Positions 1-64,000 of a stretch of DNA of 64,000 bases are shown here, piece by piece. Numbering within the stretch: the first letter of the stretch is position 1; each line of letters opens with the position of its first letter. Source of the DNA: a virus (Duplodnaviria > Caudoviricetes); IMG/VR virus record IMGVR_UViG_2562617147_000003, positions 10,046 through 74,045 of that record; one strand, written 5' to 3'. The notes under the pieces are model-generated. The model saw nothing but the letters and a program-made list of their open reading frames with translations. It did not search any database and was not told where the DNA came from. The position numbers were made by a program, and so were the translations under genes.

Positions 1-48
1 ACGACGCCTGCACGGACAAGCAATGGGGACATTTGCAGCGCCTGGGCT

Positions 49-402
49 ATGGACAGGGCAACATGCTTTCCTTCACCAAATACAGCGCGGCCTGCACGCT
101 CAATTTTTTCTGGAACCGCGGACTCATTGAAAGGGAGCTTTTGCATGGTTGATCTGAAGATGCTGGGCCGGTCGCTGGCTGAATCCGGGCTTATGGGCAG
201 GAGTTTCGCCGCCATGAGCGAAGCCGAGGTGCGCCAGGTGGCCCGCATGATTCTGGACCACAGCAAAAAACGCTGCATCCTTTGCGACCAGTGGGAGAAG
301 GTTCCCGAAGCCCCGTGGTGGATAGGCAGGTGCCGCATCGGCGGGCATGGCATCAGCAGGGACAGCTTTTGCACGCTCATCACTGACGAACCGCCGTTTT
401 AA
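49..402 (+). CDS. Hypothetical phage protein
   Basis: ORF just upstream of the nuclease gene with CxxC and GxC motifs; start uncertain. Confidence 0.45.
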   Translation: MDRATCFPSPNTARPARSIFSGTADSLKGSFCMVDLKMLGRSLAESGLMGRSFAAMSEAEVRQVARMILDHSKKRCILCDQWEKVPEAPWWIGRCRIGGHGISRDSFCTLITDEPPF

Positions 403-408
403 GCGCTC

Positions 409-1419
409 ATGGTGCTGCGGAGGCGGCTATCCAGCCGGGAGCGCAAGGCGCTCTATCAGAATTATCTGAAGACGGAGCACTGGCGGCAGCGGCGGGAGCT
501 GGCCCTTGAGAGGGCCGGGCGGCGCTGCCGGGAGTGCGGCAAAGGCGGGCCGCTGGATGTGCACCATCTGACCTACGCGCGGTTGTTTCAGGAGAAGGAC
601 GAGGACTTGCTGGTGCTCTGCCGTGACTGTCACGGCAGACGGCATGGCTACAGAGGAGAAGAAGACATGCAAGATTTTACTATGCGCAATACCGGCGGTC
701 GCGTGGCCTATCTGGTGGATACGGCCATGCTGCATGTGCAGGAGGCGGCCGACGCCGAACGGCTGGCCGCGCGCACACCGCGCATCGGGGCGTCCCGGCT
801 GGGCGAATCCTGCCTGCGCAAGCTGCAATATGAATTTTTCAAGGCCCCCAGGGACAAGCCCTTTACAGGTAAGGCCCTGCGTATTTTTCACCGTGGGCAT
901 GAAGGGGAAAACTGGATGGCCCGATGGCTGCGCCAGGCCGGTTTTGATCTTTATACGCACAATGCCGATGGCCAGCAGAGATGCTTCCGCGCTCTGGACG
1001 GCAAAATTCTGGGCTACGCCGACGGCGTGCTGCGCGCCGGTCCGGAAGAGTGCGGGCCGTATCCGCGCCTTTGGGAAAACAAGGTTCTCGGTGCCAAGGG
1101 CTGGAACAAGGTAGAGCGCGACGGGCTCAAGAAGGCCTATCCCGTTTATTACGGACAAATGCAGCTCTATATGGCCTATTTTGAACTGACCGGCGCCCCC
1201 GCGTTGTTCACGGCGCTCAATGCCGACAACATGGAAATCTGCGCCTTGGACGTGCCCTTTGACGCCCCGGCGGCACAGGATCTTTCGGACAGGGCCGTCA
1301 ACCTGGTCAGGGCCTGCGAAGCCGGGCAGTTGCTGCCGCGTTGCGCGCAGGATGAAACATGGTTTGAATGCAAATTTTGCGACTGGCATCAGCGCTGCTG
1401 GTCCGGTCAAGAAATCTGA
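409..1419 (+). CDS. HNH endonuclease fused to PD-(D/E)XK (Cas4-like) exonuclease
   Basis: N-term CRECG...VHHLTY...LCRDCHGRRH; C-term GASRLGESC, GYADG, ENK, YYGQMQLYM, CKFCDW...C; internal GGAG plus in-frame ATG at 667. Confidence 0.8.
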   Translation: MVLRRRLSSRERKALYQNYLKTEHWRQRRELALERAGRRCRECGKGGPLDVHHLTYARLFQEKDEDLLVLCRDCHGRRHGYRGEEDMQDFTMRNTGGRVAYLVDTAMLHVQEAADAERLAARTPRIGASRLGESCLRKLQYEFFKAPRDKPFTGKALRIFHRGHEGENWMARWLRQAGFDLYTHNADGQQRCFRALDGKILGYADGVLRAGPEECGPYPRLWENKVLGAKGWNKVERDGLKKAYPVYYGQMQLYMAYFELTGAPALFTALNADNMEICALDVPFDAPAAQDLSDRAVNLVRACEAGQLLPRCAQDETWFECKFCDWHQRCWSGQEI

Positions 1420-1436
1420 AGCCGGAGCCGGCAATC

Positions 1437-3857
1437 ATGAACGCCGTCTTCGCTTCAAGAGTTGTGACGAAGGAAACTACGCTTGAAGACAGCATGCGTA
1501 ACGATACGGTTGCATCGGCGCAATCGCTGTCGCCATCCGTGCGTCAGCCGTTCGAGCGCGGTGAGTTACTGATGACGACAGCAATTGGTCACGCCAATGG
1601 GCAGCCGACAAAACTGCTGTCGCCATTCGTAAGGCTCGGAGACTCGCCGACGACTGGCGCAAGCCCTGCGGGCAACGGCTGGTGCGACTTCAACACGGCC
1701 GCGCGGCAGGATGCCCGGCCCGCTCGCAACCGGGCCCATGGCGTTGCGAATCCCGCCGCCGCGTTCCGTGAGTTCCTGCTGTCACATGGATTGCACCCCG
1801 ATGACAGCGTCGTTCCCACCGGAAACCGAGTGCAACGGTGCCCTGTGGATGACGACAAACCCGGCCGGACGTCCGGCTGGTATGTGCTGTATGTGGACGG
1901 CCTGCCCGCCGGAGAGGCGGGCGACTGGAGAACCGGCGAAAGCTGGACGTGGTGCGCAAAAGAAAAAGACTCGCTCAGCCTTGAGGAGTTGAAAATCGCA
2001 CAGGCGCACCTGGAGCGCTCCCGCAAGGCGCGGGAGCAGGAGCGCGCGCGGCTTGCCGCTGAGGCCGCCGCGCGGGCCGCTGACATCTGGGCCAAATCCA
2101 ATGCGTGTGAGGCCCATCCTTACCTGAGCGCCAAGTGCAATGCGTCCTGTGGGCTCAGGCTGTCGGCCGGGAAACTGTTAGTACCGGTCATGGACATGGC
2201 GGGGACAATGCGTTCCCTGCAATTCATCGACGCCGGCGGGAACAAGAAGTTTCTCTTCGGCGGCGCCATCGCCGGATGCTTTCACCGCATTCCCGGCACA
2301 AACGACGTTGTGGCCGTGGCCGAGGGCTACGCTACGGCGGCGAGCATTCACATGGCCACGGGCTGGACCGTGCTGACGGCTTTCAATGCGGGCAATTTGC
2401 TGCCTGTGGCGCGGGCCTGGCGCCAGGTTCATCCCGAATGCCGTATGATCATCTGCGGTGATGATGACCGTTGGACAAAAGGCAATCCCGGGCGCGCCAA
2501 GGCCGAGGCCTGCGCCAGGGAAGTGGGGGCTGCAACGCTGTTTCCGTCCTTCGCGTCGGGCGCGGGCAGGCTCACGGACTGGAATGACCTGCACCAGCGT
2601 GAAGGGCTGGAGGAGGTGAAGCGGCAGTTGCTGGCGGGCGCGGGCCAGCGGAAGCGGGACATCCGGTCATGGGGCCTTGAGCGCTTTGCCGGGCAAGCTC
2701 CGGAGCGACGCTGGCTTGTGGAGAATATCATGCCCTGCGGCGCGGTTTTTGTGCTGGCCGCCATGGGCGACGCCGGCAAGGGCATGCTTACCCTGGATCT
2801 GGGGCTTAAGGTGGCGGGCAAGACGCCGCTGCGCAGGGGCAACGGTGGCGAGCGTGACTTTAACCCTGATCTGACCGCCTTTGGGAACCGCATTTTGCGG
2901 CAGGGGCCGGTGGCGGTCATTTCCGCCGAGGACAGCGCCGATGAGGTGCATCGTCGTCTCCAGAGTATCGGCGTGGGTCGGGCCCGGGAGATGTATGTGC
3001 TGCCGCTGCCCAACGCCGGGGGGCCGCTGCCGGTCATCGTGCCCGGCAAACACGGCCCGGAGCTGTCCGCCGACTGGCTGGAGCTGCGCGCCCAGCTTGT
3101 GGAACTGCGGCCTGCGCTTATCGTCATTGACCCGCTGGCCAGTTTCGTCATGGCGGATATCAATACCGATCCCGCCGTGGGAGCTTTCACCATGGGACAT
3201 ATGGCGCAACTGGCCCAGGAAACCGACGCGGCCGTGGTGCTGGTGCACCATCTGGCCAAGAGCAAGGCCAACGTGGTTACGCCGGAAGAGGCCCGCGCCC
3301 TGATCCGGGGCACCTCGGCCATCGTGGACAACGCCAGGGCGGCTTATGTGCTCTGGGGCGTAGAGGAAAAGGCGGGCAGGGCGGCCTGCTCCGCGCTGGG
3401 CGTGGAATGGGCGCGCAACAGCGTCATGAAGGGCTGTCTGGTCAAAAGCAATGGCCCAGGTGACCGGGAGATCAAGACTTGGATACGCAACAAAGCGGGA
3501 CTGCTGGAGGTGCGCAACGAGCAGTTGCGCAGCGTCGCCAGGGAGCGCACGCCCGCGCTGCTGGACAGCCTTGCGGCGGCCTGCGCCGAAGCCGCGCAAC
3601 GGGGACAGCCCTTTACCAAAACCGGGGCCAACGGCCTGTTTACGCGGCGGCAGGAGATGCCCGCGGAGTTGCGCGGCTTGAGCAAACATCTGCTTGACCA
3701 GTACGCGCAGCGGCTTCTGGAGGCTAAGCGGCTGGTGCTCTGCATCGCCAAGGGCAGCACCAGCAAGAAATGGTTGGACGTGCCGGACGGCGACTTCGCC
3801 CTGGGCCTGGGCCAGTTCGCTACAGGAGCGACGGAGGACAAGGAAAATGATTCGTAA
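1437..3857 (+). CDS. Phage primase-helicase (TOPRIM plus AAA_25/RepA-type helicase)
   Basis: AVAEGYATAASI and ICGDDD TOPRIM motifs, DWNDL, Walker A AMGDAGKG, Walker B LIVIDP; GGAG at 1424 before ATG 1437. Confidence 0.88.
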   Translation: MNAVFASRVVTKETTLEDSMRNDTVASAQSLSPSVRQPFERGELLMTTAIGHANGQPTKLLSPFVRLGDSPTTGASPAGNGWCDFNTAARQDARPARNRAHGVANPAAAFREFLLSHGLHPDDSVVPTGNRVQRCPVDDDKPGRTSGWYVLYVDGLPAGEAGDWRTGESWTWCAKEKDSLSLEELKIAQAHLERSRKAREQERARLAAEAAARAADIWAKSNACEAHPYLSAKCNASCGLRLSAGKLLVPVMDMAGTMRSLQFIDAGGNKKFLFGGAIAGCFHRIPGTNDVVAVAEGYATAASIHMATGWTVLTAFNAGNLLPVARAWRQVHPECRMIICGDDDRWTKGNPGRAKAEACAREVGAATLFPSFASGAGRLTDWNDLHQREGLEEVKRQLLAGAGQRKRDIRSWGLERFAGQAPERRWLVENIMPCGAVFVLAAMGDAGKGMLTLDLGLKVAGKTPLRRGNGGERDFNPDLTAFGNRILRQGPVAVISAEDSADEVHRRLQSIGVGRAREMYVLPLPNAGGPLPVIVPGKHGPELSADWLELRAQLVELRPALIVIDPLASFVMADINTDPAVGAFTMGHMAQLAQETDAAVVLVHHLAKSKANVVTPEEARALIRGTSAIVDNARAAYVLWGVEEKAGRAACSALGVEWARNSVMKGCLVKSNGPGDREIKTWIRNKAGLLEVRNEQLRSVARERTPALLDSLAAACAEAAQRGQPFTKTGANGLFTRRQEMPAELRGLSKHLLDQYAQRLLEAKRLVLCIAKGSTSKKWLDVPDGDFALGLGQFATGATEDKENDS
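1455..1660. repeat. Dispersed palindromic (REP-like) element, two degenerate hairpin units
   Basis: GTTGTGACGAAGGAA leader plus two TACGGATGGCGACAGCA...TGCTGTCGCCATCCGTA-like units; 1615-1660 is the reverse complement of part of the 148-bp unit at 21.7-22.4 kb. Confidence 0.75.
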
Positions 3858-3861
3858 CACC

Positions 3862-4245
3862 GTTCCCGGCGTTCCCGGAAAAGTCTTCCCGGAAGATATC
3901 AGGAAAATTAGAGCGTTTTGATATTGAAAATATCTCAACGCTCTGTGCGGATTTTCACAGAAAATCCGCACCGCGAAAGTATCGCAAGGCGAATTTACTT
4001 CGCCGTTAAGCGATAATTTCAAGCGCAAAATGCTCTAAGATGTTAAAAATAATTCCCGGCCATTCCCGGAAAAACATTTCCGGAAATTTTGCGACATCCC
4101 CGAGGAAAAGTGCCATTCCCGGGAACGTTTCGGGAACGGCCGGGAACGCGGGAACGTTTTTATAACTTATTGAAATTAAAGAAAAAAATGCACACCCAAC
4201 GACGGGGGGTAATATATAGGCTTTAGCCTATATATACCCCACCCC
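3862..4245. promoter_or_regulatory. Putative phage replication origin (iteron-like repeats and long hairpin)
   Basis: About ten TTCCCGG / CGGGAAC copies in both orientations around an AT-rich core directly after the primase; IR GGGGT-ATATATAGGCT/AGCCTATATAT-ACCCC at ~4205-4240. Confidence 0.5.
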
Positions 4246-4286
4246 GGAGGAGGGTGTGCAGGGTGCGGGAACAAAGGAGCGGGAAA

Positions 4287-4442
4287 ATGTGCGATTACGA
4301 ATACTCCGTGGCCGTGCTGGCGGACAATCCCGGCATGTACGGGCGGCAGTGGTGGGAACAAGAACAGCGGGCCGAGGAAAAAGGTCTGCCGGGAAAGGGA
4401 AAAGCGGAATCCGTGGAGGAGGTGCGGCATGACGGCGAATAA
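4287..4442 (+). CDS. Small hypothetical phage protein
   Basis: AAGGAG upstream of ATG 4287; overlaps next gene. Confidence 0.45.
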   Translation: MCDYEYSVAVLADNPGMYGRQWWEQEQRAEEKGLPGKGKAESVEEVRHDGE

Positions 4443-4653
4443 CAACGCGCGGCCTGTGGTGGTGAGCTATACGCCCAAGATTCTGCGGAACATGACCGAG
4501 ATCTGCGAGGAGATGGGCGTGGGGCCGAAGACGGTCAAAAAGTGGGTGGAACAAGGTGCCCCCATCGCCGTGGGGGGCGAAGGGGGCAATTCGCGCTACA
4601 GTGCGGAGGCGGTCAGGCTTCAGGCCTGGAGGACTGGGCCGTGCGAAACCTGA
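4429..4653 (+). CDS. Small HTH DNA-binding protein (MerR/Nu1-like HTH)
   Basis: MTEICEEMGVGPKTVKKWVEQGAPI helix-turn-helix pattern; GGAGG RBS. Confidence 0.6.
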   Translation: MTANNNARPVVVSYTPKILRNMTEICEEMGVGPKTVKKWVEQGAPIAVGGEGGNSRYSAEAVRLQAWRTGPCET

Positions 4654-4661
4654 GCGTGGCG

Positions 4662-4940
4662 CTACACGGGCAGGATTTCCAGGCGAATGGGCTGGCCCAC
4701 GGCCTTGGCATACCGGGCGATGGTTTTCAGCGAGATATTCTTGCCGGATTCTATGCGGGCGATGGTGGACTGGGTAACCCCCATCTTACCGGCGACATCG
4801 GCCTGAGTCAGGCGGGCGTTGGCACGCGCCTGAATGAGTGCGCTGGCAATGGAAAATTCCTGATCCAAAGCATCGTAGGCAGCCCTGAACTCTTCATTGC
4901 GCATCAGTTCGGGCAGTTCGTCGAGAACACGCTTGCGCAT
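4662..4940 (-). CDS. higA: XRE-family HTH antitoxin (HigA-like)
   Basis: ARLTQADVAGKMGVTQSTIARIESG; directly downstream of the toxin. Confidence 0.8.
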   Translation of the reverse strand: MRKRVLDELPELMRNEEFRAAYDALDQEFSIASALIQARANARLTQADVAGKMGVTQSTIARIESGKNISLKTIARYAKAVGQPIRLEILPV

Positions 4941-4941
4941 A

Positions 4942-5265
4942 TCAATCGACCTCCTTCGCCCTTCTGAGGGCCAATTTGATTTCTTCCTGTGGTGTCTGCT
5001 GCGTTTTTTTGACGAATGAACGGGCAATGACCACACGTTTGCCAGTGGCGGTTACATAAATGCTCCGAGCAATGCCGTCCCTGCCGCGTCCACGTATTTC
5101 CCATAATTTCTCCTGTAGGTGCCTGACATAGGGCATCCCTACACGCTCCAAGCCGTATGCTTCGATTATTTCAACGATTTTGAGCATAGAAGCCAGCATG
5201 TCGGGAGGCAAAGCGAGAAATTCATTTCGCACAGTCTCGTTGAGGTATTCTACCGTCCAGTTCAT
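4942..5265 (-). CDS. higB: RelE/HigB-like toxin (Gp49/DUF891 family)
   Basis: GMPYVRHLQEKLWEIR...ARSIY...FVKKTQQTPQEEIKLALRRAKE; toxin-first order. Confidence 0.82.
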   Translation of the reverse strand: MNWTVEYLNETVRNEFLALPPDMLASMLKIVEIIEAYGLERVGMPYVRHLQEKLWEIRGRGRDGIARSIYVTATGKRVVIARSFVKKTQQTPQEEIKLALRRAKEVD

Positions 5266-5274
5266 GATGAAAAT

Positions 5275-5290
5275 ATCGCATATATGCGAT
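5275..5290. promoter_or_regulatory. Perfect 16-bp palindrome, likely higBA operator
   Basis: ATCGCATATATGCGAT 10 bp upstream of the toxin start. Confidence 0.55.
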
Positions 5291-5320
5291 GAAGTAGCAA
5301 TGTCTAAAATGTTGTCAACC

Positions 5321-5375
5321 CCTCCCACGCTATGCCCACGCCCCTCCCACGCTTATCCTACGCTTACCCAGCCCG
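5321..5375 (+). repeat. Short direct repeats CC(C/T)ACGC upstream of lysis genes
   Basis: Three CCCACGC plus one CCTACGC within ~55 bp. Confidence 0.45.
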
Positions 5376-5417
5376 GAGTGCCATGCTACGCTTTTGCCAA
5401 AAGCAGGAGCGTAGCCC

Positions 5418-6032
5418 ATGCCCATCTTCACCGATTTCATCAGCGCCTTTCTGACCCGCATGGAAGAGCGGCATTGCGTCGCCTACATCCCGTGTAAGCG
5501 GCGTAATTTCGACGGCCACGGCAATGCCGGTGACTGCGGCGAACCCGTCGGCCAGTCCGGCGTGACCATCGGCGCGGGCCTGGACCTGGGGCAGCAGGGA
5601 GAAGCCGATTTGCGCCGTATGGGGTTGGAGATGGAACTCATCAACCTGTTCCGCCCCTATCTCGGCAAAAAGCGGCACGGCGCCGTGGCCGCCCTGGGCA
5701 AGTCCCCCCTGACCATCACCGAATCACAGTGCGACGCCGTGAACCGCGCCGTGCATACCGACTATATCCGCCGGGGCGCCGACCTCTATGACCGCTATAC
5801 CGAAAGCAAGTCCTTTGCCGACTGCCCCGCGCAGGCCCAAGCTGTTATCGTATCCCTCTTTTATCAGCTTGGCTTGCCGTTCCCCAGCGCTGACCGTCAC
5901 GGCTATCCCGTGCTTTACGGCCATCTGTGCCGTGGCGACTGGCAGGCCGCCGCATTGGAGCTGAAAACGGGATTCAAAAAGTACATCTACCGCCGCCGTC
6001 AGGAAGGCGAACTGCTTGAGGGGATTGCCTGA
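5418..6032 (+). CDS. Endolysin, pesticin-C-terminal-like muramidase
   Basis: SGVTIGAGLDLGQQ motif, RRRQEGELL end; AGGAG RBS; followed by holin-like genes. Confidence 0.8.
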   Translation: MPIFTDFISAFLTRMEERHCVAYIPCKRRNFDGHGNAGDCGEPVGQSGVTIGAGLDLGQQGEADLRRMGLEMELINLFRPYLGKKRHGAVAALGKSPLTITESQCDAVNRAVHTDYIRRGADLYDRYTESKSFADCPAQAQAVIVSLFYQLGLPFPSADRHGYPVLYGHLCRGDWQAAALELKTGFKKYIYRRRQEGELLEGIA

Positions 6033-6328
6033 TGTTCGATCTGCTCAAGTCCTTGTTCGGCATCGGCGGAAAAGCGTTAGATAAAATTTTTCCCGACCGG
6101 GCCAGGCTCCAGGAAAAGAACCTGGAGATCAACGCGGAAACGGAGCGGGCCAGCGGCGGGCGCATGACTCCGCGCAAGCTGCTCATGTATGTTTTTGCGC
6201 TGGGCCTCGCCTGGGAACTGATGGTCAGGCCGTTCATCGTCACCTACTGGCCTGCGGCGACATTGCCACCGTCCATGCTCAAAGAACTTATGGCGGCGGC
6301 CTCCGCCATGTTCGGCATGGGGTTCTGA
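6032..6328 (+). CDS. Holin-like membrane protein
   Basis: TGATG overlap with endolysin; two hydrophobic segments. Confidence 0.65.
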   Translation: MFDLLKSLFGIGGKALDKIFPDRARLQEKNLEINAETERASGGRMTPRKLLMYVFALGLAWELMVRPFIVTYWPAATLPPSMLKELMAAASAMFGMGF

Positions 6329-6329
6329 C

Positions 6330-6548
6330 GTGAGCGCCACGGCAGAAGAGCGCCTGGCCCGCATCGAGGCCCAGCTCGCCGGGCTCAACCAGCGTCTGGA
6401 CGAGGTGGTCATCAGCCAGCTCAGGGACCACGGCAAACGTCTGGCCGCCTTGGAGCGGCGGCAGATCTGGGTGGGCGGCTGGATCGCCGGGGCCGGGGCC
6501 GCGGGCGCGGGCCTGACGTATCTGGTCAAATTTCTGGGAGGGCTGTGA
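6330..6548 (+). CDS. Small coiled-coil plus TM protein (XhlA-like lysis accessory)
   Basis: RLARIEAQL...RLAALERRQIWVGGWIAGAGAAG. Confidence 0.6.
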   Translation: MSATAEERLARIEAQLAGLNQRLDEVVISQLRDHGKRLAALERRQIWVGGWIAGAGAAGAGLTYLVKFLGGL

Positions 6549-6644
6549 CACTCTCTCGGAGTATGCCGGGATATCGCGTTTCCACTGTTGAAAACGCATT
6601 TACCAAACCTCACACAGCAACAATCTACCATTGGAGGGAAAAAC

Positions 6645-6995
6645 ATGAGCCAGCAATGCGACTGCGAAAAAGCGACTGTGAGCGTGCCCGTGCGGGGCAT
6701 CACGCTTGCCCTTGATGAGGAAACCCTGGCCGGTATCGTGGGCACCGGCTCGCCTGTTTCCCCCATCGACAGCGTCAAGCTGATCGAAGGAGGGAACAAT
6801 CAGACCGTGGCCCTGCCCGAGGGCGGCACCTGGGCCTGGCTGTGCCAGCGGGTTGATGTGAATTTCAACAATATGAGTGGGGTCAAAGTTTCCAGAGGTT
6901 TCTCCGGCGCCGGAATTGCCGAGGGCGGGACCATTGTGAGCCCCAAGGCTGAGCCCGGATATGCCTACCAGGTCGTCTGCATGCGCGTGGCCTAG
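6645..6995 (+). CDS. Hypothetical protein sharing an N-terminal motif with the next two genes
   Basis: GGAGG RBS; MSQQCDCE...VPVRG resembles MSQ..HCAC...LPVRG. Confidence 0.6.
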   Translation: MSQQCDCEKATVSVPVRGITLALDEETLAGIVGTGSPVSPIDSVKLIEGGNNQTVALPEGGTWAWLCQRVDVNFNNMSGVKVSRGFSGAGIAEGGTIVSPKAEPGYAYQVVCMRVA

Positions 6996-7165
6996 CGGGC
7001 CCTGCAAAAAGACTGGGGACGTCGTCGTAGATCCCAATTTGAGCGTGAGAACGGCGGCGTCCCTGACGAAATTGCTCCCAGATCTGGAGCGGATCGCAAC
7101 AGGGCGCGCCCGCTGACAAGCCTTTTTGCCCCATTGCCGTTTTCAACCAACAAAGGACAATATCA

Positions 7166-8041
7166 ATGAGCCAGACTGAACAGCATTGCGCCTGTGATCC
7201 TTCCAATCTTGTCATGCTGCCCGTGCGCGGCTTCGGCCTTGCCGTGGACCCCAGCGGCCTTGTGCCCGCACCCGCCCCGGTGCTGACCTGCCGTGAGCGG
7301 GTGGACCGGGACATGCACATCTATATCAACGGCAACCTTGAAACGTCCGGCGACGGCCTGGGTCCGGAAACAGCGGTGAAAGGCTATGCGGACGCCGTGC
7401 TGGCCCTGTCGAAGTACGACGGGTGCAATCAGCACGCGGCGCATCTGCATTTTCTGTCTCTGGAGGACACGGAGGCAACCTATCCGGATTTTACTGTATT
7501 TTCTAATACATACAGCACGTTTACATCACTTCGTATCAGCGGGGAGTCCTACGAAACGACGCATCTCGGCGTCTGCTCATTCCAGATGGGAACAGTCATT
7601 GCTGTCTCTGAGGTCAGTATGCGCTCCCTTGCCTCTCTTGGATCGCACACATCTATTTCCGGCGATGTGGCTTTCAAGGCGAACGGGGAGAGTTATGCGA
7701 TGAACGTGAACTACGGAGGCTGCCTCTACATTCTGGAAAATGTGAATGTCTATTTCCATGCAGGCTCATGTACAGCTTACATGAAAATCACAAGTTCGAT
7801 GATGCTATTATGTGAAAATTCAAAATTTCATACAATTGGAAGTATTGTCGCGAGCGTAGCCTTCCTTTATGTCCAGTATAATGGCTCGATTACAATCGGA
7901 AATACTGTGGATTTTTCCGGATGTACATCTGTTTTAGGCAGAAAATACTATTTGATGGGCCTGTCATATATTAATTCAAACGGCACCACGTTGCCTGGGA
8001 CGCAGGCGCCCATGCTGGAAACCGGCAGCATTTACGTCTGA
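7166..8041 (+). CDS. Putative virion fibre/spike-like protein, paralog 1
   Basis: AAGGA RBS; DMHIYINGN...GDGL.PETAVK; beta-rich AT-richer middle. Confidence 0.65.
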   Translation: MSQTEQHCACDPSNLVMLPVRGFGLAVDPSGLVPAPAPVLTCRERVDRDMHIYINGNLETSGDGLGPETAVKGYADAVLALSKYDGCNQHAAHLHFLSLEDTEATYPDFTVFSNTYSTFTSLRISGESYETTHLGVCSFQMGTVIAVSEVSMRSLASLGSHTSISGDVAFKANGESYAMNVNYGGCLYILENVNVYFHAGSCTAYMKITSSMMLLCENSKFHTIGSIVASVAFLYVQYNGSITIGNTVDFSGCTSVLGRKYYLMGLSYINSNGTTLPGTQAPMLETGSIYV

Positions 8042-8103
8042 TTTTCTGAAATCCCGTGCGGCACTTCTCCACCACAACCTTGTACTATTATAAGGAGTTT
8101 TAC

Positions 8104-8979
8104 ATGTCCCAAGACAATCACTGCGCCTGCGGCCATCCCGAACTTGTCATGCTGCCCGTGCGCGGCTTCGGCCTTGCCGTGGACCCCAGCGGCCTTGTGC
8201 CCGCGCCCGCCCCGGCGCGGTCCTGCCGCGAACGCGTCGATCAGGACATGCACATCTACGTTGACGGCAACCGCGGCGAGTCCGGCGACGGCCTGACGCC
8301 GGAGACGGCGGTGAAAGATGTTTCTGACGCCGTATTCGCTCTGTCGCGTTATGACGGCTGCAATCGGCACCATGCATACTTCCACCTGGTCTCTCTTGAG
8401 AGCCCGGACGCGACCTATCCGGAGATAGCCGTCGGCCTCGGCAGCTACACCACGTTCGGTGCGCTGCATATCAGAGGCGAGTCTCATGAAACGACCCGCC
8501 TGTGTCGGTTCAATAACCAGGTGGGTTCATTGGTTTCGCTCTCCAACATCAGTGTTGCTTATACGCAGACGGTGGCGTCGTGGTTGGCGATCGAGGGCAA
8601 GGTCGCACTCCGGCCCACGCCGGAGCAGTCCTCCGCGTTTCATGCGACATGGGGCGGATGCGTACGCTTTTCCGAAGACGCGGAAATATACCTTTATCCG
8701 GGGGAATATAAGGCGGTGTGCGCCACCAGCCATGGGATGATCGGCAGTGGGGAAAGAGTCAAATTCCGCACGCTGGGCAACATCAATATCAACAGCGGGT
8801 TCGCCTTGGCCTTGCATTGCGGAAGCATACAGTTTCCGGCCAGCACGGACTTTTCGGGCTGCACCGCTGTCACAGGCCGCAAATACTACCTCGAAAAACT
8901 TTCCTGTCTTTGTCTGGATGCCGGGATATTGCCCGGTTCCGTCGCTGGTGAAGCAAAGAACGGCAGCGTGTACATCTGA
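8104..8979 (+). CDS. Putative virion fibre/spike-like protein, paralog 2
   Basis: AAGGAG RBS; near-identical N-term and similar C-term (DFSGCT.V.GRKYYL) to paralog 1. Confidence 0.65.
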   Translation: MSQDNHCACGHPELVMLPVRGFGLAVDPSGLVPAPAPARSCRERVDQDMHIYVDGNRGESGDGLTPETAVKDVSDAVFALSRYDGCNRHHAYFHLVSLESPDATYPEIAVGLGSYTTFGALHIRGESHETTRLCRFNNQVGSLVSLSNISVAYTQTVASWLAIEGKVALRPTPEQSSAFHATWGGCVRFSEDAEIYLYPGEYKAVCATSHGMIGSGERVKFRTLGNININSGFALALHCGSIQFPASTDFSGCTAVTGRKYYLEKLSCLCLDAGILPGSVAGEAKNGSVYI

Positions 8980-9051
8980 TTACCCGAAATTTCCCCCCCC
9001 ACGGCGGACGGCAGGCCTGCGGTCGGGCCGCCCGAGAAGAGCGAGACAGCC

Positions 9052-9424
9052 ATGGCTGGAAAAAAAAGAAAATCTCAAACCCGTGCAAAACACGGAAGAA
9101 GCACGGGAGCGCGGACGCAAGGGCGGCGTCGCATCCGGGCAGGCCCGGCGCAAGAAGCGCGCCCTGCGCGAGTATCTGGAGGCGCGTCTGGAAATCATGA
9201 CCGGCGATGTGAGCACCGCCGAGGCCATTACCGCAGCCCTGGTGGACAAGGCGCTTTCCGGTGACATGCGGGCTTACGAAACCATCCGCGACACCCTGGG
9301 GCAGAATCCCAGGCAGATGGTTGAAACCGAAGTCTCCGGCGGGCTGGGCCTGCACCATGAGGTTACACCTGTGGTGGGCGCTCTTTTGGCTCGGTTGGTG
9401 AAAGAAGAGGAAGGCCAGGCATGA
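9052..9424 (+). pseudogene. Terminase small subunit-like (KGG motif) with +1 A frameshift in an A8 tract
   Basis: ATG GCT GGA AAA AAA A then ENLKPVQNTEEARERGRKGGVASGQARR in the next frame; removing one A restores a continuous ORF that overlaps terL. Confidence 0.65.
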
Positions 9425-10968
9425 CGGAACGCGAGCGAGCCCAAGCCGCTTACGCCCAGGCGCGCCACTCAGAAGACCTGCGGGCTCTGTGCGCCGGAGA
9501 CCTTTTTTTCCTGCTGGTTCACGGCATGGGTCGGGCGGACATGGACAACGACTTTTGCTTCGCCCGCTGCCGCGAGGTGCAGGCCGTGCCGGACGGCTGC
9601 CTGGATCTCTGGGCGCGCGAGCACTACAAGTCCACCATCATCACCGTGGGCCTGACCATTCAGAACATTCTCAACAATCCCGCTCTGACCGTGGGCATCT
9701 TCAGCCACACTCGCCCCATTGCCAAGGCCTTTTTGCGCCAGATCAAGCGTGAGTTCGAGACAAACCGACTTTTGCGAGAGCTCTTCCCGCACATTTGCCC
9801 GCCGGGCAGGGGAGAATCCCGCACCTGGAGCGAGGACAACGGCATTGTGGTGCGGCGGGAAAACAATCCCAAGGAAAACACCGTGGAAGCCTGGGGATTG
9901 GTGGACGGCCAGCCTACGGGCAAGCATTTCGACCTGCTGATCTATGACGACGTGGTGACGCTGGAAAGCGTGAGCACGCCGGAGCAGATCGCCAAGACCA
10001 CCGAAGCCTGGCGCCTCTCGCTCAACCTGGGTGCGCGCGGCGGGGCCCGGCGCATGATCGGCACGCGCTATCACGCCAATGACACCTATGCCGAGCTTAT
10101 CAAGTCCGGCTCCGTGTCCGTGCGGCTGCATCCTGCCACCAGCGACGGCACATTTGAGAGCGAACCCGTTTTGCTGCCGCGTGAGGTGCTTGATGAAAAG
10201 CGCCGCGACATGGGGCCTTACGTCTTTGCCTGCCAAATGCTGCAGAACCCGCTGGCCGACAAGGCGGACGGCTTCCGCACGGAATGGCTGCGCTACTGGC
10301 GGCCCGCTGAAAATCTCTGGCGGCCCATGAACCGCGCCATCCTTGTGGACCCCGCAGGAAGCAAGAAAAAGGCCGGCGACTATTCCGTATTCTGCGTTGT
10401 CGGCTGGAACGTGGACAAGGGACTGTATCTCATTCACGCCGAGCGCTCCCGGTTGAATCTCACTGAGCGCACAGCAACGGTGTTCCGTCTGGCACGGGAG
10501 TTCGATCCGCTCTTTGTGGGCTATGAGCAGTACGGCCTGCAATCGGACATCGAGCATATCCAGGGCGAAATGGACCGGCTCAATTACCATTTTGCCATCC
10601 GCCCTCTTGGCGGCAGGACAGCCAAAATCGACCGCATCAGGCGGCTGATTCCGTGGTTTGAGCAGGGACGGCTTTTTCTTCCGGCACAGGCCAGTTTCCG
10701 CGACGGGGAAGGCCGCATCCGCGAATTCACCAGGGAATTTGTGGAGGAAGAATATGAGAGTTTCCCGGTCTGCATCCATGACGACATGCTCGACTGTCTG
10801 TCCCGTGCCGTGGACCCGGAAGTGAACGTGCCCTTTCCCGACGGGGCGGACGGCCGTAGCGCCGTGGAAAAAGAACTGGACCGCATACGCGAAACCAACC
10901 GGGCGCTGAATGGAGAGCGCCACGGCCTCAAATACGGCTATACGGCCGGATCGGGGGCGTCATGGTGA
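9421..10968 (+). CDS. terL: Terminase large subunit
   Basis: AREHYKST (Walker A-like), TGKHFDLLIYDD, VDPA, HDDMLD nuclease motifs. Confidence 0.9.
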   Translation: MTERERAQAAYAQARHSEDLRALCAGDLFFLLVHGMGRADMDNDFCFARCREVQAVPDGCLDLWAREHYKSTIITVGLTIQNILNNPALTVGIFSHTRPIAKAFLRQIKREFETNRLLRELFPHICPPGRGESRTWSEDNGIVVRRENNPKENTVEAWGLVDGQPTGKHFDLLIYDDVVTLESVSTPEQIAKTTEAWRLSLNLGARGGARRMIGTRYHANDTYAELIKSGSVSVRLHPATSDGTFESEPVLLPREVLDEKRRDMGPYVFACQMLQNPLADKADGFRTEWLRYWRPAENLWRPMNRAILVDPAGSKKKAGDYSVFCVVGWNVDKGLYLIHAERSRLNLTERTATVFRLAREFDPLFVGYEQYGLQSDIEHIQGEMDRLNYHFAIRPLGGRTAKIDRIRRLIPWFEQGRLFLPAQASFRDGEGRIREFTREFVEEEYESFPVCIHDDMLDCLSRAVDPEVNVPFPDGADGRSAVEKELDRIRETNRALNGERHGLKYGYTAGSGASW

Positions 10969-11492
10969 CATATCGCTTCGTGGAGGCCGACACGCCCGCG
11001 CTGCGCCGTCTGCCCTTTGAGCGCATGGAGTCCGAAGGCATCGCGCGGGCCGTGATCTGGAACCGCGTCGATCCCTGCCTGCTGGACTGGCTGGAATGCG
11101 TCAATCCCCAATATGCGCTCTGCTGGCTGGCCCATGACCGGAATAATGCCCTTGCGGGAGCCGTCTGGCTCAATCCTGTCATGGGCCTGTGCGGTTGCGT
11201 GCATTTCTGCATCTTCAAGGCGGCGCGGCCGGACTGGAAAAACCTCGGGCGTCAGGCCATCGCGCATCTGTTCCGGGCGCGGCCGCTGGCCGGGCTGCTG
11301 GCCGTCTGGCCCGCGCACTACCGCTCTGTGACCAGGGCGGCCAAGGCCTGGGGTTTCGGCAAGCCGGTGTTGCTGCCCAAAGCCTGCCACATGCCCGGCG
11401 TCCATAACCCGTCACGCTGCCGCGACGGCTTCATGGCCGTGCTGCGGCGCTCCAGCCGTTGTGACGAAGGAAACTACGGATGGAGACAGTAA
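10962..11492 (+). CDS. Hypothetical phage protein (GNAT-like); C-terminus supplied by a palindromic element
   Basis: Overlaps terL; last codons SSRCDEGNYGWRQ come from the repeat. Confidence 0.6.
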   Translation: MVTYRFVEADTPALRRLPFERMESEGIARAVIWNRVDPCLLDWLECVNPQYALCWLAHDRNNALAGAVWLNPVMGLCGCVHFCIFKAARPDWKNLGRQAIAHLFRARPLAGLLAVWPAHYRSVTRAAKAWGFGKPVLLPKACHMPGVHNPSRCRDGFMAVLRRSSRCDEGNYGWRQ

Positions 11493-11566
11493 TTGGATAC
11501 TCTCTATGCGACGCAAGGAAATTGCTGTCGCTATCCGTAAGCGGCAGAGCCGCTAACGGCTACCGC
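11449..11566. repeat. Dispersed palindromic (REP-like) element
   Basis: GCTCCAGCCGTTGTGACGAAGGAA leader, TACGGATGGAGACAG...TGCTGTCGCTATCCGTA hairpin; 11472-11566 nearly identical to 19893-19987. Confidence 0.8.
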
Positions 11567-11600
11567 AGGAAGATTTTATGAACAAACAGGAGGCATAACT

Positions 11601-11855
11601 ATGGGCAGTGTGATTTCATCCATTTTCGGCGGCGGCCAGAGCAGCGCTCCGGCTCCCGTGGTCTACGAGGCCGAGGCCGCGCCGCGCGAGGCGGAACAGG
11701 AAGCCGAAGCCTCCAATGTGCGCGACGAGGAAAAGCGCAAGCTGCGCCAGCGGCGGCAGATGGGCGGCACGCTGCTCACGTCGCCCCTGGGCGTTACCGG
11801 CGGCGCCGACAGTGCGGGCGCGTCCCTGCTGGGGCGCTCCGGCCTGGACGGTTGA
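11601..11855 (+). CDS. Small virion protein upstream of portal
   Basis: AGGAGG RBS; ends RRRQMGGTLLTSPLG...SLLG, typical of pre-portal genes in T7-like temperate phages. Confidence 0.65.
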   Translation: MGSVISSIFGGGQSSAPAPVVYEAEAAPREAEQEAEASNVRDEEKRKLRQRRQMGGTLLTSPLGVTGGADSAGASLLGRSGLDG

Positions 11856-11866
11856 GGGTTGCGCGC

Positions 11867-13516
11867 ATGGATTTGAAAGAGGTCAAGCAACTCGTCGGCC
11901 ATCTGGAAAGCCTGCGCGCCAAGCGCCTGGCCCAACAGCGCGAACTGGGGCGGCTGATCCTGCCCTCGCGCGGGCTCTTCCAGGGTGAGGACACGGAAAG
12001 CCTGCGCGAGTCCAACCTGTTCAATCCGGCGGCCAACCGCGCCTTGCGCAAGGCGGCCGCGGGCATGACCCAGGCCATCACTCCGGCCGGCAATCCCTGG
12101 TTCAAGCACGCCTTTCTGCTGCGCCGGGACCGTGAGGCCACGGGCGGCAACGAGTATGTGGATACGGTCGACAACATGCTGCGCACCGTGCTTTCCGCCG
12201 GGGGCTTCTATCGGGCCATCCATTCTTTCAACAAGGAGTTGTTGGGCTTCGGTTGCGCTCTCCTGGGTTGCGAGGAAAGCCCGCGCACGGTGGCCCGCTA
12301 TTTCTGTCAGACCTGCGGCACGTACTGCGCGGCCCTGGACGAGGACGGCAATCTTGACGCCGTGGCCCGCCGCCTGCTGATGACCCCGCGCGAGCTGGCC
12401 CGGCGTTTCGGCGAGGACCGTCTTTCCGACGTAAGCCGCCAGAAGCTGAAAAAGGATTCGTATGATCCCGTAGCCGTGCGCCATGTGGTCCAGCGCCGGA
12501 CGGCGCGCGATCCGGAGCGCGCTGACCGGAGCAACATGCCCTGGGGCTCCTGGTGGTATGAGGAGGGCGGCGCGGCCGATTTTCTGGACGTGGGCGGTTT
12601 CCGCTCCATGCCTTTCTTTTTCACCGTCTGGGAGGAAGCGCGCGGCGTGTACGGCACCGGGCCCGGCGACGAGGCCCTTGCCGACCAGAAAGGCATTGAA
12701 GGATGGGAATTGCGCAAGGCCGTGGGCGTGGAAAAGATGATCGACCCGGTGCTTGTGTCGCAAGGGCCGCTCAAGGCCTATGTGGACACCTCGCCGGGTG
12801 CCGTCATCCCCTCCGGCGGTTTCGGCGCGGACAGCCTCAAACCGCTTTATGAAGTCAATTTCGGCCCGGCCGTCCAGCATGTGCAGGAGGAGATCAGCCA
12901 GATTTCCCTGCGTCTGGAAGACGTGATGATGGCCAACATCTTCGCCAGCATGAGCCTGGAGACGCGCCCGGCGGGCATGACCATGACCGAGTACATGGAC
13001 CGCCGCAGACGCAGCGCCGAGCTCATGGGCCCCACGGTGTCCGGTTATGAGCCGCGCATCCTCTCCCCCGTGCTGGAGAACACTTTCGGCCTGCTGGAGG
13101 AATACGGCCTGCTGCCCGGGCCGCCGGACGGCCTCTCGCCCTTTGCCTCGCTCAATGTCTCCTATCAGTCGCCCATGGCTCAGATGCTTGAGCAGAGCGG
13201 GGCCGTGGCCATCCAGAGCCTTTTCGAACTGGCCGCGCCCATGCTGCGGGCCGTACCGGACCTGGCGGACAAGATCGACTTTGAGCAGGCCATTGACGAG
13301 CTGGCCCAGCGTCTGGGCGTGCCCGCGTCGGTGGTCCGCTCCGATGAAACCGTGGCAGCCATGCGGCAGCAGCGGGCTGAAGCGCAGGCCGCTCAACAGC
13401 AGCAGATGGCGGAAGCGCGGATGCTTCAACAGGTGGCGGCCCTGGGCAATGTGAAGACGCAGGGCACTGTGGCCGGTGAGGTTCTGGGAACAACGCAGGG
13501 AGGCGAGTCCGCATGA
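11867..13516 (+). CDS. Portal protein (T7 gp8-like head-tail connector)
   Basis: ~550 aa; WEEARGVYGTGPG, MTMTEY..RR, VSYQSPMAQ; position after terminase. Confidence 0.88.
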   Translation: MDLKEVKQLVGHLESLRAKRLAQQRELGRLILPSRGLFQGEDTESLRESNLFNPAANRALRKAAAGMTQAITPAGNPWFKHAFLLRRDREATGGNEYVDTVDNMLRTVLSAGGFYRAIHSFNKELLGFGCALLGCEESPRTVARYFCQTCGTYCAALDEDGNLDAVARRLLMTPRELARRFGEDRLSDVSRQKLKKDSYDPVAVRHVVQRRTARDPERADRSNMPWGSWWYEEGGAADFLDVGGFRSMPFFFTVWEEARGVYGTGPGDEALADQKGIEGWELRKAVGVEKMIDPVLVSQGPLKAYVDTSPGAVIPSGGFGADSLKPLYEVNFGPAVQHVQEEISQISLRLEDVMMANIFASMSLETRPAGMTMTEYMDRRRRSAELMGPTVSGYEPRILSPVLENTFGLLEEYGLLPGPPDGLSPFASLNVSYQSPMAQMLEQSGAVAIQSLFELAAPMLRAVPDLADKIDFEQAIDELAQRLGVPASVVRSDETVAAMRQQRAEAQAAQQQQMAEARMLQQVAALGNVKTQGTVAGEVLGTTQGGESA

Positions 13517-13818
13517 AGACGCCCGCAGAGGTGGCCGCCGAACGGCAATCTCAGGAAGATGAAGCCCGCCAGGCGCGCGTGGACCTGCGCGACGTGCTGG
13601 ACACGGAAGCGGGCTGCCGCGTCTTTGCCCGCTTGCTGCATGAATTGGGGGCTGGTTCCCCCATGAAGAATGAAACCGACATGCGCCTGCGCAACGCGGC
13701 GGACTGGCTGCTGCACCAGGTTGCGGCCGCCCATCCCGCGGCCTGTCTGCGGCTTTTGGCGGAACTGCGCGGCATAGGCGGCGCTGAACTTTTAGAGCAG
13801 ATTAACTTTGAGAATTGA
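13513..13818 (+). CDS. Hypothetical phage protein (Bbp19-like)
   Basis: DLRDVLDTEAGCRVFARLL motif; overlaps portal stop. Confidence 0.65.
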   Translation: MKTPAEVAAERQSQEDEARQARVDLRDVLDTEAGCRVFARLLHELGAGSPMKNETDMRLRNAADWLLHQVAAAHPAACLRLLAELRGIGGAELLEQINFEN

Positions 13819-13831
13819 CATTCTCAAAGTT
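13804..13831. promoter_or_regulatory. Perfect 12-bp inverted repeat overlapping TTGACA upstream of the scaffold/capsid genes
   Basis: AACTTTGAGAAT-tgac-ATTCTCAAAGTT; TTGACA at 13815-13820. Confidence 0.55.
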
Positions 13832-13958
13832 TTTAAGACGCCCACTCCGGCGCTTAACCGCGCAAATAAATTGCGCTTACGCCTCCGTGGCGGGCGTCTG
13901 CTCACGCAGCCGCCAGAGCAATTTCATTTTGAAATTGCTCTAAAACAGGAGGAAACTC

Positions 13959-14657
13959 ATGCCTGAAGACATCATCCCCGGCGCGACGCCCCCGGAAGGC
14001 GGAGAATCCGCGCAGCGGAGCGAGCCGGAAACCACGCTTTCCGGCGAAGCGAGAACGAGTGCGGCGCAGGAACGCGCCGCCGAGCATCATCCCGAAGACT
14101 GGCGAAGCTCTCTCCCCGCCGCCTGGGCCGACAAGCTCAAGGACGTGGCGGGCGAAGAGGATGCCGTCAGGGCCCTTGAGCGCGGCCTGTCCTACACGCC
14201 CGCGCTCAAACCCGAGGATGTGGAGCTGGACTATCCCGACGGCATTCAGGTGGACGAAGGCGTGCGCGACAATTTCCGCCAGTTCTGCGTGGACAAGGGC
14301 ATCACGCCTGTTCAGGCCCAGGCGCTGCTGGACTGGCAACTGGCCGCCAACAAGGAAATTACGGACGCGGTCATGGCAAAAGGCAAGGCCGAGCTGCAAA
14401 AGCTCTGGGGCAGCCGTTTTGAAGAGAACAGCGCCAAGGCTCTCAAGGCCGTGGTGGCCCTGGACAAGCGCATGGGCGGGCGGCTTTCCGAAACCATGGC
14501 TTTCAGCGGCATGAACAACAATCCCGTGCTGGTGGAGGCTTTTCACGCCATCGGCACGCTTATTTCCACGGACGCCCTTTCCGGCGGCCGGGCCGCCCCG
14601 GCCCCGGACAAACCGGAAACGGCCGAAGAAACCTACAACGGCATGTTCAATAAGTGA
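13959..14657 (+). CDS. Capsid scaffolding protein
   Basis: AGGAGG RBS; acidic/Pro-rich N-term, WRSSLP, AELQKLWGSRFEEN; precedes capsid gene. Confidence 0.7.
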   Translation: MPEDIIPGATPPEGGESAQRSEPETTLSGEARTSAAQERAAEHHPEDWRSSLPAAWADKLKDVAGEEDAVRALERGLSYTPALKPEDVELDYPDGIQVDEGVRDNFRQFCVDKGITPVQAQALLDWQLAANKEITDAVMAKGKAELQKLWGSRFEENSAKALKAVVALDKRMGGRLSETMAFSGMNNNPVLVEAFHAIGTLISTDALSGGRAAPAPDKPETAEETYNGMFNK

Positions 14658-14668
14658 GGTGACCAACC

Positions 14669-15589
14669 ATGCCCGACATGATCCCGCAGACTCTCAAGGA
14701 AATCGCCCTGGACAAGGCGAAAAAGCGCCCGGAACTGGTGGACTACCTCACCGAGGAGTCGCCCATCCTGGCCATGCTCAAATGGATTCCGGCCACGCAC
14801 GGCCTCTGGAACGTGGAAGAAGTGCTGGCCAACGTGCAGGGCCCGGCCTTCGGCGAACTGGGAGCGCCCCTGCCCAGCATGAAGGCCGACACCAATTTGC
14901 GCCAGACCTACGTCTCCGTGCTGGGCGGCGAGATGGAAGTGAGCAAGGACAAGGCCGACCAGTTCGGCGGCGCGCCCAAGTATTTCGCCCGGCGCGAATC
15001 CGCCATCCTTAAAAAGGCGGGCAGCGACACCGAGTTGGCCATCTGGCGCGACCACTGGCGCAAGGCCGCTCTGGCCAGGAAACTCGTCAGCAAGGGCAAG
15101 GCCGCGAGCAACGCCTATACCGTCCTGGTGGTGCGTTTCGACAAGGAAATCAATATCGGCATCTATGATCCCACGGGATTCAACCAGGGTCGCCTGGTGG
15201 ACATCACGCCCATCAACGGCGGCAGCCTCTATCACCTGCGCAGCCAGGAAGGCGTGCTGGGCTACGGCGTCGAATACCGTGGACGTTTCGGCTGGCAGAA
15301 CCTTGCGCCCGAACGCGCGGTGCACGCCATCGTCAACGTCAATGCCGATAACCTGCCCGGCCTGGGCCAGTTGGAAGACGCCATTGCCGCTGTGCGCGGC
15401 ACGGCGGAAAACACCTACATCTTCGGCCACCACAAAATCCTGCAGAAGACCATGAGCTCCATCAAGAAGGAATACCTGCAGATGACCGTCAACGACGGCT
15501 CCATGAAGACCGTCATCGGCGACATCAACGGCGTGAGGCTGGTGGGTTCCTATAATCTGCCCGACGGCACGGAAGCCGCCGTCAATTAG
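14669..15589 (+). CDS. Major capsid protein (BPP-1 Bbp17-like)
   Basis: 306 aa, LTEESPILAMLKW, VEYRGRFGW; module position. Confidence 0.8.
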   Translation: MPDMIPQTLKEIALDKAKKRPELVDYLTEESPILAMLKWIPATHGLWNVEEVLANVQGPAFGELGAPLPSMKADTNLRQTYVSVLGGEMEVSKDKADQFGGAPKYFARRESAILKKAGSDTELAIWRDHWRKAALARKLVSKGKAASNAYTVLVVRFDKEINIGIYDPTGFNQGRLVDITPINGGSLYHLRSQEGVLGYGVEYRGRFGWQNLAPERAVHAIVNVNADNLPGLGQLEDAIAAVRGTAENTYIFGHHKILQKTMSSIKKEYLQMTVNDGSMKTVIGDINGVRLVGSYNLPDGTEAAVN

Positions 15590-15600
15590 GAGGGGGAAGA

Positions 15601-16020
15601 ATGAACAAGACCTTTGGATACGGCGCGGAAAACCGCTGGCATGACCAGTATTTCGAGAAAGGAATCACCTTGCCCGGCTCCGCCGGCGTCGTGTGCGCCA
15701 ACGCCCTGGCCGTGGGGCAGCATCACGGGGCGCTTGCCGTCACGCTGGTTGCGGACGGCGCGGTGAGCATTCCCGCAGCCAAAAAACTGACCGTCACCAT
15801 TCAGGGCAGCGACGCCGAGGGCGGCGCGTTCGCTGATATTGCGGGGGCTCCCGAAATGAGCGTCAGCGGCGGGGCCGGTGCGGCCACAATCTTTGGAGAC
15901 GGTGAGACCATCGGAAAGCTGGTGCTGCCGGACATGGCGGCCTTCGCCAAGATTAAGCTCACCACGGACGGCGCGGCCACCGGCAAGGTGGACGTCTTCC
16001 TTAACTATCTGGCCCGCTAG
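15601..16020 (+). CDS. Capsid cement/decoration protein (Bbp16-like)
   Basis: 139 aa beta-rich protein right after the capsid gene. Confidence 0.6.
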   Translation: MNKTFGYGAENRWHDQYFEKGITLPGSAGVVCANALAVGQHHGALAVTLVADGAVSIPAAKKLTVTIQGSDAEGGAFADIAGAPEMSVSGGAGAATIFGDGETIGKLVLPDMAAFAKIKLTTDGAATGKVDVFLNYLAR

Positions 16021-16030
16021 GAGCATTCCC

Positions 16031-19000
16031 ATGATTGCCCAGACCAGCGTCGTTGTCCGCTACATCGTAACCGCCGGGGTCTTGTCCTATGCCGTTCCCT
16101 TTCCCATCTACAGTGAAAAGGACGTGCGCGTAACCTTTTCCACGGACGGCAGAACGGAAACGGCGCTGGTTCCGGGCGCGGAGTATACGGTGACCGTACT
16201 GTCTTCCGGCGGCGGGACTGTCACGTTGGGTTCTGCCGGGATTGTTCCCATAGAGGCGGTACTGGCCGTGGCTTCCGCCATCCCGGCAACCCAGGAGGCG
16301 GACTTTTCCGCCACCACGGACGTGGACACCGGGGCCCTGGAAACGCAGCTCGACCGCCAGGTGCAGATGATCCGGCAACTGGAGGCCGAGCTTGACCGGG
16401 CGGTCAAGGTTCCGGCGGCCTCCGAGGAGAGTCCGGAAAGTGTCGCACGGGATATTTATACCGCCCGGGACGCGGCGGAAGCCTCCGCCGGGGCCGCGGG
16501 CGACAGCGCCGCGCGGGCGGCCCGGAGCGCGGCAAACGCGGCAAACAGCGCCGGGCAGTCGGCGGGCGCGGCCGCCGATGCCGAGTACTGGGCCGGGCGC
16601 GCCGAGGACGCCGGCAACAACGGCCCGGCCACGCCCGGGCACATCGGCGGCGTCAAACCCCGTCACGGCCTGTCCGTCATGGAGGACGGCACCCTGGACC
16701 TCAATACGGGCGACGGCCTGGAAATCGACGCAACGGAAAACGCCCCGCGCGTCAACGCCTCCGGCATCCGGCACGGCGTCCTGGCCGTGGCGCACGGCGG
16801 CACCGGGGCCGACACGGCCCAGGGCGCGCGGGACAACCTGGGTCTCAGCGCCTGGCAGAAAGGCATGGAAGGCACCAATCCCCAGCGCCTGCGCAACGTC
16901 ATCCTTTCCGGCCGGGAAAAGGACGGCTATCCGGCCTACCTCGTCGGCCAGGAATTCATTGACATGCAGCACGAGGACGGCGTGTACATCAGCAAGCGCG
17001 GCACGGTCAGCGCCGGCGGGGAATACAGCGCCTCACACCGGGCCACCAGGCCCCTGCGCAACCAGCTTGTCTACCAGGCTCAAGGCTGGCTGACGCCCAA
17101 CACCGTGACCAGCGGCCAGTGGGAATACGCCTTTGCCGACCGGGCGCACGTGCTCACGGGCCTCTATCTCCAGAACCGGGATAACGAGCCGCAATGTTTC
17201 CCCCGGAAATGGCAGCTTCAGGGCTGGAATGAAAGCAGCGGCCTCTGGGAGGACATCTACCGCCGCGACAATGACCAGGCCCTGCGCGGCAGTTCGGACA
17301 ATCTCAAGGACAACGGGCGGATGTACTGGTTCACGGAAAATGCCACGGCCTACCGGCGCGTGCGCATCAATATCGAAAGCAACCACGGCGGCGCGTACTC
17401 GCAGCTTGCCGTCATCCGCCTGTACGAGGCGGTCATTCCCGGCCTGCACAAATATGACCCGGCCCTGTACGCCACGCCCGAAACGCCCTTTGCGGCCTCC
17501 GTGGCCTGCGGCCTGAGCGCGGACGGCACGGCCCGCACCCTGGACCGGCCCGTGAAAGTCACGGAGCATGTGGTTTTTGACGGGCGCAAGCTGGCGGAAA
17601 TGAGCCGCAATTACATCTACGTCGTCCCGGCCGATGAAAGCACCGGCCGACTTCCGGACAATCTGGACGCGGACAGGGCCGTGCCCCTGCCCGGCAATGC
17701 GGCCTTTCTGTACGCGGACACCCGCAAACTGCACTACGGCACGCGCGGCGACATTGAAAAAGAGTGTTTCGCCCTGCTGCAATCCCGGCACACCGTGGCC
17801 TACGATCCCGTGCCCAACGGCATGTTCGAGATGAACCAGGGGGCCTGGAACCATCCGCTGTACTTCCAGAACGTGCGGGTGGACCCCACGGAAAAGCCAC
17901 GGGGCGCGGCCTCCAGCTACCGGTTCACGGGCGTTGACAACTGGATCGGCCCCAATGCCGACCTGACGGCGGCCCTGCTCGGCAAAAACGCCCATCCCTA
18001 CAGCAACGAATGCACCGTGGAGCTGGATTTCAAGTGGAACGGACCGGCCCCGGAAACGACCGACGATTATTTTATCCTCTTTGACAACGGCTACTCTGCA
18101 AGCCGGGGCTGGGCGCTGGCCTATCACAACCGCAAAAAATGCCTGGCCCTGCATTGGGGCAGCAAAAGCATCAGCAACTGGTGCTACCACGCGCCGTTCA
18201 ATGCCGCTGACGGCACATGGCATACGGTTTCCGTGAGCCAGCGCGATTCCAACCTGTTCATCCATGTGGACGGCGTTTGCCTCGGCGCGTTCAATTATGT
18301 GTCGCTCTGCAATCCCAATTACCGCTATTGGTTTCTGGGCCGCTGGATACACTCGGGCAGCCACCAATGGTACGGGCATCTCAATAATCTGCGCGTCACC
18401 CTGGGCACGGCCCTGTACCAGGGGCGGGATTACGCCGTGTCCCCGGCTTTCAACCGTGGCCCGATTCCCGACAAAACCCTGTGGTACGACGCCGCCGAAG
18501 GGGTGGTCAAGGAATGGCAAGCGGAGGCGGGCGTGTGGCTGAAAACGCCCATGCTGCCCGTGGGGCATGTGGATACCGGGCGAAAAGAGCACCTCATGAC
18601 CGACCAGCCCAGGGGCACCTATCATCTTCAACCCACCAAATGGGTGACGGATTTTAAAACCGACAGCAGTTATGACGGCAATGCGGGGGCAAGCAGCCTG
18701 TTCAATCTCGGCTACGGCGGCGCACATGCCTTTTTGTCAGGGGGAACAAATGATGCGACGCATGCCGTGGAATTTATGCTTGAAAAGCCCCTGGCCTTTG
18801 AAAGCATGCTTGACTTTGTAAACACGCGCGGCAATTGGAACTCCTCATTGTGCAAATTCAGATTGTCAGGCCGCAACGCTGATGAGGAAGCATGGAATGT
18901 GCTGATCGACCGCAGCACTTTTATTGATGACGGAGCATTGCTCGGGGCGGGCGTATACGTAGCGCCCAACGGCACATCCCCCTATTTCGGCGGCTACAAG

Positions 19001-19504
19001 TCATTCGCCATCAGTGATCCCACGCCATATCGGCAGTACCAGCTGTACATTCTGCCCAAGGATGAAGTGCCGTTTTTCAAAGATTACAACTACACGTCGG
19101 TCCTGCTTACCTTCACCTTCCGTGACGCCCGGCCCGAGCTACTGGGCATTTCCAGCTACGCCACGGGCGGGGCGTGGACCATCGGCCCCGTCCCGCTGGG
19201 CGTGAACACGGAGGCTGAAATCCCGGTTCCCTTCGGCAATCTGCCCTTTTCCGTGGACGGCTCTGTGGAGGAAGAGCACGACTACCAGGTCAGAAAGCGC
19301 AGGCTGGGTGAGATGTCCGGCTGGTACAACAGCGGGTATTACGTCACCGGTGAAATCGTGTACCGCAAAAGCGACGCCGTGGTGCTGGTCACGGGAAACC
19401 ATGCCGTCAGCCAATACAACGGCGCGTACTGGAACTCGCCGTCCGTGAATACGCAAAGCAACAAGGCCAACTACTATCTCAGCCTGCAACGGAGGGGCGT
19501 GTGA
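16031..19504 (+). CDS. Tail fibre/spike: T7 gp17-like N-terminal anchor, two discoidin(F5/8)-like domains flanking a LamG/ConA-like domain
   Basis: YAVPFPIYSEKDVRV...LDRQVQMIRQL anchor; PRKWQLQGWN and CKFRLSGRN repeats; WHTVSVSQ...IHVDG...GHLNNLRVT. Confidence 0.8.
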   Translation: MIAQTSVVVRYIVTAGVLSYAVPFPIYSEKDVRVTFSTDGRTETALVPGAEYTVTVLSSGGGTVTLGSAGIVPIEAVLAVASAIPATQEADFSATTDVDTGALETQLDRQVQMIRQLEAELDRAVKVPAASEESPESVARDIYTARDAAEASAGAAGDSAARAARSAANAANSAGQSAGAAADAEYWAGRAEDAGNNGPATPGHIGGVKPRHGLSVMEDGTLDLNTGDGLEIDATENAPRVNASGIRHGVLAVAHGGTGADTAQGARDNLGLSAWQKGMEGTNPQRLRNVILSGREKDGYPAYLVGQEFIDMQHEDGVYISKRGTVSAGGEYSASHRATRPLRNQLVYQAQGWLTPNTVTSGQWEYAFADRAHVLTGLYLQNRDNEPQCFPRKWQLQGWNESSGLWEDIYRRDNDQALRGSSDNLKDNGRMYWFTENATAYRRVRINIESNHGGAYSQLAVIRLYEAVIPGLHKYDPALYATPETPFAASVACGLSADGTARTLDRPVKVTEHVVFDGRKLAEMSRNYIYVVPADESTGRLPDNLDADRAVPLPGNAAFLYADTRKLHYGTRGDIEKECFALLQSRHTVAYDPVPNGMFEMNQGAWNHPLYFQNVRVDPTEKPRGAASSYRFTGVDNWIGPNADLTAALLGKNAHPYSNECTVELDFKWNGPAPETTDDYFILFDNGYSASRGWALAYHNRKKCLALHWGSKSISNWCYHAPFNAADGTWHTVSVSQRDSNLFIHVDGVCLGAFNYVSLCNPNYRYWFLGRWIHSGSHQWYGHLNNLRVTLGTALYQGRDYAVSPAFNRGPIPDKTLWYDAAEGVVKEWQAEAGVWLKTPMLPVGHVDTGRKEHLMTDQPRGTYHLQPTKWVTDFKTDSSYDGNAGASSLFNLGYGGAHAFLSGGTNDATHAVEFMLEKPLAFESMLDFVNTRGNWNSSLCKFRLSGRNADEEAWNVLIDRSTFIDDGALLGAGVYVAPNGTSPYFGGYKSFAISDPTPYRQYQLYILPKDEVPFFKDYNYTSVLLTFTFRDARPELLGISSYATGGAWTIGPVPLGVNTEAEIPVPFGNLPFSVDGSVEEEHDYQVRKRRLGEMSGWYNSGYYVTGEIVYRKSDAVVLVTGNHAVSQYNGAYWNSPSVNTQSNKANYYLSLQRRGV

Positions 19505-19767
19505 TGCAAATTCTTACCTGGCTGACGCCCGAGGATGAAATGTATTGCGCCGCAACGCCGCGCGCGGGCCGCGACACGGCCATCGCCGACAGACCGGCGG
19601 ACATGCCGCAGGGCCGCTACAACCGGGAAAACGGGCAGTGGGAACGGGTTTACGAAGCGCCCGGGCCGCAAGACATCAGCCTGGGCGAAGCCGAACGGCT
19701 GTGGGCCTGGGCCGAAGCCCAGGGCGAGGGCATGGCGGGCATCATTCTCAAGGCGCTGGGGCTGTAA
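19504..19767 (+). CDS. Small tail-fibre-associated protein
   Basis: Overlaps tail fibre stop. Confidence 0.55.
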   Translation: MQILTWLTPEDEMYCAATPRAGRDTAIADRPADMPQGRYNRENGQWERVYEAPGPQDISLGEAERLWAWAEAQGEGMAGIILKALGL

Positions 19768-19776
19768 GAGGTCGCC

Positions 19777-19833
19777 ATGCGCGTAGTCCCGCAAAACCTT
19801 GCCATCGGAGCCACCTTGCTCCAGCCGTTGTGA
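19777..19833 (+). pseudogene. Gene stub truncated at a palindromic element
   Basis: GAGG RBS plus MRVVPQNLAIGATLLQPL*; the stop lies inside the element leader. Confidence 0.4.
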
Positions 19834-19987
19834 CGAAGGAACTTTAGCCGTAGGCGAACCTTGTGAGCCATACGGATAAAGACAGCAACGCTAACTACGG
19901 ATGGAGACAGCAGTTGGCTACTCTGTATGCGACGCAAGGAAATTGCTGTCGCTATCCGTAAGCGGCAGAGCCGCTAACGGCTACCGC
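19818..19987. repeat. Dispersed palindromic (REP-like) element
   Basis: Same leader and hairpin as the 11449-11566 copy, plus an extra half unit. Confidence 0.8.
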
Positions 19988-20009
19988 GAGATGGGGGAAA
20001 GATGCGTAA

Positions 20010-20384
20010 TCAAAAACCCAGCCAGCCGAAACCCTTGGCCATGATGGCGGCCAAAGCGACCCAGCCGCCGATCTGCCACTTGAGCAGGCGTATTTCCGTG
20101 CCCTTGATTTCGCCGCGCACCACTTCGATTTCTTTCAGCAGGCGCATTTCCGTGTTCTTGATTTCGCCGCGCACCACTTCAATTTCCTTTTGTAGGCGCA
20201 ACTCCGTCTCGCGCAGTTCCGTCTTGACGGAGGTAATGTCACCCTTGAGGTTGGTCTTGACGTCGCTCACTTCCTGCGAGGTGGCAAGCGAACCGTCGCG
20301 TTTTTCCAACACCTCCACCAGCGCGTCGAACTGTTCCTTGGTGAACGCCTTTTCGAGCTTCTTTCCGGTGTCAAACAGCAGCAT
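20010..20384 (-). CDS. DUF1640/CCDC90-like coiled-coil protein with C-terminal TM
   Basis: MLLFDT...FTKEQ, internal 11-aa repeat KEIEVVRGEIK x2, LLKWQIG. Confidence 0.75.
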   Translation of the reverse strand: MLLFDTGKKLEKAFTKEQFDALVEVLEKRDGSLATSQEVSDVKTNLKGDITSVKTELRETELRLQKEIEVVRGEIKNTEMRLLKEIEVVRGEIKGTEIRLLKWQIGGWVALAAIMAKGFGWLGF

Positions 20385-20499
20385 GCGGCCTCCGATGCCC
20401 CAGATTAGCTATAATATCAACCCTTGCCAACAGAAGAGTTTCATGCGTCAGAACCGCATCGGCAGCACTGCGGCCCTTGTGCGCGTGGGCGGGGCATAC

Positions 20500-20769
20500 T
20501 CACAATGCAAACAGATCCGCATGGCTGCCCGTGCGCTCAAAACGCACAAAGCCGTCGCCGCGCGTGTAGAGCAAAAGCCAGTCTGGTTCCATGTGGGCGT
20601 CCATAACGCCCTTCCATGGGCCCGCGAGCATATGTTCACGGCAATGTCCCGGCAGAGGCTTGCCTTCCATGATCAGGAACATGGTTTCCTTGAGCTTGCC
20701 CATGTCTTTGCCCCGCCGTTGTGCCAATCTCACGTCCCGCTTGAACCGGCCCGAATACGCAACGCGCAT
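20500..20769 (-). CDS. yafQ: YafQ-family mRNA interferase toxin
   Basis: FKRDVRLAQRRGKD...EHMLAGPW...HMEPDWLLLY...RTGSHADLF. Confidence 0.88.
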   Translation of the reverse strand: MRVAYSGRFKRDVRLAQRRGKDMGKLKETMFLIMEGKPLPGHCREHMLAGPWKGVMDAHMEPDWLLLYTRGDGFVRFERTGSHADLFAL

Positions 20770-20772
20770 GTC

Positions 20773-21033
20773 TTATACGCCCAATTGTCTGAAAAGATCG
20801 TCAGCGTCAGCGGCCGTGTGGACATCCTCGCCGCGTGCGGATTTGTCCAGCGTTTCCTCAGTCATGGCGTTGGGAATCAATTCCAGGGGAAAGCGTCCGT
20901 CGCGGGCGATGCGCGTCAGAAGAATACGTACCGCGTCCGAAACCGAGAGGCCCATTTCGCCCAGCACCACTGCCGCTCGGGTCTTCAGGGCGGGATCCAC
21001 GCGCGCCTGTACAAGATTGTTCATGATGTTCAC
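20773..21033 (-). CDS. dinJ: DinJ/RelB antitoxin
   Basis: VQARVDPALK..A..VLGEMGLSVSDAVRILLTRIA...PLEL.PNA.T. Confidence 0.88.
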   Translation of the reverse strand: MNIMNNLVQARVDPALKTRAAVVLGEMGLSVSDAVRILLTRIARDGRFPLELIPNAMTEETLDKSARGEDVHTAADADDLFRQLGV

Positions 21034-21043
21034 CTCCTTGAAA

Positions 21044-21072
21044 AATGTAATTCATTTGTATGCTATTGGCAA
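21044..21072 (-). promoter_or_regulatory. Sigma70-type promoter of dinJ-yafQ
   Basis: TTGCCA-17 nt-TACATT on the minus strand. Confidence 0.5.
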
Positions 21073-21095
21073 GATCTGAACAGGGGAAGTTAGCT

Positions 21096-21665
21096 ATGCG
21101 CCACAACCGTACCAGCATCATCAATACGGCCCTCATGCGCGTGGGGGCCCAGGGTGTCACCGCCGCTTTTCAGGATGCGCCCGCGGCTCAAACGGCTGCC
21201 GCCGCTTATGACCGGGTCCTGGCCTACTGCCTGTCCCTGCATCCGTGGAGCTTCGCCATGCGGCATGCGGCCCTGGCCCGAGGCACGGAAAGCCCGGCGC
21301 CGGGTTGGCGTTACGCCTGGCCCCTGCCCGCCGACTGCCTGCGGGTGGTGACTGCCGCGGCGGACGGCGGGGAACAGCATATTTGCTACTCCCTGGCCGG
21401 AGATGCCCTGCAAGCGGATGCCGCCGCCGTGATTGTCAGTTACGTCAGTTCCGAAGCCGCATCATTCCCGGACGCTTTCGCCGATGCCCTGGCCTGGCGC
21501 GTGGCCCTGGAGATCGCCCCCTACGTGCAGCAGGGCGGCGGCAATGCCCGCGACTATCTGGAAATGTTCGAGCGTGCCCTGGACCGGGCCAAAGTGGAAA
21601 ACGACATGCAGCGGCCCGAACGCGTCTGCCGGTCCTCCTTCCTTAAAGAGCGGATGGTTTTCTGA
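21096..21665 (+). CDS. Tail tubular protein A (T7 gp11-like adaptor)
   Basis: IINTALMRVG, LHPWSFAMR, WRYAWPLPADCLRV, FADALAWRVALEIA. Confidence 0.82.
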   Translation: MRHNRTSIINTALMRVGAQGVTAAFQDAPAAQTAAAAYDRVLAYCLSLHPWSFAMRHAALARGTESPAPGWRYAWPLPADCLRVVTAAADGGEQHICYSLAGDALQADAAAVIVSYVSSEAASFPDAFADALAWRVALEIAPYVQQGGGNARDYLEMFERALDRAKVENDMQRPERVCRSSFLKERMVF

Positions 21666-22486
21666 TGCCCCTTTACCATATTCAGAATGTCCTCAACGGC
21701 GGCGAGATCACCCCCCTGATGCGCGGGAGGGTGGATCAGCCCCGCTGCGGCAGCCGTCGGCGAGTCTTCGAGCCTTACGGATGGCGACAGCAGGGTTACA
21801 GGAGCGTTTGATATGCCCTTATATCACATTCAGAATGTCCTCAACGGCGGCGAGATCACCCCCCTGATGCGCGGGAGGGTGGATCAGCCCCGCTGCGGCA
21901 GCCGTCGGCGAGTCTTCGAGCCTTACGGATGGCGACAGCAGGGTTACAGGAGCGTTTGATATGCCCTTATATCACATTCAAAATGTCCTCAACGGCGGCG
22001 AGATCACCCCCCTGATGCGCGGGAGGGTGGATCAGCCCCGCTGCGGCAGCCGTCGGCGAGTCTTCGAGCCTTACGGATGGCGACAGCAGGGTTACAGGAG
22101 CGTTTGATATGCCCTTATATCACATTCAAAATGTCCTCAACGGCGGCGAGATCACCCCCCTGATGCGCGGGAGGGTGGATCAGCCCCGCTGCGGCAGCCG
22201 TCGGCGAGTCTTCGAGCCTTACGGATGGCGACAGCAGGGTTACAGGAGCGTTTGATATGCCCTTATATCACATTCAGAATGTCCTCAACGGCGGCGAGAT
22301 CACCCCCCTGATGCGCGGGAGGGTGGATCAGCCCCGCTGCGGCAGCCGTCGGCGAGTCTTCGAGCCTTACGGATGGCGACAGCAGGGTTACAGGAGCGTT
22401 TGATATGCCCTTATATCACATTCAGAATGTCCTCAACGGCGGCGAGATCACCCCCCTGATGCGCGGGAGGGTGGATCAGCCCCGCT
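21665..22486 (+). repeat. Tandem array: five 148-bp units plus a sixth partial unit that is the true start of tail tubular B; each unit encodes a 48-aa ORF
   Basis: ATGs at 21665, 21813, 21961, 22109, 22257, 22405; unit = first 27 codons of the gene plus 66 bp of palindromic-element-derived DNA with AGGAG. Confidence 0.95.
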
Positions 22487-24495
22487 ACGGCACCGGCGCG
22501 CGCGAGATGCGCAACTTTGTTCCCATGCCCCAGGGCGGCGTCACGCGCAGGCCCGGCACGCGCTTTTTAGGCATGGCGCACGGCGACGCGGCGCGCCTGA
22601 TTCCCTTTGTCTTTTCCGCGACGCAAGGGCGCATGCTGGAATTCGGAGATAAAACCTTGCGCGTCTGGCTTCCGGATGGCCGTTTGGTGGCGGATGAAAA
22701 CGGTGAGCCGAAGGTTTTCGAATCCCCCTATGCCGTCGGCGACCTGCACGAGCTGCGCTTTGCCCAATCCGCGGACGTGGTCTATCTCGCCCATCAGGGC
22801 TATGCCCCGCGCAGGCTCTCCCGCCATGCCGATGACGACTGGCGCTGGAGCGAGCTGGCCTTTGTGCCGGCCATCGCCGCTCCCGACAACGTCAGCCTGC
22901 AGGTCATCGACCGGGGATACAATGGCGACAACGCCACGCGCGTTTACACCTATGCCGTTACGGCCGTGGATGAGAAGACCGGGCAGGAATCCGGCGCCGG
23001 AGCCGAGGTCAGCATCACGGCCAAGGCCCTCAATTCCGTGAGCTACATCATCCGCGCCGCCTGGCCCGCCGTGGAGGGTGCGGCCTACTATCGGGTGTAC
23101 AAAAAGAAATACGGCGTGTTCGGCTATATCGGCAGGTCCGACGCGGAATGCTCCTTTGACGATGAGAACATCGGCGCGGACACCGAGGACACGCCGCCCG
23201 AGCACAAGAATCCGTTCGCTTCGGAAGGCGACTGGCCTTCACAGGTCTTTTTTCACCAGCAACGTCTGGGCTGGGCCGCTACGGCCAACAGGCCGATTAC
23301 CATCTGGCTCTCGCGCCCCGGTGACTTTGAAATCATGGCCGCGTCCACCCCGCCCAAGGATGACGACGCCATTGAAGCCACCCTGGCCGCCACCCAGGCC
23401 AACCGCATCGTCTGGCTGCAGCCGGACCGTCAGTCCCTGACCTTCGGCACCGAAGGCAGCGAATGGACGCTTTCAGCCGGTGAGGGCGTGGCCCTGACGC
23501 CCTCCAATGTCAGCTTTGAAATGCAGACCGCCAACGGCGGCGACAACGCGACACAGGCCGTTTCCGTGGGCGGCGGCGTGCTCTACCTCCAGCGCGGCGG
23601 CAAGGCTGTGCGCCAGTTCGCCTACAATTACAGCGCGGACAAATATCTGGGCCAGGACGTTACCATTCTGGCCCGGCACATCCTGCGCGACGCGGTCGTG
23701 ACGGCCTGGGCCTTCCAGCAGGAGCCCTACGCCGTGCTCTGGTGCGCGCTTTCCGACGGCACCCTGGCCGGACTCACCTACATGCCGGAACAGGACGTCA
23801 TGGGCTGGCACCGCCACGACACGGACGGGCGCTTTGAGGACGTGGCCGCCATGCCCGGCACGCCCGACGACCAGACCTGGTTTCTGGTGCGGCGGGGTTG
23901 CGGGCTTTGTGTGGAACGGCTGGACAGCTTCTTTGACTCCGATGAGCTGGCGGAAGCCTATTTCCTGGACAGCGCGCTCAATTACCAGGGCGCGGCGGTC
24001 ACGCGGTTCAGCGGGCTTGATCATCTTGCCGGACGCACGGTTCAGGTTTTTGCCGACGGCGGAACCATTGACGGCCTGGCAGTGGATGCGGACGGCGGCC
24101 TGACCCTGCCCCGGCCCGCGTCCAGCGTGCATGCGGGCCTGCCGTACACGTCGCGCCTTGTGCCCAATCTGCCTGAAATTCAGACCCCACAGGGCTCAAG
24201 CATGATGCACAACCGCAAAATTTCCGCCGTGCGGCTCCGAACCTACCGCAGTATGTCCTTCCTGGCCGGGCTGGAAGGAAACCTTACCCCTATTGTGGAC
24301 AGACATATCCGCTCCGGGGCGTTCCGGACGCAGCCTTTTTTCAGCGACGGGACAGACCTTGCCCTGGACGTCTGCGGCGGCTGGGCCGACGAGTCGCCGC
24401 TTGTCCTGGAAGTGAACAGCCCTGCGCCGCTGACTGTTCTGGCCATCTCCACAGCCGTGGATGCTTCTCCGTATTCCGGAATGGGAGGGTTCTAA
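22405..24495 (+). CDS. Tail tubular protein B / nozzle (T7 gp12, P22 gp10-like)
   Basis: NGGEITP, GGVTRRPGTRF, FAQSADV, PSQVFFHQQRL, EQDVMGWHRH. Confidence 0.88.
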   Translation: MPLYHIQNVLNGGEITPLMRGRVDQPRYGTGAREMRNFVPMPQGGVTRRPGTRFLGMAHGDAARLIPFVFSATQGRMLEFGDKTLRVWLPDGRLVADENGEPKVFESPYAVGDLHELRFAQSADVVYLAHQGYAPRRLSRHADDDWRWSELAFVPAIAAPDNVSLQVIDRGYNGDNATRVYTYAVTAVDEKTGQESGAGAEVSITAKALNSVSYIIRAAWPAVEGAAYYRVYKKKYGVFGYIGRSDAECSFDDENIGADTEDTPPEHKNPFASEGDWPSQVFFHQQRLGWAATANRPITIWLSRPGDFEIMAASTPPKDDDAIEATLAATQANRIVWLQPDRQSLTFGTEGSEWTLSAGEGVALTPSNVSFEMQTANGGDNATQAVSVGGGVLYLQRGGKAVRQFAYNYSADKYLGQDVTILARHILRDAVVTAWAFQQEPYAVLWCALSDGTLAGLTYMPEQDVMGWHRHDTDGRFEDVAAMPGTPDDQTWFLVRRGCGLCVERLDSFFDSDELAEAYFLDSALNYQGAAVTRFSGLDHLAGRTVQVFADGGTIDGLAVDADGGLTLPRPASSVHAGLPYTSRLVPNLPEIQTPQGSSMMHNRKISAVRLRTYRSMSFLAGLEGNLTPIVDRHIRSGAFRTQPFFSDGTDLALDVCGGWADESPLVLEVNSPAPLTVLAISTAVDASPYSGMGGF

Positions 24496-24496
24496 G

Positions 24497-25147
24497 ATGG
24501 GCGCCACCGCGCTTGCGTTGACCATGGGCGGGCTTTCCGCCCTTTCCAGCCTGTCGCAGACGCGGCAGCAGAACCGCCAGGCCAAATACCAGCAGGCCCA
24601 GCTGGAAGCCAATGCGGCGGCCGCGCGCAATCAGGCCAAGATGACGGCTGAGAAAGGCCGCATTGAGGCGGAAAATCTGGACCGCGAGCGCTCGGCCCTG
24701 CGCCGGGAATACGCCGACGTGCAGTCCGGCAATGTGGCGAACCTCGGCGCGCTGGGCGTGGACATGTCCAGCGGCAGCGCGGCGGCTTCCCTGGAGGGCA
24801 ACGCCAACCGCTTCGCCGCGGACTATGGGGCCAACCGCTACCAGAAAGCCGTGGGAGAATGGGAAACCCGCGAGAACGTCAAGGCCCGGCAGGCCAGCGC
24901 CCAGAATTACGAGAACGCGGCCTCCTGGTACGGCTCCACGGTCAAGAACCTGGGGCAGTCCCTGCTCACCGCCGGGGTATCCGGCCTGGTCTCCGGCATC
25001 AGCACCTACAGCCTGGCCGGTGGATTCGGCGGCGGGGGCGATGTGGCCCAGGCCGGTAAAGGCTTTGTAAGCGGCAGTCAAAGCGTGCTGCGAAACCTTC
25101 AGGCCGGAAATATTCTCCGCAATGGCCTCAAAGCAAGCAGGAGGTAA
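24497..25147 (+). CDS. Internal virion/ejection protein (small)
   Basis: Gly/Ala-rich hydrophobic termini, ALGVDMSSGSA motif; follows nozzle. Confidence 0.7.
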   Translation: MGATALALTMGGLSALSSLSQTRQQNRQAKYQQAQLEANAAAARNQAKMTAEKGRIEAENLDRERSALRREYADVQSGNVANLGALGVDMSSGSAAASLEGNANRFAADYGANRYQKAVGEWETRENVKARQASAQNYENAASWYGSTVKNLGQSLLTAGVSGLVSGISTYSLAGGFGGGGDVAQAGKGFVSGSQSVLRNLQAGNILRNGLKASRR

Positions 25148-25150
25148 GTC

Positions 25151-27871
25151 ATGGCCATCCGCATTCAGCAGTACAGCGCGCCGCCCCGGCATATTCAGGC
25201 CGGAGACGTTGATCCCGGCTTCTCCCAACCCCTGATCCGCGACGCCGGGCGCTCCGCCGACGCCGATCTGACCGACGCCATGCTCAAGGCGGGCATGCGG
25301 ATCACGGAGGTGGGCGTCAGGGAGTATGTCAGCCGGGAAACCACGCGGGTGTCGCAGTCGCTTTTGCGTATGCAAGGCGATCTGAGCGCCGAGCGCGACC
25401 GATATATGGCGGAACACCAGGGGCAGAACGCCATCAACGCGGGAGAGCATTTCAGGAGCTTCGCCGACGAAGCCATGCGGCGGCACTTGGAGGACGGACA
25501 ATTCTCCGGCCGCTTTCGCCAGATGTTTGCGCGGCAAGCCGTGGCTACCGGCCTGCACTTCACCGAGCAGGGGCAGGCCTACGGCCGACAGCAGAAGGAA
25601 ACTTGGGAAGGCTCCGTGCTCAAAGGCGAACTCGCCCACTTTGAAACGCTGGTAGCCAAGAATTACGACAATCCCGAACTGATCACGTACAACCTTGGCC
25701 AGTTGCAGGGACGCATCAAAGACATGCGGCCCGGCCTGGACAACCGGGAGATGTTTCAGCAATTGGATTCGTTGGCGGCCAAGGGGCGTCTGGACGGCAT
25801 GCTGGCTGACGGGCGCTATGACGAGGCTGAACGGCTGATGGGGGGCGGAACCGGAAGCGGCGGTACCATTGCGGAGACGTTTCGCAATCCGCTGAACCTC
25901 AAGAAGGCGGGCGCCAATACCGGCACACGGGACGATTTCCGGCAGTTCGGCAGCTATGCGGAAGGCTTCGGCGCGGCATGGGATCAGCTGAAAACATATC
26001 AGTCGCGAGACGGCCTGACCACGCCGCGCCGGATGGCGGGCAAATGGGCTCCTGTTTCGGACGGCAATGACCAGAACAAATACGTCGCGGCACTGCGGTC
26101 CGTGGGGCTGGACCCGGACGCCGAAATAGACGTGAACGATCCGGGGCAGGCGGCCTTGCTCATGAAGGGCATGGCCCTTGCCGAATCCCCTGTGGGTAAG
26201 CGTTTTTCGAAAGATGACATCGCCGCCATGCTGGCCACCGGCAAGGACGCGCCAGCGCCCGGCCAGCTTGAGGCCGGGAATATCAACCTGTTCAACCGGC
26301 CCGTGGTCAAGAATGCCGACGGCACCATCAGCACCGTGCGCAGCATGTCCGCCAATTTCGACGGCAAGGAAGTCCTGCTCCCCACCGTCAGCGACGACGG
26401 CAAAATCCTTTCCAACGAAGAGGCCGTGGAGCAGTACCGGAAGACCGGCAAGCACCTGGGCATCTTCGACAGCCCGGAACACGCCACCGCCTACGCCAAA
26501 ACCCTGCACGAGGACCAGGAACGCCTGTATGTCCCGCAAGATCGGCAAGCGCCCGGCCTGGCCGGACTCACGCCGGCCGACCGGCTGAAGTATCAGGGTC
26601 AAATCAGAACGGCGCGCCGGGAACGAGTGCTGGAAGCGGGACTTACCGCATCAGCCTTTGAGAATCAAATCTCCTACGGCATGGACAAAGGTGATTTTTC
26701 GGCCGCTGAAGCCACCGTCGCCAAGCTGGAAGGCATGGGCGCGCATAAGGAAGCCGGAGAGCTGTCCGAAAAACTTGCCGTCTCCAAACAGGCCCGCACG
26801 GCTCTGGACGGGACGCAAGGCTTGCCGTTGCTGGAGCAGGCGGCTGCCGCCAAGAACGATCTGGATGCTCTGATCACGCCGGGCAACGCTAAAGCTGTCG
26901 TGGCCATGCGCGAGAAAGTGGATTCCGTGATGGAGAAAAGAAAAAGCGCTTTTATCAAGGACCCGGCCGGATACGTGGCGATCCTGCCCGCCATGCAGGG
27001 AGAAATGGATTTTCAGGAGAGAGTGCGCCGCAGTCTCGCCTTGCAGGAGGAAACGGGGAAGGGGCTAGGTTTCACGCCGCGCGTGCTCCCGGACGCGGAG
27101 AGCAAGCGCCTGCGCGCGGTGTATGACAAGCAGACCACGCCGGAGGGAAGGCTTCAGAACCTCCGGGGATTACAGCAGCAGGGTGGCATATATTCGCAGC
27201 GAATGTTGACGGAAATGAAGATGCCGGAATCGGTTGTGGCTATCGCTCCGGCACTGCCAATCCTGCCGGACAAGGATTCTGGACTCTGGCTTACAGCCGC
27301 TGAAATTAAGCCGTCCGATATCCCCAATGTAAATGAAGACGCAAAGAAGAATGCCAGGGATGCCATAGCCAATTCCAGTGCCATGAGCTTTTTCTACGGC
27401 ATGGCGCGAAAGTTCCCTACAAATACAGTTCTTCGGGACTTGGCAAAAAACATGGAAGCAACCGTTCAGAACGCCTTGCTGCTGGGCATGGAACCCGGCG
27501 CGCTGGACAAGGCATGGTCTTCGGAGACAAGCGACAACTGTCTACTGTTGATCCCGAAAAATGCCAATATTGACGCCAGTGATGCCGAAACTGCGTTGGC
27601 AAGCCAGCGAGAAGAGATCGCTGCCCGCCTGATGCGGGAATACCCCAAAAGCGGCGACGCCGCAAAAGACCGCACAGCCATGGCCAACCGCCGCGCACTG
27701 GCGCGGGAAGGCGTTTTTGTGTCCAGTAATAACGGTTTGTCCGCATCACTTCTTGATCCCTGGACCGGCGATCCCGTGTTCTGGCAAGACGGGAGCCCTG
27801 TGACGGTTGACCTGAACGACGCCTTGGCCGCCGCGCTTTCGGAGGAAGAGGAAGACGAAAATGATCTTTGA
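25151..27871 (+). CDS. Internal virion/ejection protein with lysozyme-like domain
   Basis: NPLNLK...F..Y.EG......Y....T......KWAP..DGND...Y; second insert GNINLFNRPVVKNADGTISTVRSMS. Confidence 0.7.
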   Translation: MAIRIQQYSAPPRHIQAGDVDPGFSQPLIRDAGRSADADLTDAMLKAGMRITEVGVREYVSRETTRVSQSLLRMQGDLSAERDRYMAEHQGQNAINAGEHFRSFADEAMRRHLEDGQFSGRFRQMFARQAVATGLHFTEQGQAYGRQQKETWEGSVLKGELAHFETLVAKNYDNPELITYNLGQLQGRIKDMRPGLDNREMFQQLDSLAAKGRLDGMLADGRYDEAERLMGGGTGSGGTIAETFRNPLNLKKAGANTGTRDDFRQFGSYAEGFGAAWDQLKTYQSRDGLTTPRRMAGKWAPVSDGNDQNKYVAALRSVGLDPDAEIDVNDPGQAALLMKGMALAESPVGKRFSKDDIAAMLATGKDAPAPGQLEAGNINLFNRPVVKNADGTISTVRSMSANFDGKEVLLPTVSDDGKILSNEEAVEQYRKTGKHLGIFDSPEHATAYAKTLHEDQERLYVPQDRQAPGLAGLTPADRLKYQGQIRTARRERVLEAGLTASAFENQISYGMDKGDFSAAEATVAKLEGMGAHKEAGELSEKLAVSKQARTALDGTQGLPLLEQAAAAKNDLDALITPGNAKAVVAMREKVDSVMEKRKSAFIKDPAGYVAILPAMQGEMDFQERVRRSLALQEETGKGLGFTPRVLPDAESKRLRAVYDKQTTPEGRLQNLRGLQQQGGIYSQRMLTEMKMPESVVAIAPALPILPDKDSGLWLTAAEIKPSDIPNVNEDAKKNARDAIANSSAMSFFYGMARKFPTNTVLRDLAKNMEATVQNALLLGMEPGALDKAWSSETSDNCLLLIPKNANIDASDAETALASQREEIAARLMREYPKSGDAAKDRTAMANRRALAREGVFVSSNNGLSASLLDPWTGDPVFWQDGSPVTVDLNDALAAALSEEEEDENDL

Positions 27872-30335
27872 GCTGGCCTTTGCACACAAGAAACCATTCG
27901 ACCTCCGGAAACTGGACGAAATGTCCCTGATGCCGACACCTTCCGCCGGGGAATACCTGGGCGAGCATGTGGCCCAGGCCTTTGACCGGACCATCCCCGG
28001 GCGCGTGCTGGAAGAGCAGGCCATTCTGGACGCCGAAAAGGCCGAGGGCACGTATGATCCCGACTATCTGCCGCAGCGGGAAGCGCGCGACATGTTCGGC
28101 TCCTTTCCGGATATGCCGGAACTGCGTCATGCGCACGCTATACCGGAAGATGAGTGGAAGGCGTCTCCTTACTATCGCAAGGGGGTGCAATATCGTCCGG
28201 ACATGACCGCCACGCGGGCTCGCATCCTGTCGGAAAATTACGATGAGCGGCGCTTCCGGGAAGAACTCATTGCCAACGGCGACGCTGCCTACGGTCCGGG
28301 CGTGAAAGCGGCGGCTTTCGGGGCCATGTTGCTGGGCAGCCTGCCGGACCCGGTGAACGTTCTGCCCCTGGGCGGCGGCGTGCGGGCCGCTTCTTTGCTG
28401 GGCAAGGCCGGATTGAAAGCGGCCATCGGAGCCGGGGCCAAGGCGGGCATTGTGGAGGGCGCTGCGGGCGCACTGCTCTCCGACGCGCTGACTCTGCCCG
28501 ATCTGGCGGCCCGGGGCGAAGACGTGGGCTTTGTCGATGTGATGCTGGACACTGCCTTCGGTGCTTCCCTGGGCGGTGGGCTGGGAGCCCTGGGCGGCGG
28601 CATCGGCGGCTATCTGGGCAAACGCCGAGCCCAGGCGCAAGCGCTTTTGGCAGAGCGGGCGCTGCTTCGGCACGCGGAACTGCTGCGTGAGGCCGATGTA
28701 CGGGAAAAAGCGGCTTTGGCCGTGACGACGGAGTTCGGCGCGCTGGACAATAATTTCCTCAATTCCGGCTGGCATGCCTTTGAGGACAACCCGGACGACT
28801 TCTTTCTGAGCCGGGCCGGACGCGACGGCGGGCCCGGCGCGTCGTTGGCGACACGTGCCGAGACTTTTTTCGGTCTCCTTGATGAAGTTGATCTGGGCAT
28901 CGCCCGGCGTGATCGCTGGCGCATCTGGACAGCCGAGTTTCAGAAGCAGCTCGAAGATGCCGGGTTCTCTTCCCAGAAGGCGGAATCATTCAGTGACGTG
29001 CTGGGCGCGCACGCCGAGGTCATGGCCCCCATGTACGGCATGGAGCCGGGGCAGTGGCTGGAGCACAGGCTTGCGGGTTTCCGGCAGATGAGTCCGGAAG
29101 AATTTGCCGCAGTACGCGAGGGCTTTTTATATGACGCGCCCGGACGCGAAGCGGCGGACTTGCGGCAAGCCACAGGCGAAGGACGGGGCGCGAACCCCAT
29201 TGCCGACGCCGTCTGGGGGCAGCTTGACCGCGCGGCTATCCGTGAGGGCTATGGCCAGGACGTTGTACGGGCCATTGAGGAGCGTTACGGGCGAGGCGTG
29301 TTTGCCAAGACCAGCGGCGGGAAGGCCAAGGACCGCGCGACCCTGAGCAATGACGGTCTGGCTTCGGAGCTTTCCCGGCGCGGGCTTTTGCCGGAAGGCT
29401 CCAGCCTGGACGATATGGTAAACTATCTGGCCACGGGCGAAGGCGTGGACACGGGCCGGGCGCTGTATCAGCCCGCCGACATGGTGCGCCCCCTTCCCCA
29501 ACGCTTCGCGGATATGCCCACCCTAGAGGCCGACAGCTCGCACTGGTTCGGCAAGGGGAAGGAGATTGAGGCCGACAAGAAGAATCTACGCAAGAATATC
29601 AAAGAATGGGCCAAAGAACATTTTTCCAGAGATACAACTGTCTCCAATGCGGATACGGGATGGGATGTGCGGGTAACGCCCAAGGGTATCGAAAACTCGC
29701 TTTCGCATGGATTTGATGAACCACTGGCCCGTTCCGTGCCCTTCATTCCGCAGATTGTGGAAGGCGGCATTCATGTTGCGACCACAGAGAAAAAAGCCGG
29801 CCTCATGTCGCATATTTTTGCGAACAAGGTCAGGCTGGACGGAAATGACTATGTAGTGGGCTTTGTGCTGCGCGAGGATGATAACGGGAATCGTTTTTAT
29901 GACCATGAGCTGACGGAAATAATCGACCCCGGTTGGTTATACCGGGACCCGCTCTCCAAAAAGGAAACGTTGTACACCGGACCGGCCAACCGGGGTCTTG
30001 ACCCCGATCGGCTCGCACCGGGCAGAGACACTTCCGAAGAAGCCTTGGGACACCGGACCAATCGGGGTGATGTGATGAACATACTCCGGGAAAAGCTGGG
30101 CGTCAATGACGGCAGCGGGCGGATTCTGTTTCACGCCGCGGACGGCGATCCGGCCAACGCGCGCGGGGCCCTCGTCTTCCGGCCCGAGGATGGCCAGGCG
30201 CTCATTGCCCTGTTCAAGGGCAAGCGGGACATTTCCACAGTCATTCACGAGGGCGCCGACCGGGCCGCCAGAGTCGAGAGATACGGGGAACTTGGGCAAA
30301 CCGTGCTGGAATGCGTCATGGAGGTGGCGGAATAA
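27861..30335 (+). CDS. Ejection/polyvalent protein with LPD3-like domain; probable internal deletion at HExxH
   Basis: ALYQ linker, VSNADTGWDV...GNRFYDHELT; STVIHEGA followed abruptly by a terminal helix. Confidence 0.65.
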   Translation: MIFELAFAHKKPFDLRKLDEMSLMPTPSAGEYLGEHVAQAFDRTIPGRVLEEQAILDAEKAEGTYDPDYLPQREARDMFGSFPDMPELRHAHAIPEDEWKASPYYRKGVQYRPDMTATRARILSENYDERRFREELIANGDAAYGPGVKAAAFGAMLLGSLPDPVNVLPLGGGVRAASLLGKAGLKAAIGAGAKAGIVEGAAGALLSDALTLPDLAARGEDVGFVDVMLDTAFGASLGGGLGALGGGIGGYLGKRRAQAQALLAERALLRHAELLREADVREKAALAVTTEFGALDNNFLNSGWHAFEDNPDDFFLSRAGRDGGPGASLATRAETFFGLLDEVDLGIARRDRWRIWTAEFQKQLEDAGFSSQKAESFSDVLGAHAEVMAPMYGMEPGQWLEHRLAGFRQMSPEEFAAVREGFLYDAPGREAADLRQATGEGRGANPIADAVWGQLDRAAIREGYGQDVVRAIEERYGRGVFAKTSGGKAKDRATLSNDGLASELSRRGLLPEGSSLDDMVNYLATGEGVDTGRALYQPADMVRPLPQRFADMPTLEADSSHWFGKGKEIEADKKNLRKNIKEWAKEHFSRDTTVSNADTGWDVRVTPKGIENSLSHGFDEPLARSVPFIPQIVEGGIHVATTEKKAGLMSHIFANKVRLDGNDYVVGFVLREDDNGNRFYDHELTEIIDPGWLYRDPLSKKETLYTGPANRGLDPDRLAPGRDTSEEALGHRTNRGDVMNILREKLGVNDGSGRILFHAADGDPANARGALVFRPEDGQALIALFKGKRDISTVIHEGADRAARVERYGELGQTVLECVMEVAE

Positions 30336-32959
30336 TGGCCCTGAACAAGAGAGACTGCATTGCCGCCGTCAAACAGGCCGGGGCGTCTGAGCTGGAGGCC
30401 CTCGACATCGTGGACATGCTGCTGGAGCAAAAAGCCCGGTTGAAAGCCTCCGGCGACCTGACGCCGCAAAACCTTTCCCGCGCCTGGAGCGCCACCGCCG
30501 AAGGCCTGGCGCGCCAGCGGGCGATACAGCGCCGCCGCACTGCCCTGGGGCTGGTCAAGTTCCGCGAGGCTGCGGGCTTCGTTGATTCCGCCAAGGCCCA
30601 GGGAGTTTCGGCCATGGAAGGCATTCAAGCCCTGATGGTGGGCGTTTCCCGACGGTTTGACGGAGCGCGTCGTTCTGTATCCGCCTTGCGGCAGGGCATC
30701 TTCAAATCCTGGGCATCACCCATGCTGCGCGAACTGGAGGCCGTCGACAACGGCGCGGCCCTGCGCCTCATGCGCGAAGACAAGGCTTTTCATGACAGCG
30801 TATTCCGCGAAATGCGCGAACCGGACAGCACGGGCGACAAAAACGCTCGCGCCATTGCCGACATCTTCAGCCGCTACACGGAGCAGAGCCGCGTCCGGCT
30901 CAACGCCGCCGGGGCGGACATCGGCAAACTGGACGGCTGGACGCCGCAGACCCATGATCCCTATAAGCTTATGGCGGGCGGCGAGGCCGGGCGCGCGAAA
31001 TGGGTTGATTTCATGCTGCCCCGTCTTGATCTGGAGCGCACTTTCGACGGCGTGGGCCTGGTGGACGCAAACCGTGCCCGCGAGTTGCTTAACGGCGTGT
31101 ACGATACCTTGACCATGGGCAGGAATCCGCACATGCCCGGCGACTTCACGGGCGGCGGCGCTTCCGTCCCCGGCCCGCGCAATCTGGCGTCCGGCATGGG
31201 CAAGAGCCGCGTGCTCCATTTCAAGGACGCGCAAGGCGCGCTGGAGTATCATGACGCCTACGGACGCGGCAACATTTTCGACGCCATGCTCCGGCATCTG
31301 GAGCAAGACGCGCGGGCCCTGGCCCTCATGGAACGGCTGGGGCCAAATCCGCAGTACACGCTGGAAAGACTTCTGGCTCATGAAAAGCGCGCGCTCAAGG
31401 ACAACGCCGTCCTGACTCCCGAAGAAAAAGCGCGGCAGATGCGGGAGTTGGACAATGCCTTTTCCGGCGGCATCATCCGCCAGGGCAGGGTTTCCGCATG
31501 GCTGGCGGAGCTGACAGGAGAAACCAGCTGGGCGGTGCATCCCACGCTGGCCAGAGTCGGGGCCGTGCTGCGCGCGTCGCAAAATCTTTCCAAGTTGGGC
31601 GGCGCGTCCCTCTCGGCCATTGCCGACGTATTCACCAAGGCGGCATCCATGCGCGTCAACGGCGAGACATGGCCCGGGGCAATAGGAAAAAGCCTTGCCC
31701 AGTATATCCAGGGATTCAGCGGCAAGGAAAAGGACGTCGCCCGGCAGTGCGGGGCCTTTCTGGATCATGTGCGCGGCGACATCGTTGCCCGCTGGGATGA
31801 CGCCAGCGGCATGCCTGGAGTGCTGGCCGACCTTCAGGACAAGCTTTTCCGCTGGAGCGGTTTGAACTGGATCACCGAGCGCGGCAAGGCGGGTTATACG
31901 CTCTGGTTGTCGGAGCACCTGGGAGAAGTGTCCGGCAAGGCCTTCGATCAGTTGGACGGACCGCGCCGGGCCATGTTGCAATACCACGGGGTGGATCCGG
32001 AACGCTGGGAGGCCATGCGCAAAATGAGCCACCAGGCCGAGGACGGCAAGGCCTACTTCACGCCGGAAGCCGCTGCGTACTTAACGGACGCCGACCTTGC
32101 GCCGCTCTTGCCGGAGCATGCGAAGAACGCGCCGCCGGACGTCCAGGCGCGTGAGCTGGCCCGTATCCGCGACAGCCTGCGCTTTGACAGCATGGCCATG
32201 CTGGCCGATGAAACCGCCTTTGCCATCATTGAGCCGGACGACGCTACCCGCGCCATCATGCGCCAGGGCACGCGGCCCGGAACCGGGGCGGGCGAAGTCT
32301 GGCGGGCCATAATGCAGTTCAAATCCTTCCCCATAGCCTACATGCAACGCGTGCTTGGCGGCCGCCGCTGGGTACGCGGCGATTTGCAGAGAGGCATGCG
32401 CTACGGCCCGCGCAATCTGCCGGGGGCGGTCGAGGATGCGTTGACGCGGGATATGGGCGGGCTCATGGGGTTTGTGCTCAGCTCCGTGGCCTTCGGCTAC
32501 GCGTCCATGACGCTCAAGGATCTGGCCAAGGGCCGGGAGCCGCGCAGTCTGGCCCACAGGGAAACCTGGCTGGCCGCCGCGATGCAGTCCGGCGGAGCGG
32601 GCATTTTCGGAGACATCCTTTTCGGCAAGGTCAACCGTTTCGGCAACAGTTTTGCGGAAACCGCAGTGGGGCCGCTGGGCGGGCTCATCGGCGACGCGGC
32701 CACCTTGGGCGGCCAGCTTGTGCGCGGCGACATGGCCGATGCCGGAGAGGACACGTTGCGCCTGGCCATGGGTAACGCGCCCTTCATCAACCTCTGGTAC
32801 ACCCGCGCCGCCCTGGACTGGATGCTGCTCTACCATGTGCGGGAAATGATGTCGCCGGGAACCCTGCGACGCACGGAACGCAAGATGAAAAAGGAGTTCG
32901 GGCAGGAGTTTCTTTTTCCGCCGTCGCAATTCATCCGGCGGGGTGGGGGATTCCGGTAG
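30335..32959 (+). CDS. Large internal virion/ejection protein
   Basis: TAATG overlap; RVRLNAAGADIGKLDGWTPQTH, MQFKSFPI, GGAGIFGD, PFINLWY. Confidence 0.75.
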   Translation: MALNKRDCIAAVKQAGASELEALDIVDMLLEQKARLKASGDLTPQNLSRAWSATAEGLARQRAIQRRRTALGLVKFREAAGFVDSAKAQGVSAMEGIQALMVGVSRRFDGARRSVSALRQGIFKSWASPMLRELEAVDNGAALRLMREDKAFHDSVFREMREPDSTGDKNARAIADIFSRYTEQSRVRLNAAGADIGKLDGWTPQTHDPYKLMAGGEAGRAKWVDFMLPRLDLERTFDGVGLVDANRARELLNGVYDTLTMGRNPHMPGDFTGGGASVPGPRNLASGMGKSRVLHFKDAQGALEYHDAYGRGNIFDAMLRHLEQDARALALMERLGPNPQYTLERLLAHEKRALKDNAVLTPEEKARQMRELDNAFSGGIIRQGRVSAWLAELTGETSWAVHPTLARVGAVLRASQNLSKLGGASLSAIADVFTKAASMRVNGETWPGAIGKSLAQYIQGFSGKEKDVARQCGAFLDHVRGDIVARWDDASGMPGVLADLQDKLFRWSGLNWITERGKAGYTLWLSEHLGEVSGKAFDQLDGPRRAMLQYHGVDPERWEAMRKMSHQAEDGKAYFTPEAAAYLTDADLAPLLPEHAKNAPPDVQARELARIRDSLRFDSMAMLADETAFAIIEPDDATRAIMRQGTRPGTGAGEVWRAIMQFKSFPIAYMQRVLGGRRWVRGDLQRGMRYGPRNLPGAVEDALTRDMGGLMGFVLSSVAFGYASMTLKDLAKGREPRSLAHRETWLAAAMQSGGAGIFGDILFGKVNRFGNSFAETAVGPLGGLIGDAATLGGQLVRGDMADAGEDTLRLAMGNAPFINLWYTRAALDWMLLYHVREMMSPGTLRRTERKMKKEFGQEFLFPPSQFIRRGGGFR

Positions 32960-33035
32960 AAGCTTCGGGAGGCTCCTGTAGAAATTTTCGGCTCCGTCTA
33001 GAAGAGAGCCCCATGAAATCCGAGGGAACTCAAAG

Positions 33036-33653
33036 CTAGTTGAGAAGGCTATCAATGGTTCTTTTGAAATCCTTGATTCTGTCTTCGAGATTACGGAGCT
33101 CGTCGTTGTTCTGATTCTTTTTTGGGGAAGGCTTAGTTGACTGCGTTGAAAAAATTTCTTCCATTACTGGAAATTTGATTTTTTGGTTTTGTTTTTCACG
33201 TAACTCTTGAATGTATGGACTATATTCAGTAGCAATACTTGCTTCTATTTCTTTGTATGAATGATCTATAAGTATTATATCAATAAAAAATATAATTATT
33301 ACGATAAGTAAAAAATTAATTAGAATTTTAAAACTTTTTCTTTCTCTTATTATATAAAAGTATCGCATTGATATAAAAATGAATATTAAAATTGAAATAG
33401 AAATAATGGTTAGAGTTATACTCTTCTTTTTGTTTTTTATCTCTGACAGCATCACTTGTTCTGTGATATACGGTGATTCATCTATATCTTGTGGGGTTAG
33501 GCCTGGTCTATCTGCAAAAGCAGATTCAAACACACCGATCTGAATATAATTCCCTGGTTGTTGCGAGGGCGCAGAGGTGTCCGCTCGAGCCACCGGCGCA
33601 ATCACGCACAAAAGGAGAAGCGCCAGCAGCGCACAGCCCACAAGTCTTTTCAT
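33036..33653 (-). CDS. AT-rich exported/membrane moron protein
   Basis: Signal peptide plus two TM helices; antisense to the phage late genes. Confidence 0.6.
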   Translation of the reverse strand: MKRLVGCALLALLLLCVIAPVARADTSAPSQQPGNYIQIGVFESAFADRPGLTPQDIDESPYITEQVMLSEIKNKKKSITLTIISISILIFIFISMRYFYIIRERKSFKILINFLLIVIIIFFIDIILIDHSYKEIEASIATEYSPYIQELREKQNQKIKFPVMEEIFSTQSTKPSPKKNQNNDELRNLEDRIKDFKRTIDSLLN

Positions 33654-33966
33654 GGCTTAATTTTAAACGGCCTTGGGGGCTTTGACAACCACAGAGGGAT
33701 AAAAGGACGGGCCGGGGGATGGAGGTCATCCTCGGCTCGTTTCTATGCCAATGAGGGCAGTATGGCTTGTTGCTGGTGCTTGTTGACGGGGGTTACATAG
33801 GGTTTGTCTTTGATGTTGACGGGGTTGAAATTTATTTACATCCTGGAGTAGCACAAGCTTAATCTGCTTGGTTTTACTAATAATACTTCTTAATCCTGTA
33901 TGATTATTAATTATATTAATGTGTTACTTTCAGTGTGGAAATATCCTACGGAAAGCGAGGTTAAAA

Positions 33967-35523
33967 ATGGATCTGTCTTCGCTGGTAAAAGATTTCAGTA
34001 CAACGCCGTTCCTTTTTGTGGGGTCTGGTTTTTCTCGGAGATACTACGGTCTTCCCGACTGGAAAGGCCTTTTGCAGATTTTTGTCCAAAGAATGAGCAA
34101 CGATGAGTTTGCGTTCAACAAGTATATAAGCAGGGCTGAAGGCCTTATAAATTCTGGAAAAGAAGGAATCCTGCTTGCCGTTACCGCCGGACTCATCATG
34201 CAAGATTTTGACAGACTTTGGTATGAGGATTCTTCTTTCCGTCAGCTGAGGGATTCCTACAAGGTGTTTGTGAAGAATGGGCAGTCACCATTTAAGGTAG
34301 AGGTAGCCCAATATATTGATAACCATTCCGTCCCTGTGGAAACCATGCGAGGCGAGCTGGCAAAATTGAAAGAACTTTCCCGCCGTAGCTTGGCTGGCAT
34401 TATTACCACCAATTATGACTGCCTTCTTGAGATGGAAATGGAGGATTATAAAACCTTCGTTGGGCAAGAAGAACTTATCTTCTCCGCGCTCCAGGGCTGG
34501 GCGGAGATATACAAGATACATGGTTCTGTTACCAATCCGGGTACTATTATCATTACAGATAAAGATTACAGGGGATTTAAGGAATACAGTCCTTATCTTG
34601 CGGCAAAACTTATGACTATATTTATTGAGTTTCCAATTATATTTATTGGATATTCAATAAATGACCCTAATATCCGTATAATATTGGAAGAGCTTGGTAG
34701 ATGTCTTTCGAAGGAAAATCTTCAAAGGCTTCAGCGCCGCTTTATCTATGTGGAGCATAAGAAGGATAAACATGATATAGAATTTTTTGAACATTCCATA
34801 GTGATTCGTGACGACTATATCCATATGACTGGCATTAGAACAGACAATTTTATGGCAATTTATGAAGCACTTGCTGAAAAACGGGCTTCTCTTCCTGCCA
34901 AGCTTATTCGTATGTTCAAACAGGAATTTTATACTTTTGCGCTGACTAGCGAACCTACGGCCAGAATACGGGTAGCTAATATTGATGACGCACGAGTAAG
35001 AGATGAAGATCTCATGATTGCGATTGGGAAAGCGTCGGAGTTTGGTTTGAGGGGATTGTCCGGCATGACGATGAAAGAATGGTATCAACATGTTGTTCTA
35101 CATGATCTTGAATTCTCTGCTGACGACATCCTAACGTATGCTTTTCCTGTCTTGCATAGAAAAAACATGGCCCTGCCGTTGAACATGCTGCTGAACGAGG
35201 CAAACAGGTCATACCCTGAATGCGAAGCAAACAGATGTGCTAGTTTTGATTCTATACTAAACTCAAATTATAGAAAAGGAAGGAATAGAACTATAGAGGT
35301 GAGAAGCATAAATGGAATCATTAAATGTTTTAATAATGATATGCATAAAATCATATATGAGATTCCGTATCTCAAGGAATCAGAGATTGATGTAGAGGAG
35401 TTGGAAGCCTATCTGAGAGGACTCTTTTATCAAAAAGGGCTTTATAATAACCTAGATAACAATAAAAGGTCAGATCTGCACAGAGTGGTACGGATATTTG
35501 ATTATCTCAAATATGGCAGATAA
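33967..35523 (+). CDS. SIR2-like domain protein (candidate anti-phage NADase)
   Basis: FVGSGFS...LPDW, ITTNYD, YKIHGS, PIIFIGYSINDPNI; GAGG RBS; low GC. Confidence 0.85.
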   Translation: MDLSSLVKDFSTTPFLFVGSGFSRRYYGLPDWKGLLQIFVQRMSNDEFAFNKYISRAEGLINSGKEGILLAVTAGLIMQDFDRLWYEDSSFRQLRDSYKVFVKNGQSPFKVEVAQYIDNHSVPVETMRGELAKLKELSRRSLAGIITTNYDCLLEMEMEDYKTFVGQEELIFSALQGWAEIYKIHGSVTNPGTIIITDKDYRGFKEYSPYLAAKLMTIFIEFPIIFIGYSINDPNIRIILEELGRCLSKENLQRLQRRFIYVEHKKDKHDIEFFEHSIVIRDDYIHMTGIRTDNFMAIYEALAEKRASLPAKLIRMFKQEFYTFALTSEPTARIRVANIDDARVRDEDLMIAIGKASEFGLRGLSGMTMKEWYQHVVLHDLEFSADDILTYAFPVLHRKNMALPLNMLLNEANRSYPECEANRCASFDSILNSNYRKGRNRTIEVRSINGIIKCFNNDMHKIIYEIPYLKESEIDVEELEAYLRGLFYQKGLYNNLDNNKRSDLHRVVRIFDYLKYGR

Positions 35524-35709
35524 CAAAAAGCCTTGGCCTAGTGGATACTCTCTATCCACAAAGAACCAAGACTTCTTGCACATAAAATACATTAAGTTGG
35601 GGCACAACAAATACGCAGTCCCCCTCTCCGATAGTGGACATTTCGTATCCTGTACCCGTGCAAAAAATAGATGAAAATTGAGTTTTGTCAACTCATACGC
35701 GCCTGCAGG

Positions 35710-35853
35710 TCAGGCGCGGTGGTCAAAGTAGACTTGCCGCTCAAGCATCCTTTTCCCGGTATTGAAGCTGTCATTGGTGGTATTTCCGGAGGCCAGAGCC
35801 ATGATCGGCAGCGCGATCAGGGCAAGGGCAAGGATGATTTTTTTCATGCTCAT
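35710..35853 (-). pseudogene. Truncated endonuclease I (EndA/Dns-like) N-terminus
   Basis: Signal peptide plus GNTTNDSFNTGKRMLERQVYFDHR, then stop. Confidence 0.55.
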
Positions 35854-35959
35854 CCCTAACAAATAGCCGATATTGCCGCAAGACGGGATATTGCGGGCAC
35901 GAAAAAGCCGCCCGTAGGCGGCTGGGGAGATATGCCCTGCGTTTTTCTGATGAGCGCGG

Positions 35960-36060
35960 GGATGGGGAAAGTAGGTAGAGGGGGCGCTTTTCGCCCTTGG
36001 CGTCGGTGCATTCAACCAGCTCAAAGTTGAGCGCGTTGAATGATTTTGCACAGTTATGAA
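35960..36060 (-). pseudogene. Rha-family regulator fragment
   Basis: CAKSFNALNFELVECTDAKGEKRPLYLL. Confidence 0.5.
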
Positions 36061-36149
36061 TACTCTGTTCAGGCAGATATGAGGAGCGCTTAAAATTCAG
36101 CAGTCCTCCGACGAGTGGAAGGACCGGGAACCGATTCCGGTCAGGTCCG

Positions 36150-36225
36150 AGAGCGGTGTAGGACAAGAACTTGAAATGCGCATCATCTCCGAGTCCGGCC
36201 TGTCCGCCCTTGTCTTCCGTAGCGG
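36150..36225 (+). pseudogene. BRO-N antirepressor fragment
   Basis: Translates as GQELEMRIISESGLSALVFRS. Confidence 0.45.
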
Positions 36226-36342
36226 TGCTAGCAATTTGCTAACATGCTGCTTCTTTCAATGTTTTTTTGTTCACTGAAAGCGCGATCTTGTTTCACTATA
36301 AGCGCTTGTTTTCATGCATATTCACCATGAAATATAAAGTAA

Positions 36343-39300
36343 TTTCGGCCCTTTGAAGGCCCGCAAAGCGCTTTTGCGCACTGGCTCCGGCAAAACAAAG
36401 CCACCGCGCTTTATCAGAGCGCCGGCGGCTCTCCGGCTCAACCCAAGCCCGCCGAGGCGGGGCGTGTCTCTGAACTCAAGCAGGGTGGCTTTGAACACAC
36501 ACTAGCTGAAGAGGGCGGCACTGACAAGAGTCCCGGTGACGCCTCCGCCATACCCCGTCGGCGTGCGCCGGTCATTGAGGTTCGCGGCGATGAGCTGGGC
36601 GTGCCGGAGGGCGCGCCCAGCAGGGAGTACCAGAAAGCCGCCCGCGAATTGTACCGGAAATTACAGAAGACGCCAGCGCAGCGGGAGGATCTGGGAGAAA
36701 TCAGGTTTACCAAGGCAGGGTGGAGCGAAGCGGCGCGCACCGGCGCGGATCCGAGAAAGTGGCGGCTTTTTCCGAAATTGAAAGAAATCATCGAGGGCGC
36801 GGCGTACATTGAGCGCCATGAGCTCAGGAAGCAGCGCAAAGATAATATTATCGCCTTTCACTGGCTGGAAACCGATGTTGCATTGGGGGGCGAAAATCTT
36901 CGCGTGGGGGTGCAGATTGCGGAAGATGCCGACGGCAACAAATTCTACAACCTGAACCAGGATTTGGAGGGATGGAGTCAAAAATACGAAGCTCCCGGAG
37001 CAGATCCGGCTCTATCGGATGCCGGCCCCCAGGAGCTTCGCCAGAACGCGACAGCGCCTGTTGAAAACAGAATAGTTCCTGACGCCGACAGCGTCAACCT
37101 GCATATCCTGCCGCAAGAGGGAGGGCAGGGCGGCCCTGTGGTCCGGGGCTCCGTCACCCTCTCGCCCGAGAGCGCGGCCGCCCGCATTTTCAAGGAGGCC
37201 AATCTCTCCACCATCCCGCACGAATCCGCGCATATTTTTCTGGATGACCTCATGCGCGTGGCCGCGGACGACGGCTCCATCGCCCTGGGCAACATGCGCC
37301 GCTCCCTGGCTGATGCCCTCAAGGGCGAGGCCCCGGCCGTCCGCCGGACCGTGGACGCATTGCTGGCGGATGCCGCAAAATCCCCGGCCTATAAGCGCAT
37401 TGCCGCCCTGCGCACAGCCGTTGCCGAACTGCGCGCCAATGCGCGGGACGCCCGCGCCGCCTCGCGCGCCCATGCGGCGGCCGTGGAGGAGCTGCAGCGC
37501 CGGGCCAGGGAAAAGGGCGAAACCTTCCAGCCCGGCCAGACCCCGCCCTGGTTTGGCCACCAGGCCGCGCGCATCCTCTCCCGCGACCATGCTTCCGCCA
37601 ACGCCCGCGCCGCCAACATCGTCAGCCGTGCCGTGGGCCATCTCCACGCCCTGGACCAGGCCCGGGCCGATCTGCGCGCCCTGCGCCAATGGGCTCAGGT
37701 TCCTGTGGAAGGCGAGCTTGCCCAGGGCTCGGAAGAATGGACGAAATTCCATGAAACCGTGGCGCTCGGTTTCGAGCAATATCTCAGGGAGGGCAGGGCC
37801 CCCAGCCGCAAGCTGGAAGCGGCCTTCGCCCGCCTGCGTTCCTGGCTGCTGAAAGTGTACGGGCAGGCCCGCGACATTCTGGGCCTGCCCGTCAGCGACG
37901 ACGTGCGCCGCGTTTTCGACCGCATGCTGGCCACGGACGCACAGATCCGCCGGACGCGCGGGATGCGAAATGTCCTGGCCGCCGAGAGCGACTTCATGGG
38001 CAGCGGCCAGCTCCGGCATGACGAGTGGGACGAACTCAACGCCATGCGCGGCCAGGCCGAGCGCGAGGTGCAGGCCGCCATGGACCGCGCCACCCTGCGC
38101 GAACGCAACATGCGGTATAAAGAATACTACGCCGAGGCCCTGGCCGGGCTGGATGCGTCGCCCTTCTGGCAGATGGTGGGCGACCTCTCCGCGCGCACGC
38201 GCACGCCGGAGGGGCAATCCCTGGGCGGCCTCGACCGCGCCGGTGTCGCCCGCCTCATCGGCGAGGAGCAGACGGCGGAGCTTTCCCGCGCCCGGCACGG
38301 CATCATCAACGCCCGGGGCAATGGCTCGCCTGTGGACATGGCCGCCATGGAACAGGGCTATGAAGACGCGGACGCCCTTGTCCATGATCTCTACGACGCA
38401 CTGGTGGTCCGGGGCGAAAGCAAGAAAAAGCTGGCCGTCGCCCTGGCCGAGCAGCGCCTGGCCGAGGACGACAGGGCGGCCGAAGCCGATGCCCTGCTGC
38501 ACGGCGGCGAGAGCTACGCCGCCTATCTGGACAAGGTGGACGAGGTGGTGCTGCGTATCGCCGCCCGCAAGGGCTACCGCGGTGTGGAAGAACAGGACCG
38601 CTTTGTGCGCAACTCCATCACGCCCCGCAGCGTCGTCCGCAATCAGGCTTTCCAGATGTTGCACAACAGTCCCCTGCGCGACATCACGCCCGAACGCTAT
38701 CAGGCCATGCTCGACAAGGCGTTGCGCGACCGCTCCCGCGCCCTGGTGGACGGCGACGTGATGGCCGCCGTGCGCGCTGTGGACAATGCCCGCGTGGCCA
38801 ACGAACTGATCTGGTCCTCCCGCGACCAGTTGCGCCGCAGCGACGAACTGCTTGAGCTGGCCGCCAGAACAGCGGCCGCCAAGCCCGGAACTTTCCCCAC
38901 CATTCACCGCGAGGCCTTGCGCAAACTGCTGGAGCGTTACGGCCTGGCCCATATGCGCGGCCTGCCTGACCAGACGCTGGGCGCTTCCAGCCTGCGCGAG
39001 CTGGTGGAGAAAACCCTGCCCGGCGACGACGTGGCGGGCATTCTGCCCAGCTTTGCCGACTGGCTGCTCGACGGCGTGAATCCCGATACCGGCGCAGCCC
39101 TGCAGAACGGCCGTCAGTCCTGGCGTGATCTCACCCCCGCCCAGTTGCAGGAGGTGGAAAACCTGCTCCACTATCTGCGCCATGTCGGCTACGACGCCCG
39201 CACCGATGCCCGCAACAGCGAGGCCGCCAGGGTGGAGCTGACGGCCAACCAGGCGGCGGCGCGCATGCGGCCCCTGAAGGAAATGCCCAATGCCCCGGCG

Positions 39301-41529
39301 GACAGCCTGCGCCGCAAGGCTCAGGACGCCGCGCGCGGGCTTTATTCCGCCGTGGACGCCCTGCGCTGGGAGTTCCGCAAGGCCGACGGCTTCAGCAATG
39401 TGCCGGGCGAAGGGGAGGCCGGCCCCATGGAAACCATGCTGGACCAGATCCTGGGCGGCGAGCAGCGCGTCCGTGAGCGCGTGGAAGCCGTCAATCAGGC
39501 CATGGCTCCACATCTGGTCCACCTGGCCGACAGCGTGCGGCAGTGGGAGAAGCGCTACGGCAAAAATCTCATGCTCAAGGACGCTGTCGGCAGGCCCGTG
39601 GAATTGCCGCCCAGCCTGCACCGGGCCTACGGCAAAAAACACTGGACGGCGGACATGGTCCTGGCCCTGGCCCTCAATTGCGGCAACCGGTCCAATATGG
39701 CCCGCCTCGCCAGAGGGTATCCGGATCTGAACTATGAAACCCTGGAGACGCTGCTGGGCGATCAGACGGCCGCACGCATCTTCAATGCCGCCAGAGGACA
39801 GGACGCCGCCCCCACTCGCTCCGGCGGCAACCGTCCCGGCCTGCTCAGCCTGGACGACTGGCGGGCCGTGCAGGGCATCTGGGATGCTCTGGCCACCCAG
39901 TGGGCCGACACCCAGGCCGTGCACGAGCGCATGTTCGGCTTCAAGCCCCAGGGCGTGGAGCCGCGGCCCCTTGTCCTCACGGACCTGACCGGCAACGCCG
40001 TCACCCTGCCCGGCGGCTACTACCCCGTGCGCTATGATCCCAACGTCTCCGACCGCGTGGCGGCCTGGAATGAAAAGGAAGACCTCATGGCCCGCAACGA
40101 GGCCATGTTCTCTGTTCCGGCCGCCAGGCGCGGCTATACCCAGGCCCGCACCGAGCGCGCGCCGGTCCTGCCCCTGCGCCTGGATACCGGCATCATCATG
40201 GAACACATCAACGACGCCGTGCGCTTCATTGAATTGGGCGAGATCGTGCGCCGGGCGGACCGGGTCACCCAGAATCCCGCCTTCCGTGTGGAGTATGCCC
40301 GCGTCTACGGCCGGAGGGATTACGACGCCATCCGGCCCAACCTGCGCGGTCTGGTGCGGCAGGAGCCGCCGCCCAAAAGCGACTGGGTGGTCTCCGTCGC
40401 CAATGCCATGAGAAAATACCTTGTGCCCTGGGGCCTGGCCTGGAATCTCAAGGTGGCCGCCCTGCAAATGACCGCCGTTTTCCCGGCCATGGGCGATCTG
40501 GGCGCGCGGCCCGTGCTGCGCGCCATGGGGCATATGTCCCGTCACGGCCTCTCGACCATGCGCCGGATCTGGGAGGTCAGTCCCTATATGAAGTCCCGCA
40601 TGGACAATATCGACCAGGACCTCCGGCGCCATATGGCCAATTTCAATCCGGCCCGGCGTCCCAAATCCGTCCGCATCGGCAAACGGGAGATTGCCTGGGA
40701 AGATCTGGTCAACGCGGGCATGCTGCCCATCGTGGGCGTGGATATGGCCGCCACCGGCGCGGTCTGGCTGGCCGCCTACGCCAAAAAGCTCTCCCAACTG
40801 CAAGGGGAGGCCGCAAACTACGGCATCAGTACCGACAGCGAGTTCCACCGGCAGGCCGTGGACTTTGCCGACTCCATGGTCAAGCAGTCCAATCCGGACT
40901 ATGACCCCTCGTCCCGCAGCGGCTTTCTGCGCGCCCAGAACGGCTATCGCCTCGTCAACGCCTTCGCCGGCGCCGTCACGCTCTTTGCCGCCCGCCACAA
41001 GTACATGTATACCGCCCATGCCAAGGGCAAAATCAGCCTGGGCCGCCTGGCCAGGTTCGAGCTGTACGACACCATTCTGCCCGCCGCCGGCATGTTCCTT
41101 TTCCTGGCCCTGGTGCGCGGCTACGCCGGTGACGACGACAATGAGGAACTGACCAGGCTCGCCATGTCTTCGCTCTGCGACTTCGGCTCCCAGCGCATCC
41201 CCATTTTCGGCAGCAACGTGGGGGACGGTCTCATGTCCCTCATGGGCATGGGCGAAGGCAGCCAGAAACGGGGCGGCGTGCGCACCACGCTGGATACGCC
41301 CGTGCAGCTCTGGAGCGTGGCCACCGGCAGGGCGGGCCGCGCCCTGCATGAGGGCGTCACCAACGACGAGCAGGCCAGGCAACTTGTCTACGCCGCGGCC
41401 GACATCGCCAGCTTCCTGGCCAGGGTGCCCGTCTCCAAGCCCGCCTGCAATGCCGAGCGCGGCTGGGACCAGTGGCAGCGCGGCAAGGGCACGCCCCTTT
41501 CCGTGCTTATGCCCCGGCCGGGGAGGTAG
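36343..41529 (+). CDS. Giant polyvalent/ejection-type protein lacking an evident native N-terminus (LPD3-like plus HExxH)
   Basis: Frame open from 36343 with no ATG/RBS before GTG 36601; ALYQ linker, GNKFYNL, STIPHESAH. Confidence 0.7.
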   Translation, partial: FRPFEGPQSAFAHWLRQNKATALYQSAGGSPAQPKPAEAGRVSELKQGGFEHTLAEEGGTDKSPGDASAIPRRRAPVIEVRGDELGVPEGAPSREYQKAARELYRKLQKTPAQREDLGEIRFTKAGWSEAARTGADPRKWRLFPKLKEIIEGAAYIERHELRKQRKDNIIAFHWLETDVALGGENLRVGVQIAEDADGNKFYNLNQDLEGWSQKYEAPGADPALSDAGPQELRQNATAPVENRIVPDADSVNLHILPQEGGQGGPVVRGSVTLSPESAAARIFKEANLSTIPHESAHIFLDDLMRVAADDGSIALGNMRRSLADALKGEAPAVRRTVDALLADAAKSPAYKRIAALRTAVAELRANARDARAASRAHAAAVEELQRRAREKGETFQPGQTPPWFGHQAARILSRDHASANARAANIVSRAVGHLHALDQARADLRALRQWAQVPVEGELAQGSEEWTKFHETVALGFEQYLREGRAPSRKLEAAFARLRSWLLKVYGQARDILGLPVSDDVRRVFDRMLATDAQIRRTRGMRNVLAAESDFMGSGQLRHDEWDELNAMRGQAEREVQAAMDRATLRERNMRYKEYYAEALAGLDASPFWQMVGDLSARTRTPEGQSLGGLDRAGVARLIGEEQTAELSRARHGIINARGNGSPVDMAAMEQGYEDADALVHDLYDALVVRGESKKKLAVALAEQRLAEDDRAAEADALLHGGESYAAYLDKVDEVVLRIAARKGYRGVEEQDRFVRNSITPRSVVRNQAFQMLHNSPLRDITPERYQAMLDKALRDRSRALVDGDVMAAVRAVDNARVANELIWSSRDQLRRSDELLELAARTAAAKPGTFPTIHREALRKLLERYGLAHMRGLPDQTLGASSLRELVEKTLPGDDVAGILPSFADWLLDGVNPDTGAALQNGRQSWRDLTPAQLQEVENLLHYLRHVGYDARTDARNSEAARVELTANQAAARMRPLKEMPNAPADSLRRKAQDAARGLYSAVDALRWEFRKADGFSNVPGEGEAGPMETMLDQILGGEQRVRERVEAVNQAMAPHLVHLADSVRQWEKRYGKNLMLKDAVGRPVELPPSLHRAYGKKHWTADMVLALALNCGNRSNMARLARGYPDLNYETLETLLGDQTAARIFNAARGQDAAPTRSGGNRPGLLSLDDWRAVQGIWDALATQWADTQAVHERMFGFKPQGVEPRPLVLTDLTGNAVTLPGGYYPVRYDPNVSDRVAAWNEKEDLMARNEAMFSVPAARRGYTQARTERAPVLPLRLDTGIIMEHINDAVRFIELGEIVRRADRVTQNPAFRVEYARVYGRRDYDAIRPNLRGLVRQEPPPKSDWVVSVANAMRKYLVPWGLAWNLKVAALQMTAVFPAMGDLGARPVLRAMGHMSRHGLSTMRRIWEVSPYMKSRMDNIDQDLRRHMANFNPARRPKSVRIGKREIAWEDLVNAGMLPIVGVDMAATGAVWLAAYAKKLSQLQGEAANYGISTDSEFHRQAVDFADSMVKQSNPDYDPSSRSGFLRAQNGYRLVNAFAGAVTLFAARHKYMYTAHAKGKISLGRLARFELYDTILPAAGMFLFLALVRGYAGDDDNEELTRLAMSSLCDFGSQRIPIFGSNVGDGLMSLMGMGEGSQKRGGVRTTLDTPVQLWSVATGRAGRALHEGVTNDEQARQLVYAAADIASFLARVPVSKPACNAERGWDQWQRGKGTPLSVLMPRPGR

Positions 41530-41540
41530 CACCAACAACA

Positions 41541-41580
41541 AACATAGCCCCGGCGGAGAATTCTCCGTCAGGGCTATGTT
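41541..41580. terminator. Hairpin terminator between convergent genes
   Basis: AACATAGCCC...GGGCTATGTT perfect 10-bp arms. Confidence 0.7.
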
Positions 41581-41609
41581 TGTGAAGCACGTTAACTGCT
41601 CTAAAAACG

Positions 41610-42044
41610 CTAGGATTTGGGAACGGACTTGTCCAGCAGCTTGTTTCTACAGGAGGAAACTTTGCCGCTATCAAGCATCCAGCGGAAGTAGGCGTAACAA
41701 TCGCTTTTCGCGCCTTCTTTGCGCAGCATCTCCGCGTCGTTCATCCATACGAAGAAGACTTCTTTATCCGTGCTGAAAAATTTGAAAAACATGCGGTAAC
41801 GAGAGGGCAACAGGCGTTTTATCCTGCGCCAGTCCCGGTGCTCGGTCCCAAGGGTATTCCCGAGCAGATATTCCGGGTGGGTGGGATCCTGACGCGCTTT
41901 TTCCATCCCTCTCACAGCGCCGACATAAAGCTGTATGTCAGGGTGATTGCGCAGATTCTGATTTTCCCGGCGCAGCCGTTCGATGTTCCGTTCGAGCTGC
42001 TTCAAGCGGCTGTCAAGGTGGCGGGTAATATATGCGGCCCACAT
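41610..42044 (-). CDS. yhaV: YhaV-family toxin
   Basis: YLLGNTLG..HRDWRR, RYRMFFKF, WMND...RKEG.KSD.Y..F..ML. Confidence 0.78.
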   Translation of the reverse strand: MWAAYITRHLDSRLKQLERNIERLRRENQNLRNHPDIQLYVGAVRGMEKARQDPTHPEYLLGNTLGTEHRDWRRIKRLLPSRYRMFFKFFSTDKEVFFVWMNDAEMLRKEGAKSDCYAYFRWMLDSGKVSSCRNKLLDKSVPKS

Positions 42045-42049
42045 ATCGG

Positions 42050-42676
42050 CTAGTCCACGTACTGGGAAAGTTCGTCGGCAAACTTTTTCATTTCAGCCCA
42101 CCGCTCGTCGCTTATTTTTGATGCCGTGCGCAGGTCATCTCCCGGCAAGGCTGCCTGCAGTCCGGCAACGGCTTTCTCATCGTTCTCGCCGTCAATGCTC
42201 AAAAGTGCTGCGGCTTGGGACAGCACAGGGCTGAAAATCCCCATTTGGGCGGCCGCATGTATGATGTCCGCCGCCGCATCCATATCGCCGATATCGACCG
42301 CGGTAACGATAAGGCTGTCGATGAATATCCAATCGTTCTGCTGTTTGCAGAGAGCCAGGCTTTCGCGGATTTCCTGGGATGCTTTTTCCGGATATCCGTG
42401 ATTGGCGAGTAAAACCGCGTAATTGGCATGCACATCAAGGGAATTCGGCGCGATTTGAAGGGCTTCCTCAAAGCAGCGCATGACCGAAGCGGCATCCCCG
42501 TCAACGGACGCCAGCAGAGCCTGTAAAATAAGCGCGCATACGGGATCATGTCCCATACCGGCGTCGATAGCCCTTGTGATTTCATAGCGGTCAATATCGC
42601 CCAAGCGCCTGCCGTCCTTGATCACGGTATTGAGCTTGGCGACATATTCGTTGATCTTAAGCGCGGGAACCGGCAT
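42050..42676 (-). CDS. Helical (TPR-like) protein, candidate atypical antitoxin
   Basis: FEEALQIAPNSLDVHANYAVLL TPR-like repeat; 5 bp upstream of yhaV. Confidence 0.6.
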   Translation of the reverse strand: MPVPALKINEYVAKLNTVIKDGRRLGDIDRYEITRAIDAGMGHDPVCALILQALLASVDGDAASVMRCFEEALQIAPNSLDVHANYAVLLANHGYPEKASQEIRESLALCKQQNDWIFIDSLIVTAVDIGDMDAAADIIHAAAQMGIFSPVLSQAAALLSIDGENDEKAVAGLQAALPGDDLRTASKISDERWAEMKKFADELSQYVD

Positions 42677-42861
42677 TGCATACCTCTCTGGCCCGGAGGA
42701 TACTGTGAGGGCAGATGAAGCTCAATGAATTTTATTTTGCCCTCTGAAGCGAAGGCACGCTATGCCGCTGGCTTTCTGGCCCGCGTCCAAGCAGGCCTGC
42801 AACGCAGCGAGGGGACTCCACAATCTGTGGCTATACCGAGATGGAAAGGTAAAATAGAAAA

Positions 42862-43632
42862 CTATGAAACAGCTCTACATAAATTTTGTCGAGCTCTCGG
42901 GGGAATTTGAATTTGTTCTCTTTTAAAAATAACAGAGCGTAAATCTTGTAAAAAATTATTTACACTTGGCATGGATACCCGCAAAGGGTCTATCTGACCT
43001 CTATTGATAAGCTCACATAGTGTTCTTGCTGAGTAGTCACCAATAACTTCTCTCAAAATTGCTTTTGCATAATGTGGACTCGTATCGCTCCCAGATAATT
43101 GAGTCTCTAATCTTGCACACTTTTGCGTTTGATAATTCTCTTTTAAGGCACATATTAACCATGCTTCAGAAGTTGGACATGGAACAATAGGACAAATATG
43201 AAAAATATTACTGTCTTGCGAAAAACAGGATGCTGTTTTTATTGAATTCCGAATTTCTGTATTTCGTCTAGTATCATGAGAGCGATTATCAGTATCGCGG
43301 AATAAGATAGGAAGTACATCATCACTCTGCTGCTGAGAGAGCGATAATGCCGCCGCCATTAAAGCGCGCGTCCTCTTTCTCCCTTCAGCGGAGTCATTTT
43401 CTCTTCCACTTGAAATTGCCATAGGCACAAGTCGCCTAGATATACCAGCAATATAAGTTCTAGGGGCAAACCAAAATTGTCCAACTGTTAGGGTAGATTC
43501 TATATGGGCTTGAATAAATTTTTCAATAAACAGTGTAATCGGACCAAGAGTCCAGCTACCAGGCGGGCATAAATCAGTGGAAGTCGCACATCCAATGTCT
43601 GTTGGCCCTTCTCCTGTAACCAAGACTAACAT
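42862..43632 (-). CDS. TOPRIM-like (DUF4276/RloB-like) protein
   Basis: LVTGEGPTD, LFRDTD, SEAWLI; start overlaps the ATPase stop. Confidence 0.65.
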   Translation of the reverse strand: MLVLVTGEGPTDIGCATSTDLCPPGSWTLGPITLFIEKFIQAHIESTLTVGQFWFAPRTYIAGISRRLVPMAISSGRENDSAEGRKRTRALMAAALSLSQQQSDDVLPILFRDTDNRSHDTRRNTEIRNSIKTASCFSQDSNIFHICPIVPCPTSEAWLICALKENYQTQKCARLETQLSGSDTSPHYAKAILREVIGDYSARTLCELINRGQIDPLRVSMPSVNNFLQDLRSVIFKREQIQIPPRARQNLCRAVS

Positions 43633-44786
43633 TATTCTAGCCCTTTTTCTTCAAGCGCGCTAATCTCTTTAGAAATTTCAGTTGAACTGGAATCAAGAAA
43701 AGCCTCTCCAGGTCCTAAAAAATCAAGTTTCTCATTGATGCCTGGAAGAGAGAAGAATTTAACTGCTCCTGAATTTCCAGCTTCCTTTCTATACATGAGA
43801 ATCACAGAATCCCGTGCGATCTTCTCATCAATATAATTAAGAATAACAGGATTATGTGTTGTTATAAGTATTTGTTTGTTACAATCCATAATAAAATCTA
43901 TAAGCTTTTTCATTACCTCAGGGTTAAGCCCATTTTCAATTTCATCAAAGATAATAAATGTATCAAGTGTTTCAATTTCTGTAAGAAAGGCAAGTATCCT
44001 TAATAACCCATCGCAGGTGTGTGTAGCCGATACTCTAATAATTCCAGATTCAGACTCTTCAGTAAATTCAATATCTGTCCAGCCAGCTCTCCGGGTTATT
44101 GCACGTGCCGAATGGAACCATGGGTAAATATCTTTTAGTCTAGAATTAATTTTATCTTTTTGTGCTGATGAAAGGCCAGAAAAGACACCTGCAACACGTT
44201 CTCCTCCACGCCCAATACCTCCAGAGGTACGCCGAGATCTGGCTCGAAGCTGTAAGGAATTGAGTGTGTCAAAAGAATGCATTCCTCTTATATACGAGGA
44301 AAATTTATTAGCTGTATTCCCATTTTTGATAAAATTTTGTTTTAAATGAGCTAAGATAGATCCTTCGAATTCATTTACAATTGGATATATGTTATTATTA
44401 CAAGTAACTTTTCCTTCAGAAACACTGAGAATGTGTTCACCATCAATCAGCATTTTTTCTGTTATACATCTTCTGAGTATTGTATTGTATGATGCTTCCC
44501 ATGAAATGTGTTTTTTATCAAAACAACCTTCTAATTTAAGTGAGATCGTGCGCATTTTTTTTGATGACATAATATCAAGCGGATTCCAGCCTCGACTATT
44601 AAACCAGCTTGTGAGATTTCCCCGAAAAATTGCGCCAATGAAATCAAGGCACTGGAGTACAGTGGATTTTCCGCTACCATTATTACCAATTAAAAAAAGT
44701 ATATTCCCATCTTTTGGAAAAGGAAGTGAAAAATCATTCAGCGATTTAAATTTATCAATATGAAGAGCGGTAATTCTGTCCATCAT
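43632..44786 (-). CDS. ABC-type AAA_21 ATPase
   Basis: IGNNGSGKST, TCDGLLR signature-like, IIFDEIENGLNP, ITTHNP; low GC. Confidence 0.85.
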   Translation of the reverse strand: MMDRITALHIDKFKSLNDFSLPFPKDGNILFLIGNNGSGKSTVLQCLDFIGAIFRGNLTSWFNSRGWNPLDIMSSKKMRTISLKLEGCFDKKHISWEASYNTILRRCITEKMLIDGEHILSVSEGKVTCNNNIYPIVNEFEGSILAHLKQNFIKNGNTANKFSSYIRGMHSFDTLNSLQLRARSRRTSGGIGRGGERVAGVFSGLSSAQKDKINSRLKDIYPWFHSARAITRRAGWTDIEFTEESESGIIRVSATHTCDGLLRILAFLTEIETLDTFIIFDEIENGLNPEVMKKLIDFIMDCNKQILITTHNPVILNYIDEKIARDSVILMYRKEAGNSGAVKFFSLPGINEKLDFLGPGEAFLDSSSTEISKEISALEEKGLE

Positions 44787-45214
44787 AGTTTAGCCAGTGT
44801 TTAAAATAGCTGAATGGGTCTAAAAGATGACCAGTATGAAGCTGGATTTGCCTCCGGTAGGCATTGGGCGGGTCAGGTGAAAATGCCTCTTGGCATGGGC
44901 TCCCTAACGTCAGCTACGAAGTGCAATTTATTACTGGAGAGCTACGAAAACTTTATAATCCATACCATGTGATGCATTCAAAGCCAAGCTATTTTCCCCC
45001 AGAGGACGCGACGAAAAACCTCTGCCGCTCCTACGTGTCTCCTGCGTACCAAGACTTAGGGCCTCCGCTCTGGTCCATTCCGTCGCCTCACACTGCCGCA
45101 AATAAGCTCGCCCCATGCATCACCGGTGACATGCTCATTCCGCAGCGCTCGGCCCTATCTCTGTCGGTGCACGGCGCACCCGGCTCAACACTCACAGACC
45201 TGCCCATGGCAAGC

Positions 45215-45811
45215 TCAATTCAGCAACCCGCGCACTGTGTCGCCATAAACATCTACCTGCGCGTCCGGCACGGCCTCCCGCACGACGCCGGGCCTGTTCA
45301 GAAGCGCGCTGATCACCACTCCGGCGCAAAGCAGCAGCATGACCAGCGCAAACACCCCCAGCACGGTCTTGTAATACGGCTTCGCGGGCGCTTCGCTCCT
45401 GACGCCCCGCGCCATGCGGCGCAGCAGCCGCCACAACAGATGCAGCCCACCCAGCGCCGCCAGAGGGGCCGCGGCGCAGAGCGCCAGAAAAAGGGGAAAG
45501 TTTCTGAACGCGTGAAATTCCCGCCCGAACACCTTGGCAATCATTTTAAAAAAAGCTGTCAGGGTTTGGTCAATCTTTTCATCCAGGGGAAGACGGTCAT
45601 AGGGGATGGCGCGTAGGTCTTCCGCCGGCGTGATTTCGCAGTCAAAATTCATGGAATACTTTTTATTTATTCTGGCGCACTCAGCCGGGTCGGGCTTCCG
45701 TCTGGCCTCAATGGTATACGAAAAGTCCGGGGCCGGGCCATATGCGCTCGTTTCAGTGCCCACATACGGCCTGTGGCTGTTCATAAAGAGAAAAATGAAG
45801 AACCCGCCCAT
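45215..45811 (-). CDS. Hypothetical membrane protein
   Basis: Two hydrophobic segments; start uncertain. Confidence 0.45.
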   Translation of the reverse strand: MGGFFIFLFMNSHRPYVGTETSAYGPAPDFSYTIEARRKPDPAECARINKKYSMNFDCEITPAEDLRAIPYDRLPLDEKIDQTLTAFFKMIAKVFGREFHAFRNFPLFLALCAAAPLAALGGLHLLWRLLRRMARGVRSEAPAKPYYKTVLGVFALVMLLLCAGVVISALLNRPGVVREAVPDAQVDVYGDTVRGLLN

Positions 45812-46972
45812 TACTGCATCATGCGGCGGCGCTCATCCAGATATAGGGCATGGTTATATGCGCGCCGCACACTGTCGCGTTCCCCCGTGGGCGAGTTGTG
45901 CCTCGATAATGTCCGACCTGTACCCTTGTTCGTTGAGCAGAGTAGAAGCCATGCTCCGGAAACCATGAATTGTCATCTCCCCCTTAGTGTAGCCCATACG
46001 CCGCAGCGCATTGAGCAGGCCCATATTCGACATGCAACGGGTCATGGTGAAGGGGGAGGGAAACAGCAGCAGGGATCGCCCCGAATATTCGCGTAGGGAT
46101 TCAAGCAGTTCTAATACTTGCCGGGCCAGCGGCACAATATGGGGGCGGCGCATCTTCATGCGCCCGGCGGGGATGAGCCACTCAGCCCTGGCAATGTCTA
46201 TCTCTGCCCACGCGGCCCCGCGCAACTCAACGGAGCGGACGAAAAGGTAGGGGAGGGTTTGCAACGCATGGCGGGTTACAGGGTCGCCCTGATAGCCGTC
46301 GATGGCTTGGAGCAGCCGTCCTATGGCTGCCGGGTCGGTTATCGTTGCGTGGTGCCTGTCTTTGGGGATTGGGGGCAAAGCTTCGTGCAGGCCCGCCGCA
46401 ACGTCGAATTTTGCATATCCGACAATCCGAGCATATCTGCAAATTTTCCCCATAAGTTGGGTCAACCTATGAGACATTTCAACAGCACCCCGGCTCTGTG
46501 TGTGCCGGACCGCTTCAAGGATATGAGCAGGCTCCAGGGTTGCAAAGGGGATGCTTCCAATGAACGGGAAGATATGATTTTCCAACCGTGAGAGCAGTTG
46601 TTTTTTATAGCCCTCGGTCAATTGTGTTGTCTTTGTCGCAAACCACTCGCGCGCCACGGTTTCAAATGTCCTGGTTTTTTCTTCCGCAATGACAACGGCG
46701 GCGGCTTTGACTTCCTTTTTGTGCTCGCTAGGGTCTACGCCGTGGGCCAGCAAGGTTCGCGCCTCATCCCGCCGCTTGCGGGCCTCTTTCAAAGAAATGT
46801 CTGGATACACGCCTAGGGCCAACGTTTTTTGCTTGCCGCCGAAGCGATATGCCAAGCGCCAATACTTCCCGCCCTTGGCGTAGACATGGATATAACGCCC
46901 GCCGCCGTCCGCCTTTTTCAGTGTGCGGCCCGTGGCCTTCAATCCCCTCAACAGCGTGTCTGACAGTGCCAT
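45811..46972 (-). pseudogene. int: P4-type tyrosine integrase with frameshift before the catalytic Tyr
   Basis: DGGGRY...KYWRLAYRFGGKQKTLALGVYP; HGFRSMAST; extra G at 45882-45886 puts ERDSVRRAYNH out of frame; TAA at 45811-45813. Confidence 0.85.
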
Positions 46973-47151
46973 ATCGCCCTTGTTGGTACATTGATGGTTG
47001 GTATGTGCGGCTTCCGTTTTATGCCAACACAGGTACCAACGAAAAGGCGGCTGTCAACGTACTTAGGCGGAAGCAGGCGAACCCTTAAAAAGCGAAAATC
47101 CGCTCAGCACAAAGGCTTTGCGGACTTTCATGAACTCTTATGAACCTTGTT

Positions 47152-47216
47152 TGGCGGGGACGCATAGGAGTCGAACCTACCGCAGACCGTAAAGCCTGCC
47201 ACCGGTTTTGAAGACC
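47152..47216 (-). tRNA. selC: 3' fragment of tRNA-Sec (att site), not an intact gene
   Basis: GGT-CT-TCA-AA-ACC anticodon loop, long variable arm, GGTTCGACTCC T-arm, CCA end; 5' acceptor and D arm absent. Confidence 0.8.
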
Positions 47217-47288
47217 TATCACCCCGCAGCATAAAGGAAGACTTGTTTTTTCCGTACACCTCCAGAGGAAAAACCTTTTGGAGGCGTT

Positions 47289-48152
47289 ATGCTTACGTTA
47301 GATGAAGCCTGGAACAGCTATCTTGCGACCCGCCACCTGACCCCATACGGGTATTTGACGGATATGAGCCGTTACCGTGTCCATCTGCAAACTTATTGGC
47401 ACGGAAAAACTCTAACGTCAATAAAAACCCTGGATATTCAATTTTATACAAACCACCTGTTTGAGAAAGGACTTTCTCCGCAAACCGTCAGGCTATGCCT
47501 TGGCCAGTTGCGGCGCATCATGCGTCGCGCTCATCGGTTAGGGCTACTGGAAGGCCAACTGCCATATTTTGAAATGCCCCCAGCCGACAGCGTGCGTTAC
47601 CGTTATCTTGAGCCGGAGGAGGCCACTAGTCTTTTGCAGGTGTTACGCAATCTCTCTCAGCTTTGGCATGACATAGCCTTGCTTTCTCTTAATACAGGAA
47701 TGCGGGCGAGTGAGATTTTTTCTTTGCGTGGAGCCAATATAAATGTTCCACAAGAGAATATTATTTTGCATAAAACAAAAAATCTCAAGCAGCGTATTGT
47801 TCCATTGAATAGTCCATCCCTAAACATTGTAAAAAAATATCATAGAAAAAATGCAGAGCTTCTTTTTCATCAGGAAGAAAGCTCTAATAAGCAATTTGTA
47901 AAAATATCAAAAAAATTCAGAAGAGCAGTTGAGATAAGCGGATTAAATGAAGGCATTATAGATAATCGTTATCGTGTTGTTTTTCATACTCTACGTCATA
48001 CATTTGCAAGTTGGCTTGTGCAGCGTGGAGTATCATTGCAGGTTGTCAGCAATCTTTTAGGACACAGCTCTGTTCGCGTAACTGAACGCTATGCGCATCT
48101 TGCGCCGGATCAAGGCCGAAATGCTCTTAAATTTTTGCCTTGTATTTCATAG
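47289..48152 (+). CDS. Tyrosine recombinase/integrase
   Basis: LNTGMRASEI, HKTKN, FHTLRHTFASW, LLGHSS...TERYAH; catalytic residues intact. Confidence 0.9.
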   Translation: MLTLDEAWNSYLATRHLTPYGYLTDMSRYRVHLQTYWHGKTLTSIKTLDIQFYTNHLFEKGLSPQTVRLCLGQLRRIMRRAHRLGLLEGQLPYFEMPPADSVRYRYLEPEEATSLLQVLRNLSQLWHDIALLSLNTGMRASEIFSLRGANINVPQENIILHKTKNLKQRIVPLNSPSLNIVKKYHRKNAELLFHQEESSNKQFVKISKKFRRAVEISGLNEGIIDNRYRVVFHTLRHTFASWLVQRGVSLQVVSNLLGHSSVRVTERYAHLAPDQGRNALKFLPCIS

Positions 48153-48274
48153 TATTACATATCATCAATGCAAAAAATCGCAACCTTCTGCAACTTTCTG
48201 CAATTGTGCTGACAGCTTTTGCGGAAATTTGTTAATAGTTGCAAAGATAATCAATGCAGAAGAAGACAGGACAG

Positions 48275-48320
48275 GTAAAGTAACGTCACTTTTCAAGTGA
48301 CGACTTTACGTCCTGCCCCC
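48275..48320 (+). promoter_or_regulatory. Putative oriT (MOBP-type nic)
   Basis: IR GTAAAGTAACGTCACTT/AAGTGACGACTTTAC followed by GTCCTG^CCCC, resembling RP4 ATCCTG^C. Confidence 0.65.
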
Positions 48321-48382
48321 TCAACGCCGGGGGTGGCTTGCTTATTCGCCTTCGGCTCAACGCTAAAAACAGGGAGAAAATC

Positions 48383-49264
48383 ATGGAAGACAGCCAGACC
48401 AACGAACAGGAAATCACCACGCAACCCATTGAAAACATTGTTGAGATTAACGACGGCAAGATGTTCACCACGTCGCTGACCGTCGCCAATGCCTTCGAGA
48501 AGGAGCACAAAAACGTGCTTCAGGCGATTGAAAATTTGGAGTGCTCGAAGGAGTTTCTAGAGCTGAATTTTCAGCTCTGTAATTATTCCAGTGAGTTAGC
48601 ACCAGATGGGCGAAAATATTCCTTTTATCAGATCACCCGCGACGGCTTCGCCTTCCTGGCCATGGGCTTCACGGGCAAGAAGGCGGCCTGGAAAGAGAAG
48701 TTCCTGGAGGCGTTTAACGCGATGGAAGCGGCGCTGCTGGCCAGACGGCCGGAAGAACCGAGGCCCATTCTGGAAGAAGAGGAGAAAGCCATCTCCCCCA
48801 AGGAGCGTAGTCGTTTCTTCAGGCCCAGGCGAAAAATATCCAAGAGCGACGCTAAAGCCGTGCATGGTTTGCTCCATATGGAGTCATTTGTTCAAGAAAT
48901 GACCTGGGATGAAGCTGTGGCGCGGTTTTGCGAGAAAATGCATATTGAAAGGATTGAGGATTTGCCCCAATCCGATTTCATGGAGGCCATTACCAATACT
49001 TTTAAAAAGCTTTTTTTCGTGCACACCTGGGAGCGTCAAGAGAGCAATCCGGCTTCAGTGGAGTTGAGGGATGCTTTTCAGGGGATGCTGACTTTCTGGC
49101 GTCAGGTGACCGACTTCTCGGAGACAGATATTCGCAACTATATTCTTAACCGTTGTGGTGTGGATAGCCTGGACGACATTGTGAGCGAACGGGACACCCT
49201 CAAGGCCCTTTTCGTTCTTTGGGGAGGGATTGCCAATCATACCTTGGAAGCGCGGGTCTGGTAG
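48383..49264 (+). CDS. Rha-family phage regulatory protein
   Basis: TTSLTVANAFEKEHKNVLQAIENL, YQITRDGFAFLAMGFTGKKA..WK..F..AFN.ME. Confidence 0.85.
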   Translation: MEDSQTNEQEITTQPIENIVEINDGKMFTTSLTVANAFEKEHKNVLQAIENLECSKEFLELNFQLCNYSSELAPDGRKYSFYQITRDGFAFLAMGFTGKKAAWKEKFLEAFNAMEAALLARRPEEPRPILEEEEKAISPKERSRFFRPRRKISKSDAKAVHGLLHMESFVQEMTWDEAVARFCEKMHIERIEDLPQSDFMEAITNTFKKLFFVHTWERQESNPASVELRDAFQGMLTFWRQVTDFSETDIRNYILNRCGVDSLDDIVSERDTLKALFVLWGGIANHTLEARVW

Positions 49265-49265
49265 C

Positions 49266-49592
49266 ATGCCGGAAGAAAAGAAGCCCAAACGCACGGAACG
49301 GCTACAAGCCTATGTGACGCCGGAGGAGTTCACTCTTATCATGGAGTCCAGCGACCGGGCCGGGCTGAGCATGTCGGAGTTCGCCCGGCGTGTGTGTCTG
49401 GGCTTCCGGGTGGAGAGCCGGGAGGACCAGCAGGCCCGGCGGGAGCTGCTGAAGGTCAACGCCGATCTGGGGCGGCTGGGCGGCCTGCTCAAGCAGGCTC
49501 TGGCCACCGGCCATAAGGAGCAGATTTACGGACTGCTCCATAAGATTGATCAGCTTCAGGCAAGCCTGAAGGCCAGGATCAGGGCGCTATGA
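49266..49592 (+). CDS. mobC: Relaxosome accessory protein (MobC/TraJ-like RHH)
   Basis: AYVTPEE...AGLSMSEFARR, ELLKVNADLGRLGGLLK. Confidence 0.8.
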   Translation: MPEEKKPKRTERLQAYVTPEEFTLIMESSDRAGLSMSEFARRVCLGFRVESREDQQARRELLKVNADLGRLGGLLKQALATGHKEQIYGLLHKIDQLQASLKARIRAL

Positions 49593-51424
49593 TCAGCAAG
49601 CGGATTCCGTGTGCCCCTAAAAATGATAACTACGCCCGGCTGGCAAATTACATTGCCGCCGGGCGTGAACATGACATGCAGCAGGAGTTTAGCGATGGAC
49701 AACGGCACTATGATCCGCAGCGCCACTTTGAAACAGGTCAAGGCATTGCCGGAAACCGCATGCGTCGGCTGTCCGAATGCCGTCTGGCATCTTACTCGCA
49801 AGGACAGGAAAGAGGAGCTGCGGATTTTCTGCCTGCTGATGCACGCCTTGATCGACGCGCCGATGGCGGCGTGCGACGGCACGCTGATCTTCCCGAAGAT
49901 GTAAAACCTGAAAAATGCCTCATGAGCTGGTGCGCCGGGTGCTGGGCCGGGGACGATTACGAGCTGGCCATCCAGGAAGTGGCCGATACCCAGGCGCTTA
50001 ATACGCGCACCACCCAGGAGAAAACCTATCATCTGATTGTGAGTTTCCGGCCGGAAGATGAAACCAGGCTGACGCCGGAAACATTCAAGGCCATTGAGGA
50101 ACGCTTTGCCCTGGCTTTGGGGCTATCGGAACATCAGCGGCATTGCGGCGTCCACGTCAACACGGAAAACATGCACATGCACGTCGCTTATAATCTGATC
50201 CACCCGGAAAAGCTGACGCGCGTGGAGCCCTGGCGGGACTATATCAAGCGCGACAAGCTCTGCCGGGAGTTGGAGAAGGAATACGGCCTTGTCATCGACA
50301 ACGGCCGGGATAAGGCCCAGGAACAGGGCCTTGGTGAAAGGGCCGCAACCGTGGAGGCGCACACCGGCCGACAGTCTTTTGAGGGCTACGCGCGCGACCA
50401 GGGCGAGGCCATTCTGGCCATATTGGAAAATGCGCGTTCCTGGGAGGACGTGCATTGCGCCTTTGCCCGGCATGGCCTGGAGCTGAAGCCGCGCGGGGCC
50501 GGACTTGTGGTCAAGGACCGACATGGGCGGCACATGGCCAAGGCCAGCGCCGTGCATCGGGATTTATCCCGGAAGAAGCTGGAAGCCCGGTTTGGAGCCT
50601 TCCAGCCATCCAGGGGAGCAATGCCGGAAAGCGAACGACGCTACGGCGCTGATCCGCTTCAGAAGGCACCGAACCGGAATCAGCTCTGGCAGGAGTTCCA
50701 GGAACAGCGCCAGGTCCAAAAAATAGGCCTGGAAGATATCCGCCGGAAGTGGGAGCAACAGCGCATGGACTTGCAGCGCAGGCCCATAGCGCGCAGGACC
50801 AGGGCTAATCTTATGAAAATGGTCCGCCAGTATGAAGCGGAAGAAATCCACGCCGCGCGCGTGAACCAGGGCGCGGGCAACTGGCTTGATTTTTTGCGGC
50901 AGAAAGCCGCCCAAGGCGACGAAACCGCCCTGGCCGTCTTACGCTCCAGAAAAGAGGAAATCGCGCCGGAGATAACGCAGAGTCGCATGCAGGCCCGCGC
51001 GGCCTATCTGGCCAGCAAGACTGCAATCCTGGAGAATGCCGAGCTTTCCACCAAAACAAAAAACCGCCTCATCAGCGTCGCACTGATGGAGAGCCTGGCC
51101 AGTGGAACCACGGCCAGGATCAGCAAGCTCGGCAGTATCATCTATACGCTCCCCGATGGCGGGAAAATTTGCGACACCGGGCGCAGCATCAGCTTCAGCG
51201 ACGGGGCCAGGGAAACGGCCCTGGATTATATGACTGCCAAGTGGAGCGTAAAGCGAAGGCGGGTGTCTCTGGACAGGGACACAGGCGATCTCGTGTACAC
51301 GCTGGACAGTGGCCAGAAGATCTATGAGCGGAAGGGGCGGAATGTCTTTGAACGGCCCGCCGTTGTCCACCGGCAGCGCCAGTTGGAGCGGGAGCGGCCC
51401 AGGAACCAGGGTATGGAGCGGTAA
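49589..51424 (+). CDS. traI: MOBP relaxase (TraI-like)
   Basis: LANYI (catalytic Tyr region), YHLIVSFRPED, HQRHCGVHVNTENMHMHVAYN. Confidence 0.9.
   Translation: MISKRIPCAPKNDNYARLANYIAAGREHDMQQEFSDGQRHYDPQRHFETGQGIAGNRMRRLSECRLASYSQGQERGAADFLPADARLDRRADGGVRRHADLPEDVKPEKCLMSWCAGCWAGDDYELAIQEVADTQALNTRTTQEKTYHLIVSFRPEDETRLTPETFKAIEERFALALGLSEHQRHCGVHVNTENMHMHVAYNLIHPEKLTRVEPWRDYIKRDKLCRELEKEYGLVIDNGRDKAQEQGLGERAATVEAHTGRQSFEGYARDQGEAILAILENARSWEDVHCAFARHGLELKPRGAGLVVKDRHGRHMAKASAVHRDLSRKKLEARFGAFQPSRGAMPESERRYGADPLQKAPNRNQLWQEFQEQRQVQKIGLEDIRRKWEQQRMDLQRRPIARRTRANLMKMVRQYEAEEIHAARVNQGAGNWLDFLRQKAAQGDETALAVLRSRKEEIAPEITQSRMQARAAYLASKTAILENAELSTKTKNRLISVALMESLASGTTARISKLGSIIYTLPDGGKICDTGRSISFSDGARETALDYMTAKWSVKRRRVSLDRDTGDLVYTLDSGQKIYERKGRNVFERPAVVHRQRQLERERPRNQGMER
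49695..49904 (+). CDS. traH: TraH-like protein nested in an alternative frame inside traI
   Basis: GGAG RBS; SATL...PETACVGCPNAVW...FCLLM...CDG matches the RP4 TraH Cys pattern. Confidence 0.75.
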   Translation: MDNGTMIRSATLKQVKALPETACVGCPNAVWHLTRKDRKEELRIFCLLMHALIDAPMAACDGTLIFPKM

Positions 51425-51608
51425 CACGAATCGTCTTGCCGCGGCAGCCTGGCCAACGAGCGCCGGCGCGGCTGATCCGGCCGGCACGGCCGAGGCCTTC
51501 ATGATAATAACTTACTATGATATCTTGATTTTCAAAATATAGCGTTTCCTAGACGGCGCACATGAAAATTTTTCTAGGTAACACGAATTTCAAAAAAGCC
51601 AGGTTCAG

Positions 51609-51821
51609 ATGGACAGCAGGAAGAAAATCATCATGTCGGTATCCAGGTTCTTAGACGACCCGGCTGCGTGGTGGGAAAAGCGAAAATGGGCGATTGCTCT
51701 TGGTGTCGTCACTGTGACCTTGTTACACGCCCTCATTGACATGGGCATCATTGATCTGAGGGCCACGTTTGTTTGGCTGGCCATCTGGACCAACCCTCTT
51801 ACAGGGCTTTTTCTCTTCTGA
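51609..51821 (+). CDS. Small membrane protein
   Basis: 70 aa, two hydrophobic segments. Confidence 0.45.
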   Translation: MDSRKKIIMSVSRFLDDPAAWWEKRKWAIALGVVTVTLLHALIDMGIIDLRATFVWLAIWTNPLTGLFLF

Positions 51822-51934
51822 AACATCTTTTCTGCATTGCCGGGCGTGGGTTTGCCTGCTAGGCTGACCCGGCACGGCTACCCTCTGGCCTGAAAGCGTC
51901 GGCACGGCGCAAACGGAAAAAGGAGGGCACAGCC

Positions 51935-52006
51935 ATGCGGAAACTTGTTTTCGCTCTGCTTGTCGCTGTGGCCCTGGTCCTCTTACTGACGTCTGACGCC
52001 AGATAA
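51935..52006 (+). CDS. Type I toxin-like 23-aa peptide 1 (MRKLVFALLVAVALVLLLTSDAR)
   Basis: AGGAGG RBS, upstream anti-SD, structured 5' and 3' flanks and terminator (module ~51870-52140). Confidence 0.7.
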   Translation: MRKLVFALLVAVALVLLLTSDAR

Positions 52007-52304
52007 GAGTTGACCCCGGCCCATTAGCGGTGGGCCGGGGTCGAAAAAAGGAAACCGTGTCGGTAGCCGTGCACGGGGGCGCTAACCGCGCCGTGCCAGC
52101 CCCGGTATCTGTCCCCACAGATGCCGGGGTTCCCTTTTTAGATAAGGCAGTAGCGGGTGAATGTCCAGCCCGGCCTAGCGGGCTCAGACCCAATTTATAT
52201 TGTGCAATATAAATTCAACAGGCAATAGACTTGGCAATGTAGCCGCCCTTTAGTTGATCCGTACCCACCTTGTGCCTGTCCAGGGTGGGCAAGACACGTT
52301 AGCC

Positions 52305-52652
52305 TACCCGGAACTGTTCGTTCTTATGGGCAGCCAGGTGCCGGATTTGAGGGGGCTGTTTCTGCGTGGGCACGGGGGCAAGAGCGCTGCTCTGGGAGTC
52401 CAGCAGGGCGACGCTATACGGAATATTACTGGTGGCTTTGTCCCAGGCAATCAATATGCAAACGCGGGCATTAAAAACACTTCAGGGATCTTTCGACCTG
52501 GAGGAGCCTTTGGACGCAATGACTTCCGGGAATCAGGAGCAAACAGCTCCCCGGATGAAGTTATTCTCGACGCATCCCTACAAGTGCCCACAGCCGAGGA
52601 AACTCGCCCGGTGAATCTGGCTGTGCGCTACCTGATCCGCGCCAAGCCCTGA
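52305..52652 (+). other. Silent C-terminal cassette A of the tail-collar adhesin gene
   Basis: Homology starts exactly at TACCCGGAACTGT (YPEL); no signal peptide or RBS; ends RPVNLAVRYLIRAKP. Confidence 0.85.
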
Positions 52653-52819
52653 TGCTTGCCAAACAGGCATGGAGACGTTATCTAAAAAGGGAACCCCGGC
52701 CCCTGCGCGAACAGGAACCGGGGCTGGCACGGCGCGGTTAGCGCCCCCGTGCACGACTACCGCAGCGTTTTTACCTACGGCCCCGTATCAGGTGTAAGCT
52801 GATACGGGGCCAGCCTCAT

Positions 52820-52891
52820 CTAAGGCCGACTATCGCCCCGCAACAGCAGGGCGAGAAGTACCAGCAACACCAAGACGGCAAAGCGTCTCAT
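52820..52891 (-). CDS. Type I toxin-like 23-aa peptide 2 (MRRFAVLVLLVLLALLLRGDSRP)
   Basis: AAGGGGGT RBS with complementary upstream ACCCCCTT; module ~52681-52957. Confidence 0.7.
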   Translation of the reverse strand: MRRFAVLVLLVLLALLLRGDSRP

Positions 52892-53015
52892 GTGATGGCA
52901 CCCCCTTTGATAGTTTGCGCCGTGCCGGGCGCAGATCAGGAAGGGGGTAGCCGTGCCCGTTCCTTATATCCACATTCATCCCGCCCGGCAACGCTTTGCC
53001 GAGCAACACGGCGCG

Positions 53016-53363
53016 TACCCGGAACTGTCCGCGCTTCTCGGCGGCCAAGTGCCGGATTTGAGGGGCTTGTTCCTGCGTGGCCACGGGGGGAACAGCGCTG
53101 AATTAGGCTCACCTCAGGGGCATGCCATGCGCGACATATCTTCAGCGGGCAGCATCAGCGTAGGGTTCGGAGGGTATCTGACAGGAAATGGGATTTTTAA
53201 GCCTGTTGGTAGTCATGGCGTGGTTGTCATTAGGGGCTCGTGGGACGGCAATTGGGGGAGCACTGCTTATGGACTTGATCTTTCTGCCGGTGGTGTACCT
53301 GTGGCCAATGAGGTTCGGCCTGACAACCAAGCGGTACGATTTTTAGTCCGCGCCCGCCCGTGA
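53016..53363 (+). other. Silent C-terminal cassette B
   Basis: Starts at TACCCGGAACTGT; VPDLRGLFLRG; ends RPDNQAVRFLVRARP. Confidence 0.85.
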
Positions 53364-53545
53364 ATTATGCTCTCCGCGTGCCACCCGGATTTTTGGTCAG
53401 AGTCCGGGTGACTCGCAGGAGTAACACGAATGACCTTGCAGTCGCTGATCCGGAACCAGGTCGGCCGATTCGCTAACTCGCTGAAATTTAAGATGGTGAG
53501 ATTTTAGGCCAGTAGCACGAAATTACAAAATCCCATCCCATTTCC

Positions 53546-53872
53546 TTATGGCCGGGCGCGGACAAGGTACCTAACCGCCTGATTGGCAGGGCGATTTTCT
53601 TCAGCGGTCGGAACGACACGAGAGAGGTCAAAGCCGACGCCATTACCGGACCAAGTACCGTAAGAGCTGCGAATATCTTCAGCGCATCCGCCCGTGCGAT
53701 AGAAAACCCCACCGGCTGAAGCGGAACCGTGTTGGCCGAAACTGCCGGTTATATTTCGTATGGCGTCACCTTGCCGGACGCCCAGCGCTGCCGAGTCGCC
53801 CCCGTGACCACGAAGAAACAGCCCCCGCAGATCGGGCACCTGGCCGCCCACAACCGCGAACAGTTCCGGGTA
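53546..53872 (-). other. Silent C-terminal cassette C
   Basis: Starts at TACCCGGAACTGT on the minus strand (53860-53872); ends RPANQAVRYLVRARP. Confidence 0.85.
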
Positions 53873-53999
53873 CGCGCGGGGCTGACTGGCAAAGCGTTGC
53901 CGGGCGAGAAGAATCCAGATATAAGAAGCGGACACGGCTACCCCCTATGCGTCGGCACGGCGCAATTTCCCGGCAACGCCGGTAAAGGGGGTATCAGCC

Positions 54000-54071
54000 A
54001 TGTTGCGTCTGCTTTTGACCACGCTCGTCGCGCTGATACTCGTCCTGCTGCTGGCTTCTTCAGCCAGATAG
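54000..54071 (+). CDS. Type I toxin-like 23-aa peptide 3 (MLRLLLTTLVALILVLLLASSAR)
   Basis: AGGGGGTA RBS with complementary upstream TACCCCCT; module ~53930-54210. Confidence 0.7.
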   Translation: MLRLLLTTLVALILVLLLASSAR

Positions 54072-54237
54072 CAGTTGACCCCGTATCAGGTGACGCTGAT
54101 ACGGGGTCGAAATAAGACTGTAACCCGGTAGCCGTGTAGCAAAGGGGCGCTCACGCGCCGTGCCAGCCCCGGTTCCTGTTCCCGCAGGGGCCGGGGTTCC
54201 CTTTTTAAATAACGCCTCCATACCTGTTTGGCAAGCA

Positions 54238-54807
54238 TTAGGGGTGGGCGCGGATCAGGTAGCGCACAGCCTGATTAACAGGGCGGTTTTCCCCGGCTGT
54301 GGGTACAACTCGGGAAGCGTCAAATATAACTGCCGCTCCAAACTCTCGTTTTTCATTTGCCGCACCATAGGGAGCATAACCAGCATCAGCAAATGCCCCA
54401 TCATAACCGTTCCACGCAAATTGATCATCAAATCCAAATTTTCCAGTAATATTCCGAATTGCGTCCCCCTGCTGAACGCCCAGGGCAGCGCTGTTTCCGC
54501 CGTGCCCACGCAGAAACAGCCCACGCAGATCGGGCACCTGGCCGCCGAGAACCGCAAACAGTTCCGGGTAAACTGACGGTGATATGTTTTGTCCGTTACA
54601 TTCCAGCCAGTTATCCATATCTTCCGGATTCTGGCCAACTGGCCACGCGAGGATCATTCCGACCGGGACGCCGCCGGAGCCTTTGGCCTTAACTTCCACC
54701 CTCGTGGGATCAAAGCTGGTGGCGTCAGCGCCGTGGATCGGAGAGGACGCCAGAAGGGGCAGGAGGAAAAACAGCGCTGCAAAAAGGCTTAAAATGCGTT
54801 TTTTCAT
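54238..54807 (-). CDS. Secreted phage-tail-collar-domain protein (expression locus; currently carries cassette D)
   Basis: Signal peptide, GVPVGMILAWP...WLECNGQ...YPELF...VPDLRGLFLRG; site at 54558-54570. Confidence 0.85.
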   Translation of the reverse strand: MKKRILSLFAALFFLLPLLASSPIHGADATSFDPTRVEVKAKGSGGVPVGMILAWPVGQNPEDMDNWLECNGQNISPSVYPELFAVLGGQVPDLRGLFLRGHGGNSAALGVQQGDAIRNITGKFGFDDQFAWNGYDGAFADAGYAPYGAANEKREFGAAVIFDASRVVPTAGENRPVNQAVRYLIRAHP

Positions 54808-54834
54808 GTGGGGGCTCCTGATTGTCCAAATCGG

Positions 54835-55362
54835 TTACTTGCAGCGCAGGGTGTATTCTTTTTCCTGCGCTGAGTAGTCCAGTTTGCATTGTTTACCATT
54901 GAGCCAGAGAGTAAGCGCCTCAATGTCCAGAGCCATGTCGCCCATATCCGCGTTGAGCGAATAAACGGCAATCGCCTTGTCCTGGTCGCCCCCCATGGCT
55001 TTCGGCGGCCTTTCCGGCGTGAATGTCACCTTGCGGATGTTTTTCAGATTCACGGAAGACGGGCCATAAATCATTCCCGTATAGCGGATGATCTTTCCCT
55101 GGTGGAATTCAATCATCTCCGGGGAGGACGGGAACGCGATCTGAAGCCTTTCGGCCTTGATGGGAATGTTTTCGAGCATGTAACTGAGACAAGCCCCGTC
55201 AAAGCCCGGCCCTGTGACCACCATCCAATCACCGAAATCAGAACCCTCCGGCGGACTGGAAAAAACCTTGGAGACAGCCGCATGCGCGGACATCGGCACG
55301 CTGACCAGCAGGGGCAGCAGGAGGAATGCCGCGCAGAGAAGGGAAAGAATACGGTTTTTCAT
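54835..55362 (-). CDS. Secreted protein upstream of the adhesin gene on the same strand
   Basis: AAGGAG RBS; signal peptide MKNRILSLLCAAFLLLPLL nearly identical to that of the next gene. Confidence 0.7.
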   Translation of the reverse strand: MKNRILSLLCAAFLLLPLLVSVPMSAHAAVSKVFSSPPEGSDFGDWMVVTGPGFDGACLSYMLENIPIKAERLQIAFPSSPEMIEFHQGKIIRYTGMIYGPSSVNLKNIRKVTFTPERPPKAMGGDQDKAIAVYSLNADMGDMALDIEALTLWLNGKQCKLDYSAQEKEYTLRCK

Positions 55363-55445
55363 GGAGTCTCCTTAATTATTTTTCTATTGAATAATTTTTC
55401 AATGTAAATAATTTTTTATTGTAAAAAATATTTGCATGAAAATTG

Positions 55446-55727
55446 TTATATATTGTCCGGCCTTGGGTGCTGGGCCTCTAGAATTTTCTGCATCCGGGGC
55501 GAAAGGAGGTGTTTGAACTTCCAGGCGAGGCGGATCACTACGCGCTCCTGGGCATTATCGAATTCTCTACGTATTTGCGCCTCAGTCAGCGATAAATCCA
55601 CTTTTTTATTTTCTTCTTTAAAAGCCGTAATCATATAGCGATCCACTTCCGGGTCGCCAGAATCGTAAATATCGCCCAGAAACAATTCAGGCTTCTTCCG
55701 GCTGATTCTTTTTCTCTGGTTCTTCAT
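55446..55727 (-). CDS. Hypothetical protein
   Basis: Basic ORF overlapping the HNH gene end. Confidence 0.5.
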   Translation of the reverse strand: MKNQRKRISRKKPELFLGDIYDSGDPEVDRYMITAFKEENKKVDLSLTEAQIRREFDNAQERVVIRLAWKFKHLLSPRMQKILEAQHPRPDNI

Positions 55728-56541
55728 CGTCGATCTCCTTTTGGCGTTCTTCTGCTTTGAGAAATAGTTTGACAATGTTTAATCCTGCTTTTGTGTATTC
55801 AGGATCGGAAAATCTTAATTTGCGTTTGTTCAAGTGGAAGTGTTCTTTTCTATTTACCTTGATAAGATTGTTTTCGTTAAAATTTGTTTTGTCTCCATCA
55901 GCAAATATGATACAATATCCGTCTGGTACTGGCCCGTTCTTTTGCTCCCATAAAAATCTTTGCTTTGGAATCCACCCTTTTTCTGTTTTTATAAGGTATC
56001 CATCCTTACCAAGGTGTTCTGTGAATAACGGTTGATCAAAAGTGACTCCATTAAAAAATCCAAGGCTGTAGCATTTATTTTTCAAAATACTTTTTGAGAT
56101 GTTGACAGAAAAATATTTATTGAATTGAACTGTTAATTCATTATATTTCATATTTTGTATATTTTTTTTGATGAACTTAATCATTTCATCGGTAAATACA
56201 AATTGTTCAGGAATTTTTTTACCTTTCCCGTTATATATATTATGGTAAATACAAAAAGATTTTATTTGTCGAACTGATTTATTAGTTTTAAATTTTTCAT
56301 TAACTATTTTTGTTATTTCACTGTAGCTTAATCCTGATATGATATCTTTTATAAATTCTTTAATCTCGTTGTCATATCTAACTTTTTTACATAGTTCATT
56401 ATCAAAGCAAACTCTCTTAATAGCCCGAATAGATTTGTTTTGTCCAAATCTTTTGTTAAATTCTTTTGTGAGCTCAATATATTTCATTTTCTCTTTATGC
56501 TCACGAAGAAAGCTGATCATTTCGTCTGAATACCTGAACAT
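55687..56541 (-). CDS. HNH endonuclease (HNH_3-like) with three N-terminal helical repeats
   Basis: Three (R/V)(Y/F)xxE..F..... repeats; W..KNGPVPDGYCIIFADGDKTNF...NL; very AT-rich. Confidence 0.8.
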   Translation of the reverse strand: MFRYSDEMISFLREHKEKMKYIELTKEFNKRFGQNKSIRAIKRVCFDNELCKKVRYDNEIKEFIKDIISGLSYSEITKIVNEKFKTNKSVRQIKSFCIYHNIYNGKGKKIPEQFVFTDEMIKFIKKNIQNMKYNELTVQFNKYFSVNISKSILKNKCYSLGFFNGVTFDQPLFTEHLGKDGYLIKTEKGWIPKQRFLWEQKNGPVPDGYCIIFADGDKTNFNENNLIKVNRKEHFHLNKRKLRFSDPEYTKAGLNIVKLFLKAEERQKEIDDEEPEKKNQPEEA

Positions 56542-56546
56542 AGAAT

Positions 56547-56822
56547 TTACTCCTCAAGAATTTCAGGCAGTATCTTGTTCCCGATCAGCAGATTATTAGC
56601 CGCCACCCTGGACCGGATTACAAGGGTGTTGGCCGCTATGATCCGGCCTGCAATTCTGCTGATGGCCCTGGTACGGCCAGCTTCATTCTGAATATTCTCC
56701 TGGGTCTCTTCTTCGTCATCTATGGGCAGCTCTGACAGATGATCCAACTGCTTCCGAATCGCTTTTCTGGCCTTGCCCTGATTGTGGATAGCCTTCTGCA
56801 TTCCGTGCATTCTGTTGGGCAT
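56547..56822 (-). CDS. Small helical protein, paralog 3
   Basis: GGAG RBS; IAGRIIAANTLVIRSRVAANN...ILPEIL. Confidence 0.6.
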   Translation of the reverse strand: MPNRMHGMQKAIHNQGKARKAIRKQLDHLSELPIDDEEETQENIQNEAGRTRAISRIAGRIIAANTLVIRSRVAANNLLIGNKILPEILEE

Positions 56823-56910
56823 TCTGAATACTCCATATGAAAAGAATGAGGGCAAGGCAGACGCCGGGATCAGACGGATTCCGGCGTCTGCCTTGGTCAG
56901 GCAACACCCC

Positions 56911-57174
56911 TTATTGCCGTGTGTCCGCGTCCGGCCCGTAGTCCGCGCCGAGGATCGAGGGCAATATATTATCTCCCCGGACGGTGTTGTCCGCGGCGAT
57001 CCTTGCCCGCAGCATCAAGTCACCGCTATTGATAATGCGGTCGGCTATATGCCCCACTGCCAGCGAGCGCTTGATCTCTTCTTTGAGAGCCTCGCCCTTC
57101 AGATTTTCGTCTCCAAGGCGCTCTAGCTCGGCAAAGAGATGATCATTCAGGTTAATGATCTTGTTCTTGGCCAT
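56911..57174 (-). CDS. Small helical phage-type protein, paralog 2
   Basis: LNDHLFAELERLGDENLKGEALKEEIKRS, typical of genes preceding phage HNH genes. Confidence 0.7.
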   Translation of the reverse strand: MAKNKIINLNDHLFAELERLGDENLKGEALKEEIKRSLAVGHIADRIINSGDLMLRARIAADNTVRGDNILPSILGADYGPDADTRQ

Positions 57175-57193
57175 GAGGTTTTTCTCCTTGCGA

Positions 57194-57505
57194 TTAGGCG
57201 GTGGGAAGCGTGTCGGATTGTTCCAGGGAATGCACCAGGCTTTCCAGGCATTCGCATTGAGCCTGAAAGCATTTCTCAACGTCAAGGTGGCGGATCAGGA
57301 GCATGGGGGCCTCGTCCCTGATCTGCTGGAGCAGCATCATGTTTTGCGGGATCAACTGCGCGAGCTCTGCCTTGAGGCTGAGCATTCTGGAGCGGGCCAG
57401 CTCCGCCTTCATGGCTTCGCCGTTCAGGTTTACATTGCCGAGTCGCTCAACCTGATCAAGAAGCTCTTCATTGATCTTCTGGTGGTTAATCTGAGACATG
57501 GGCAT
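57194..57505 (-). CDS. Small helical protein, paralog 1
   Basis: INEELLDQVERLGNVNLNGEAMKAELARS. Confidence 0.6.
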   Translation of the reverse strand: MPMSQINHQKINEELLDQVERLGNVNLNGEAMKAELARSRMLSLKAELAQLIPQNMMLLQQIRDEAPMLLIRHLDVEKCFQAQCECLESLVHSLEQSDTLPTA

Positions 57506-57782
57506 TCTCTCCTTTGTTTTTCTTGATATTTGTAATGTAGTTTTTCAGAAATTTAATATAACTTTTTTTATCGTCTTCACATTTCACCTTGATGCCAACT
57601 ATCACCACGGCTTTTCGTAAGCAGGAAGAAATATTGAGTATGCATATTCCTCTTCTTAAATTACGCGTGGCATCTTCAATAAATTTATTACCAATCTCCT
57701 CCTGTTCATCTAGGTAATCCTCTATTTCTCCTATGATGGCATTAAGCTCTATTTCTTCCGACGACGCATCGAAGTTTTCCAC
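57486..57782 (-). CDS. Hypothetical AT-rich protein
   Basis: AGGAGG RBS; overlaps next gene. Confidence 0.55.
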   Translation of the reverse strand: MENFDASSEEIELNAIIGEIEDYLDEQEEIGNKFIEDATRNLRRGICILNISSCLRKAVVIVGIKVKCEDDKKSYIKFLKNYITNIKKNKGENAHVSD

Positions 57783-57887
57783 GACTTACCTCCTACCCGG
57801 AGCCCCGCAGAGCTCAGTTGTTATTTGTGGGTCCAGCAAGTCGAGGAGCCGAACCAGATTAACCAGGAACTTTTCTTACTCATGGGC

Positions 57888-59051
57888 TTAGTCCTTCTTG
57901 CTCTGACTTTTGGCTGCACTTTCCACGCGCGCCCTTTCAATCTGATCCCGTAGCGACGAAGCGACACTGCCCTGGCGCAGGCCCTTCTCGTGATTGGCTT
58001 CTCGGCTGGCATTCCAGAGATTGCTGGCCGTGCCCCTGACCATGCCGCCCACGCCTTCCGCGCCTTGGGCCTTGGCAGCTTGGGCGGCCCGGCCTATATT
58101 GGCGACGCCGGAGCCAGCGGCCATACCAACGCCAGCAAGCCCGGCCCCCATAGCCATGACCGTGGAGGTCAGGGCCTGGCCGGAGCTGACGTGCGAGCCC
58201 TGGATGATTCCGGCCACAACATCGGGAAGGGTTTTGACGAGGCAATAAAAGATTACGCAGAAGCAAAGAGTGACGCCGATCTCTCCCCACGTAACCGTTT
58301 CCACCATCTTAAGTTTCATGATAAAGTTTATACCAACACCCATAACAAGTTCCATTGTCATGAGCTTAAACGCTACCGCGAAAACATAGCGCAGGGCGTT
58401 GATTGCATAATCTCTAAGGAATGACGTTGCCCCAAGGCCAAGAAGGACGGACGAAGCGCACATGGCGATGATGCACTCACATTTGATAAGAATTATTTGT
58501 AGTGTTATGAGTGCAAAACAAAATAATATTGCAATTCCGGCCAATATGTATGTTAGCGACTTCGCCGGAGACCAGCCGTCACACAATGCAAATAAACTCT
58601 GTGCTAATTCGAGGCCAACAGTAAACGGTTTGTCAGAGGCATCAACGAGGTTTGTCGCCTCACCTGCTATAGACTTTAACCCATTAATGATATTCCAAGT
58701 CCAAGTGTGATAATTATTGATAACTGCAAGGAAAAATCCAGCAGCAAGCAGTACAAAGCAAAAATTCTTGATCGTTTCGCGTATGTCAGAAGACCCAAGA
58801 GACATTTTTACACCAAGCCAAGCCACTTCAAGCACTGCACACCAGTAAAAAATGACCTTTGCATACTTGAGCATAACATTTTCATATTTTGATAATCCCT
58901 CATAAAATGTTGGGACAATTTCTGATATGACAGTTCCGCCTTGTGGGGCTGCATAAATTGTACTACTATCAATAAAAATTAAAGAACAAAGGAGTGATAC
59001 TATGAAAAAAAATATTCTTATAATTTGTGTATTTGTATTTTTATTGGCCAT
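57888..59051 (-). CDS. trbL: P-type conjugative transfer protein TrbL (VirB6)
   Basis: Multi-TM, LGLGATSFLRDYAINALRY, LVKTLPDVVAGIIQG, Gly/Ala-rich tail. Confidence 0.88.
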   Translation of the reverse strand: MANKNTNTQIIRIFFFIVSLLCSLIFIDSSTIYAAPQGGTVISEIVPTFYEGLSKYENVMLKYAKVIFYWCAVLEVAWLGVKMSLGSSDIRETIKNFCFVLLAAGFFLAVINNYHTWTWNIINGLKSIAGEATNLVDASDKPFTVGLELAQSLFALCDGWSPAKSLTYILAGIAILFCFALITLQIILIKCECIIAMCASSVLLGLGATSFLRDYAINALRYVFAVAFKLMTMELVMGVGINFIMKLKMVETVTWGEIGVTLCFCVIFYCLVKTLPDVVAGIIQGSHVSSGQALTSTVMAMGAGLAGVGMAAGSGVANIGRAAQAAKAQGAEGVGGMVRGTASNLWNASREANHEKGLRQGSVASSLRDQIERARVESAAKSQSKKD

Positions 59052-59379
59052 ATCAAATACTTCCTTCGCATTTAATTTATATGGTTGGTGGAAATCTGAC
59101 GAATGCAATTCTTCTCTTCGAATTATTAAATTTGATGAAGGCTATTTTCATAAAGATAAATATAAAAATCCATATAAGATATTAAAATCATCAAATAATA
59201 TGATAGAAGCTTTATTTGAATTTACTCCAACATACAGTGATAAAGTGGTTATAAAAATAAACAACGATGACAATATCACAATTTCATATCCATCAGAAGA
59301 TACATTTACATATAGACGCATTACCGATGACACTTCCATCTCCAAAGAAAAAGCAATGGAAATGGCTGGAAAAAACTAG
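59002..59379 (+). CDS. AT-rich exported protein between trbJ and trbL, opposite strand
   Basis: AAGGAG RBS, signal peptide. Confidence 0.65.
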   Translation: MKKNILIICVFVFLLAISNTSFAFNLYGWWKSDECNSSLRIIKFDEGYFHKDKYKNPYKILKSSNNMIEALFEFTPTYSDKVVIKINNDDNITISYPSEDTFTYRRITDDTSISKEKAMEMAGKN

Positions 59380-60176
59380 AAAGGGTCAGGATACGACGTT
59401 GTATCCAGCTTCCCAACGCCGTCTATCATTTGCCGATGTAGTTCCTGCTCCATTTGATCTTCCTTCTCTGCCTTCACTTGGCCCGCCAAGTCCGATTGAA
59501 CCTTAGTCGCTATGAGTTCGCGGAGTTGGCGGGCTTCCTGTATCTGGAGCGCCGCAAGCTGATTTCCGGCCATGAGCGCCTTTTGCTGGCCGTCAGGCGA
59601 GGAAAGCAGCTCGTTCATGTAGGCTTCCAGTTCGCCGGATTCTTCCAGGTCTTTGAGCTGGCTTCCTGAGAGCTGGAAAGTCGCCCTGGTGGACTCGTCC
59701 ACCCGGCGGCTCCAACTGTCCCAATTGGTCCGGTAGGTAGCACCGCCCTGGGAAAGCATGTCCCTAGGCAGACCGGCCAGTTGCTTGAACTCGTCCTGGG
59801 TCTGGTAAAGAGCGTCATAGACGTTTCCCAGCCCGGCGACATCGTTGCGCAGGGTGTTCAGCGCGCCCGTGATCTGGCCGACCTTGGAGAGTTCGGAAGA
59901 AATCTTCCGAATAATATTCGCGGGCAGCATGACGGTATTCTGCACCATATTGGTGTACTGCTCGATGTTCTGTTGCACCATCTGAAGTTGGGCGGCGGTC
60001 TGTTCAATAGCCTCGTCATATTCCTTGAGCAGCGTTTTGAGCTGTTCAAGGCTGGTGGCCTTCTCAATGGCCTGCGTCACTCTCGTGCTGCAATTGGTGC
60101 AGTATACCGTTCCGGCATAGGCGTTCAGAGGAGCGGAAAGAGTCAGAAGACAAATCATCGACAAAGAAATTCTCAT
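59376..60176 (-). CDS. trbJ: P-type conjugative transfer protein TrbJ (VirB5)
   Basis: AGTVYCTNCS, QLQMVQQNIEQYTNMVQNT, PDGQQKALMAGNQLA. Confidence 0.9.
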   Translation of the reverse strand: MRISLSMICLLTLSAPLNAYAGTVYCTNCSTRVTQAIEKATSLEQLKTLLKEYDEAIEQTAAQLQMVQQNIEQYTNMVQNTVMLPANIIRKISSELSKVGQITGALNTLRNDVAGLGNVYDALYQTQDEFKQLAGLPRDMLSQGGATYRTNWDSWSRRVDESTRATFQLSGSQLKDLEESGELEAYMNELLSSPDGQQKALMAGNQLAALQIQEARQLRELIATKVQSDLAGQVKAEKEDQMEQELHRQMIDGVGKLDTTSYPDPF

Positions 60177-60216
60177 GGCTTTTCTTCCTGGAGTTGCCAA
60201 CGGTTCAGGCCGCCGC

Positions 60217-60975
60217 CTACAGAATATCCGCCTGCTCAACGCAGGAAAGAAGCTGGTTCCAGTACCTTTTCAGCCGGGCCTTCACCGCGATGGAAGTGGA
60301 ACTGCCGTTGATCCCCGCCTCGAAACTTTGCCGCTTGGCCAGAAGGTCTTCCAGGTCTTTGCCGATCAGCGCCCTGTTGCCTTCCGGCAGCCGGATCAGG
60401 GCATGGAACTGGTGCGAGTGATCCTTGTAGATTTTGAAGTCCTCGAAGCTCATTCCGTCCATGGAAATCTCCCCAAAGAAGGAATTGAGCCAGATCACCA
60501 GTGGTGAATCGGGGAAGCCCCGTACCAGCTGGACAAGTCCTTGGATCGTATCGCCCAGGGCCTGGCCGCCGGTGATGATGGAATGGAAAAAGACCGTGTG
60601 CCCGGCATCGGCCAGGAGCGACAGCACATCATTTTCTTGCAGATACGCGCCCAGGGCGATGAAGGAGGAAGCGCCGTTGTCAACGATGACGTGCGAACCT
60701 TCCGGGGCGTTTACAAGCGCCTCAAGCAGGACATCGAACTTGCGGGCGTCAATGTTCCCGTCCCTCATGATGGCGAGCGTGGTGACATTGAACTCCTTGA
60801 AAGCCGCCAGCGTGGCATTGACCGGGTCCGTGTCGTAGGCGATCACGTCTTTGCCGAAATGCCGCAACGACTGGTACAGAAAGGACGCGACCATGGATTT
60901 TCCCACGCCGCCTTTGCCCTGCAAAATGAAGTGGACTGTCGCCACCGCGTACTCCTTGTGTTCAAAAAATTTCAT
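60217..60975 (-). CDS. traL: TraL-like P-loop protein
   Basis: HFILQGKGGVGKS, DTDPVNAT, VDNGASSF, ITGGQAL.DT, VIWLN. Confidence 0.88.
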   Translation of the reverse strand: MKFFEHKEYAVATVHFILQGKGGVGKSMVASFLYQSLRHFGKDVIAYDTDPVNATLAAFKEFNVTTLAIMRDGNIDARKFDVLLEALVNAPEGSHVIVDNGASSFIALGAYLQENDVLSLLADAGHTVFFHSIITGGQALGDTIQGLVQLVRGFPDSPLVIWLNSFFGEISMDGMSFEDFKIYKDHSHQFHALIRLPEGNRALIGKDLEDLLAKRQSFEAGINGSSTSIAVKARLKRYWNQLLSCVEQADIL

Positions 60976-61402
60976 CAGGATCGACTTTCACCTGACCAAA
61001 GGGGGCTTTTTTTTCCACCCCTGCTTTTCTGGGGCCGCTCCTGGCCGGGGCGCTTTCTTGCTCTGCCGTGGCCGGGGGGCTGGCGGTCTTGTCGCTGGAG
61101 GCGGCCCCGGAAGGCTGTTTAGCTGGCAAAGACGCCGCATTGTCTTCAGCGCTCTTTGAGCTTTCAGGGGCCGGAGCTGACAAGTCAGAGTGCTCCGTAT
61201 ATTTTTCTCTTCTTTGCTCCATTCTTGTGAATAGTCCGAGTGCATACCGCCTGAATGTGTCATAAGACATTGTAATTTTATGTGACTCATAGAAAATTCT
61301 GTAGGCGCTACGGAAGGAATGTCCTTTTTGAAAGAGGCCTTCCGCATTTTTTTCAATAGCCAAATATTCAATACGTGCTTTTCTAGAAGTCGGCATTTTC
61401 AT
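60962..61402 (-). CDS. traK: TraK-like oriT-binding protein
   Basis: ARIEYLA...GHS...KITMSYDTFRRY resembles IncP TraK. Confidence 0.7.
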   Translation of the reverse strand: MKMPTSRKARIEYLAIEKNAEGLFQKGHSFRSAYRIFYESHKITMSYDTFRRYALGLFTRMEQRREKYTEHSDLSAPAPESSKSAEDNAASLPAKQPSGAASSDKTASPPATAEQESAPARSGPRKAGVEKKAPFGQVKVDPDEIF

Positions 61403-62439
61403 TGAGCTATTGCTGTTTCTCTCATAGGAGTGAAATTCCAGTCTTTGAGAAAGGCCAAAACTTCCTTACTTGTATCTGCTTGTTCCGCATGCGGCGCTTT
61501 GCCCTGGCGGTGGAGCAGGGACCACAGACCCCAGGCCGGGCCGCGCTTGCGCTGGCCATCGGCAAAGCGCGAGAGAAAAGCCTCAAAGACTGGCCGAGCA
61601 GCCTCCAGAGCCGGATCAGTCCGGTGCTGATCCTCCAGGCGCTTCATGCAGCGCCGGACCTCTTGGGCTTGCTCCGGCGTCATGGCCTGCTTATCCACTG
61701 GCGATGCCGAGGCCTCGGGCGCTTCATCCAGCCAGCGCCGCCCACGGAGCCAGTTGACGAGGTACGGCACAAAGCGGCCATGTTCCCGGTTCCAGCTCGT
61801 CGAGGACCGGAAGCGATCCAGGGCCGCCAGCAAGGAGTCCAGGGCCGGAAGCTCGCCACGCCGCCAGAGCTGATGCCATACGGCGCGGGCCTGTTCTTTG
61901 GCTTCATTGCGCGGGTAGGTCGCGCAGAGCCGTTCAAAAGCTGAATTACTCAGAAGGAAATCCCCCCCACCCCCACGGCCTTTTCGCTCCACTATTCCGC
62001 TGCGTGACGTTTCATGTTGTTTTGACGTTGGGGGGTAGGGGGGAAATTTTTCTAGATTTTTCCTAGAATTATTTATGTAGCCAAAGTTTGCCTGGGGGTG
62101 GTCAAAGTTTGACCCCCTTCTGACCGGAGCGGCGGAGGCAGTGGACGCCGCCCCGGTACGGGGCCGCAGCAGCACATAGGTGGAGGACCGGCAGGCCGCG
62201 CGGCGGATGGTCAACAGCCGGGCGCGCACCAGCTCGCCCAGCCAGTTTTTGATGCTTGAAACGCAGTAGCCCAACTCCTGGGCCAGGAATCTATGAGATG
62301 GCCAACAATGGTCTTTATCGGAAGCGTGATTACAAAGAAGCGCGTAAAGCATCTTTGCACCGGGAGAAATGTTTTCCCGCAGCACAAATGCCGGTAGAAT
62401 AGGGCCGGTGATCTGACCCTTGGGGGTGAAAGTTTCCAT
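61399..62439 (-). CDS. Replication initiator (N-terminal HTH_36, phage O/DnaD-like)
   Basis: ISPGAKMLYALLC...CWPSHRFLAQELG; YPRNEAK..A...W; FVPYLVNWLRGRRW. Confidence 0.8.
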   Translation of the reverse strand: METFTPKGQITGPILPAFVLRENISPGAKMLYALLCNHASDKDHCWPSHRFLAQELGYCVSSIKNWLGELVRARLLTIRRAACRSSTYVLLRPRTGAASTASAAPVRRGSNFDHPQANFGYINNSRKNLEKFPPYPPTSKQHETSRSGIVERKGRGGGGDFLLSNSAFERLCATYPRNEAKEQARAVWHQLWRRGELPALDSLLAALDRFRSSTSWNREHGRFVPYLVNWLRGRRWLDEAPEASASPVDKQAMTPEQAQEVRRCMKRLEDQHRTDPALEAARPVFEAFLSRFADGQRKRGPAWGLWSLLHRQGKAPHAEQADTSKEVLAFLKDWNFTPMRETAIAQ

Positions 62440-62526
62440 GTCTGTCTACTCCAGACAGGCCCGGAAAAAGCGTAAAAAAGGAGAGCGGAGCTTGACGCCG
62501 CGAAGCCTCTCGGCTAGAGTAGAACT

Positions 62527-62594
62527 CACAAAATTTGTGGGTCTACTCCCCACAGATGAGCCTACGTGTTCCACCACGTAGGCTTTTACTTTTT
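62527..62594 (+). ncRNA. Putative counter-transcribed antisense RNA to the rep leader
   Basis: TTGACG-17-TAGAGT promoter (62492-62520), hairpin TGTGGG/CCCACA, 10-bp stem AGCCTACGTG/CACGTAGGCT plus T-run. Confidence 0.65.
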
Positions 62595-62674
62595 CCGGCC
62601 TATGCTTTTCTCAAATACGCTCCTGCGCTTGAGTGAATCCGGGCGGCTGGCTCGTCAGGCCGTGGGTTCCGATC

Positions 62675-63095
62675 CCACGACGACGCTGGCCGCAAAAGCG
62701 CCAGCGTTTCGCCTTCCAAAGACAGTATTCAGTAACATTTGGCCCTTTTCAGCTACCTTTCAGATTCAATGTCGGCCTTAATAGGTCCGTACTGCGCTTC
62801 CATTTTTTCAAGTATTTCTCTGGCGCAGTCTGCCCATGCATCAGCGGAAACAAACCAGTTTGTTTTCATCTTTTCTGCCAACTCGCCGCTTTTATGTTGT
62901 GTTATGACCATCTCACTAAAAGTTTTCAGGGCCTGAAGAACAAAGGGCTGAATAATCGCACCACGGCGCGAAAACATCATCAGGTCTCTGACAAATTCGT
63001 CATTTGTTTTTTGCTTGGGCAAGATCATGCTCCTTTGAACATCGCAAACCTTTTCCACGACGACGCTGGCCGCAAATGCGCCAGCGTTTCGCCTT
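62675..63095. repeat. 41-bp direct repeat pair (62675-62715, 63055-63095) with internal hairpin
   Basis: CCACGACGACGCTGGCCGCAAA(A/T)GCGCCAGCGTTTCGCCTT, one mismatch. Confidence 0.85.
62753..63028 (-). CDS. Hypothetical protein between the 41-bp repeats
   Basis: AGGAG RBS before MILPKQK. Confidence 0.6.
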   Translation of the reverse strand: MILPKQKTNDEFVRDLMMFSRRGAIIQPFVLQALKTFSEMVITQHKSGELAEKMKTNWFVSADAWADCAREILEKMEAQYGPIKADIESER

Positions 63096-63346
63096 TAAAA
63101 TTCTTGCGCGGCTTTACGGACACTCGAATTGCCGACGTAAACGATAAGGGGGCTGCCGCTGGCGCTCTGTCTGTCCAGTCTGACGCGGTAGCTCCAGTCA
63201 CCTCCAGGCATACAGGACAGCAGCCTGTATTCGGCGTCCAGGCAGGTGCCATCTTCCCATGCGGGGCTCTTGGCGCGCGGATTAAGGACCTGTACGCGGG
63301 TGCCGGGATAGGCGGCAGGCTTTGGGATCGTGCTTTCTTCAGGCAT
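63095..63346 (-). CDS. Hypothetical protein (SH3-like beta fold possible)
   Basis: AGGAG RBS; PGTRVQV...W.DGT...SYRVRLD. Confidence 0.55.
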   Translation of the reverse strand: MPEESTIPKPAAYPGTRVQVLNPRAKSPAWEDGTCLDAEYRLLSCMPGGDWSYRVRLDRQSASGSPLIVYVGNSSVRKAAQEF

Positions 63347-63503
63347 TGATGTTCTCCTGTTCACGGCTGATCTTTACAGTTCAGACGGCAGCGCTGTTTC
63401 CTCGAATGCGCCCAAGGCGTCCGCCAGATCAGGATCGAGCGGCACGGCAAAGCCTTCCTGAGCTTGGTTAAAGGCATCCGTGGCCACGGCGTTCATTATA
63501 CCT

Positions 63504-63707
63504 TTATTCATCATTGCTTCCTTCATGGATTTGTTCTTTCAGCTGGTGGAGTGCGCAGGCTGCTGCACAGGAGGCCTGCCGTTGACTCAGGCCAAACTGT
63601 TCGAAAATGCCGTACAGTTCCGCCACAACTTGGGGAAGAGGCTCAAAAAATTTCTTGTAATCTTCATTAATGTCAGCAGCTACAGCGTTCATCATGTCCT
63701 TGTTCAT
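63504..63707 (-). CDS. Hypothetical protein
   Basis: AGGAGG RBS; overlaps upstream gene stop. Confidence 0.55.
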   Translation of the reverse strand: MNKDMMNAVAADINEDYKKFFEPLPQVVAELYGIFEQFGLSQRQASCAAACALHQLKEQIHEGSNDE

Positions 63708-64000
63708 TGCTCCCTCCTGTCCGTTAGACAATGCGGATAAACTTTCATTCCATACAACGATGCGACCTTATCCACGGAAGTAGTAAAATGCCGTTCCCCC
63801 TTTCCCGTGCGGACCCATTGTGGGTCCAGGTTGAACTGTTCCAGTAGCGCCAGCAGGATTGCCGGGCTGATTTCCCCACGGCGGCGGCTGTCGGAAATGG
63901 CAGCTTGGCGGACTCCAATTCTCTGGGCCAGTTCCGCTTGCCCGGCGTAGCCGGTGGCTTTCAGGATTCGGGAATAAGCATCGGAAAAGGCGGCTTCCAT
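63704..64000 (-). CDS. Phage CI/Cro-like HTH regulator (start at window edge)
   Basis: QAELAQRIGVRQAAISDSRRRG...FNLDPQWVRTGKG. Confidence 0.75.
   Translation of the reverse strand: MEAAFSDAYSRILKATGYAGQAELAQRIGVRQAAISDSRRRGEISPAILLALLEQFNLDPQWVRTGKGERHFTTSVDKVASLYGMKVYPHCLTDRREQ

Follow-up and report, generated by a model that had tools for sequence, protein, structure and literature searches.

A tandem array of minigenes and REP-like hairpins ahead of the tail nozzle gene in a Desulfovibrionaceae prophage

The tail module and its 148-bp repeat

The DNA that we analysed (hereafter the window; 64,000 nucleotides) comprises bases 10046–74045 of a 74-kb IMG/VR provirus record. Its flanks, up to 21664 and from 22487, are 100% identical to ADDR02000002.1 (GCA_000145315.2), which holds the same five repeat units described below; because we take that contig to be the window's own source, the five-unit match there is not independent support. 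Upstream of the repeat array lie genes for a CI-like repressor, a Sak4-like protein, a helicase, a Cas4/HNH exonuclease, a primase, the large terminase and the portal, and downstream of the nozzle gene lie genes for a T7_gp14-like protein and further internal virion proteins (phrog_418/342/684). The adaptor and nozzle genes are adjacent and the internal virion proteins follow them, which is the arrangement of a T7-type tail module, and the phage is a temperate, T7-like-tailed podophage integrated in the genome of a gut member of the Desulfovibrionaceae. The names tail tubular A and tail tubular B, which the original prediction had given to the two tail genes, are upheld by profile and structure matches. 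In particular, the adaptor gene matches phrog_394 (labelled 'tail protein'; 5e-40), phrog_9239 (labelled 'tail tubular protein') and, weakly, SU10_adaptor, whereas the 696-aa nozzle product matches phrog_376 (6e-169) and PDB 8CK1 ('Tail Nozzle'; 2e-79). The start of the adaptor gene was fixed from relatives and from the called gene in L116, the five-unit locus listed further below. The features at this locus are as follows.

21096..21665, plus strand: adaptor (gp11-like, 'tail tubular A') gene
21665..21811, plus strand: decoy minigene 1, 48 aa, with the ancestral-type start CCC CTT TAC CAT, TGATG-coupled to the adaptor gene
21744..21791, plus strand: REP-like hairpin of unit 1, arms GCTGCGGCAGCCGT / ACGGATGGCGACAGC, identified from exact repeats, a predicted fold and a match to the host family
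21800..21815, plus strand: restart signal, with AGGAG at 21800–21804, TGA at 21809–21811, one T, and ATG at 21813
21813..21959, plus strand: decoy minigene 2, 48 aa, start recoded to TTA TAT CAC
21961..22107, plus strand: decoy minigene 3, 48 aa, recoded start, codon 7 CAA
22109..22255, plus strand: decoy minigene 4, 48 aa, recoded start, codon 7 CAA
22257..22403, plus strand: decoy minigene 5, 48 aa, recoded start
22405..24495, plus strand: nozzle (gp12-like, 'tail tubular B') gene, 696 aa, with a recoded start and its own AGGAG

According to Tandem Repeats Finder, the repeat at 21665–22492 has a period of 148, 5.6 copies, 98% matches and a score of 1607. Each 148-bp unit combines the initial 82 bp of the nozzle gene with a 48-nt REP-like hairpin and approximately 20 bp that contain AGGAG and TGA-T-ATG. 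The repeat finder and the ORF translations together bear out the architecture originally proposed, namely 148-bp units that place five 48-aa ORFs (starting at 21665, 21813, 21961, 22109 and 22257) ahead of the nozzle gene, all five encoding one identical peptide. The proposed translation signals can likewise be seen: the A of the adaptor gene's stop codon also begins the ATG of decoy copy 1, forming the TGATG that couples copy 1 to tail tubular A, and every unit ends with AGGAG, 8 nt and an ATG, the latter separated by a single base from the TGA ahead of it, so that the restart signal recurs every 148 bp at each unit junction.

The sequence differences among the copies are also those first described. 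Copy 1 differs from copies 2–6 at unit positions 7, 9, 12 and 15 (CTT TAC CAT vs TTA TAT CAC), all four changes being synonymous, and copies 3 and 4 carry a G>A change at unit position 21, which replaces CAG with CAA. Copies 2–5 differ from one another at 0–1 positions, as expected of head-to-tail direct repeats produced by tandem amplification. The predicted microhomology is present at unit position 82/83 (CGCTACGGCACCGG in the gene vs CGCTGCGGCAGCCG in the unit), and the periodicity stops where these two sequences diverge. The partner of the gene sequence at this join point is the left arm of the REP-like hairpin; short homology or a repeated element is what a join point of this kind would be expected to contain.

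The palindromic element in phage and host chromosomes

Unit positions 80–127 are predicted to fold into an imperfect hairpin, which occurs in unit 1 and then, identically, at 21892–21939, 22040–22087, 22188–22235 and 22336–22383; fold z-scores of the hairpin copies range from -2.5 to -4.1. When 21 copies from host and phages were aligned, compensatory changes appeared in 5 of the 13 consensus stem pairs, consistent with the pairing having been maintained. Approximately 68 of 401 Desulfovibrionaceae genomes match the hairpin part of the unit at 81–98% identity, and the host copies, which read GTGCGGCAGCCGTTAKGYGAG...CGARCMTTACGGATGGCGACCGCA, are nearly the same as the unit sequence. A 15-nt core, allowing up to two mismatches, is found 79–133 times per genome in five genomes of 3.5–4.3 Mb, as against 7–10 times for a reversed control. 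The core copies in these five genomes are dispersed over the host chromosome at the high copy number typical of REP-like repeats, and 51-bp tandem REP arrays are present in a host genome. High copy number, dispersal, tandem arrays and a covarying stem in host genomes indicate that the element behaves like a REP/BIME-type repeat. The palindromic element of the unit belongs to a REP-like family of Desulfovibrionaceae chromosomes that is apparently undescribed; the literature that we searched contained no description of the hairpin family, the array or the phage, and a search of the whole record at Rfam gathering thresholds placed no family on the element (a hammerhead was found elsewhere only). 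No tRNAs were found.

Members of the family occur at further places in the phage, as listed here (no strand is assigned to them).

G000 7169–7456, just upstream of the window: tandem hairpin array, 6 x 48 bp
1523..1675: cluster of three REP-like copies, flanked by the Cas4/HNH exonuclease gene and the primase domain
11446..11582: two convergent REP-like copies forming a composite element, an insertion without a counterpart in two related prophages
19827..20004: composite REP-like element (convergent doublet) upstream of a minus-strand 124-aa/YafQ/RelB cassette

Four of the phage loci are intergenic, but copies are also found inside the decoy ORFs, at one C-terminus and at one gene end. The element at 19827–20004 is approximately 95% identical to the copy at 11.5 kb, and the latter gives the upstream ORF a new C-terminus, ...YGWRQ*. 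Between prophages that are 98.6–99% identical, the composite at 11446–11582 is either present or absent; its junction shows microhomology (AACGG), and the spacer beside it has been altered. Its insertion is an event parallel to that at the nozzle-start junction.

The element resembles REP, BIME and REPIN sequences in being an imperfect palindrome of approximately 48 nt with a conserved arm, a covarying inner stem and approximately 80–130 dispersed copies per genome, in forming inverted doublets and tandem clusters, and, at four of the phage loci, in lying between genes. It differs from them in that it is unrelated in sequence to E. coli REP, in that it lies here within translated ORFs, and in that three of the five element-rich genomes gave no match to a Y1 (RAYT, PF01797) transposase, IS200-like copies being present in one genome and a broken match in another. 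Several other identities were considered and set aside. A phage operator, iteron or promoter was dropped because the element is present at high copy number in host chromosomes, and the core, when checked by eye, fits neither a sigma-54 nor a sigma-70 promoter. An IS200/PATE origin, suggested by the TTGAT that precedes the ATG, was abandoned because the record is without a transposase and Y1_Tnp is absent from three of the five element-rich genomes.

Phage-specific stem-loops that carry an early promoter and a terminator define the PeSL cassettes of T4-type phages (PMC2839356, PMC4122927). The copies described here are like PeSLs in that they lie at gene or module boundaries and mark indels or replacements between close relatives, both at 11446–11582, where presence or absence between near-identical prophages is an indel of the PeSL type, and at the nozzle start. 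Unlike PeSLs, however, this hairpin belongs to a host chromosomal repeat family. As regards a promoter and a terminator, a promoter-like site that matches at only 9 of 12 positions is created at the unit junction, and no T-tract follows the hairpins. The family marks recombination points in Desulfovibrionaceae prophages.

Copy number among relatives and in this assembly

To place the array among its relatives we compared the adaptor–nozzle junction at two depths of divergence. In all 17 of the more distant relatives (nozzle 68–91% protein identity), which were drawn from Desulfovibrio, Bilophila and Mailhella genomes and from IMG/VR proviruses, the junction is a plain adaptor-cTGATG-nozzle with no insert. 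Closer relatives came from searching the collection for exact matches to the 48-aa product, which is listed in 45 blocks. Of these, 23 contigs were read, and ten loci, mostly in ENA metagenome-labelled assemblies, were examined in detail; the lineage is 98–99.5% identical in DNA to the window. Unit counts within the window's own lineage, unit-free members included, are as follows.

0 units (window's own lineage): L119, which has exactly the window's adaptor protein, and the X6 contig
1 extra unit (the commonest state): L010, L108, L110, L111 (and 10 similar places), L113 and L114
2 extra units: L117, and L115 with an N gap inside
3 extra units: L112
5 extra units: L116, whose compared flanks are 100% identical to the window and which is taken as its source

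Copy number is therefore polymorphic, with 0, 1, 2, 3 or 5 extra units at 98–100% identity. The X6 contig joins 21747 to 22488 and so leaves out 740 bp, and the one-unit form is found across strains that diverge by up to 1.6%. In every array CTT TAC CAT stands in copy 1 and TTA TAT CAC in each later copy, while the CAG/CAA site falls in different copies in different strains. A one-off assembly artefact, which the original prediction had named among the findings that would overturn it, is contradicted by these data, since other assemblies carry 1, 2 or 3 units. The series of 0–5 units and the REP-like family are the useful new facts to come from this analysis, and neither formed part of the original prediction.

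The decoy frame and its stop codon are intact in all 18 copies that we examined, and 17 of the 18 encode an identical peptide, a comparison in which the look-up copy at each locus is identical by construction; the remaining difference is a decoy copy that carries R20C and Y38C. Within the nozzle-derived part of the decoys there are 8 synonymous changes vs 1 nonsynonymous change, and decoy copies of L112 (codons 15–18) and L117 contain consecutive synonymous changes in patches.

The figure of five units was compared with the depth of Logan contigs, which break at the repeat in all three isolate runs. In X1 and X2, the pair of isolate runs containing 95% of the words, the 141-bp contig specific to the junction has a depth of 29.2 vs a flank of approximately 15 (approximately 2x) and of 86.4 vs a flank of 26 (approximately 3.3x), respectively. 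In a third isolate run, X4, the corresponding values are 28.1 vs 20.8 (approximately 1.35x); X4 also has SNPs typical of a second, related prophage. The ratios in X1 and X2 indicate that multi-copy arrays are real in at least two isolates. The depth of the shared 67-bp core is 4.4x in X2 and 3.1x in X1, and by our own arithmetic five units should give about 4.5x and 5.7x. The k-mer depth in the isolate runs points to approximately 2–3.3 units, not five, and the population may be mixed.

These values raise the possibility, which we regard as appreciable though clearly the minority view, that the duplication is real and that five units is an overstatement, or else describes one molecule of a mixed population whose typical number is lower. 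Both the junction-contig depths and the core depths in X2 and X1 fall below the five-unit expectation, and the scaffolds of L109 and L115 hold N gaps within the array, which indicates that assemblers struggle there. On the other hand, tandem repeats are usually collapsed by assemblers, not expanded, the block of CAA in copies 3 and 4 requires reads that span distinct units, and the NCBI assembly that holds the contig is in its second version. The contig depths, moreover, are rough, and variant words may have been dropped.

Proposed origin and probable consequences of the array

The reading that we favour, with moderate confidence, is that microhomology recombination placed a REP hairpin ahead of a second nozzle allele and that unequal crossover then expanded the product, yielding a tolerated genomic accordion. 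In the first step, codons 27–30 of the nozzle gene, which resemble the left arm of the hairpin, would have been joined to that arm by illegitimate microhomology recombination or by copy-choice, the hairpin in question lying ahead of a second nozzle start, which had diverged and was served by a separate ribosome-binding site. The product would have been one minigene followed by an intact nozzle gene, that is, the one-unit state. In the second step, which the pattern of copies suggests, unequal homologous crossover or slippage between the direct repeats would have generated 2, 3 or 5 extra units, and the same recombination could collapse the array to 0, regenerating an ancestral-looking gene.

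Several observations are consistent with such a sequence of events. A crossover within the identical positions 16–82 of a one-unit founder predicts the observed order of copies, in which the ancestral type comes first and the recoded type later, and a CAG/CAA site that shifts among copies is expected if the copies exchange sequence. The need for a second allele in the founder is argued for by three things: none of the relatives has the 15 recoded bases; the end of the unit, ACAGGAGCG-TTTGA-T-ATG CCC TTA TAT, resembles the nozzle start of G031, a distant relative; and the synonymous patches in L112 and L117 show that this segment does receive sequence from diverged alleles by recombination. The G031 start reads ACAGGAGG-TTTAA-C-ATG CCT TTT TTT, with its own ACAGGAGG Shine–Dalgarno (SD) sequence, a stop, one base and the ATG, and its nozzle gene follows a fibre-associated gene, not the adaptor gene. 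The layout in G031 shows that a second nozzle-start architecture exists. The original prediction that a second allele, or a start supplied by the element, was captured and then amplified is supported by the 17 insert-free relatives, the widespread one-unit state, the ancestral-first order of copies and the layout of the G031 start, but the donor itself did not emerge from the comparison.

In particular, we found no clean donor, by which we mean a REP element, an SD sequence and the TTA TAT CAC start without a decoy upstream. Exact-pattern scans for the recoded start gave matches in the record of L010 and in L042 alone. The latter, a contig of 1.1x coverage, has the order 91-aa ORF, REP element, SD sequence and recoded nozzle gene, and it shares an exact 22 bases with both of the contexts that it joins. 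It may be a natural recombinant or donor allele, or an assembly chimera joined through the 22 shared bases. In L052 and L053 the 91-aa ORF of L042 is followed by a REP element and a bAvd gene. A link to diversity-generating retroelements (DGRs) was rejected, since tblastn with the Avd of L052/L053 finds nothing in G000–G004 and the substitutions are not adenine-specific. The genomic contexts of distant p91 homologues held nothing informative.

Some of the evidence, the lack of a clean donor included, pulls against the favoured reading. The one-unit form is widespread even though it could collapse to a viable ancestral form, and it may be favoured, not neutral. The excess of synonymous changes in the decoys (8 vs 1) fits selection on the peptide, as well as conversion from the real gene. 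Finally, the junction-contig depths are approximately 2x and 3.3x, not 5x.

A two-step model of duplication followed by expansion is established for bacteria (PMC2656507). The array is like gene amplification, and like a genomic accordion, in being head-to-tail, in having a palindrome and microhomology at its join point, in ranging from 0 to 5 copies, and in that collapse restores the ancestral form. It is unlike gene amplification in that the unit is only 148 bp and holds only the first 27 codons, so that translated minigenes, not gene dosage, are multiplied, and in that its founding junction joined two different alleles and was no simple sister-strand event. Among known cases, Shyamala et al. 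in 1990 reportedly observed REP sequences at the join points of tandem duplications in Salmonella, and Elde et al. in 2012 are said to have described genomic accordions in poxviruses. The present locus offers a small genomic accordion of natural origin, within a prophage lineage of the human gut, and its states of 0, 1, 2, 3 and 5 units can be compared.

With regard to translation, a stop codon lies one base before an SD-led ATG in every unit, a geometry that allows ribosomes to terminate and restart there. The arrangement is maintained across many gut samples. The real nozzle gene has an intact frame and a good SD sequence ahead of it, and we infer that full-length nozzle is still made; the array would be tolerated because each unit stops and restarts translation. 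A host-type palindrome has in this way entered an essential structural gene of a phage without killing it, the junction having supplied a start codon together with a ribosome-binding site and having duplicated the first 27 codons. As far as the sequence permits a judgement, the effect of the array on nozzle expression, if any, is probably modest. The geometry, in which the stop of a short ORF stands one base from the next SD-led ATG and favours reinitiation, is that of leader minigenes and translational coupling. The array differs from leader minigenes in that the five ORFs are identical copies of the N-terminus of the downstream gene, with no stalling or attenuation logic evident. It combines known kinds of arrangement, namely REP-associated tandem amplification and translated leader minigenes.

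A stronger role, which we consider unlikely, is that of a selected expression device in which the insertion uncouples the nozzle gene from the adaptor gene and supplies it with a strong SD sequence, and copy number sets the adaptor:nozzle ratio or late-gene output; the hairpins might in addition stabilise or process upstream mRNA, and each junction may add a weak promoter. REP elements in E. coli stabilise upstream mRNA and modulate translation. AGGAG stands 8 nt ahead of the new start; the ancestral one, by contrast, relies on TGATG coupling, with a poor GGATGG. A promoter-like TTGATA-17-CAGAAT arises at every junction, such that 19400–22700 contains 6 promoter-like sites (5 of them the junction sites) vs 1.2 expected from shuffles; this match, though, covers 9 of 12 positions and was scored without a Desulfovibrionaceae promoter model. 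The one-unit allele is widespread and has been kept across 1–1.6% divergence, although it could readily revert to the ancestral form, and the same hairpin has been multiplied in tandem again, both in this phage (6 x 48 bp) and in hosts. Nevertheless, the more distant relatives all do without the array, near-identical phages carry 0, 1, 2, 3 or 5 units with no sign of an optimum, and the energy predicted for opening the ribosome-binding region shifts by just approximately 1 kcal/mol upon recoding. That the array should be a selected, rapidly adjustable control, acting through its peptides, its translated hairpins or both on the nozzle:adaptor ratio, or poisoning tail assembly in the prophage or in superinfecting relatives, with unequal crossover as a heritable dial (0–5 units) of virion yield in gut Desulfovibrionaceae lysogens, seems to us improbable.

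The least probable reading, for which we see very little room, is that the 48-aa peptide, carrying the nozzle N-terminus NVLNGGEITPLMRGRVDQPR, competes for the nozzle docking site in tail assembly at a dose set by copy number, and could thereby lower the prophage's own virion yield or interfere with superinfecting relatives: the N-terminal segment of the nozzle shows strong conservation between these prophages and cyanophage Carin-1, and so is probably a structural contact, all of the decoys have good translation signals, and their frames and stops have been kept, but recent duplication, together with conversion by the real gene, would be expected to keep the copies identical, R20C and Y38C are present in one decoy copy, the 21-aa tail of the peptide is a translated REP hairpin whose YGWRQ also ends the unrelated ORF at 11.5 kb, and a 27-residue piece of a larger domain would be unlikely to fold alone. 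Instead, we regard the 48-aa peptides as most likely by-products of an accordion that formed and expanded as set out above.

The series of copy-number states allows translated leader minigenes and REP hairpins to be tested for an effect on tail-protein stoichiometry. The REP-like family can also mislead assemblers and gene callers, and the latter would annotate five 'hypothetical proteins' in the array.

Possibly imported patches in decoy copies

In two other strains, the decoy copies between the adaptor and nozzle genes (L112:2501–2648 and L117:2167–2314, from loci with three and two extra units, respectively) differ by consecutive synonymous third-position changes that occur in runs. The run in the L112 copy converts ATC ACC CCC CTG to ATA ACT CCG CTT and thereby interrupts a C6 homopolymer. 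These runs resemble a segment brought in from a divergent nozzle allele.

REP-like hairpins outside the decoy units

The REP-like hairpin of the decoy units is also found as a tandem array in the record that contains the window, approximately 2.6 kb upstream of it, and as inverted doublets in a contig of D. piger ATCC 29098 (265–280 kb):

L009:7169–7456 (G000 7169–7456), array of six 48-bp tandem units
L048:10134–10287, inverted REP-like doublet
L048:17799–17951, inverted REP-like doublet
L049:4932–5084, inverted REP-like doublet

The units of the array group in blocks (copies 1–3, copy 4 and copies 5–6), and the record of the related provirus G001 starts within the same array, at least four copies of which are present there. 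Within the replication module, the array immediately follows a phrog_2300 gene.

The D. piger doublets, spaced at 7–8 kb, occupy a different part of that genome, which is possibly another prophage. An additional conserved stretch (GGCAAGGAAAACAAGCCTGCCATGAGGGAG) precedes many of the host copies and suggests that the repeat unit is larger.

Further copies of the hairpin, with a covarying stem (TGCCCGT/ACGGGCA), were found in two contigs, L052:757–1552 and L053:612–1407 (one from an ENA metagenome-labelled assembly, the other from a Logan assembly based on a public run). In both, a 91-aa ORF precedes a hairpin copy of its own, after which comes bAvd, the accessory gene of diversity-generating retroelements. 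The related proviruses G002 and G004 carry homologues of this ORF directly upstream of the adaptor gene.

Other elements within the window

Between the REP doublet at 19.9 kb and the adaptor gene lies a minus-strand cassette that is a toxin–antitoxin moron within the tail module:

20010–21024, minus strand, 124-aa ORF, YafQ-family toxin and RelB
20079–20207, 54-bp tandem repeat within the 124-aa ORF (2.4 copies, 84% matches)
20500–20769, minus strand, YafQ-family toxin gene
20773–21024, minus strand, RelB gene

The 54-bp repeat is also found in a related provirus (L010 2412–2540). A plus-strand ORF of 363 aa (20002–21093) is probably spurious, the real genes there being those on the minus strand.

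Two further features were detected:

13794–13942, 149-bp insertion between the portal and protease genes
62641–62714, minus strand, full-length Hammerhead_II ribozyme match (Rfam; 42.3 bits, gathering score 37)

The insertion, which is missing from two related prophages, is a MITE-like element with no relation to the REP-like family; it has terminal inverted repeats (AGAGCA/TGCTCT), a TTGACA motif and three perfect internal hairpins.

Follow-up and report, generated by a model that had tools for sequence, protein, structure and literature searches.

A type I toxin-antitoxin-like module family with a putative switch mRNA in gut Desulfovibrionaceae

The window analyzed here, 64,000 nucleotides of the IMG/VR virus record IMGVR_UViG_2562617147_000003 (positions 10,046 to 74,045), contains three related modules, A, B, and C, which lie where a first-pass annotation of the sequence had placed them (Table 1). 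As that annotation described, one open reading frame (ORF) of 23 amino acids can be read in each module, and in all three the stop codon is followed by a GC-rich hairpin and an intrinsic terminator. The 5' and 3' motifs that it listed, CACGGCTACC, GGCACGGCGC, GGTAGCCGTG (GGTAGTCGTG in module B), and GCGCCGTGCC, are likewise present. Three truncated tail-collar cassettes are interleaved with the modules, and a full-length tail-collar gene is convergent with module C. All three modules fold far more stably than dinucleotide shuffles, with z scores of -6.2, -7.7, and -8.4, and none of 200 shuffles was equally stable.

Table 1. Features of modules A, B, and C and the neighboring tail-collar genes (positions in the window)
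Feature	Position	Strand	Details or basis
Module A sense promoter	51837..51865	+	-35 TTGCCG 51837-51842, 17-nt spacer, -10 TAGGCT 51860-51865
Module A toxin-like mRNA	51871..52139	+	Sequence, folding, covariance model (275 bits), covariation
Module A 5' elements	m1 51872-51882; anti-SD 51881-51886; m2 51901-51910; SD 51922-51927	+	
Module A ORF	51935..52006	+	23 aa, MRKLVFALLVAVALVLLLTSDAR
Module A GC-rich hairpin after stop codon	52012..52043	+	Folding, family compensatory changes
Module A 3' elements	m1' 52062-52072; m2' 52088-52097	+	
Module A intrinsic terminator, sense RNA	52098..52139	+	
Module A convergent antisense promoter	52139..52167	-	-35 TGGACA (complement 52162-52167), -10 TATCTA (complement 52139-52144)
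Three N-terminally truncated tail-collar cassettes	52254..53935		52254-52652 (+); 52953-53363 (+); 53935-53546 (-)
Module B convergent antisense promoter	52656..52684	+	-35 TTGCCA 52656-52661, 17-nt spacer, -10 TATCTA 52679-52684
Module B toxin-like mRNA	52684..52957	-	Sequence, folding, covariation
Module B 3' elements	post-stop hairpin 52811-52779; m1' 52761-52751; m2' 52736-52727; terminator 52725-52684	-	
Module B ORF	52820..52891	-	23 aa, MRRFAVLVLLVLLALLLRGDSRP; second peptide subtype
Module B 5' elements	m1 52956-52946; m2 52926-52917; SD 52907-52900	-	
Module B sense promoter	52963..52991	-	-35 TTGCCG (complement 52986-52991), -10 TATAAG (complement 52963-52968)
Module C sense promoter	53897..53925	+	-35 TTGCCG 53897-53902, -10 TATAAG 53920-53925
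Module C toxin-like mRNA	53931..54206	+	Sequence, folding, covariation
Module C 5' elements	m1 53932-53942; m2 53954-53963; SD 53987-53991	+	
Module C ORF	54000..54071	+	23 aa, MLRLLLTTLVALILVLLLASSAR
Module C 3' elements	post-stop hairpin 54077-54107; m1' 54127-54137; m2' 54155-54164; terminator 54165-54206	+	
Module C convergent antisense promoter	54206..54234	-	-35 TTGCCA (complement 54229-54234), -10 TATTTA (complement 54206-54211)
Gene for a full-length secreted protein with a phage tail-collar domain, convergent with module C	54238..54807	-	PF07484, E 9e-11

The three modules are part of a family that numbers more than 70 distinct copies and that was detected exclusively in some gut members of the Desulfovibrionaceae (Desulfovibrio, Bilophila, and Mailhella), with as many as ~17 copies per genome. 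A search of genome contigs returned 36 loci, all but one labeled gut Desulfovibrionaceae; the exception is an Akkermansia-labeled MAG contig with a Mailhella-like copy. Five source genomes gave 6 to 30 matches each. The module occurs in 12 of the 151 species of Desulfovibrionaceae sampled, and none of the 150 other genomes sampled from the phylum outside this family carries it. Copies are often tandem, some are on mobile elements, many sit between housekeeping genes, and degenerate copies occur. The first 36 loci were gathered by an exact-match pattern, to which some of the seeming invariance of the 3' domain is due; this bias is relieved by the later copies, which were gathered by covariance model.

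No known family matches these sequences. Rfam, searched on both strands with E up to 10, returned nothing but noise for the module RNA, and searches of Pfam and NCBIfam with the peptides (E up to 10) gave only subthreshold, signal-peptide-like noise. A blastn comparison with plasmid and phage sequences returned nothing relevant for the region, and the module is absent from 20 IMG/VR loci that encode relatives of the tail-collar proteins. Exact-motif scans of IMG/VR did produce matches, which were rejected as chance occurrences inside GC-rich coding sequence. In the literature searched and in the T1TAdb and Fozo papers, we found no type I toxin-antitoxin system for Desulfovibrionaceae.

Of 75 distinct full copies, 73 retain an intact hydrophobic ORF, which spans 22 to 26 codons, and 65 distinct peptides are encoded. 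Differences among the ORFs number 561, 302, and 616 at the first, second, and third codon positions, and U occupies 56% of second positions. The peptides begin with a basic N terminus, continue as a hydrophobic helix, and end in a short polar tail, and a strong Shine-Dalgarno sequence (SD) lies 6 to 9 nt upstream of the ATG. The module thus has the short, hydrophobic, membrane-type ORF with its own SD that is expected of a type I toxin.

Covariation across the family supports the architecture of the RNA. In the family alignment, 96.4% of pairing cells can pair, versus 82.2% in shuffles, and 528 cells are doubly changed, versus 136; none of 500 shuffles reached this count. Compensatory changes occur in all 11 pairs of the helix between the 5' motif m1 and the 3' motif m1', which is also present in the single-sequence minimum free energy (MFE) structures of 52 of 73 copies. 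They likewise occur in all 12 pairs of the hairpin after the stop codon, which is very stable and is followed by an A-rich stretch, and in all 14 pairs of the terminator. A second, crossing 5'-3' helix, m2:m2', shows compensatory changes in 8 of 10 pairs, and this helix was absent from the model that built the alignment. Both m2 and m2' can alternatively form local hairpins, and the one that uses the m2' bases, H3', covaries in four of its five pairs. That m2:m2' and H3' both covary suggests that the two structures exclude each other. Column-by-column counts were set aside for the 5' local hairpin, since the two subfamilies pair in different registers. The best-conserved part of the module is the 3' domain.

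The first-pass annotation had also noticed that the anti-SD changes with the SD in the three copies, and this covariation holds family-wide: CCCTC or CCCTT is paired with GGAGG, and CCCCC or CCCCT with GGGGG. The duplex of each copy's own anti-SD and SD averages -12.5 kcal/mol, versus -10.9 kcal/mol when partners are permuted between copies, and none of 300 permutations reached the observed energy. The last four bases of m1 contribute to this helix. With them, it is 7.7 bp long (-12.2 kcal/mol); without them, it is 4.7 bp long (-5.5 kcal/mol), and in 63 of 73 copies the m1 bases add 2 bp or more. Because these four bases belong to both the 5'-3' helix and the full anti-SD helix, the 5'-3' helix probably loosens the sequestration of the SD rather than reinforcing it.

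Both ends of the module carry conserved promoters. A sense promoter, TTGNNN-N17-TANNNN, ends 5 to 6 nt upstream of the module start in 67 of 69 family copies. Just past the terminator, ~130 nt beyond the ORF, a convergent promoter (TTGCCA-17 nt-TATNTA) is found in 72 of 73 copies, with a spacer of 17 nt in 71. Its -35 element is 80 to 90% conserved (60% at the fourth base), as are four of the six positions of its -10 element, versus 30 to 60% for the spacer, and the promoter is kept even where no codirectional gene follows. Both promoters were found by reading aligned flanks; a strict sigma-70 scan, requiring T at position 6 of the -10 element, missed even the sense promoter. The first-pass annotation did not locate an antitoxin RNA, and the convergent promoter now supplies a candidate: an antisense RNA transcribed from it would run across the 3' domain of the mRNA. 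Within the module itself, we found no conserved antisense promoter, and an independent sense-strand promoter for the 3' domain was considered and rejected because its spacer was short and poorly conserved. We found no canonical terminator that would end the antisense RNA; the post-stop hairpin is followed by no U-tract in either direction.

Some of these sequences are represented in RNA. Contigs from an RNA library cover module C from 53935 to 54148 with one mismatch each, and a module B-like variant is covered as well. The library is a single metatranscriptome whose contigs are unstranded and hence yield neither strand, ends, nor levels, and low or absent coverage of the flanks was given no weight.

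Taken together, the conservation of the ORF and SD, the covariation, the copy number, and the lack of a family match support the suggestion, made in the first pass, of a new type I toxin-antitoxin-like family, for which we infer a toxic peptide and an antisense transcript. We consider it reasonably probable that each module is a locus of this kind, composed of two convergent transcription units and a switch mRNA. The first unit would start at the sigma-70-type promoter and produce an mRNA of ~270 nt, encoding a peptide of 22 to 26 residues behind a strong SD. The second, starting beyond the terminator, would produce the candidate antitoxin, an antisense RNA spanning the terminator, m2', H3', m1', and possibly the sequence up to the post-stop hairpin. 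In the mRNA, m1 and m2 of the 5' untranslated region (UTR) would pair with m1' and m2' of the 3' domain in a crossing arrangement, creating a conformational switch.

The switch is predicted to run in the following direction. During transcription of the mRNA, an anti-SD helix of ~8 bp would shut the SD. Once the 3' domain is completed, m1' would capture m1, removing four shared bases (UACC) from the anti-SD helix and reducing it to 4 to 5 bp, which ribosomes could open. The antisense RNA, with exact copies of m1 and m2, could base-pair perfectly along the 3' domain and displace the 5' UTR, so that the long anti-SD helix would re-form and translation would be blocked; the duplex would probably also mark the mRNA for RNase III. 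Loss of a short-lived antisense RNA would then permit synthesis of the peptide and, presumably, membrane damage.

More tentatively, the 5' UTR may be a mimic of the module's own antitoxin, and the 3' domain a cis-acting activator clamp for which the antisense RNA outcompetes it. The 3' domain would have to capture the 5' UTR before the toxin could be translated, the antisense RNA would repress at a distance, and three- and four-way covariation would maintain a three-partner RNA strand-exchange switch. Copies between the cassettes of the tail-collar shufflon may, in addition, penalize deletion of those segments.

Other readings of the same features have to be weighed. Following the logic of hok and aapA1, 5'-3' pairing could lock the full-length mRNA in an inert and stable state, slow 3' processing to the post-stop hairpin could activate it, and the antisense RNA could mainly trigger decay. 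The 5'-3' helix is strongly supported, it stacks on the short anti-SD helix in the MFE structures, and the post-stop hairpin with its A-rich stretch is a plausible processing stop. We nevertheless regard this logic as unlikely, given that the anti-SD helix would grow from ~4.7 to 7.7 bp once m1 is released and that the antisense promoter is directed at the 3' domain, the part that processing would take away. Moreover, the predicted probability that the SD is unpaired falls from 0.18 at full length to 0.08 in the truncated RNA or 0.11 with the 3' domain blocked, a modest difference, since all of these predicted states leave the SD largely paired, and one calculated from nested-structure thermodynamics that ignore the crossing helix.

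Short hydrophobic peptides can act as harmless regulators, and a small regulatory or accessory membrane peptide, controlled by cis-antisense RNA and mRNA structure without addiction or killing, would fit the same architecture and the many copies between housekeeping genes. Such a role appears improbable, since high copy number, tandem arrays, patchy spread within one bacterial family, an association with mobile elements and shufflon cassettes, degenerate copies, and elaborate, multilayered translational silencing are typical of type I toxins and not of housekeeping small proteins. A structured noncoding RNA or mobile repeat (MITE-like, or a terminator or insulator) with an incidental ORF would explain the dispersed copies, the extensive, conserved RNA structure, and the strong conservation of the 3' domain, but it is highly improbable, given that the ORF, its length, its ATG, and its strong SD persist across the 65 peptide sequences, that substitutions spare codon position 2, that the anti-SD covaries with the SD, and that no terminal inverted repeats were noticed on informal inspection.

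Desulfovibrionaceae include the human gut pathobiont Bilophila as well as gut Desulfovibrio, and the family is abundant there. If the peptide is toxic, the modules would matter for how stable mobile elements and shufflons are, for persistence or phage defense among gut sulfate-reducing bacteria, and for annotating small genes overlooked by current pipelines. Because the covariation record is unusually rich, the proposed competition among 5' UTR, 3' domain, and antisense RNA is directly testable with compensatory mutants.

Comparison with known type I systems places the toxin-antitoxin-like reading in context. The Ibs/Sib loci of enterobacteria share a very short hydrophobic peptide (18 to 19 amino acids for Ibs) and a multicopy locus; however, Sib covers the whole ibs ORF, whereas the antisense promoter of the modules lies well past theirs, and there is no match to the Sib (QUAD) family in Rfam at E up to 10 or to any peptide family. 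Fst/RNAII (par of pAD1) and SprA1/SprA1AS resemble the predicted layout of the modules in their convergent RNAs, which meet at their 3' ends, and in a 5' SD-sequestering structure. In par, the antitoxin pairs with the 5' region of the mRNA through oppositely transcribed direct repeats; the module antisense RNA would instead be identical, not complementary, to the 5'-UTR motifs and would therefore pair only with the 3' domain. Pfam gave no Fst-family peptide match.

Like hok/sok of plasmid R1 and AapA1/IsoA1 of Helicobacter pylori, the modules combine long-range 5'-3' pairing with SD sequestration and with local hairpins that are alternative or metastable, and they occur in multiple copies, some of them on mobile elements. 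The first-pass annotation had drawn this analogy for hok, ldr, and aapA; SD sequestration and 5'-3' pairing are borne out, but the 5'-3' helix, which locks the SD in hok, is predicted to loosen it here, so that the correspondence of m1:m1' to the tac/fbi pairing of hok is structural only. The modules also have neither a Hok_Gef domain (PF01848, ~50 amino acids; the 23-amino-acid peptide matched nothing in Pfam or NCBIfam at E up to 10) nor a mok-like leader ORF. Nor is there any sign of a Sok-type antisense RNA facing the 5' leader or the start of mok: no antisense promoter is conserved inside the module, and Rfam gave no relevant match. In hok, ldr, and aapA, the antisense RNA is opposite the 5' leader, whereas the candidate described here would overlap the 3' end of the mRNA, as in bsrG/SR4 and txpA/RatA.

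A parallel in layout is bsrG/SR4 of Bacillus subtilis, with its relatives txpA/RatA, bsrE/SR5, and yonT/SR6, in which the mRNA for a small hydrophobic peptide faces a convergent, 3'-overlapping antisense RNA. Judged from promoter sequence, the position and orientation of the convergent promoter fit this arrangement. Binding of SR4 to the 3' end of bsrG mRNA lengthens the helix that sequesters the SD, from 4 bp to 8 bp (PMC3834814), and a change from 4 to 5 bp to ~8 bp is predicted for the modules as well. Nevertheless, the modules have no sequence, Rfam, or Pfam similarity to this group, and the BsrG peptide has 38 amino acids rather than 23. The hosts differ too: in the T1TAdb paper (PMC8594479), antisense RNAs that overlap the 3' end are listed for Gram-positive families alone, and the present family would extend this layout to a Gram-negative lineage. 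Finally, unlike bsrG, the module mRNA has a 5' UTR that itself pairs with the presumed antisense target, by way of two crossing helices that covary, and the antisense RNA would thus compete with the 5' UTR for the 3' domain.

The first-pass annotation had placed three type I toxin-like modules (A, B, and C) in the window, and all three lie where it put them. Each has the 23-codon ORF described there, the 5' motifs GCACGGCTACC (m1) and GGCACGGCGC (m2), the complementary 3' motifs GGTAGCCGTGC (m1') and GCGCCGTGCC (m2'), a GC-rich hairpin of 12 to 14 bp directly 3' of the stop codon, and an intrinsic terminator. Each also has a strong Shine-Dalgarno (SD) sequence, and the folding energies of A, B, and C fall below those of dinucleotide shuffles by 6.2, 7.7, and 8.4 standard deviations, respectively. 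A search of Rfam with both strands, at E values up to 10, returned no family match.

Modules and neighboring features in the window
Feature	Position	Strand or orientation	Basis
Module A	51871-52139	+	sequence
Module B	52957-52684	-	sequence
Module C	53931-54206	+	sequence
Full-length secreted tail-collar-domain gene	54807-54238		PF07484
Conserved tail-collar 5' segments	52297-52443, 53013-53138, 53734-53875, 54434-54578	direct and inverted	
Shufflon-like tail-collar arrangement	52254-54807		
Inverted repeat, 178 nt, 88% complementary	52559-52736 / 54154-54331	inverted	
MobA/TraI relaxase gene	49589-51424		
Element genes	45854-51424, 57888-62439		
Likely defense genes in low-GC islands	33919-35523, 42862-44786		

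Related copies were first sought by scanning one genome per species for the exact 3' motif, which yielded 36 loci but makes that segment look more invariant than it is; later searches with a profile and a covariance model of the family (R1) recovered copies without the exact motif, offsetting this bias only in part. Among the 36 loci, 35 are labeled as gut Desulfovibrio, Mailhella, Bilophila, or unclassified Desulfovibrionaceae/Deltaproteobacteria. The last is on a contig labeled as an uncultured Akkermansia MAG that is probably misbinned, because its copy is near-identical to Mailhella copies. The family is present in 12 of 151 sampled Desulfovibrionaceae species, most with several copies, and was not found in any of 150 genomes sampled from the rest of the phylum, which is not proof of absence there. 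The five source genomes contain between 6 and 30 matches apiece; about 17 full-length copies occur in one Bilophila MAG, and Desulfovibrio sp. ZJ369 carries a tandem array of six modules (G001:C56:7364-10196; L097, L092, L085, and L072). Tandem pairs with spacers of 140 to 255 nt occur in other genomes.

Comparison of these copies argues that the module RNA is a coding mRNA. Of 75 distinct full-length copies, 73 have an intact, ATG-initiated ORF of 22 to 26 codons that starts 6 to 9 nt past the SD. Differences at the three codon positions number 561, 302, and 616 (pairs up to 25% divergent), and U occupies 56% of second positions. The 65 distinct peptides follow one design: M followed by one to three basic residues, a roughly 16-residue hydrophobic stretch, and a short polar tail of the ASDAR or RGDSRP type. 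None matched Pfam or NCBIfam, the Hok, Ldr, Ibs, TisB, and Fst families included. Contigs of one metatranscriptome cover module C at 53935-54148, with one mismatch each, and include a module B-like variant at 52732-52852; these contigs are unstranded and show presence in an RNA library, nothing more. In one RNA-library contig, 52812 is joined directly to 52897; the 84 nt left out match the module B ORF almost exactly, and the contig could come from a variant copy or another organism.

The covariance model, a check that the first-pass annotation had suggested, bears out the RNA structure. In an alignment of 81 distinct rows to R1, the fraction of cells that pair is 96.4%, versus 82.2% in shuffles and 35 to 41% in slid controls, and doubly changed cells number 528, versus 136 in shuffles (0 of 500 shuffles as high). 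Compensatory changes affect 11/11 pairs of m1:m1', 12/12 of the hairpin after the stop codon, 14/14 of the terminator, 4/5 of a small local hairpin, H3' (GGCGC:GCGCC), and 8/10 of m2:m2', a helix that R1 lacks and to which the alignment was therefore not fitted. Variant m2/m2' pairs include GGUGCGGCGC/GCGCCGCACC, AGCACGGUGC/GCACCGUGCU, and GACACGGCGC/GCGCCGUGUC. Because the segments run in the order m1, m2, m1', m2', the two helices cross, implying a pseudoknot or alternative states. Moreover, H3' and m2:m2' use the same m2' bases and both covary; two pairings that exclude each other yet both covary are the hallmark of a switch. The arm of a 5' local hairpin also changes in step in several subfamilies, as seen directly in the sequences. 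Each long-range duplex is worth about -18 to -20 kcal/mol; among 73 single-sequence minimum-free-energy folds, m1:m1' appears in 52 and m2:m2' in 7.

Aligning the flanks of family copies revealed a conserved opposite-strand element directly past the terminator, with a -35 box (TTGCCA or TTGACA), a spacer that measures 17 nt in 71 of the 72 elements, and a -10 box (TATNTA) directly adjoining the complement of the T-run. Of 73 distinct copies whose flanks extend far enough, 72 have it. Conservation is 80 to 90% in the -35 box (60% at the fourth base) and at four of six -10 positions, versus 30 to 60% in the spacer, a pattern that points to a real promoter. The element is kept in copies between housekeeping genes with no co-directional gene following, and the most divergent subfamily and an ORF-less copy (L128) have it too. 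In most copies, a sense promoter (TTGNNN, 17 nt, TATAAG-like) ends 5 to 6 nt ahead of m1, and the locus is therefore a convergent pair. The candidate antisense RNA would cover the mRNA 3' domain; it has, by construction, exact copies of m1 and m2, and would thus compete with the mRNA's own 5' UTR for m1' and m2'. No canonical terminator was found on the antisense strand. Four degenerate copies (L128:501-768, L044:7421-7616, L050:1665-1839, and L062:2192-2350) have lost the promoter, SD, and ORF and kept the 3' domain, L128 with its antisense promoter as well; they could be antitoxin-only remnants.

The claim that the anti-SD changes with the SD also held: pairing within a copy averages -12.5 kcal/mol, versus -10.9 kcal/mol with other copies, and none of 300 permutations was as low. 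The four final bases of m1 (UACC or UGCC) are common to m1:m1' and the full anti-SD helix, which averages 7.7 bp and -12.2 kcal/mol with them, versus 4.7 bp and -5.5 kcal/mol without, and gains at least 2 bp from them in 63 of 73 copies. The SD is predicted to be unpaired with a probability of 0.18 in the full-length mRNA, 0.08 in an mRNA truncated at the post-stop hairpin, and 0.11 with a blocked 3' domain. In these models, the 5'-3' helix is predicted to loosen the SD rather than lock it. While transcription is under way, a long anti-SD helix would shut the SD; the completed 3' domain would take up m1, and possibly m2, shortening that helix; and antisense RNA on the 3' domain would free m1 and bring the long helix back, the duplex probably being cleaved. 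A hok-like arrangement, with an inert 5'-3' lock opened by 3' processing, is possible but fits the energetics less well than the proposed switch. In the most divergent subfamily (L138:501-761 and L139:501-765), the 5' end CCUCCUUAAAGC can pair with either the SD (AAGGAGG) or the 3' element UUUUAAGGAGG; there, the anti-SD is itself the pairing partner of the 3' domain.

The source IMG/VR record is classed as a provirus. The end of the record that carries the modules looks like an integrative, mobilizable, or conjugative element, whose genes include the relaxase, TrbL/VirB6, ParA, and two tyrosine recombinases, along with a Rha-like regulator and an HTH_36 protein. The likely defense genes in low-GC islands of the element encode a SIR2-like protein and an AAA_21 (AbiEii-type) ATPase, the latter accompanied by a partner ORF. 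Interspersed among the modules are the full-length tail-collar gene and three N-terminally truncated cassettes; the gene and the cassettes have conserved 5' segments of 116 to 142 nt in common, in both orientations. Alternative joints occur in DNA contigs from isolate runs (e.g., 52956 to 53851, opposite strands, two runs). The inverted repeat covers a cassette C-terminal end, the antisense promoter, and the module 3' domain, so the duplication unit is a cassette end plus a convergent module. The same juxtaposition recurs in other genomes: about 25 of 65 distinct copies adjoin tail-collar cassettes, convergently, 34 to 40 nt past the cassette stop codon, and the others lie beside integrases or between ordinary genes (e.g., flgE, adhE, lon, pepA, and a citrate transporter gene).

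We propose that the modules form a new family within the type I toxin-antitoxin kind; from sequence, its peptides are predicted to be toxic, an antisense RNA to be transcribed, and the switch to run in the direction described. In the searched literature, type I systems and Desulfovibrio or Bilophila appear together only as passing co-mentions, and Fozo et al. 2010 mention neither genus. In layout, the Gram-positive 3'-overlap families come closest; the T1TAdb paper describes this layout in Gram-positive bacteria only, the antisense RNAs of Gram-negative families being 5' nonoverlapping or fully inside the mRNA (PMC8594479). In bsrG/SR4, the antitoxin binds at the 3' end and the SD helix grows from 4 to 8 bp as a result (PMC3834814), a lengthening like that proposed for the module mRNAs.

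Follow-up and report, generated by a model that had tools for sequence, protein, structure and literature searches.

Shufflons are multiple-inversion switches that have been studied almost exclusively on enterobacterial IncI plasmids. In the R64/IncI system, which is carried by a conjugative element, one constant 5' gene part encoding the PilV thin-pilus adhesin (Pfam Shufflon_N) is joined to alternative 3' cassettes by Rci-mediated inversion at sfx sites, which have a conserved core and right arm and a variable left arm (PMC11852207), and the variable part is expected to set binding specificity. A variant in which PilV is fused to a phage tail collar domain has also been published (Milman et al. 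2023, PMC9881135). In the tail-fibre inversion systems of phages (Mu G/Gin, P1 C/Cin and p15B Min, the last with multiple sites), inversion swaps the C-terminal receptor-binding part of a virion fibre encoded in a phage structural module, using serine invertases with an enhancer and Fis. Finally, antigenic variation by gene conversion (Neisseria pilE/pilS, Borrelia vlsE) combines one expression site with arrays of promoterless, headless cassettes, often in inverted orientation, but the donor copies are retained and the expressed gene is a mosaic. Here we describe a shufflon-type switch on a mobilizable element of a gut Desulfovibrio, which appears to exchange the predicted receptor-binding tip of a small, putatively Sec-exported, phage-tail-fibre-like protein among four versions. 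In contrast to the PilV systems, the protein lacks the pilus part, and no dedicated invertase gene was found on the element. Literature searches for a Desulfovibrio or Bilophila shufflon found no description.

One complete collar gene and three headless cassettes share a crossover site

The region was analyzed within a 64-kb stretch of DNA (the window) that forms part of a 74-kb record. A preliminary description had reported one complete gene and three headless C-terminal cassettes that share their ends, differ in a central region of about 50 aa and begin homology at an identical 13-mer; our analysis confirms this observation, which is far beyond chance. The 13-mer TACCCGGAACTGT occurs exactly four times in the window, at 52305(+), 53016(+), 53860-53872(-) and 54558-54570(-), whereas about 0.01 matches are expected by chance and 0 of 100 shuffled sequences reached four. 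The complete gene (54238-54807, minus strand) encodes 189 aa with a basic and then hydrophobic N-terminus (a Sec-type signal peptide, judged by inspection alone) and a match to Pfam Collar PF07484 (E 9e-11; 42 bits against a cut-off of 24), the only family found in this protein. Its first 79 residues (54571-54807, minus strand), comprising the signal peptide, a conserved mature N-terminus of roughly 50 aa and the first strands of the collar domain, form a constant region that is never exchanged: it was found at 95-99% identity joined to C-termini that are only 36-72% identical. The constant region ends at the expression-site copy of the 13-mer (54558-54570, minus strand), and the variable body that follows, E, is 110 aa.

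The silent cassettes are C1 (52305-52652, plus strand; site 52305-52317, body of 115 aa), C2 (53016-53363, plus strand; site 53016-53028, 115 aa) and C3 (53546-53872, minus strand; site 53860-53872, 108 aa). From each 13-mer the frame stays open to a stop, and all four bodies share the start YPEL..VPDLRGLFLRGHGG and the end ..RPxNxAVRYLxRAxP but differ in the central 50-60 aa. The cassettes start inside the collar domain and lack the 79 residues of the constant region, and homology begins abruptly at the 13-mer. The whole invertible region spans 52305-54570, from the outermost site, that of C1, to the expression site, and contains inverted repeats (I2-I5 of our repeat search). C1 and C2 are inverted relative to the expressed gene, but C3 is in direct orientation. 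This refines the preliminary description, in which inversion between opposite sites was taken to fuse any cassette in frame, since C3 needs two inversion steps whereas C1 and C2 need one.

Homology and fold searches place the encoded protein with the receptor-binding domains of phage short tail fibres. Residues 47-187, covering the whole mature protein, align to residues 155-304 of the phiTE short tail fibre (9cuy_c, E 9e-25), with the same layout of collar N-part, inserted head and a C-terminal strand returning to the collar. A Foldseek search with the monomer model, which is of only moderate quality (pLDDT 71), ranked T4 gp12 first at probability 1.0, although with low TM. Unlike T4 gp12 and the phiTE fibre, the protein has no fibre shaft or baseplate-attachment part and carries a Sec-type signal.

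Related elements carry precise inversions and exchanged cassettes

To assess whether the cassettes are exchanged, we compared the region with related loci (L numbers) and proteins (P numbers) from other samples. Alternative arrangements, whose absence from any population or related genome had been set beforehand as evidence against a switch, were found between related elements. Positions 10235-11032 of L050 match 11035-10238 of L009 (798 bp, 97.5% identity) with a colinear left flank, L049 shows the same junction, and the crossover lies within a 21-nt identical block that starts with the 13-mer. In L014, the constant region is joined at the 13-mer to C2, and the C2-spacer-C3 block is inverted relative to the window. 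The inverted pairs are, however, 91-98% identical relatives from different samples rather than the same clone. Assembled unitigs from four sequencing data sets, which break in the repeats, contained two low-support joints that skip sequence and no strand-changing joint, an outcome that says nothing either way about heterogeneity; higher depth over the constant region only hints at extra copies in those isolates. Five samples carrying the identical expressed protein P0003 share one arrangement, so switching may be rare. A search for exact junction patterns found nothing in viral contigs or in a first metagenome scan, whereas a looser scan gave three contigs.

Cassette types that are silent in the window are expressed elsewhere, and the reverse. 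The C2 protein is 100% identical to the expressed C-terminus of P0089 in L014, the C3 type is expressed in L015, L027 and L028, and the E type is headless in P0068 and P0079, although no expressed counterpart of C1 was found. Likewise, silent cassettes of L009 are expressed in L049, L050 and L110. In 10 loci, the expressed body was never present among the silent cassettes of the same locus, so the exchange is reciprocal, in contrast to the non-reciprocal copying of pilS and vls systems. Orientation patterns in all but one locus are a run of direct cassettes followed by a run of inverted ones, the topological invariant of such an inversion system. L051 has three direct and no inverted cassettes, and L028 has dispersed cassettes and no recombinase within 10 kb.

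These results contradict the possibility that there is no switch and that the cassettes are decaying or independently expressed duplicates of a collar gene. Gene callers do annotate some cassettes as 120-136-aa ORFs with GTG starts, and the arrangement was stable across five samples. Nevertheless, all cassettes keep open frames although they lack the signal peptide, and silent-silent orthologous pairs gave dN/dS of 0.06-0.12 at dS up to 0.6, indicating strong purifying selection. Together with the precise inversions and the fusion of the same cassette types to the constant region elsewhere, this makes duplication without switching the least likely explanation considered.

Site architecture resembles that of sfx sites

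Third-codon identity within a locus is 0.96 over nt 1-12 of the site. Positions 3 and 6 are 1.00 within loci but about 0.5 between loci, and identity falls to the between-locus level (about 0.4) from nt 49. Thus, synonymous positions of the first 12 nt are homogenized within each locus but differ between loci, as expected for the core of a tyrosine-recombinase site. Crossover sites with a conserved core and right arm and a variable left arm occur at the cassette boundaries in both orientations. At the expression site, the left flank CAGTT mirrors AACTG around the 7-nt TACCCGG, but this dyad (CAGTT-N7-AACTG) is only partly conserved at expression sites across loci and we offer it as an observation, not as evidence.

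The same data bear on whether exchange could instead occur by general homologous recombination or gene conversion, with RecA, one of the candidates of the preliminary description, acting on the conserved 75-130-nt block and the conserved 3' ends. The cassettes share 116-197 nt at 75-83% identity at the 5' end and 45-178 nt at 72-88% at the 3' end, arrays with all cassettes inverted, such as that of L027, resemble vls arrays, and no invertase is present in cis. However, the mapped crossover lies in the first 21 nt, only the first 12 nt are homogenized within loci, the inverted segment ends exactly at the two sites, exchange is reciprocal, and dedicated recombinases flank the arrays elsewhere. 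We therefore consider this mechanism very unlikely.

The recombinase is probably not encoded in cis

No serine recombinase is present in the record (no match to PF00239 at E 0.1), which separates this locus from the Gin, Cin, Min and Hin systems. The only tyrosine recombinases in the 74-kb record are a 287-aa Xer-like protein (47289-48152, plus strand) and a frameshifted P4-type integrase, so that no dedicated recombinase gene lies adjacent to the array. In related loci, by contrast, a clade of 346-406-aa tyrosine recombinases sits 0.1-2.5 kb from the arrays in L027, Bilophila wadsworthia (two loci) and Desulfovibrio sp. ZJ369, and this clade was seen in 0 of 20 cassette-less loci. On the Nitratidesulfovibrio vulgaris plasmid pDsulf-L2-2, a 346-aa member sits inside the array of an annotated PilV (Shufflon_N plus Collar) shufflon whose site is TACCCGGAGCTG, nearly the same as TACCCGGAACTG here. 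The cassettes of that plasmid are homologous to those described here (the conserved start block of about 43 aa is 74% identical), the crossover is at the same point of the collar domain, and the direct-then-inverted orientation pattern is shared. There, however, the constant part is a PilV N-domain of roughly 360 aa within a type IVb pilus operon, whereas here it is 79 aa and no pil genes are present. Compared with R64, each cassette carries a single site at its 5' end rather than lying in a segment flanked by sites on both sides, and the associated recombinase clade gave no hit at E 1e-8 to enterobacterial plasmids that would carry Rci.

The preliminary description had named the 287-aa protein, a helper enzyme or RecA as candidates. 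The 287-aa protein is the only intact tyrosine recombinase of the element, an orthologue is present in the L009-type element, in which an inversion demonstrably occurred, a 42%-identical relative lies 2.1 kb from the single cassette of L019, and it weakly matches tyrosine-type DNA invertase models (E 1e-8). Yet it is the terminal gene of the element, beside a tRNA-Sec-like sequence (47156-47263, minus strand; Rfam RF01852, 41.3 bits, E 1e-5, below the gathering score) that marks the left end as a probable attachment site, and the homology boundary with L052 falls at 47152. It is also conserved in the same synteny in L088, L093 and L102, relatives without cassettes, is only about 25% identical to the clade that flanks the arrays and the PilV shufflon, and lies 4.1 kb from the array behind the relaxase module. 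It is thus more likely the integrase, and a second role as the invertase remains possible but doubtful. By eye, no convincing similarity was seen between the shufflon core and the tRNA-Sec-like attachment region. A helper recombinase supplied in trans by a co-resident conjugative element is our favored but unproven inference, and we judge it about as likely as not.

A model for switching of an exported receptor-binding head

Taken together, the central interpretation of the preliminary description, a shufflon-like switch on a mobilizable element that exchanges the tip of a Sec-exported collar-domain protein, is supported, although its proposal of a hybrid system is only partly new given the published PilV-collar shufflon. 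In the model that we favor, and in which we are fairly confident, a tyrosine recombinase recombines the site at the end of the constant region with an identical site, in opposite orientation, at the head of a silent cassette. The DNA between the two sites would invert, so that the old C-terminal body becomes a silent cassette and the chosen cassette is fused in frame. The site would consist of a 7-nt core (TAYCCNG) that must be identical among partners, a conserved right arm (AACTGT..) and a variable left arm. By homology to phage short tail fibres, the exchanged 50-60 aa are predicted to form the distal receptor-binding head, and the switch would therefore change what the exported protein binds. 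Because homologous cassettes form the tip of PilV conjugative-pilus adhesins in the same bacterial family, the most likely role is recognition of a cell-surface ligand during conjugation. The anatomy, the precise inversions among related elements, the swapping of cassettes, the selection on silent cassettes and the co-variation of the core are established by our comparisons, whereas the identity of the enzyme, the rate of switching, and the export, location, ligand and adhesin or recipient-specificity function of the protein are inferred.

An alternative with the same mechanism but a different purpose is that the exported gp12-like head binds the cell's own envelope glycans to mask phage receptors or mediate exclusion. 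The protein has only a Sec-type signal and no pilin or anchor domain, its closest solved relatives are phage receptor-binding fibres, and a prophage lies next to the element. However, in every context examined the gene belongs to a transfer-gene neighborhood (TrbL; T4CP, TraF, ArdC, TopoIII and RdgC; or DotI/IcmL) and homologous cassettes form the tip of a PilV adhesin, making this purpose unlikely. We also rejected the possibility that the gene is a tail-fibre gene of the adjacent prophage, since the same synteny occurs without a phage in L009, L050 and L052 and the prophage structural genes identified lie at about 1-41 kb. A more speculative and rather unlikely extension, although not excluded, is that this is an orphan shufflon, in which the mobilizable element carries its own repertoire of exported heads, relies on the shufflon recombinase of a co-resident conjugative helper that uses the same core site, and then uses the switched protein to redirect the helper's mating apparatus, or the cell surface, towards recipients of its own choosing. 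This would be a parasite-of-a-plasmid strategy for recipient choice, operating without a PilV pilus.

Distribution and element context

A homologous cassette-and-site module is common in the Desulfovibrionaceae searched (several Desulfovibrio species, Bilophila wadsworthia and Nitratidesulfovibrio vulgaris). About 1,370 related proteins were found, the constant region occurs in 20 of 201 sampled species genomes, and arrays reach ten cassettes. The module has been moved from PilV onto a minimal, putatively Sec-exported gp12-like head carried by elements with P-type, I-type or incomplete transfer systems. If the protein sets recipient or surface specificity, it offers a handle on how conjugation chooses partners in anaerobic gut bacteria. 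The cassette-less, invertase-bearing and invertase-less versions together form a natural series for testing trans-acting invertases, and the recombinase clade and its 12-nt core add a new, sequence-defined inversion system for synthetic biology.

The gene content is that of an integrative mobilizable element, and confirms the mobilizable-element context given in the preliminary description. A Rha-like regulator, a NikA-like accessory protein and a MOB relaxase are encoded at 48338-51424 (plus strand), and ParA and HTH_36 proteins are also present. The transfer functions are limited to the relaxase, the NikA-like protein and TrbL, indicating an incomplete T4SS. In L052, the terminal recombinase is also beside chromosomal genes, and the right end of the element lies beyond the window. 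Upstream of the collar gene, at a distance of 27 nt, a co-oriented gene (54835-55362, minus strand) that is probably co-transcribed encodes a predicted secreted protein of 175 aa, which had no match in Pfam, NCBIfam or the protein atlas and is syntenic in L009, L015 and L050.

The collar protein and its cassettes

The 13-mer TACCCGGAACTGT occurs four times in the window, at 52305(+), 53016(+), 53860-53872(-) and 54558-54570(-), whereas about 0.01 matches are expected by chance, and the arrangement of sites and cassettes recorded in the preliminary description held. The ORF at 54238-54807(-) encodes a protein of 189 aa that begins with a basic and then hydrophobic segment (MKKR, a hydrophobic run, then ..IHG/AD), which by inspection is a Sec-type signal, and matches Pfam Collar at E 9e-11. 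From each of the other three 13-mers (cassettes C1 at 52305, C2 at 53016 and C3 at 53860-53872) the same reading frame (Y-P-E-L) stays open for 108-115 codons to a stop. All four bodies share the first roughly 43 aa and the last roughly 30 aa and differ in the central 50-60 aa. The cassettes lack the first 79 residues, so they start inside the collar domain, and homology between copies begins abruptly at the 13-mer. C1 and C2 are inverted relative to the expressed gene and C3 is direct. In addition, a 178-nt inverted repeat at 88% (52559-52736 and 54154-54331) covers the 3' ends of C1 and of the expressed gene plus 84 nt downstream, a second homology block that could allow homologous exchange of cassette 3' ends.

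Residues 47-187, essentially the whole mature protein, align to residues 155-304 of the short tail fiber of Pectobacterium phage phiTE (9cuy; PMC11972413) at E 9e-25 and more weakly to T4 gp12 and gp37. An AlphaFold monomer model built on 32 homologs is moderate (pLDDT 71), and its best structural matches are T4 gp12 chains at probability 1.0, with low TM-scores, as would be expected for a chain that is intertwined in a trimer. The variable center corresponds to the region inserted between the N-part of the collar and its returning C-terminal strand, and in gp12 that region is the receptor-binding head.

Genomic context

The record is an IMG/VR 'provirus' of 74 kb in which podovirus-type prophage genes lie at about 1-41 kb, but the locus belongs to a separate mobilizable element. 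This element comprises a 287-aa Xer-like recombinase (47289-48152), a Rha-like regulator, a NikA-like protein and a relaxase, the cassette array and the collar gene, a 175-aa secreted protein of unknown family, HNH proteins, TrbL/VirB6, ParA and an HTH_36 protein. The same element without a phage was found in several gut metagenome contigs (L009-L013, L015 and L050). The 175-aa secreted protein (54835-55362(-)) lies directly upstream of the collar gene, and its signal peptide is 58% identical to that of the collar protein. No family was found for it in Pfam, NCBIfam or the protein atlas, and it is syntenic only in this element type.

Evidence that cassettes are exchanged between silent and expressed positions

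We found about 1,370 homologs of the collar protein, and those with names are from Desulfovibrio. Among the best 120 homologs, the 79-aa constant region occurs at 95-99% identity joined to C-termini that are only 36-72% identical to that of the window. Full-length proteins carry the cassettes that are silent in the window, since the homolog P0089 has the C2 body at 100% and the homologs P0010 and P0018 have the C3 type at 92-94%, and conversely the expressed body of the window occurs elsewhere as a headless ORF (P0068 and P0079). Across ten loci the same cassette types recur, silent in one locus and expressed in another, and the expressed body is never duplicated among the silent cassettes of the same locus. 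For example, silent cassettes of L009 are expressed with the same element-type constant region in three other loci, L049, L050 and L110. Finally, orthologous pairs that are silent in both loci show dN/dS of 0.06-0.12 at dS up to 0.6, indicating that the 'silent' copies are maintained as coding sequence.

Evidence for exchange by inversion at the site

Comparison of related loci, all close relatives from different samples, indicated that the exchange is inversion at the site, in support of the shufflon-like interpretation proposed in the preliminary description. L050, a contig of 35.6 kb, is colinear with L009 up to the expression site, after which L050 10235-11032 matches L009 11035-10238 over 798 bp at 97.5% in reverse orientation, which is exactly the segment between the expression site and the first cassette site. 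L049 shows the same junction, and in a four-way alignment the switch from expression-site-like to cassette-like sequence falls within a 21-nt identical block that starts with the 13-mer. In addition, in the ICE-type locus L014 the constant region is joined at the 13-mer to C2, and the C2-spacer-C3 block (865 bp, 91%) is inverted relative to the window. The order in the window itself (expressed, C3 direct, C2 and C1 inverted) is the product expected from one inversion between the expression site and the second cassette of the commoner arrangement, in which all cassettes are inverted (L009, L015, L014 and L027). Nevertheless, five samples with the same expressed protein share one arrangement, so the switching rate may be low.

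In a system where each cassette has one site at its 5' end, any inversion preserves a pattern of direct cassettes first and then inverted ones, with at least one inverted. Of the loci examined, the window, L017, L020, L033, L029, the Nitratidesulfovibrio vulgaris plasmid discussed below and the all-inverted loci fit this pattern, and the exception is L051 (10238-12727). In this ICE-type locus all three cassettes are in direct orientation and no inverted partner was seen within 1.5 kb, an arrangement that inversions alone cannot produce, so it may be a frozen or truncated array next to phage-like genes. L028 also does not fit neatly. The contigs L027 and L028 have the identical expressed protein and 10 kb of identical upstream DNA but different arrays, in that L027 (10238-15498) has ten tightly packed cassettes followed by a recombinase, whereas L028 has cassettes dispersed over 8 kb among unrelated genes, with no recombinase.

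The crossover site

Within each locus the sites are identical, but they differ between loci at synonymous positions. The site is TACCCGGAACTGT in the window and L014, TACCCCGAACTGT in L009, L015, L050 and L051, TATCCGGAACTGT in L017, TATCCAGAACTGT in a further related locus, L019, TATCCGGAACTGG (six copies) in Bilophila wadsworthia and TACCCGGAGCTG in N. vulgaris. Over 38 cassettes, third-codon identity within loci is 0.96 for nt 1-12 of the site, with positions 3 and 6 at 1.00 within loci and about 0.5 between loci, and identity decays to the between-locus level (about 0.4) by nt 49. A short block whose sequence may drift but must stay identical among partners is what the overlap region of a tyrosine-recombinase site requires. 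The flanking AACTG is conserved across loci. Expression sites often carry CAGTT to the left, mirroring AACTG, but this is only partly conserved and we treat it as a lead. A small palindrome, GGCAACGCTTTGCC, lies 20-35 nt upstream of the core of C2 and C3 (approximately 52975-52995 and 53895-53915) and of several cassettes in other loci (L009, L015, L014 and L017), but not of C1, and may be an accessory binding site or part of the divergent small-ORF promoter.

Candidate recombinases

The record has no serine recombinase and two tyrosine recombinases. One of these, the P4-type integrase (Arm-DNA-bind_3, Phage_int_M) at 45854-46972, appears frameshifted near its 3' end, before its catalytic-tyrosine motif (..RRAYNHALYLDERR..), which lies in a separate overlapping ORF at 45811-45966 (the whole region being 45811-46972(-)). 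The other, the 287-aa gene at 47289-48152 that the preliminary description had put forward as a candidate invertase, is the terminal gene of the element. Homology with L052, a phage-free copy of the element, starts at 47152, at a tRNA-Sec-like sequence (47156-47263(-); Rfam RF01852, 41.3 bits, below the gathering score) that ARAGORN does not call, and in L052 the next genes are chromosomal. Since this sequence coincides with the left boundary of homology, it is probably the attachment site shared by the element and the neighboring prophage. Furthermore, orthologs of the 287-aa gene keep the same synteny in relatives that have a single collar gene and no cassettes (L088, L093 and L102), and it is therefore best read as the integrase.

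A different clade of tyrosine recombinases, of 346-406 aa, lies close to the arrays elsewhere: 100 nt beyond the ten-cassette array of L027, about 0.8-1.1 kb and 2.5 kb from the two arrays of B. wadsworthia ATCC 49260, and 0.9 kb from the array in Desulfovibrio sp. ZJ369. In N. vulgaris L2 plasmid pDsulf-L2-2 (NZ_CP116247.1; loci L106/L108) a 346-aa member (43% identity) sits in the middle of seven sites (TACCCGGAGCTG), inside the invertible region with three direct and three inverted collar cassettes, although its gene is missing from the distributed gene table. These sites belong to a gene annotated as the shufflon PilV adhesin, which has Shufflon_N plus Collar domains within a type IVb pilus operon. 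Its collar cassettes are homologous to those of the window (conserved start block, about 43 aa, 74% identical), and the crossover is at the same point of the domain. This clade was next to 5 of about 10 cassette-bearing loci and 0 of 20 cassette-less loci (p about 0.002 in a rough Fisher test), but it is absent from this record. Since the core of the window is identical to that of L014, the cassette repertoire is shared among element types, and a mobilizable element needs a helper in any case, we favor an enzyme supplied in trans, although we consider this only about as likely as not, with the 287-aa gene as the main alternative.

Inferred function and relation to described shufflons

In every neighborhood examined the stand-alone collar gene lies with transfer genes: TrbL in this element; after the coupling protein, TraF-type peptidase, ArdC/primase, topoisomerase III and RdgC in ICE-type contigs, including D. 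falkowii and D. piger; and beside DotI/IcmL in L027. Together with the PilV-collar homology, this makes ligand recognition during conjugation the best guess, although a receptor-masking role is not excluded. Whereas the exchange and inversion of cassettes were observed by comparing related loci from different samples, the identity of the enzyme and the function of the protein, including where it would reside in a diderm after its predicted Sec export, are inferences.

Milman et al. 2023 (PMC9881135) reported one locus where programmed inversions target a PilV-collar fusion and proposed repurposing of the phage domain for recipient specificity, so the combination of shufflon and collar is already published. 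Our literature searches found no description of the form seen here, namely a stand-alone collar protein with a Sec-type signal, widespread in the Desulfovibrionaceae searched, with arrays of up to ten cassettes, on elements that may lack the invertase.

Small ORFs in the spacers and the adjoining prophage

Three strongly hydrophobic ORFs of 23 aa with Shine-Dalgarno sequences lie in the spacers between cassettes, at 51935-52006(+), 52820-52891(-) and 54000-54071(+). Each is followed by a GC-rich hairpin and a repeated element of roughly 95 nt (repeats I1, I6 and D4 of the repeat search). They look like type I toxin-like or small membrane peptides, although a search of Rfam returned no match, and parts of these spacer modules are conserved in L015.

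The podovirus-type prophage region (1-42000) carries a T7-type portal at 11852-13516, a weak, below-cut-off nozzle-like match in 22405-24495, two giant proteins containing LPD3 (27861-30335 and 36601-41529) and a primase/helicase at 1368-3857. A low-GC insert in this region carries a SIR2_2 protein at 33919-35523, a possible defense gene.
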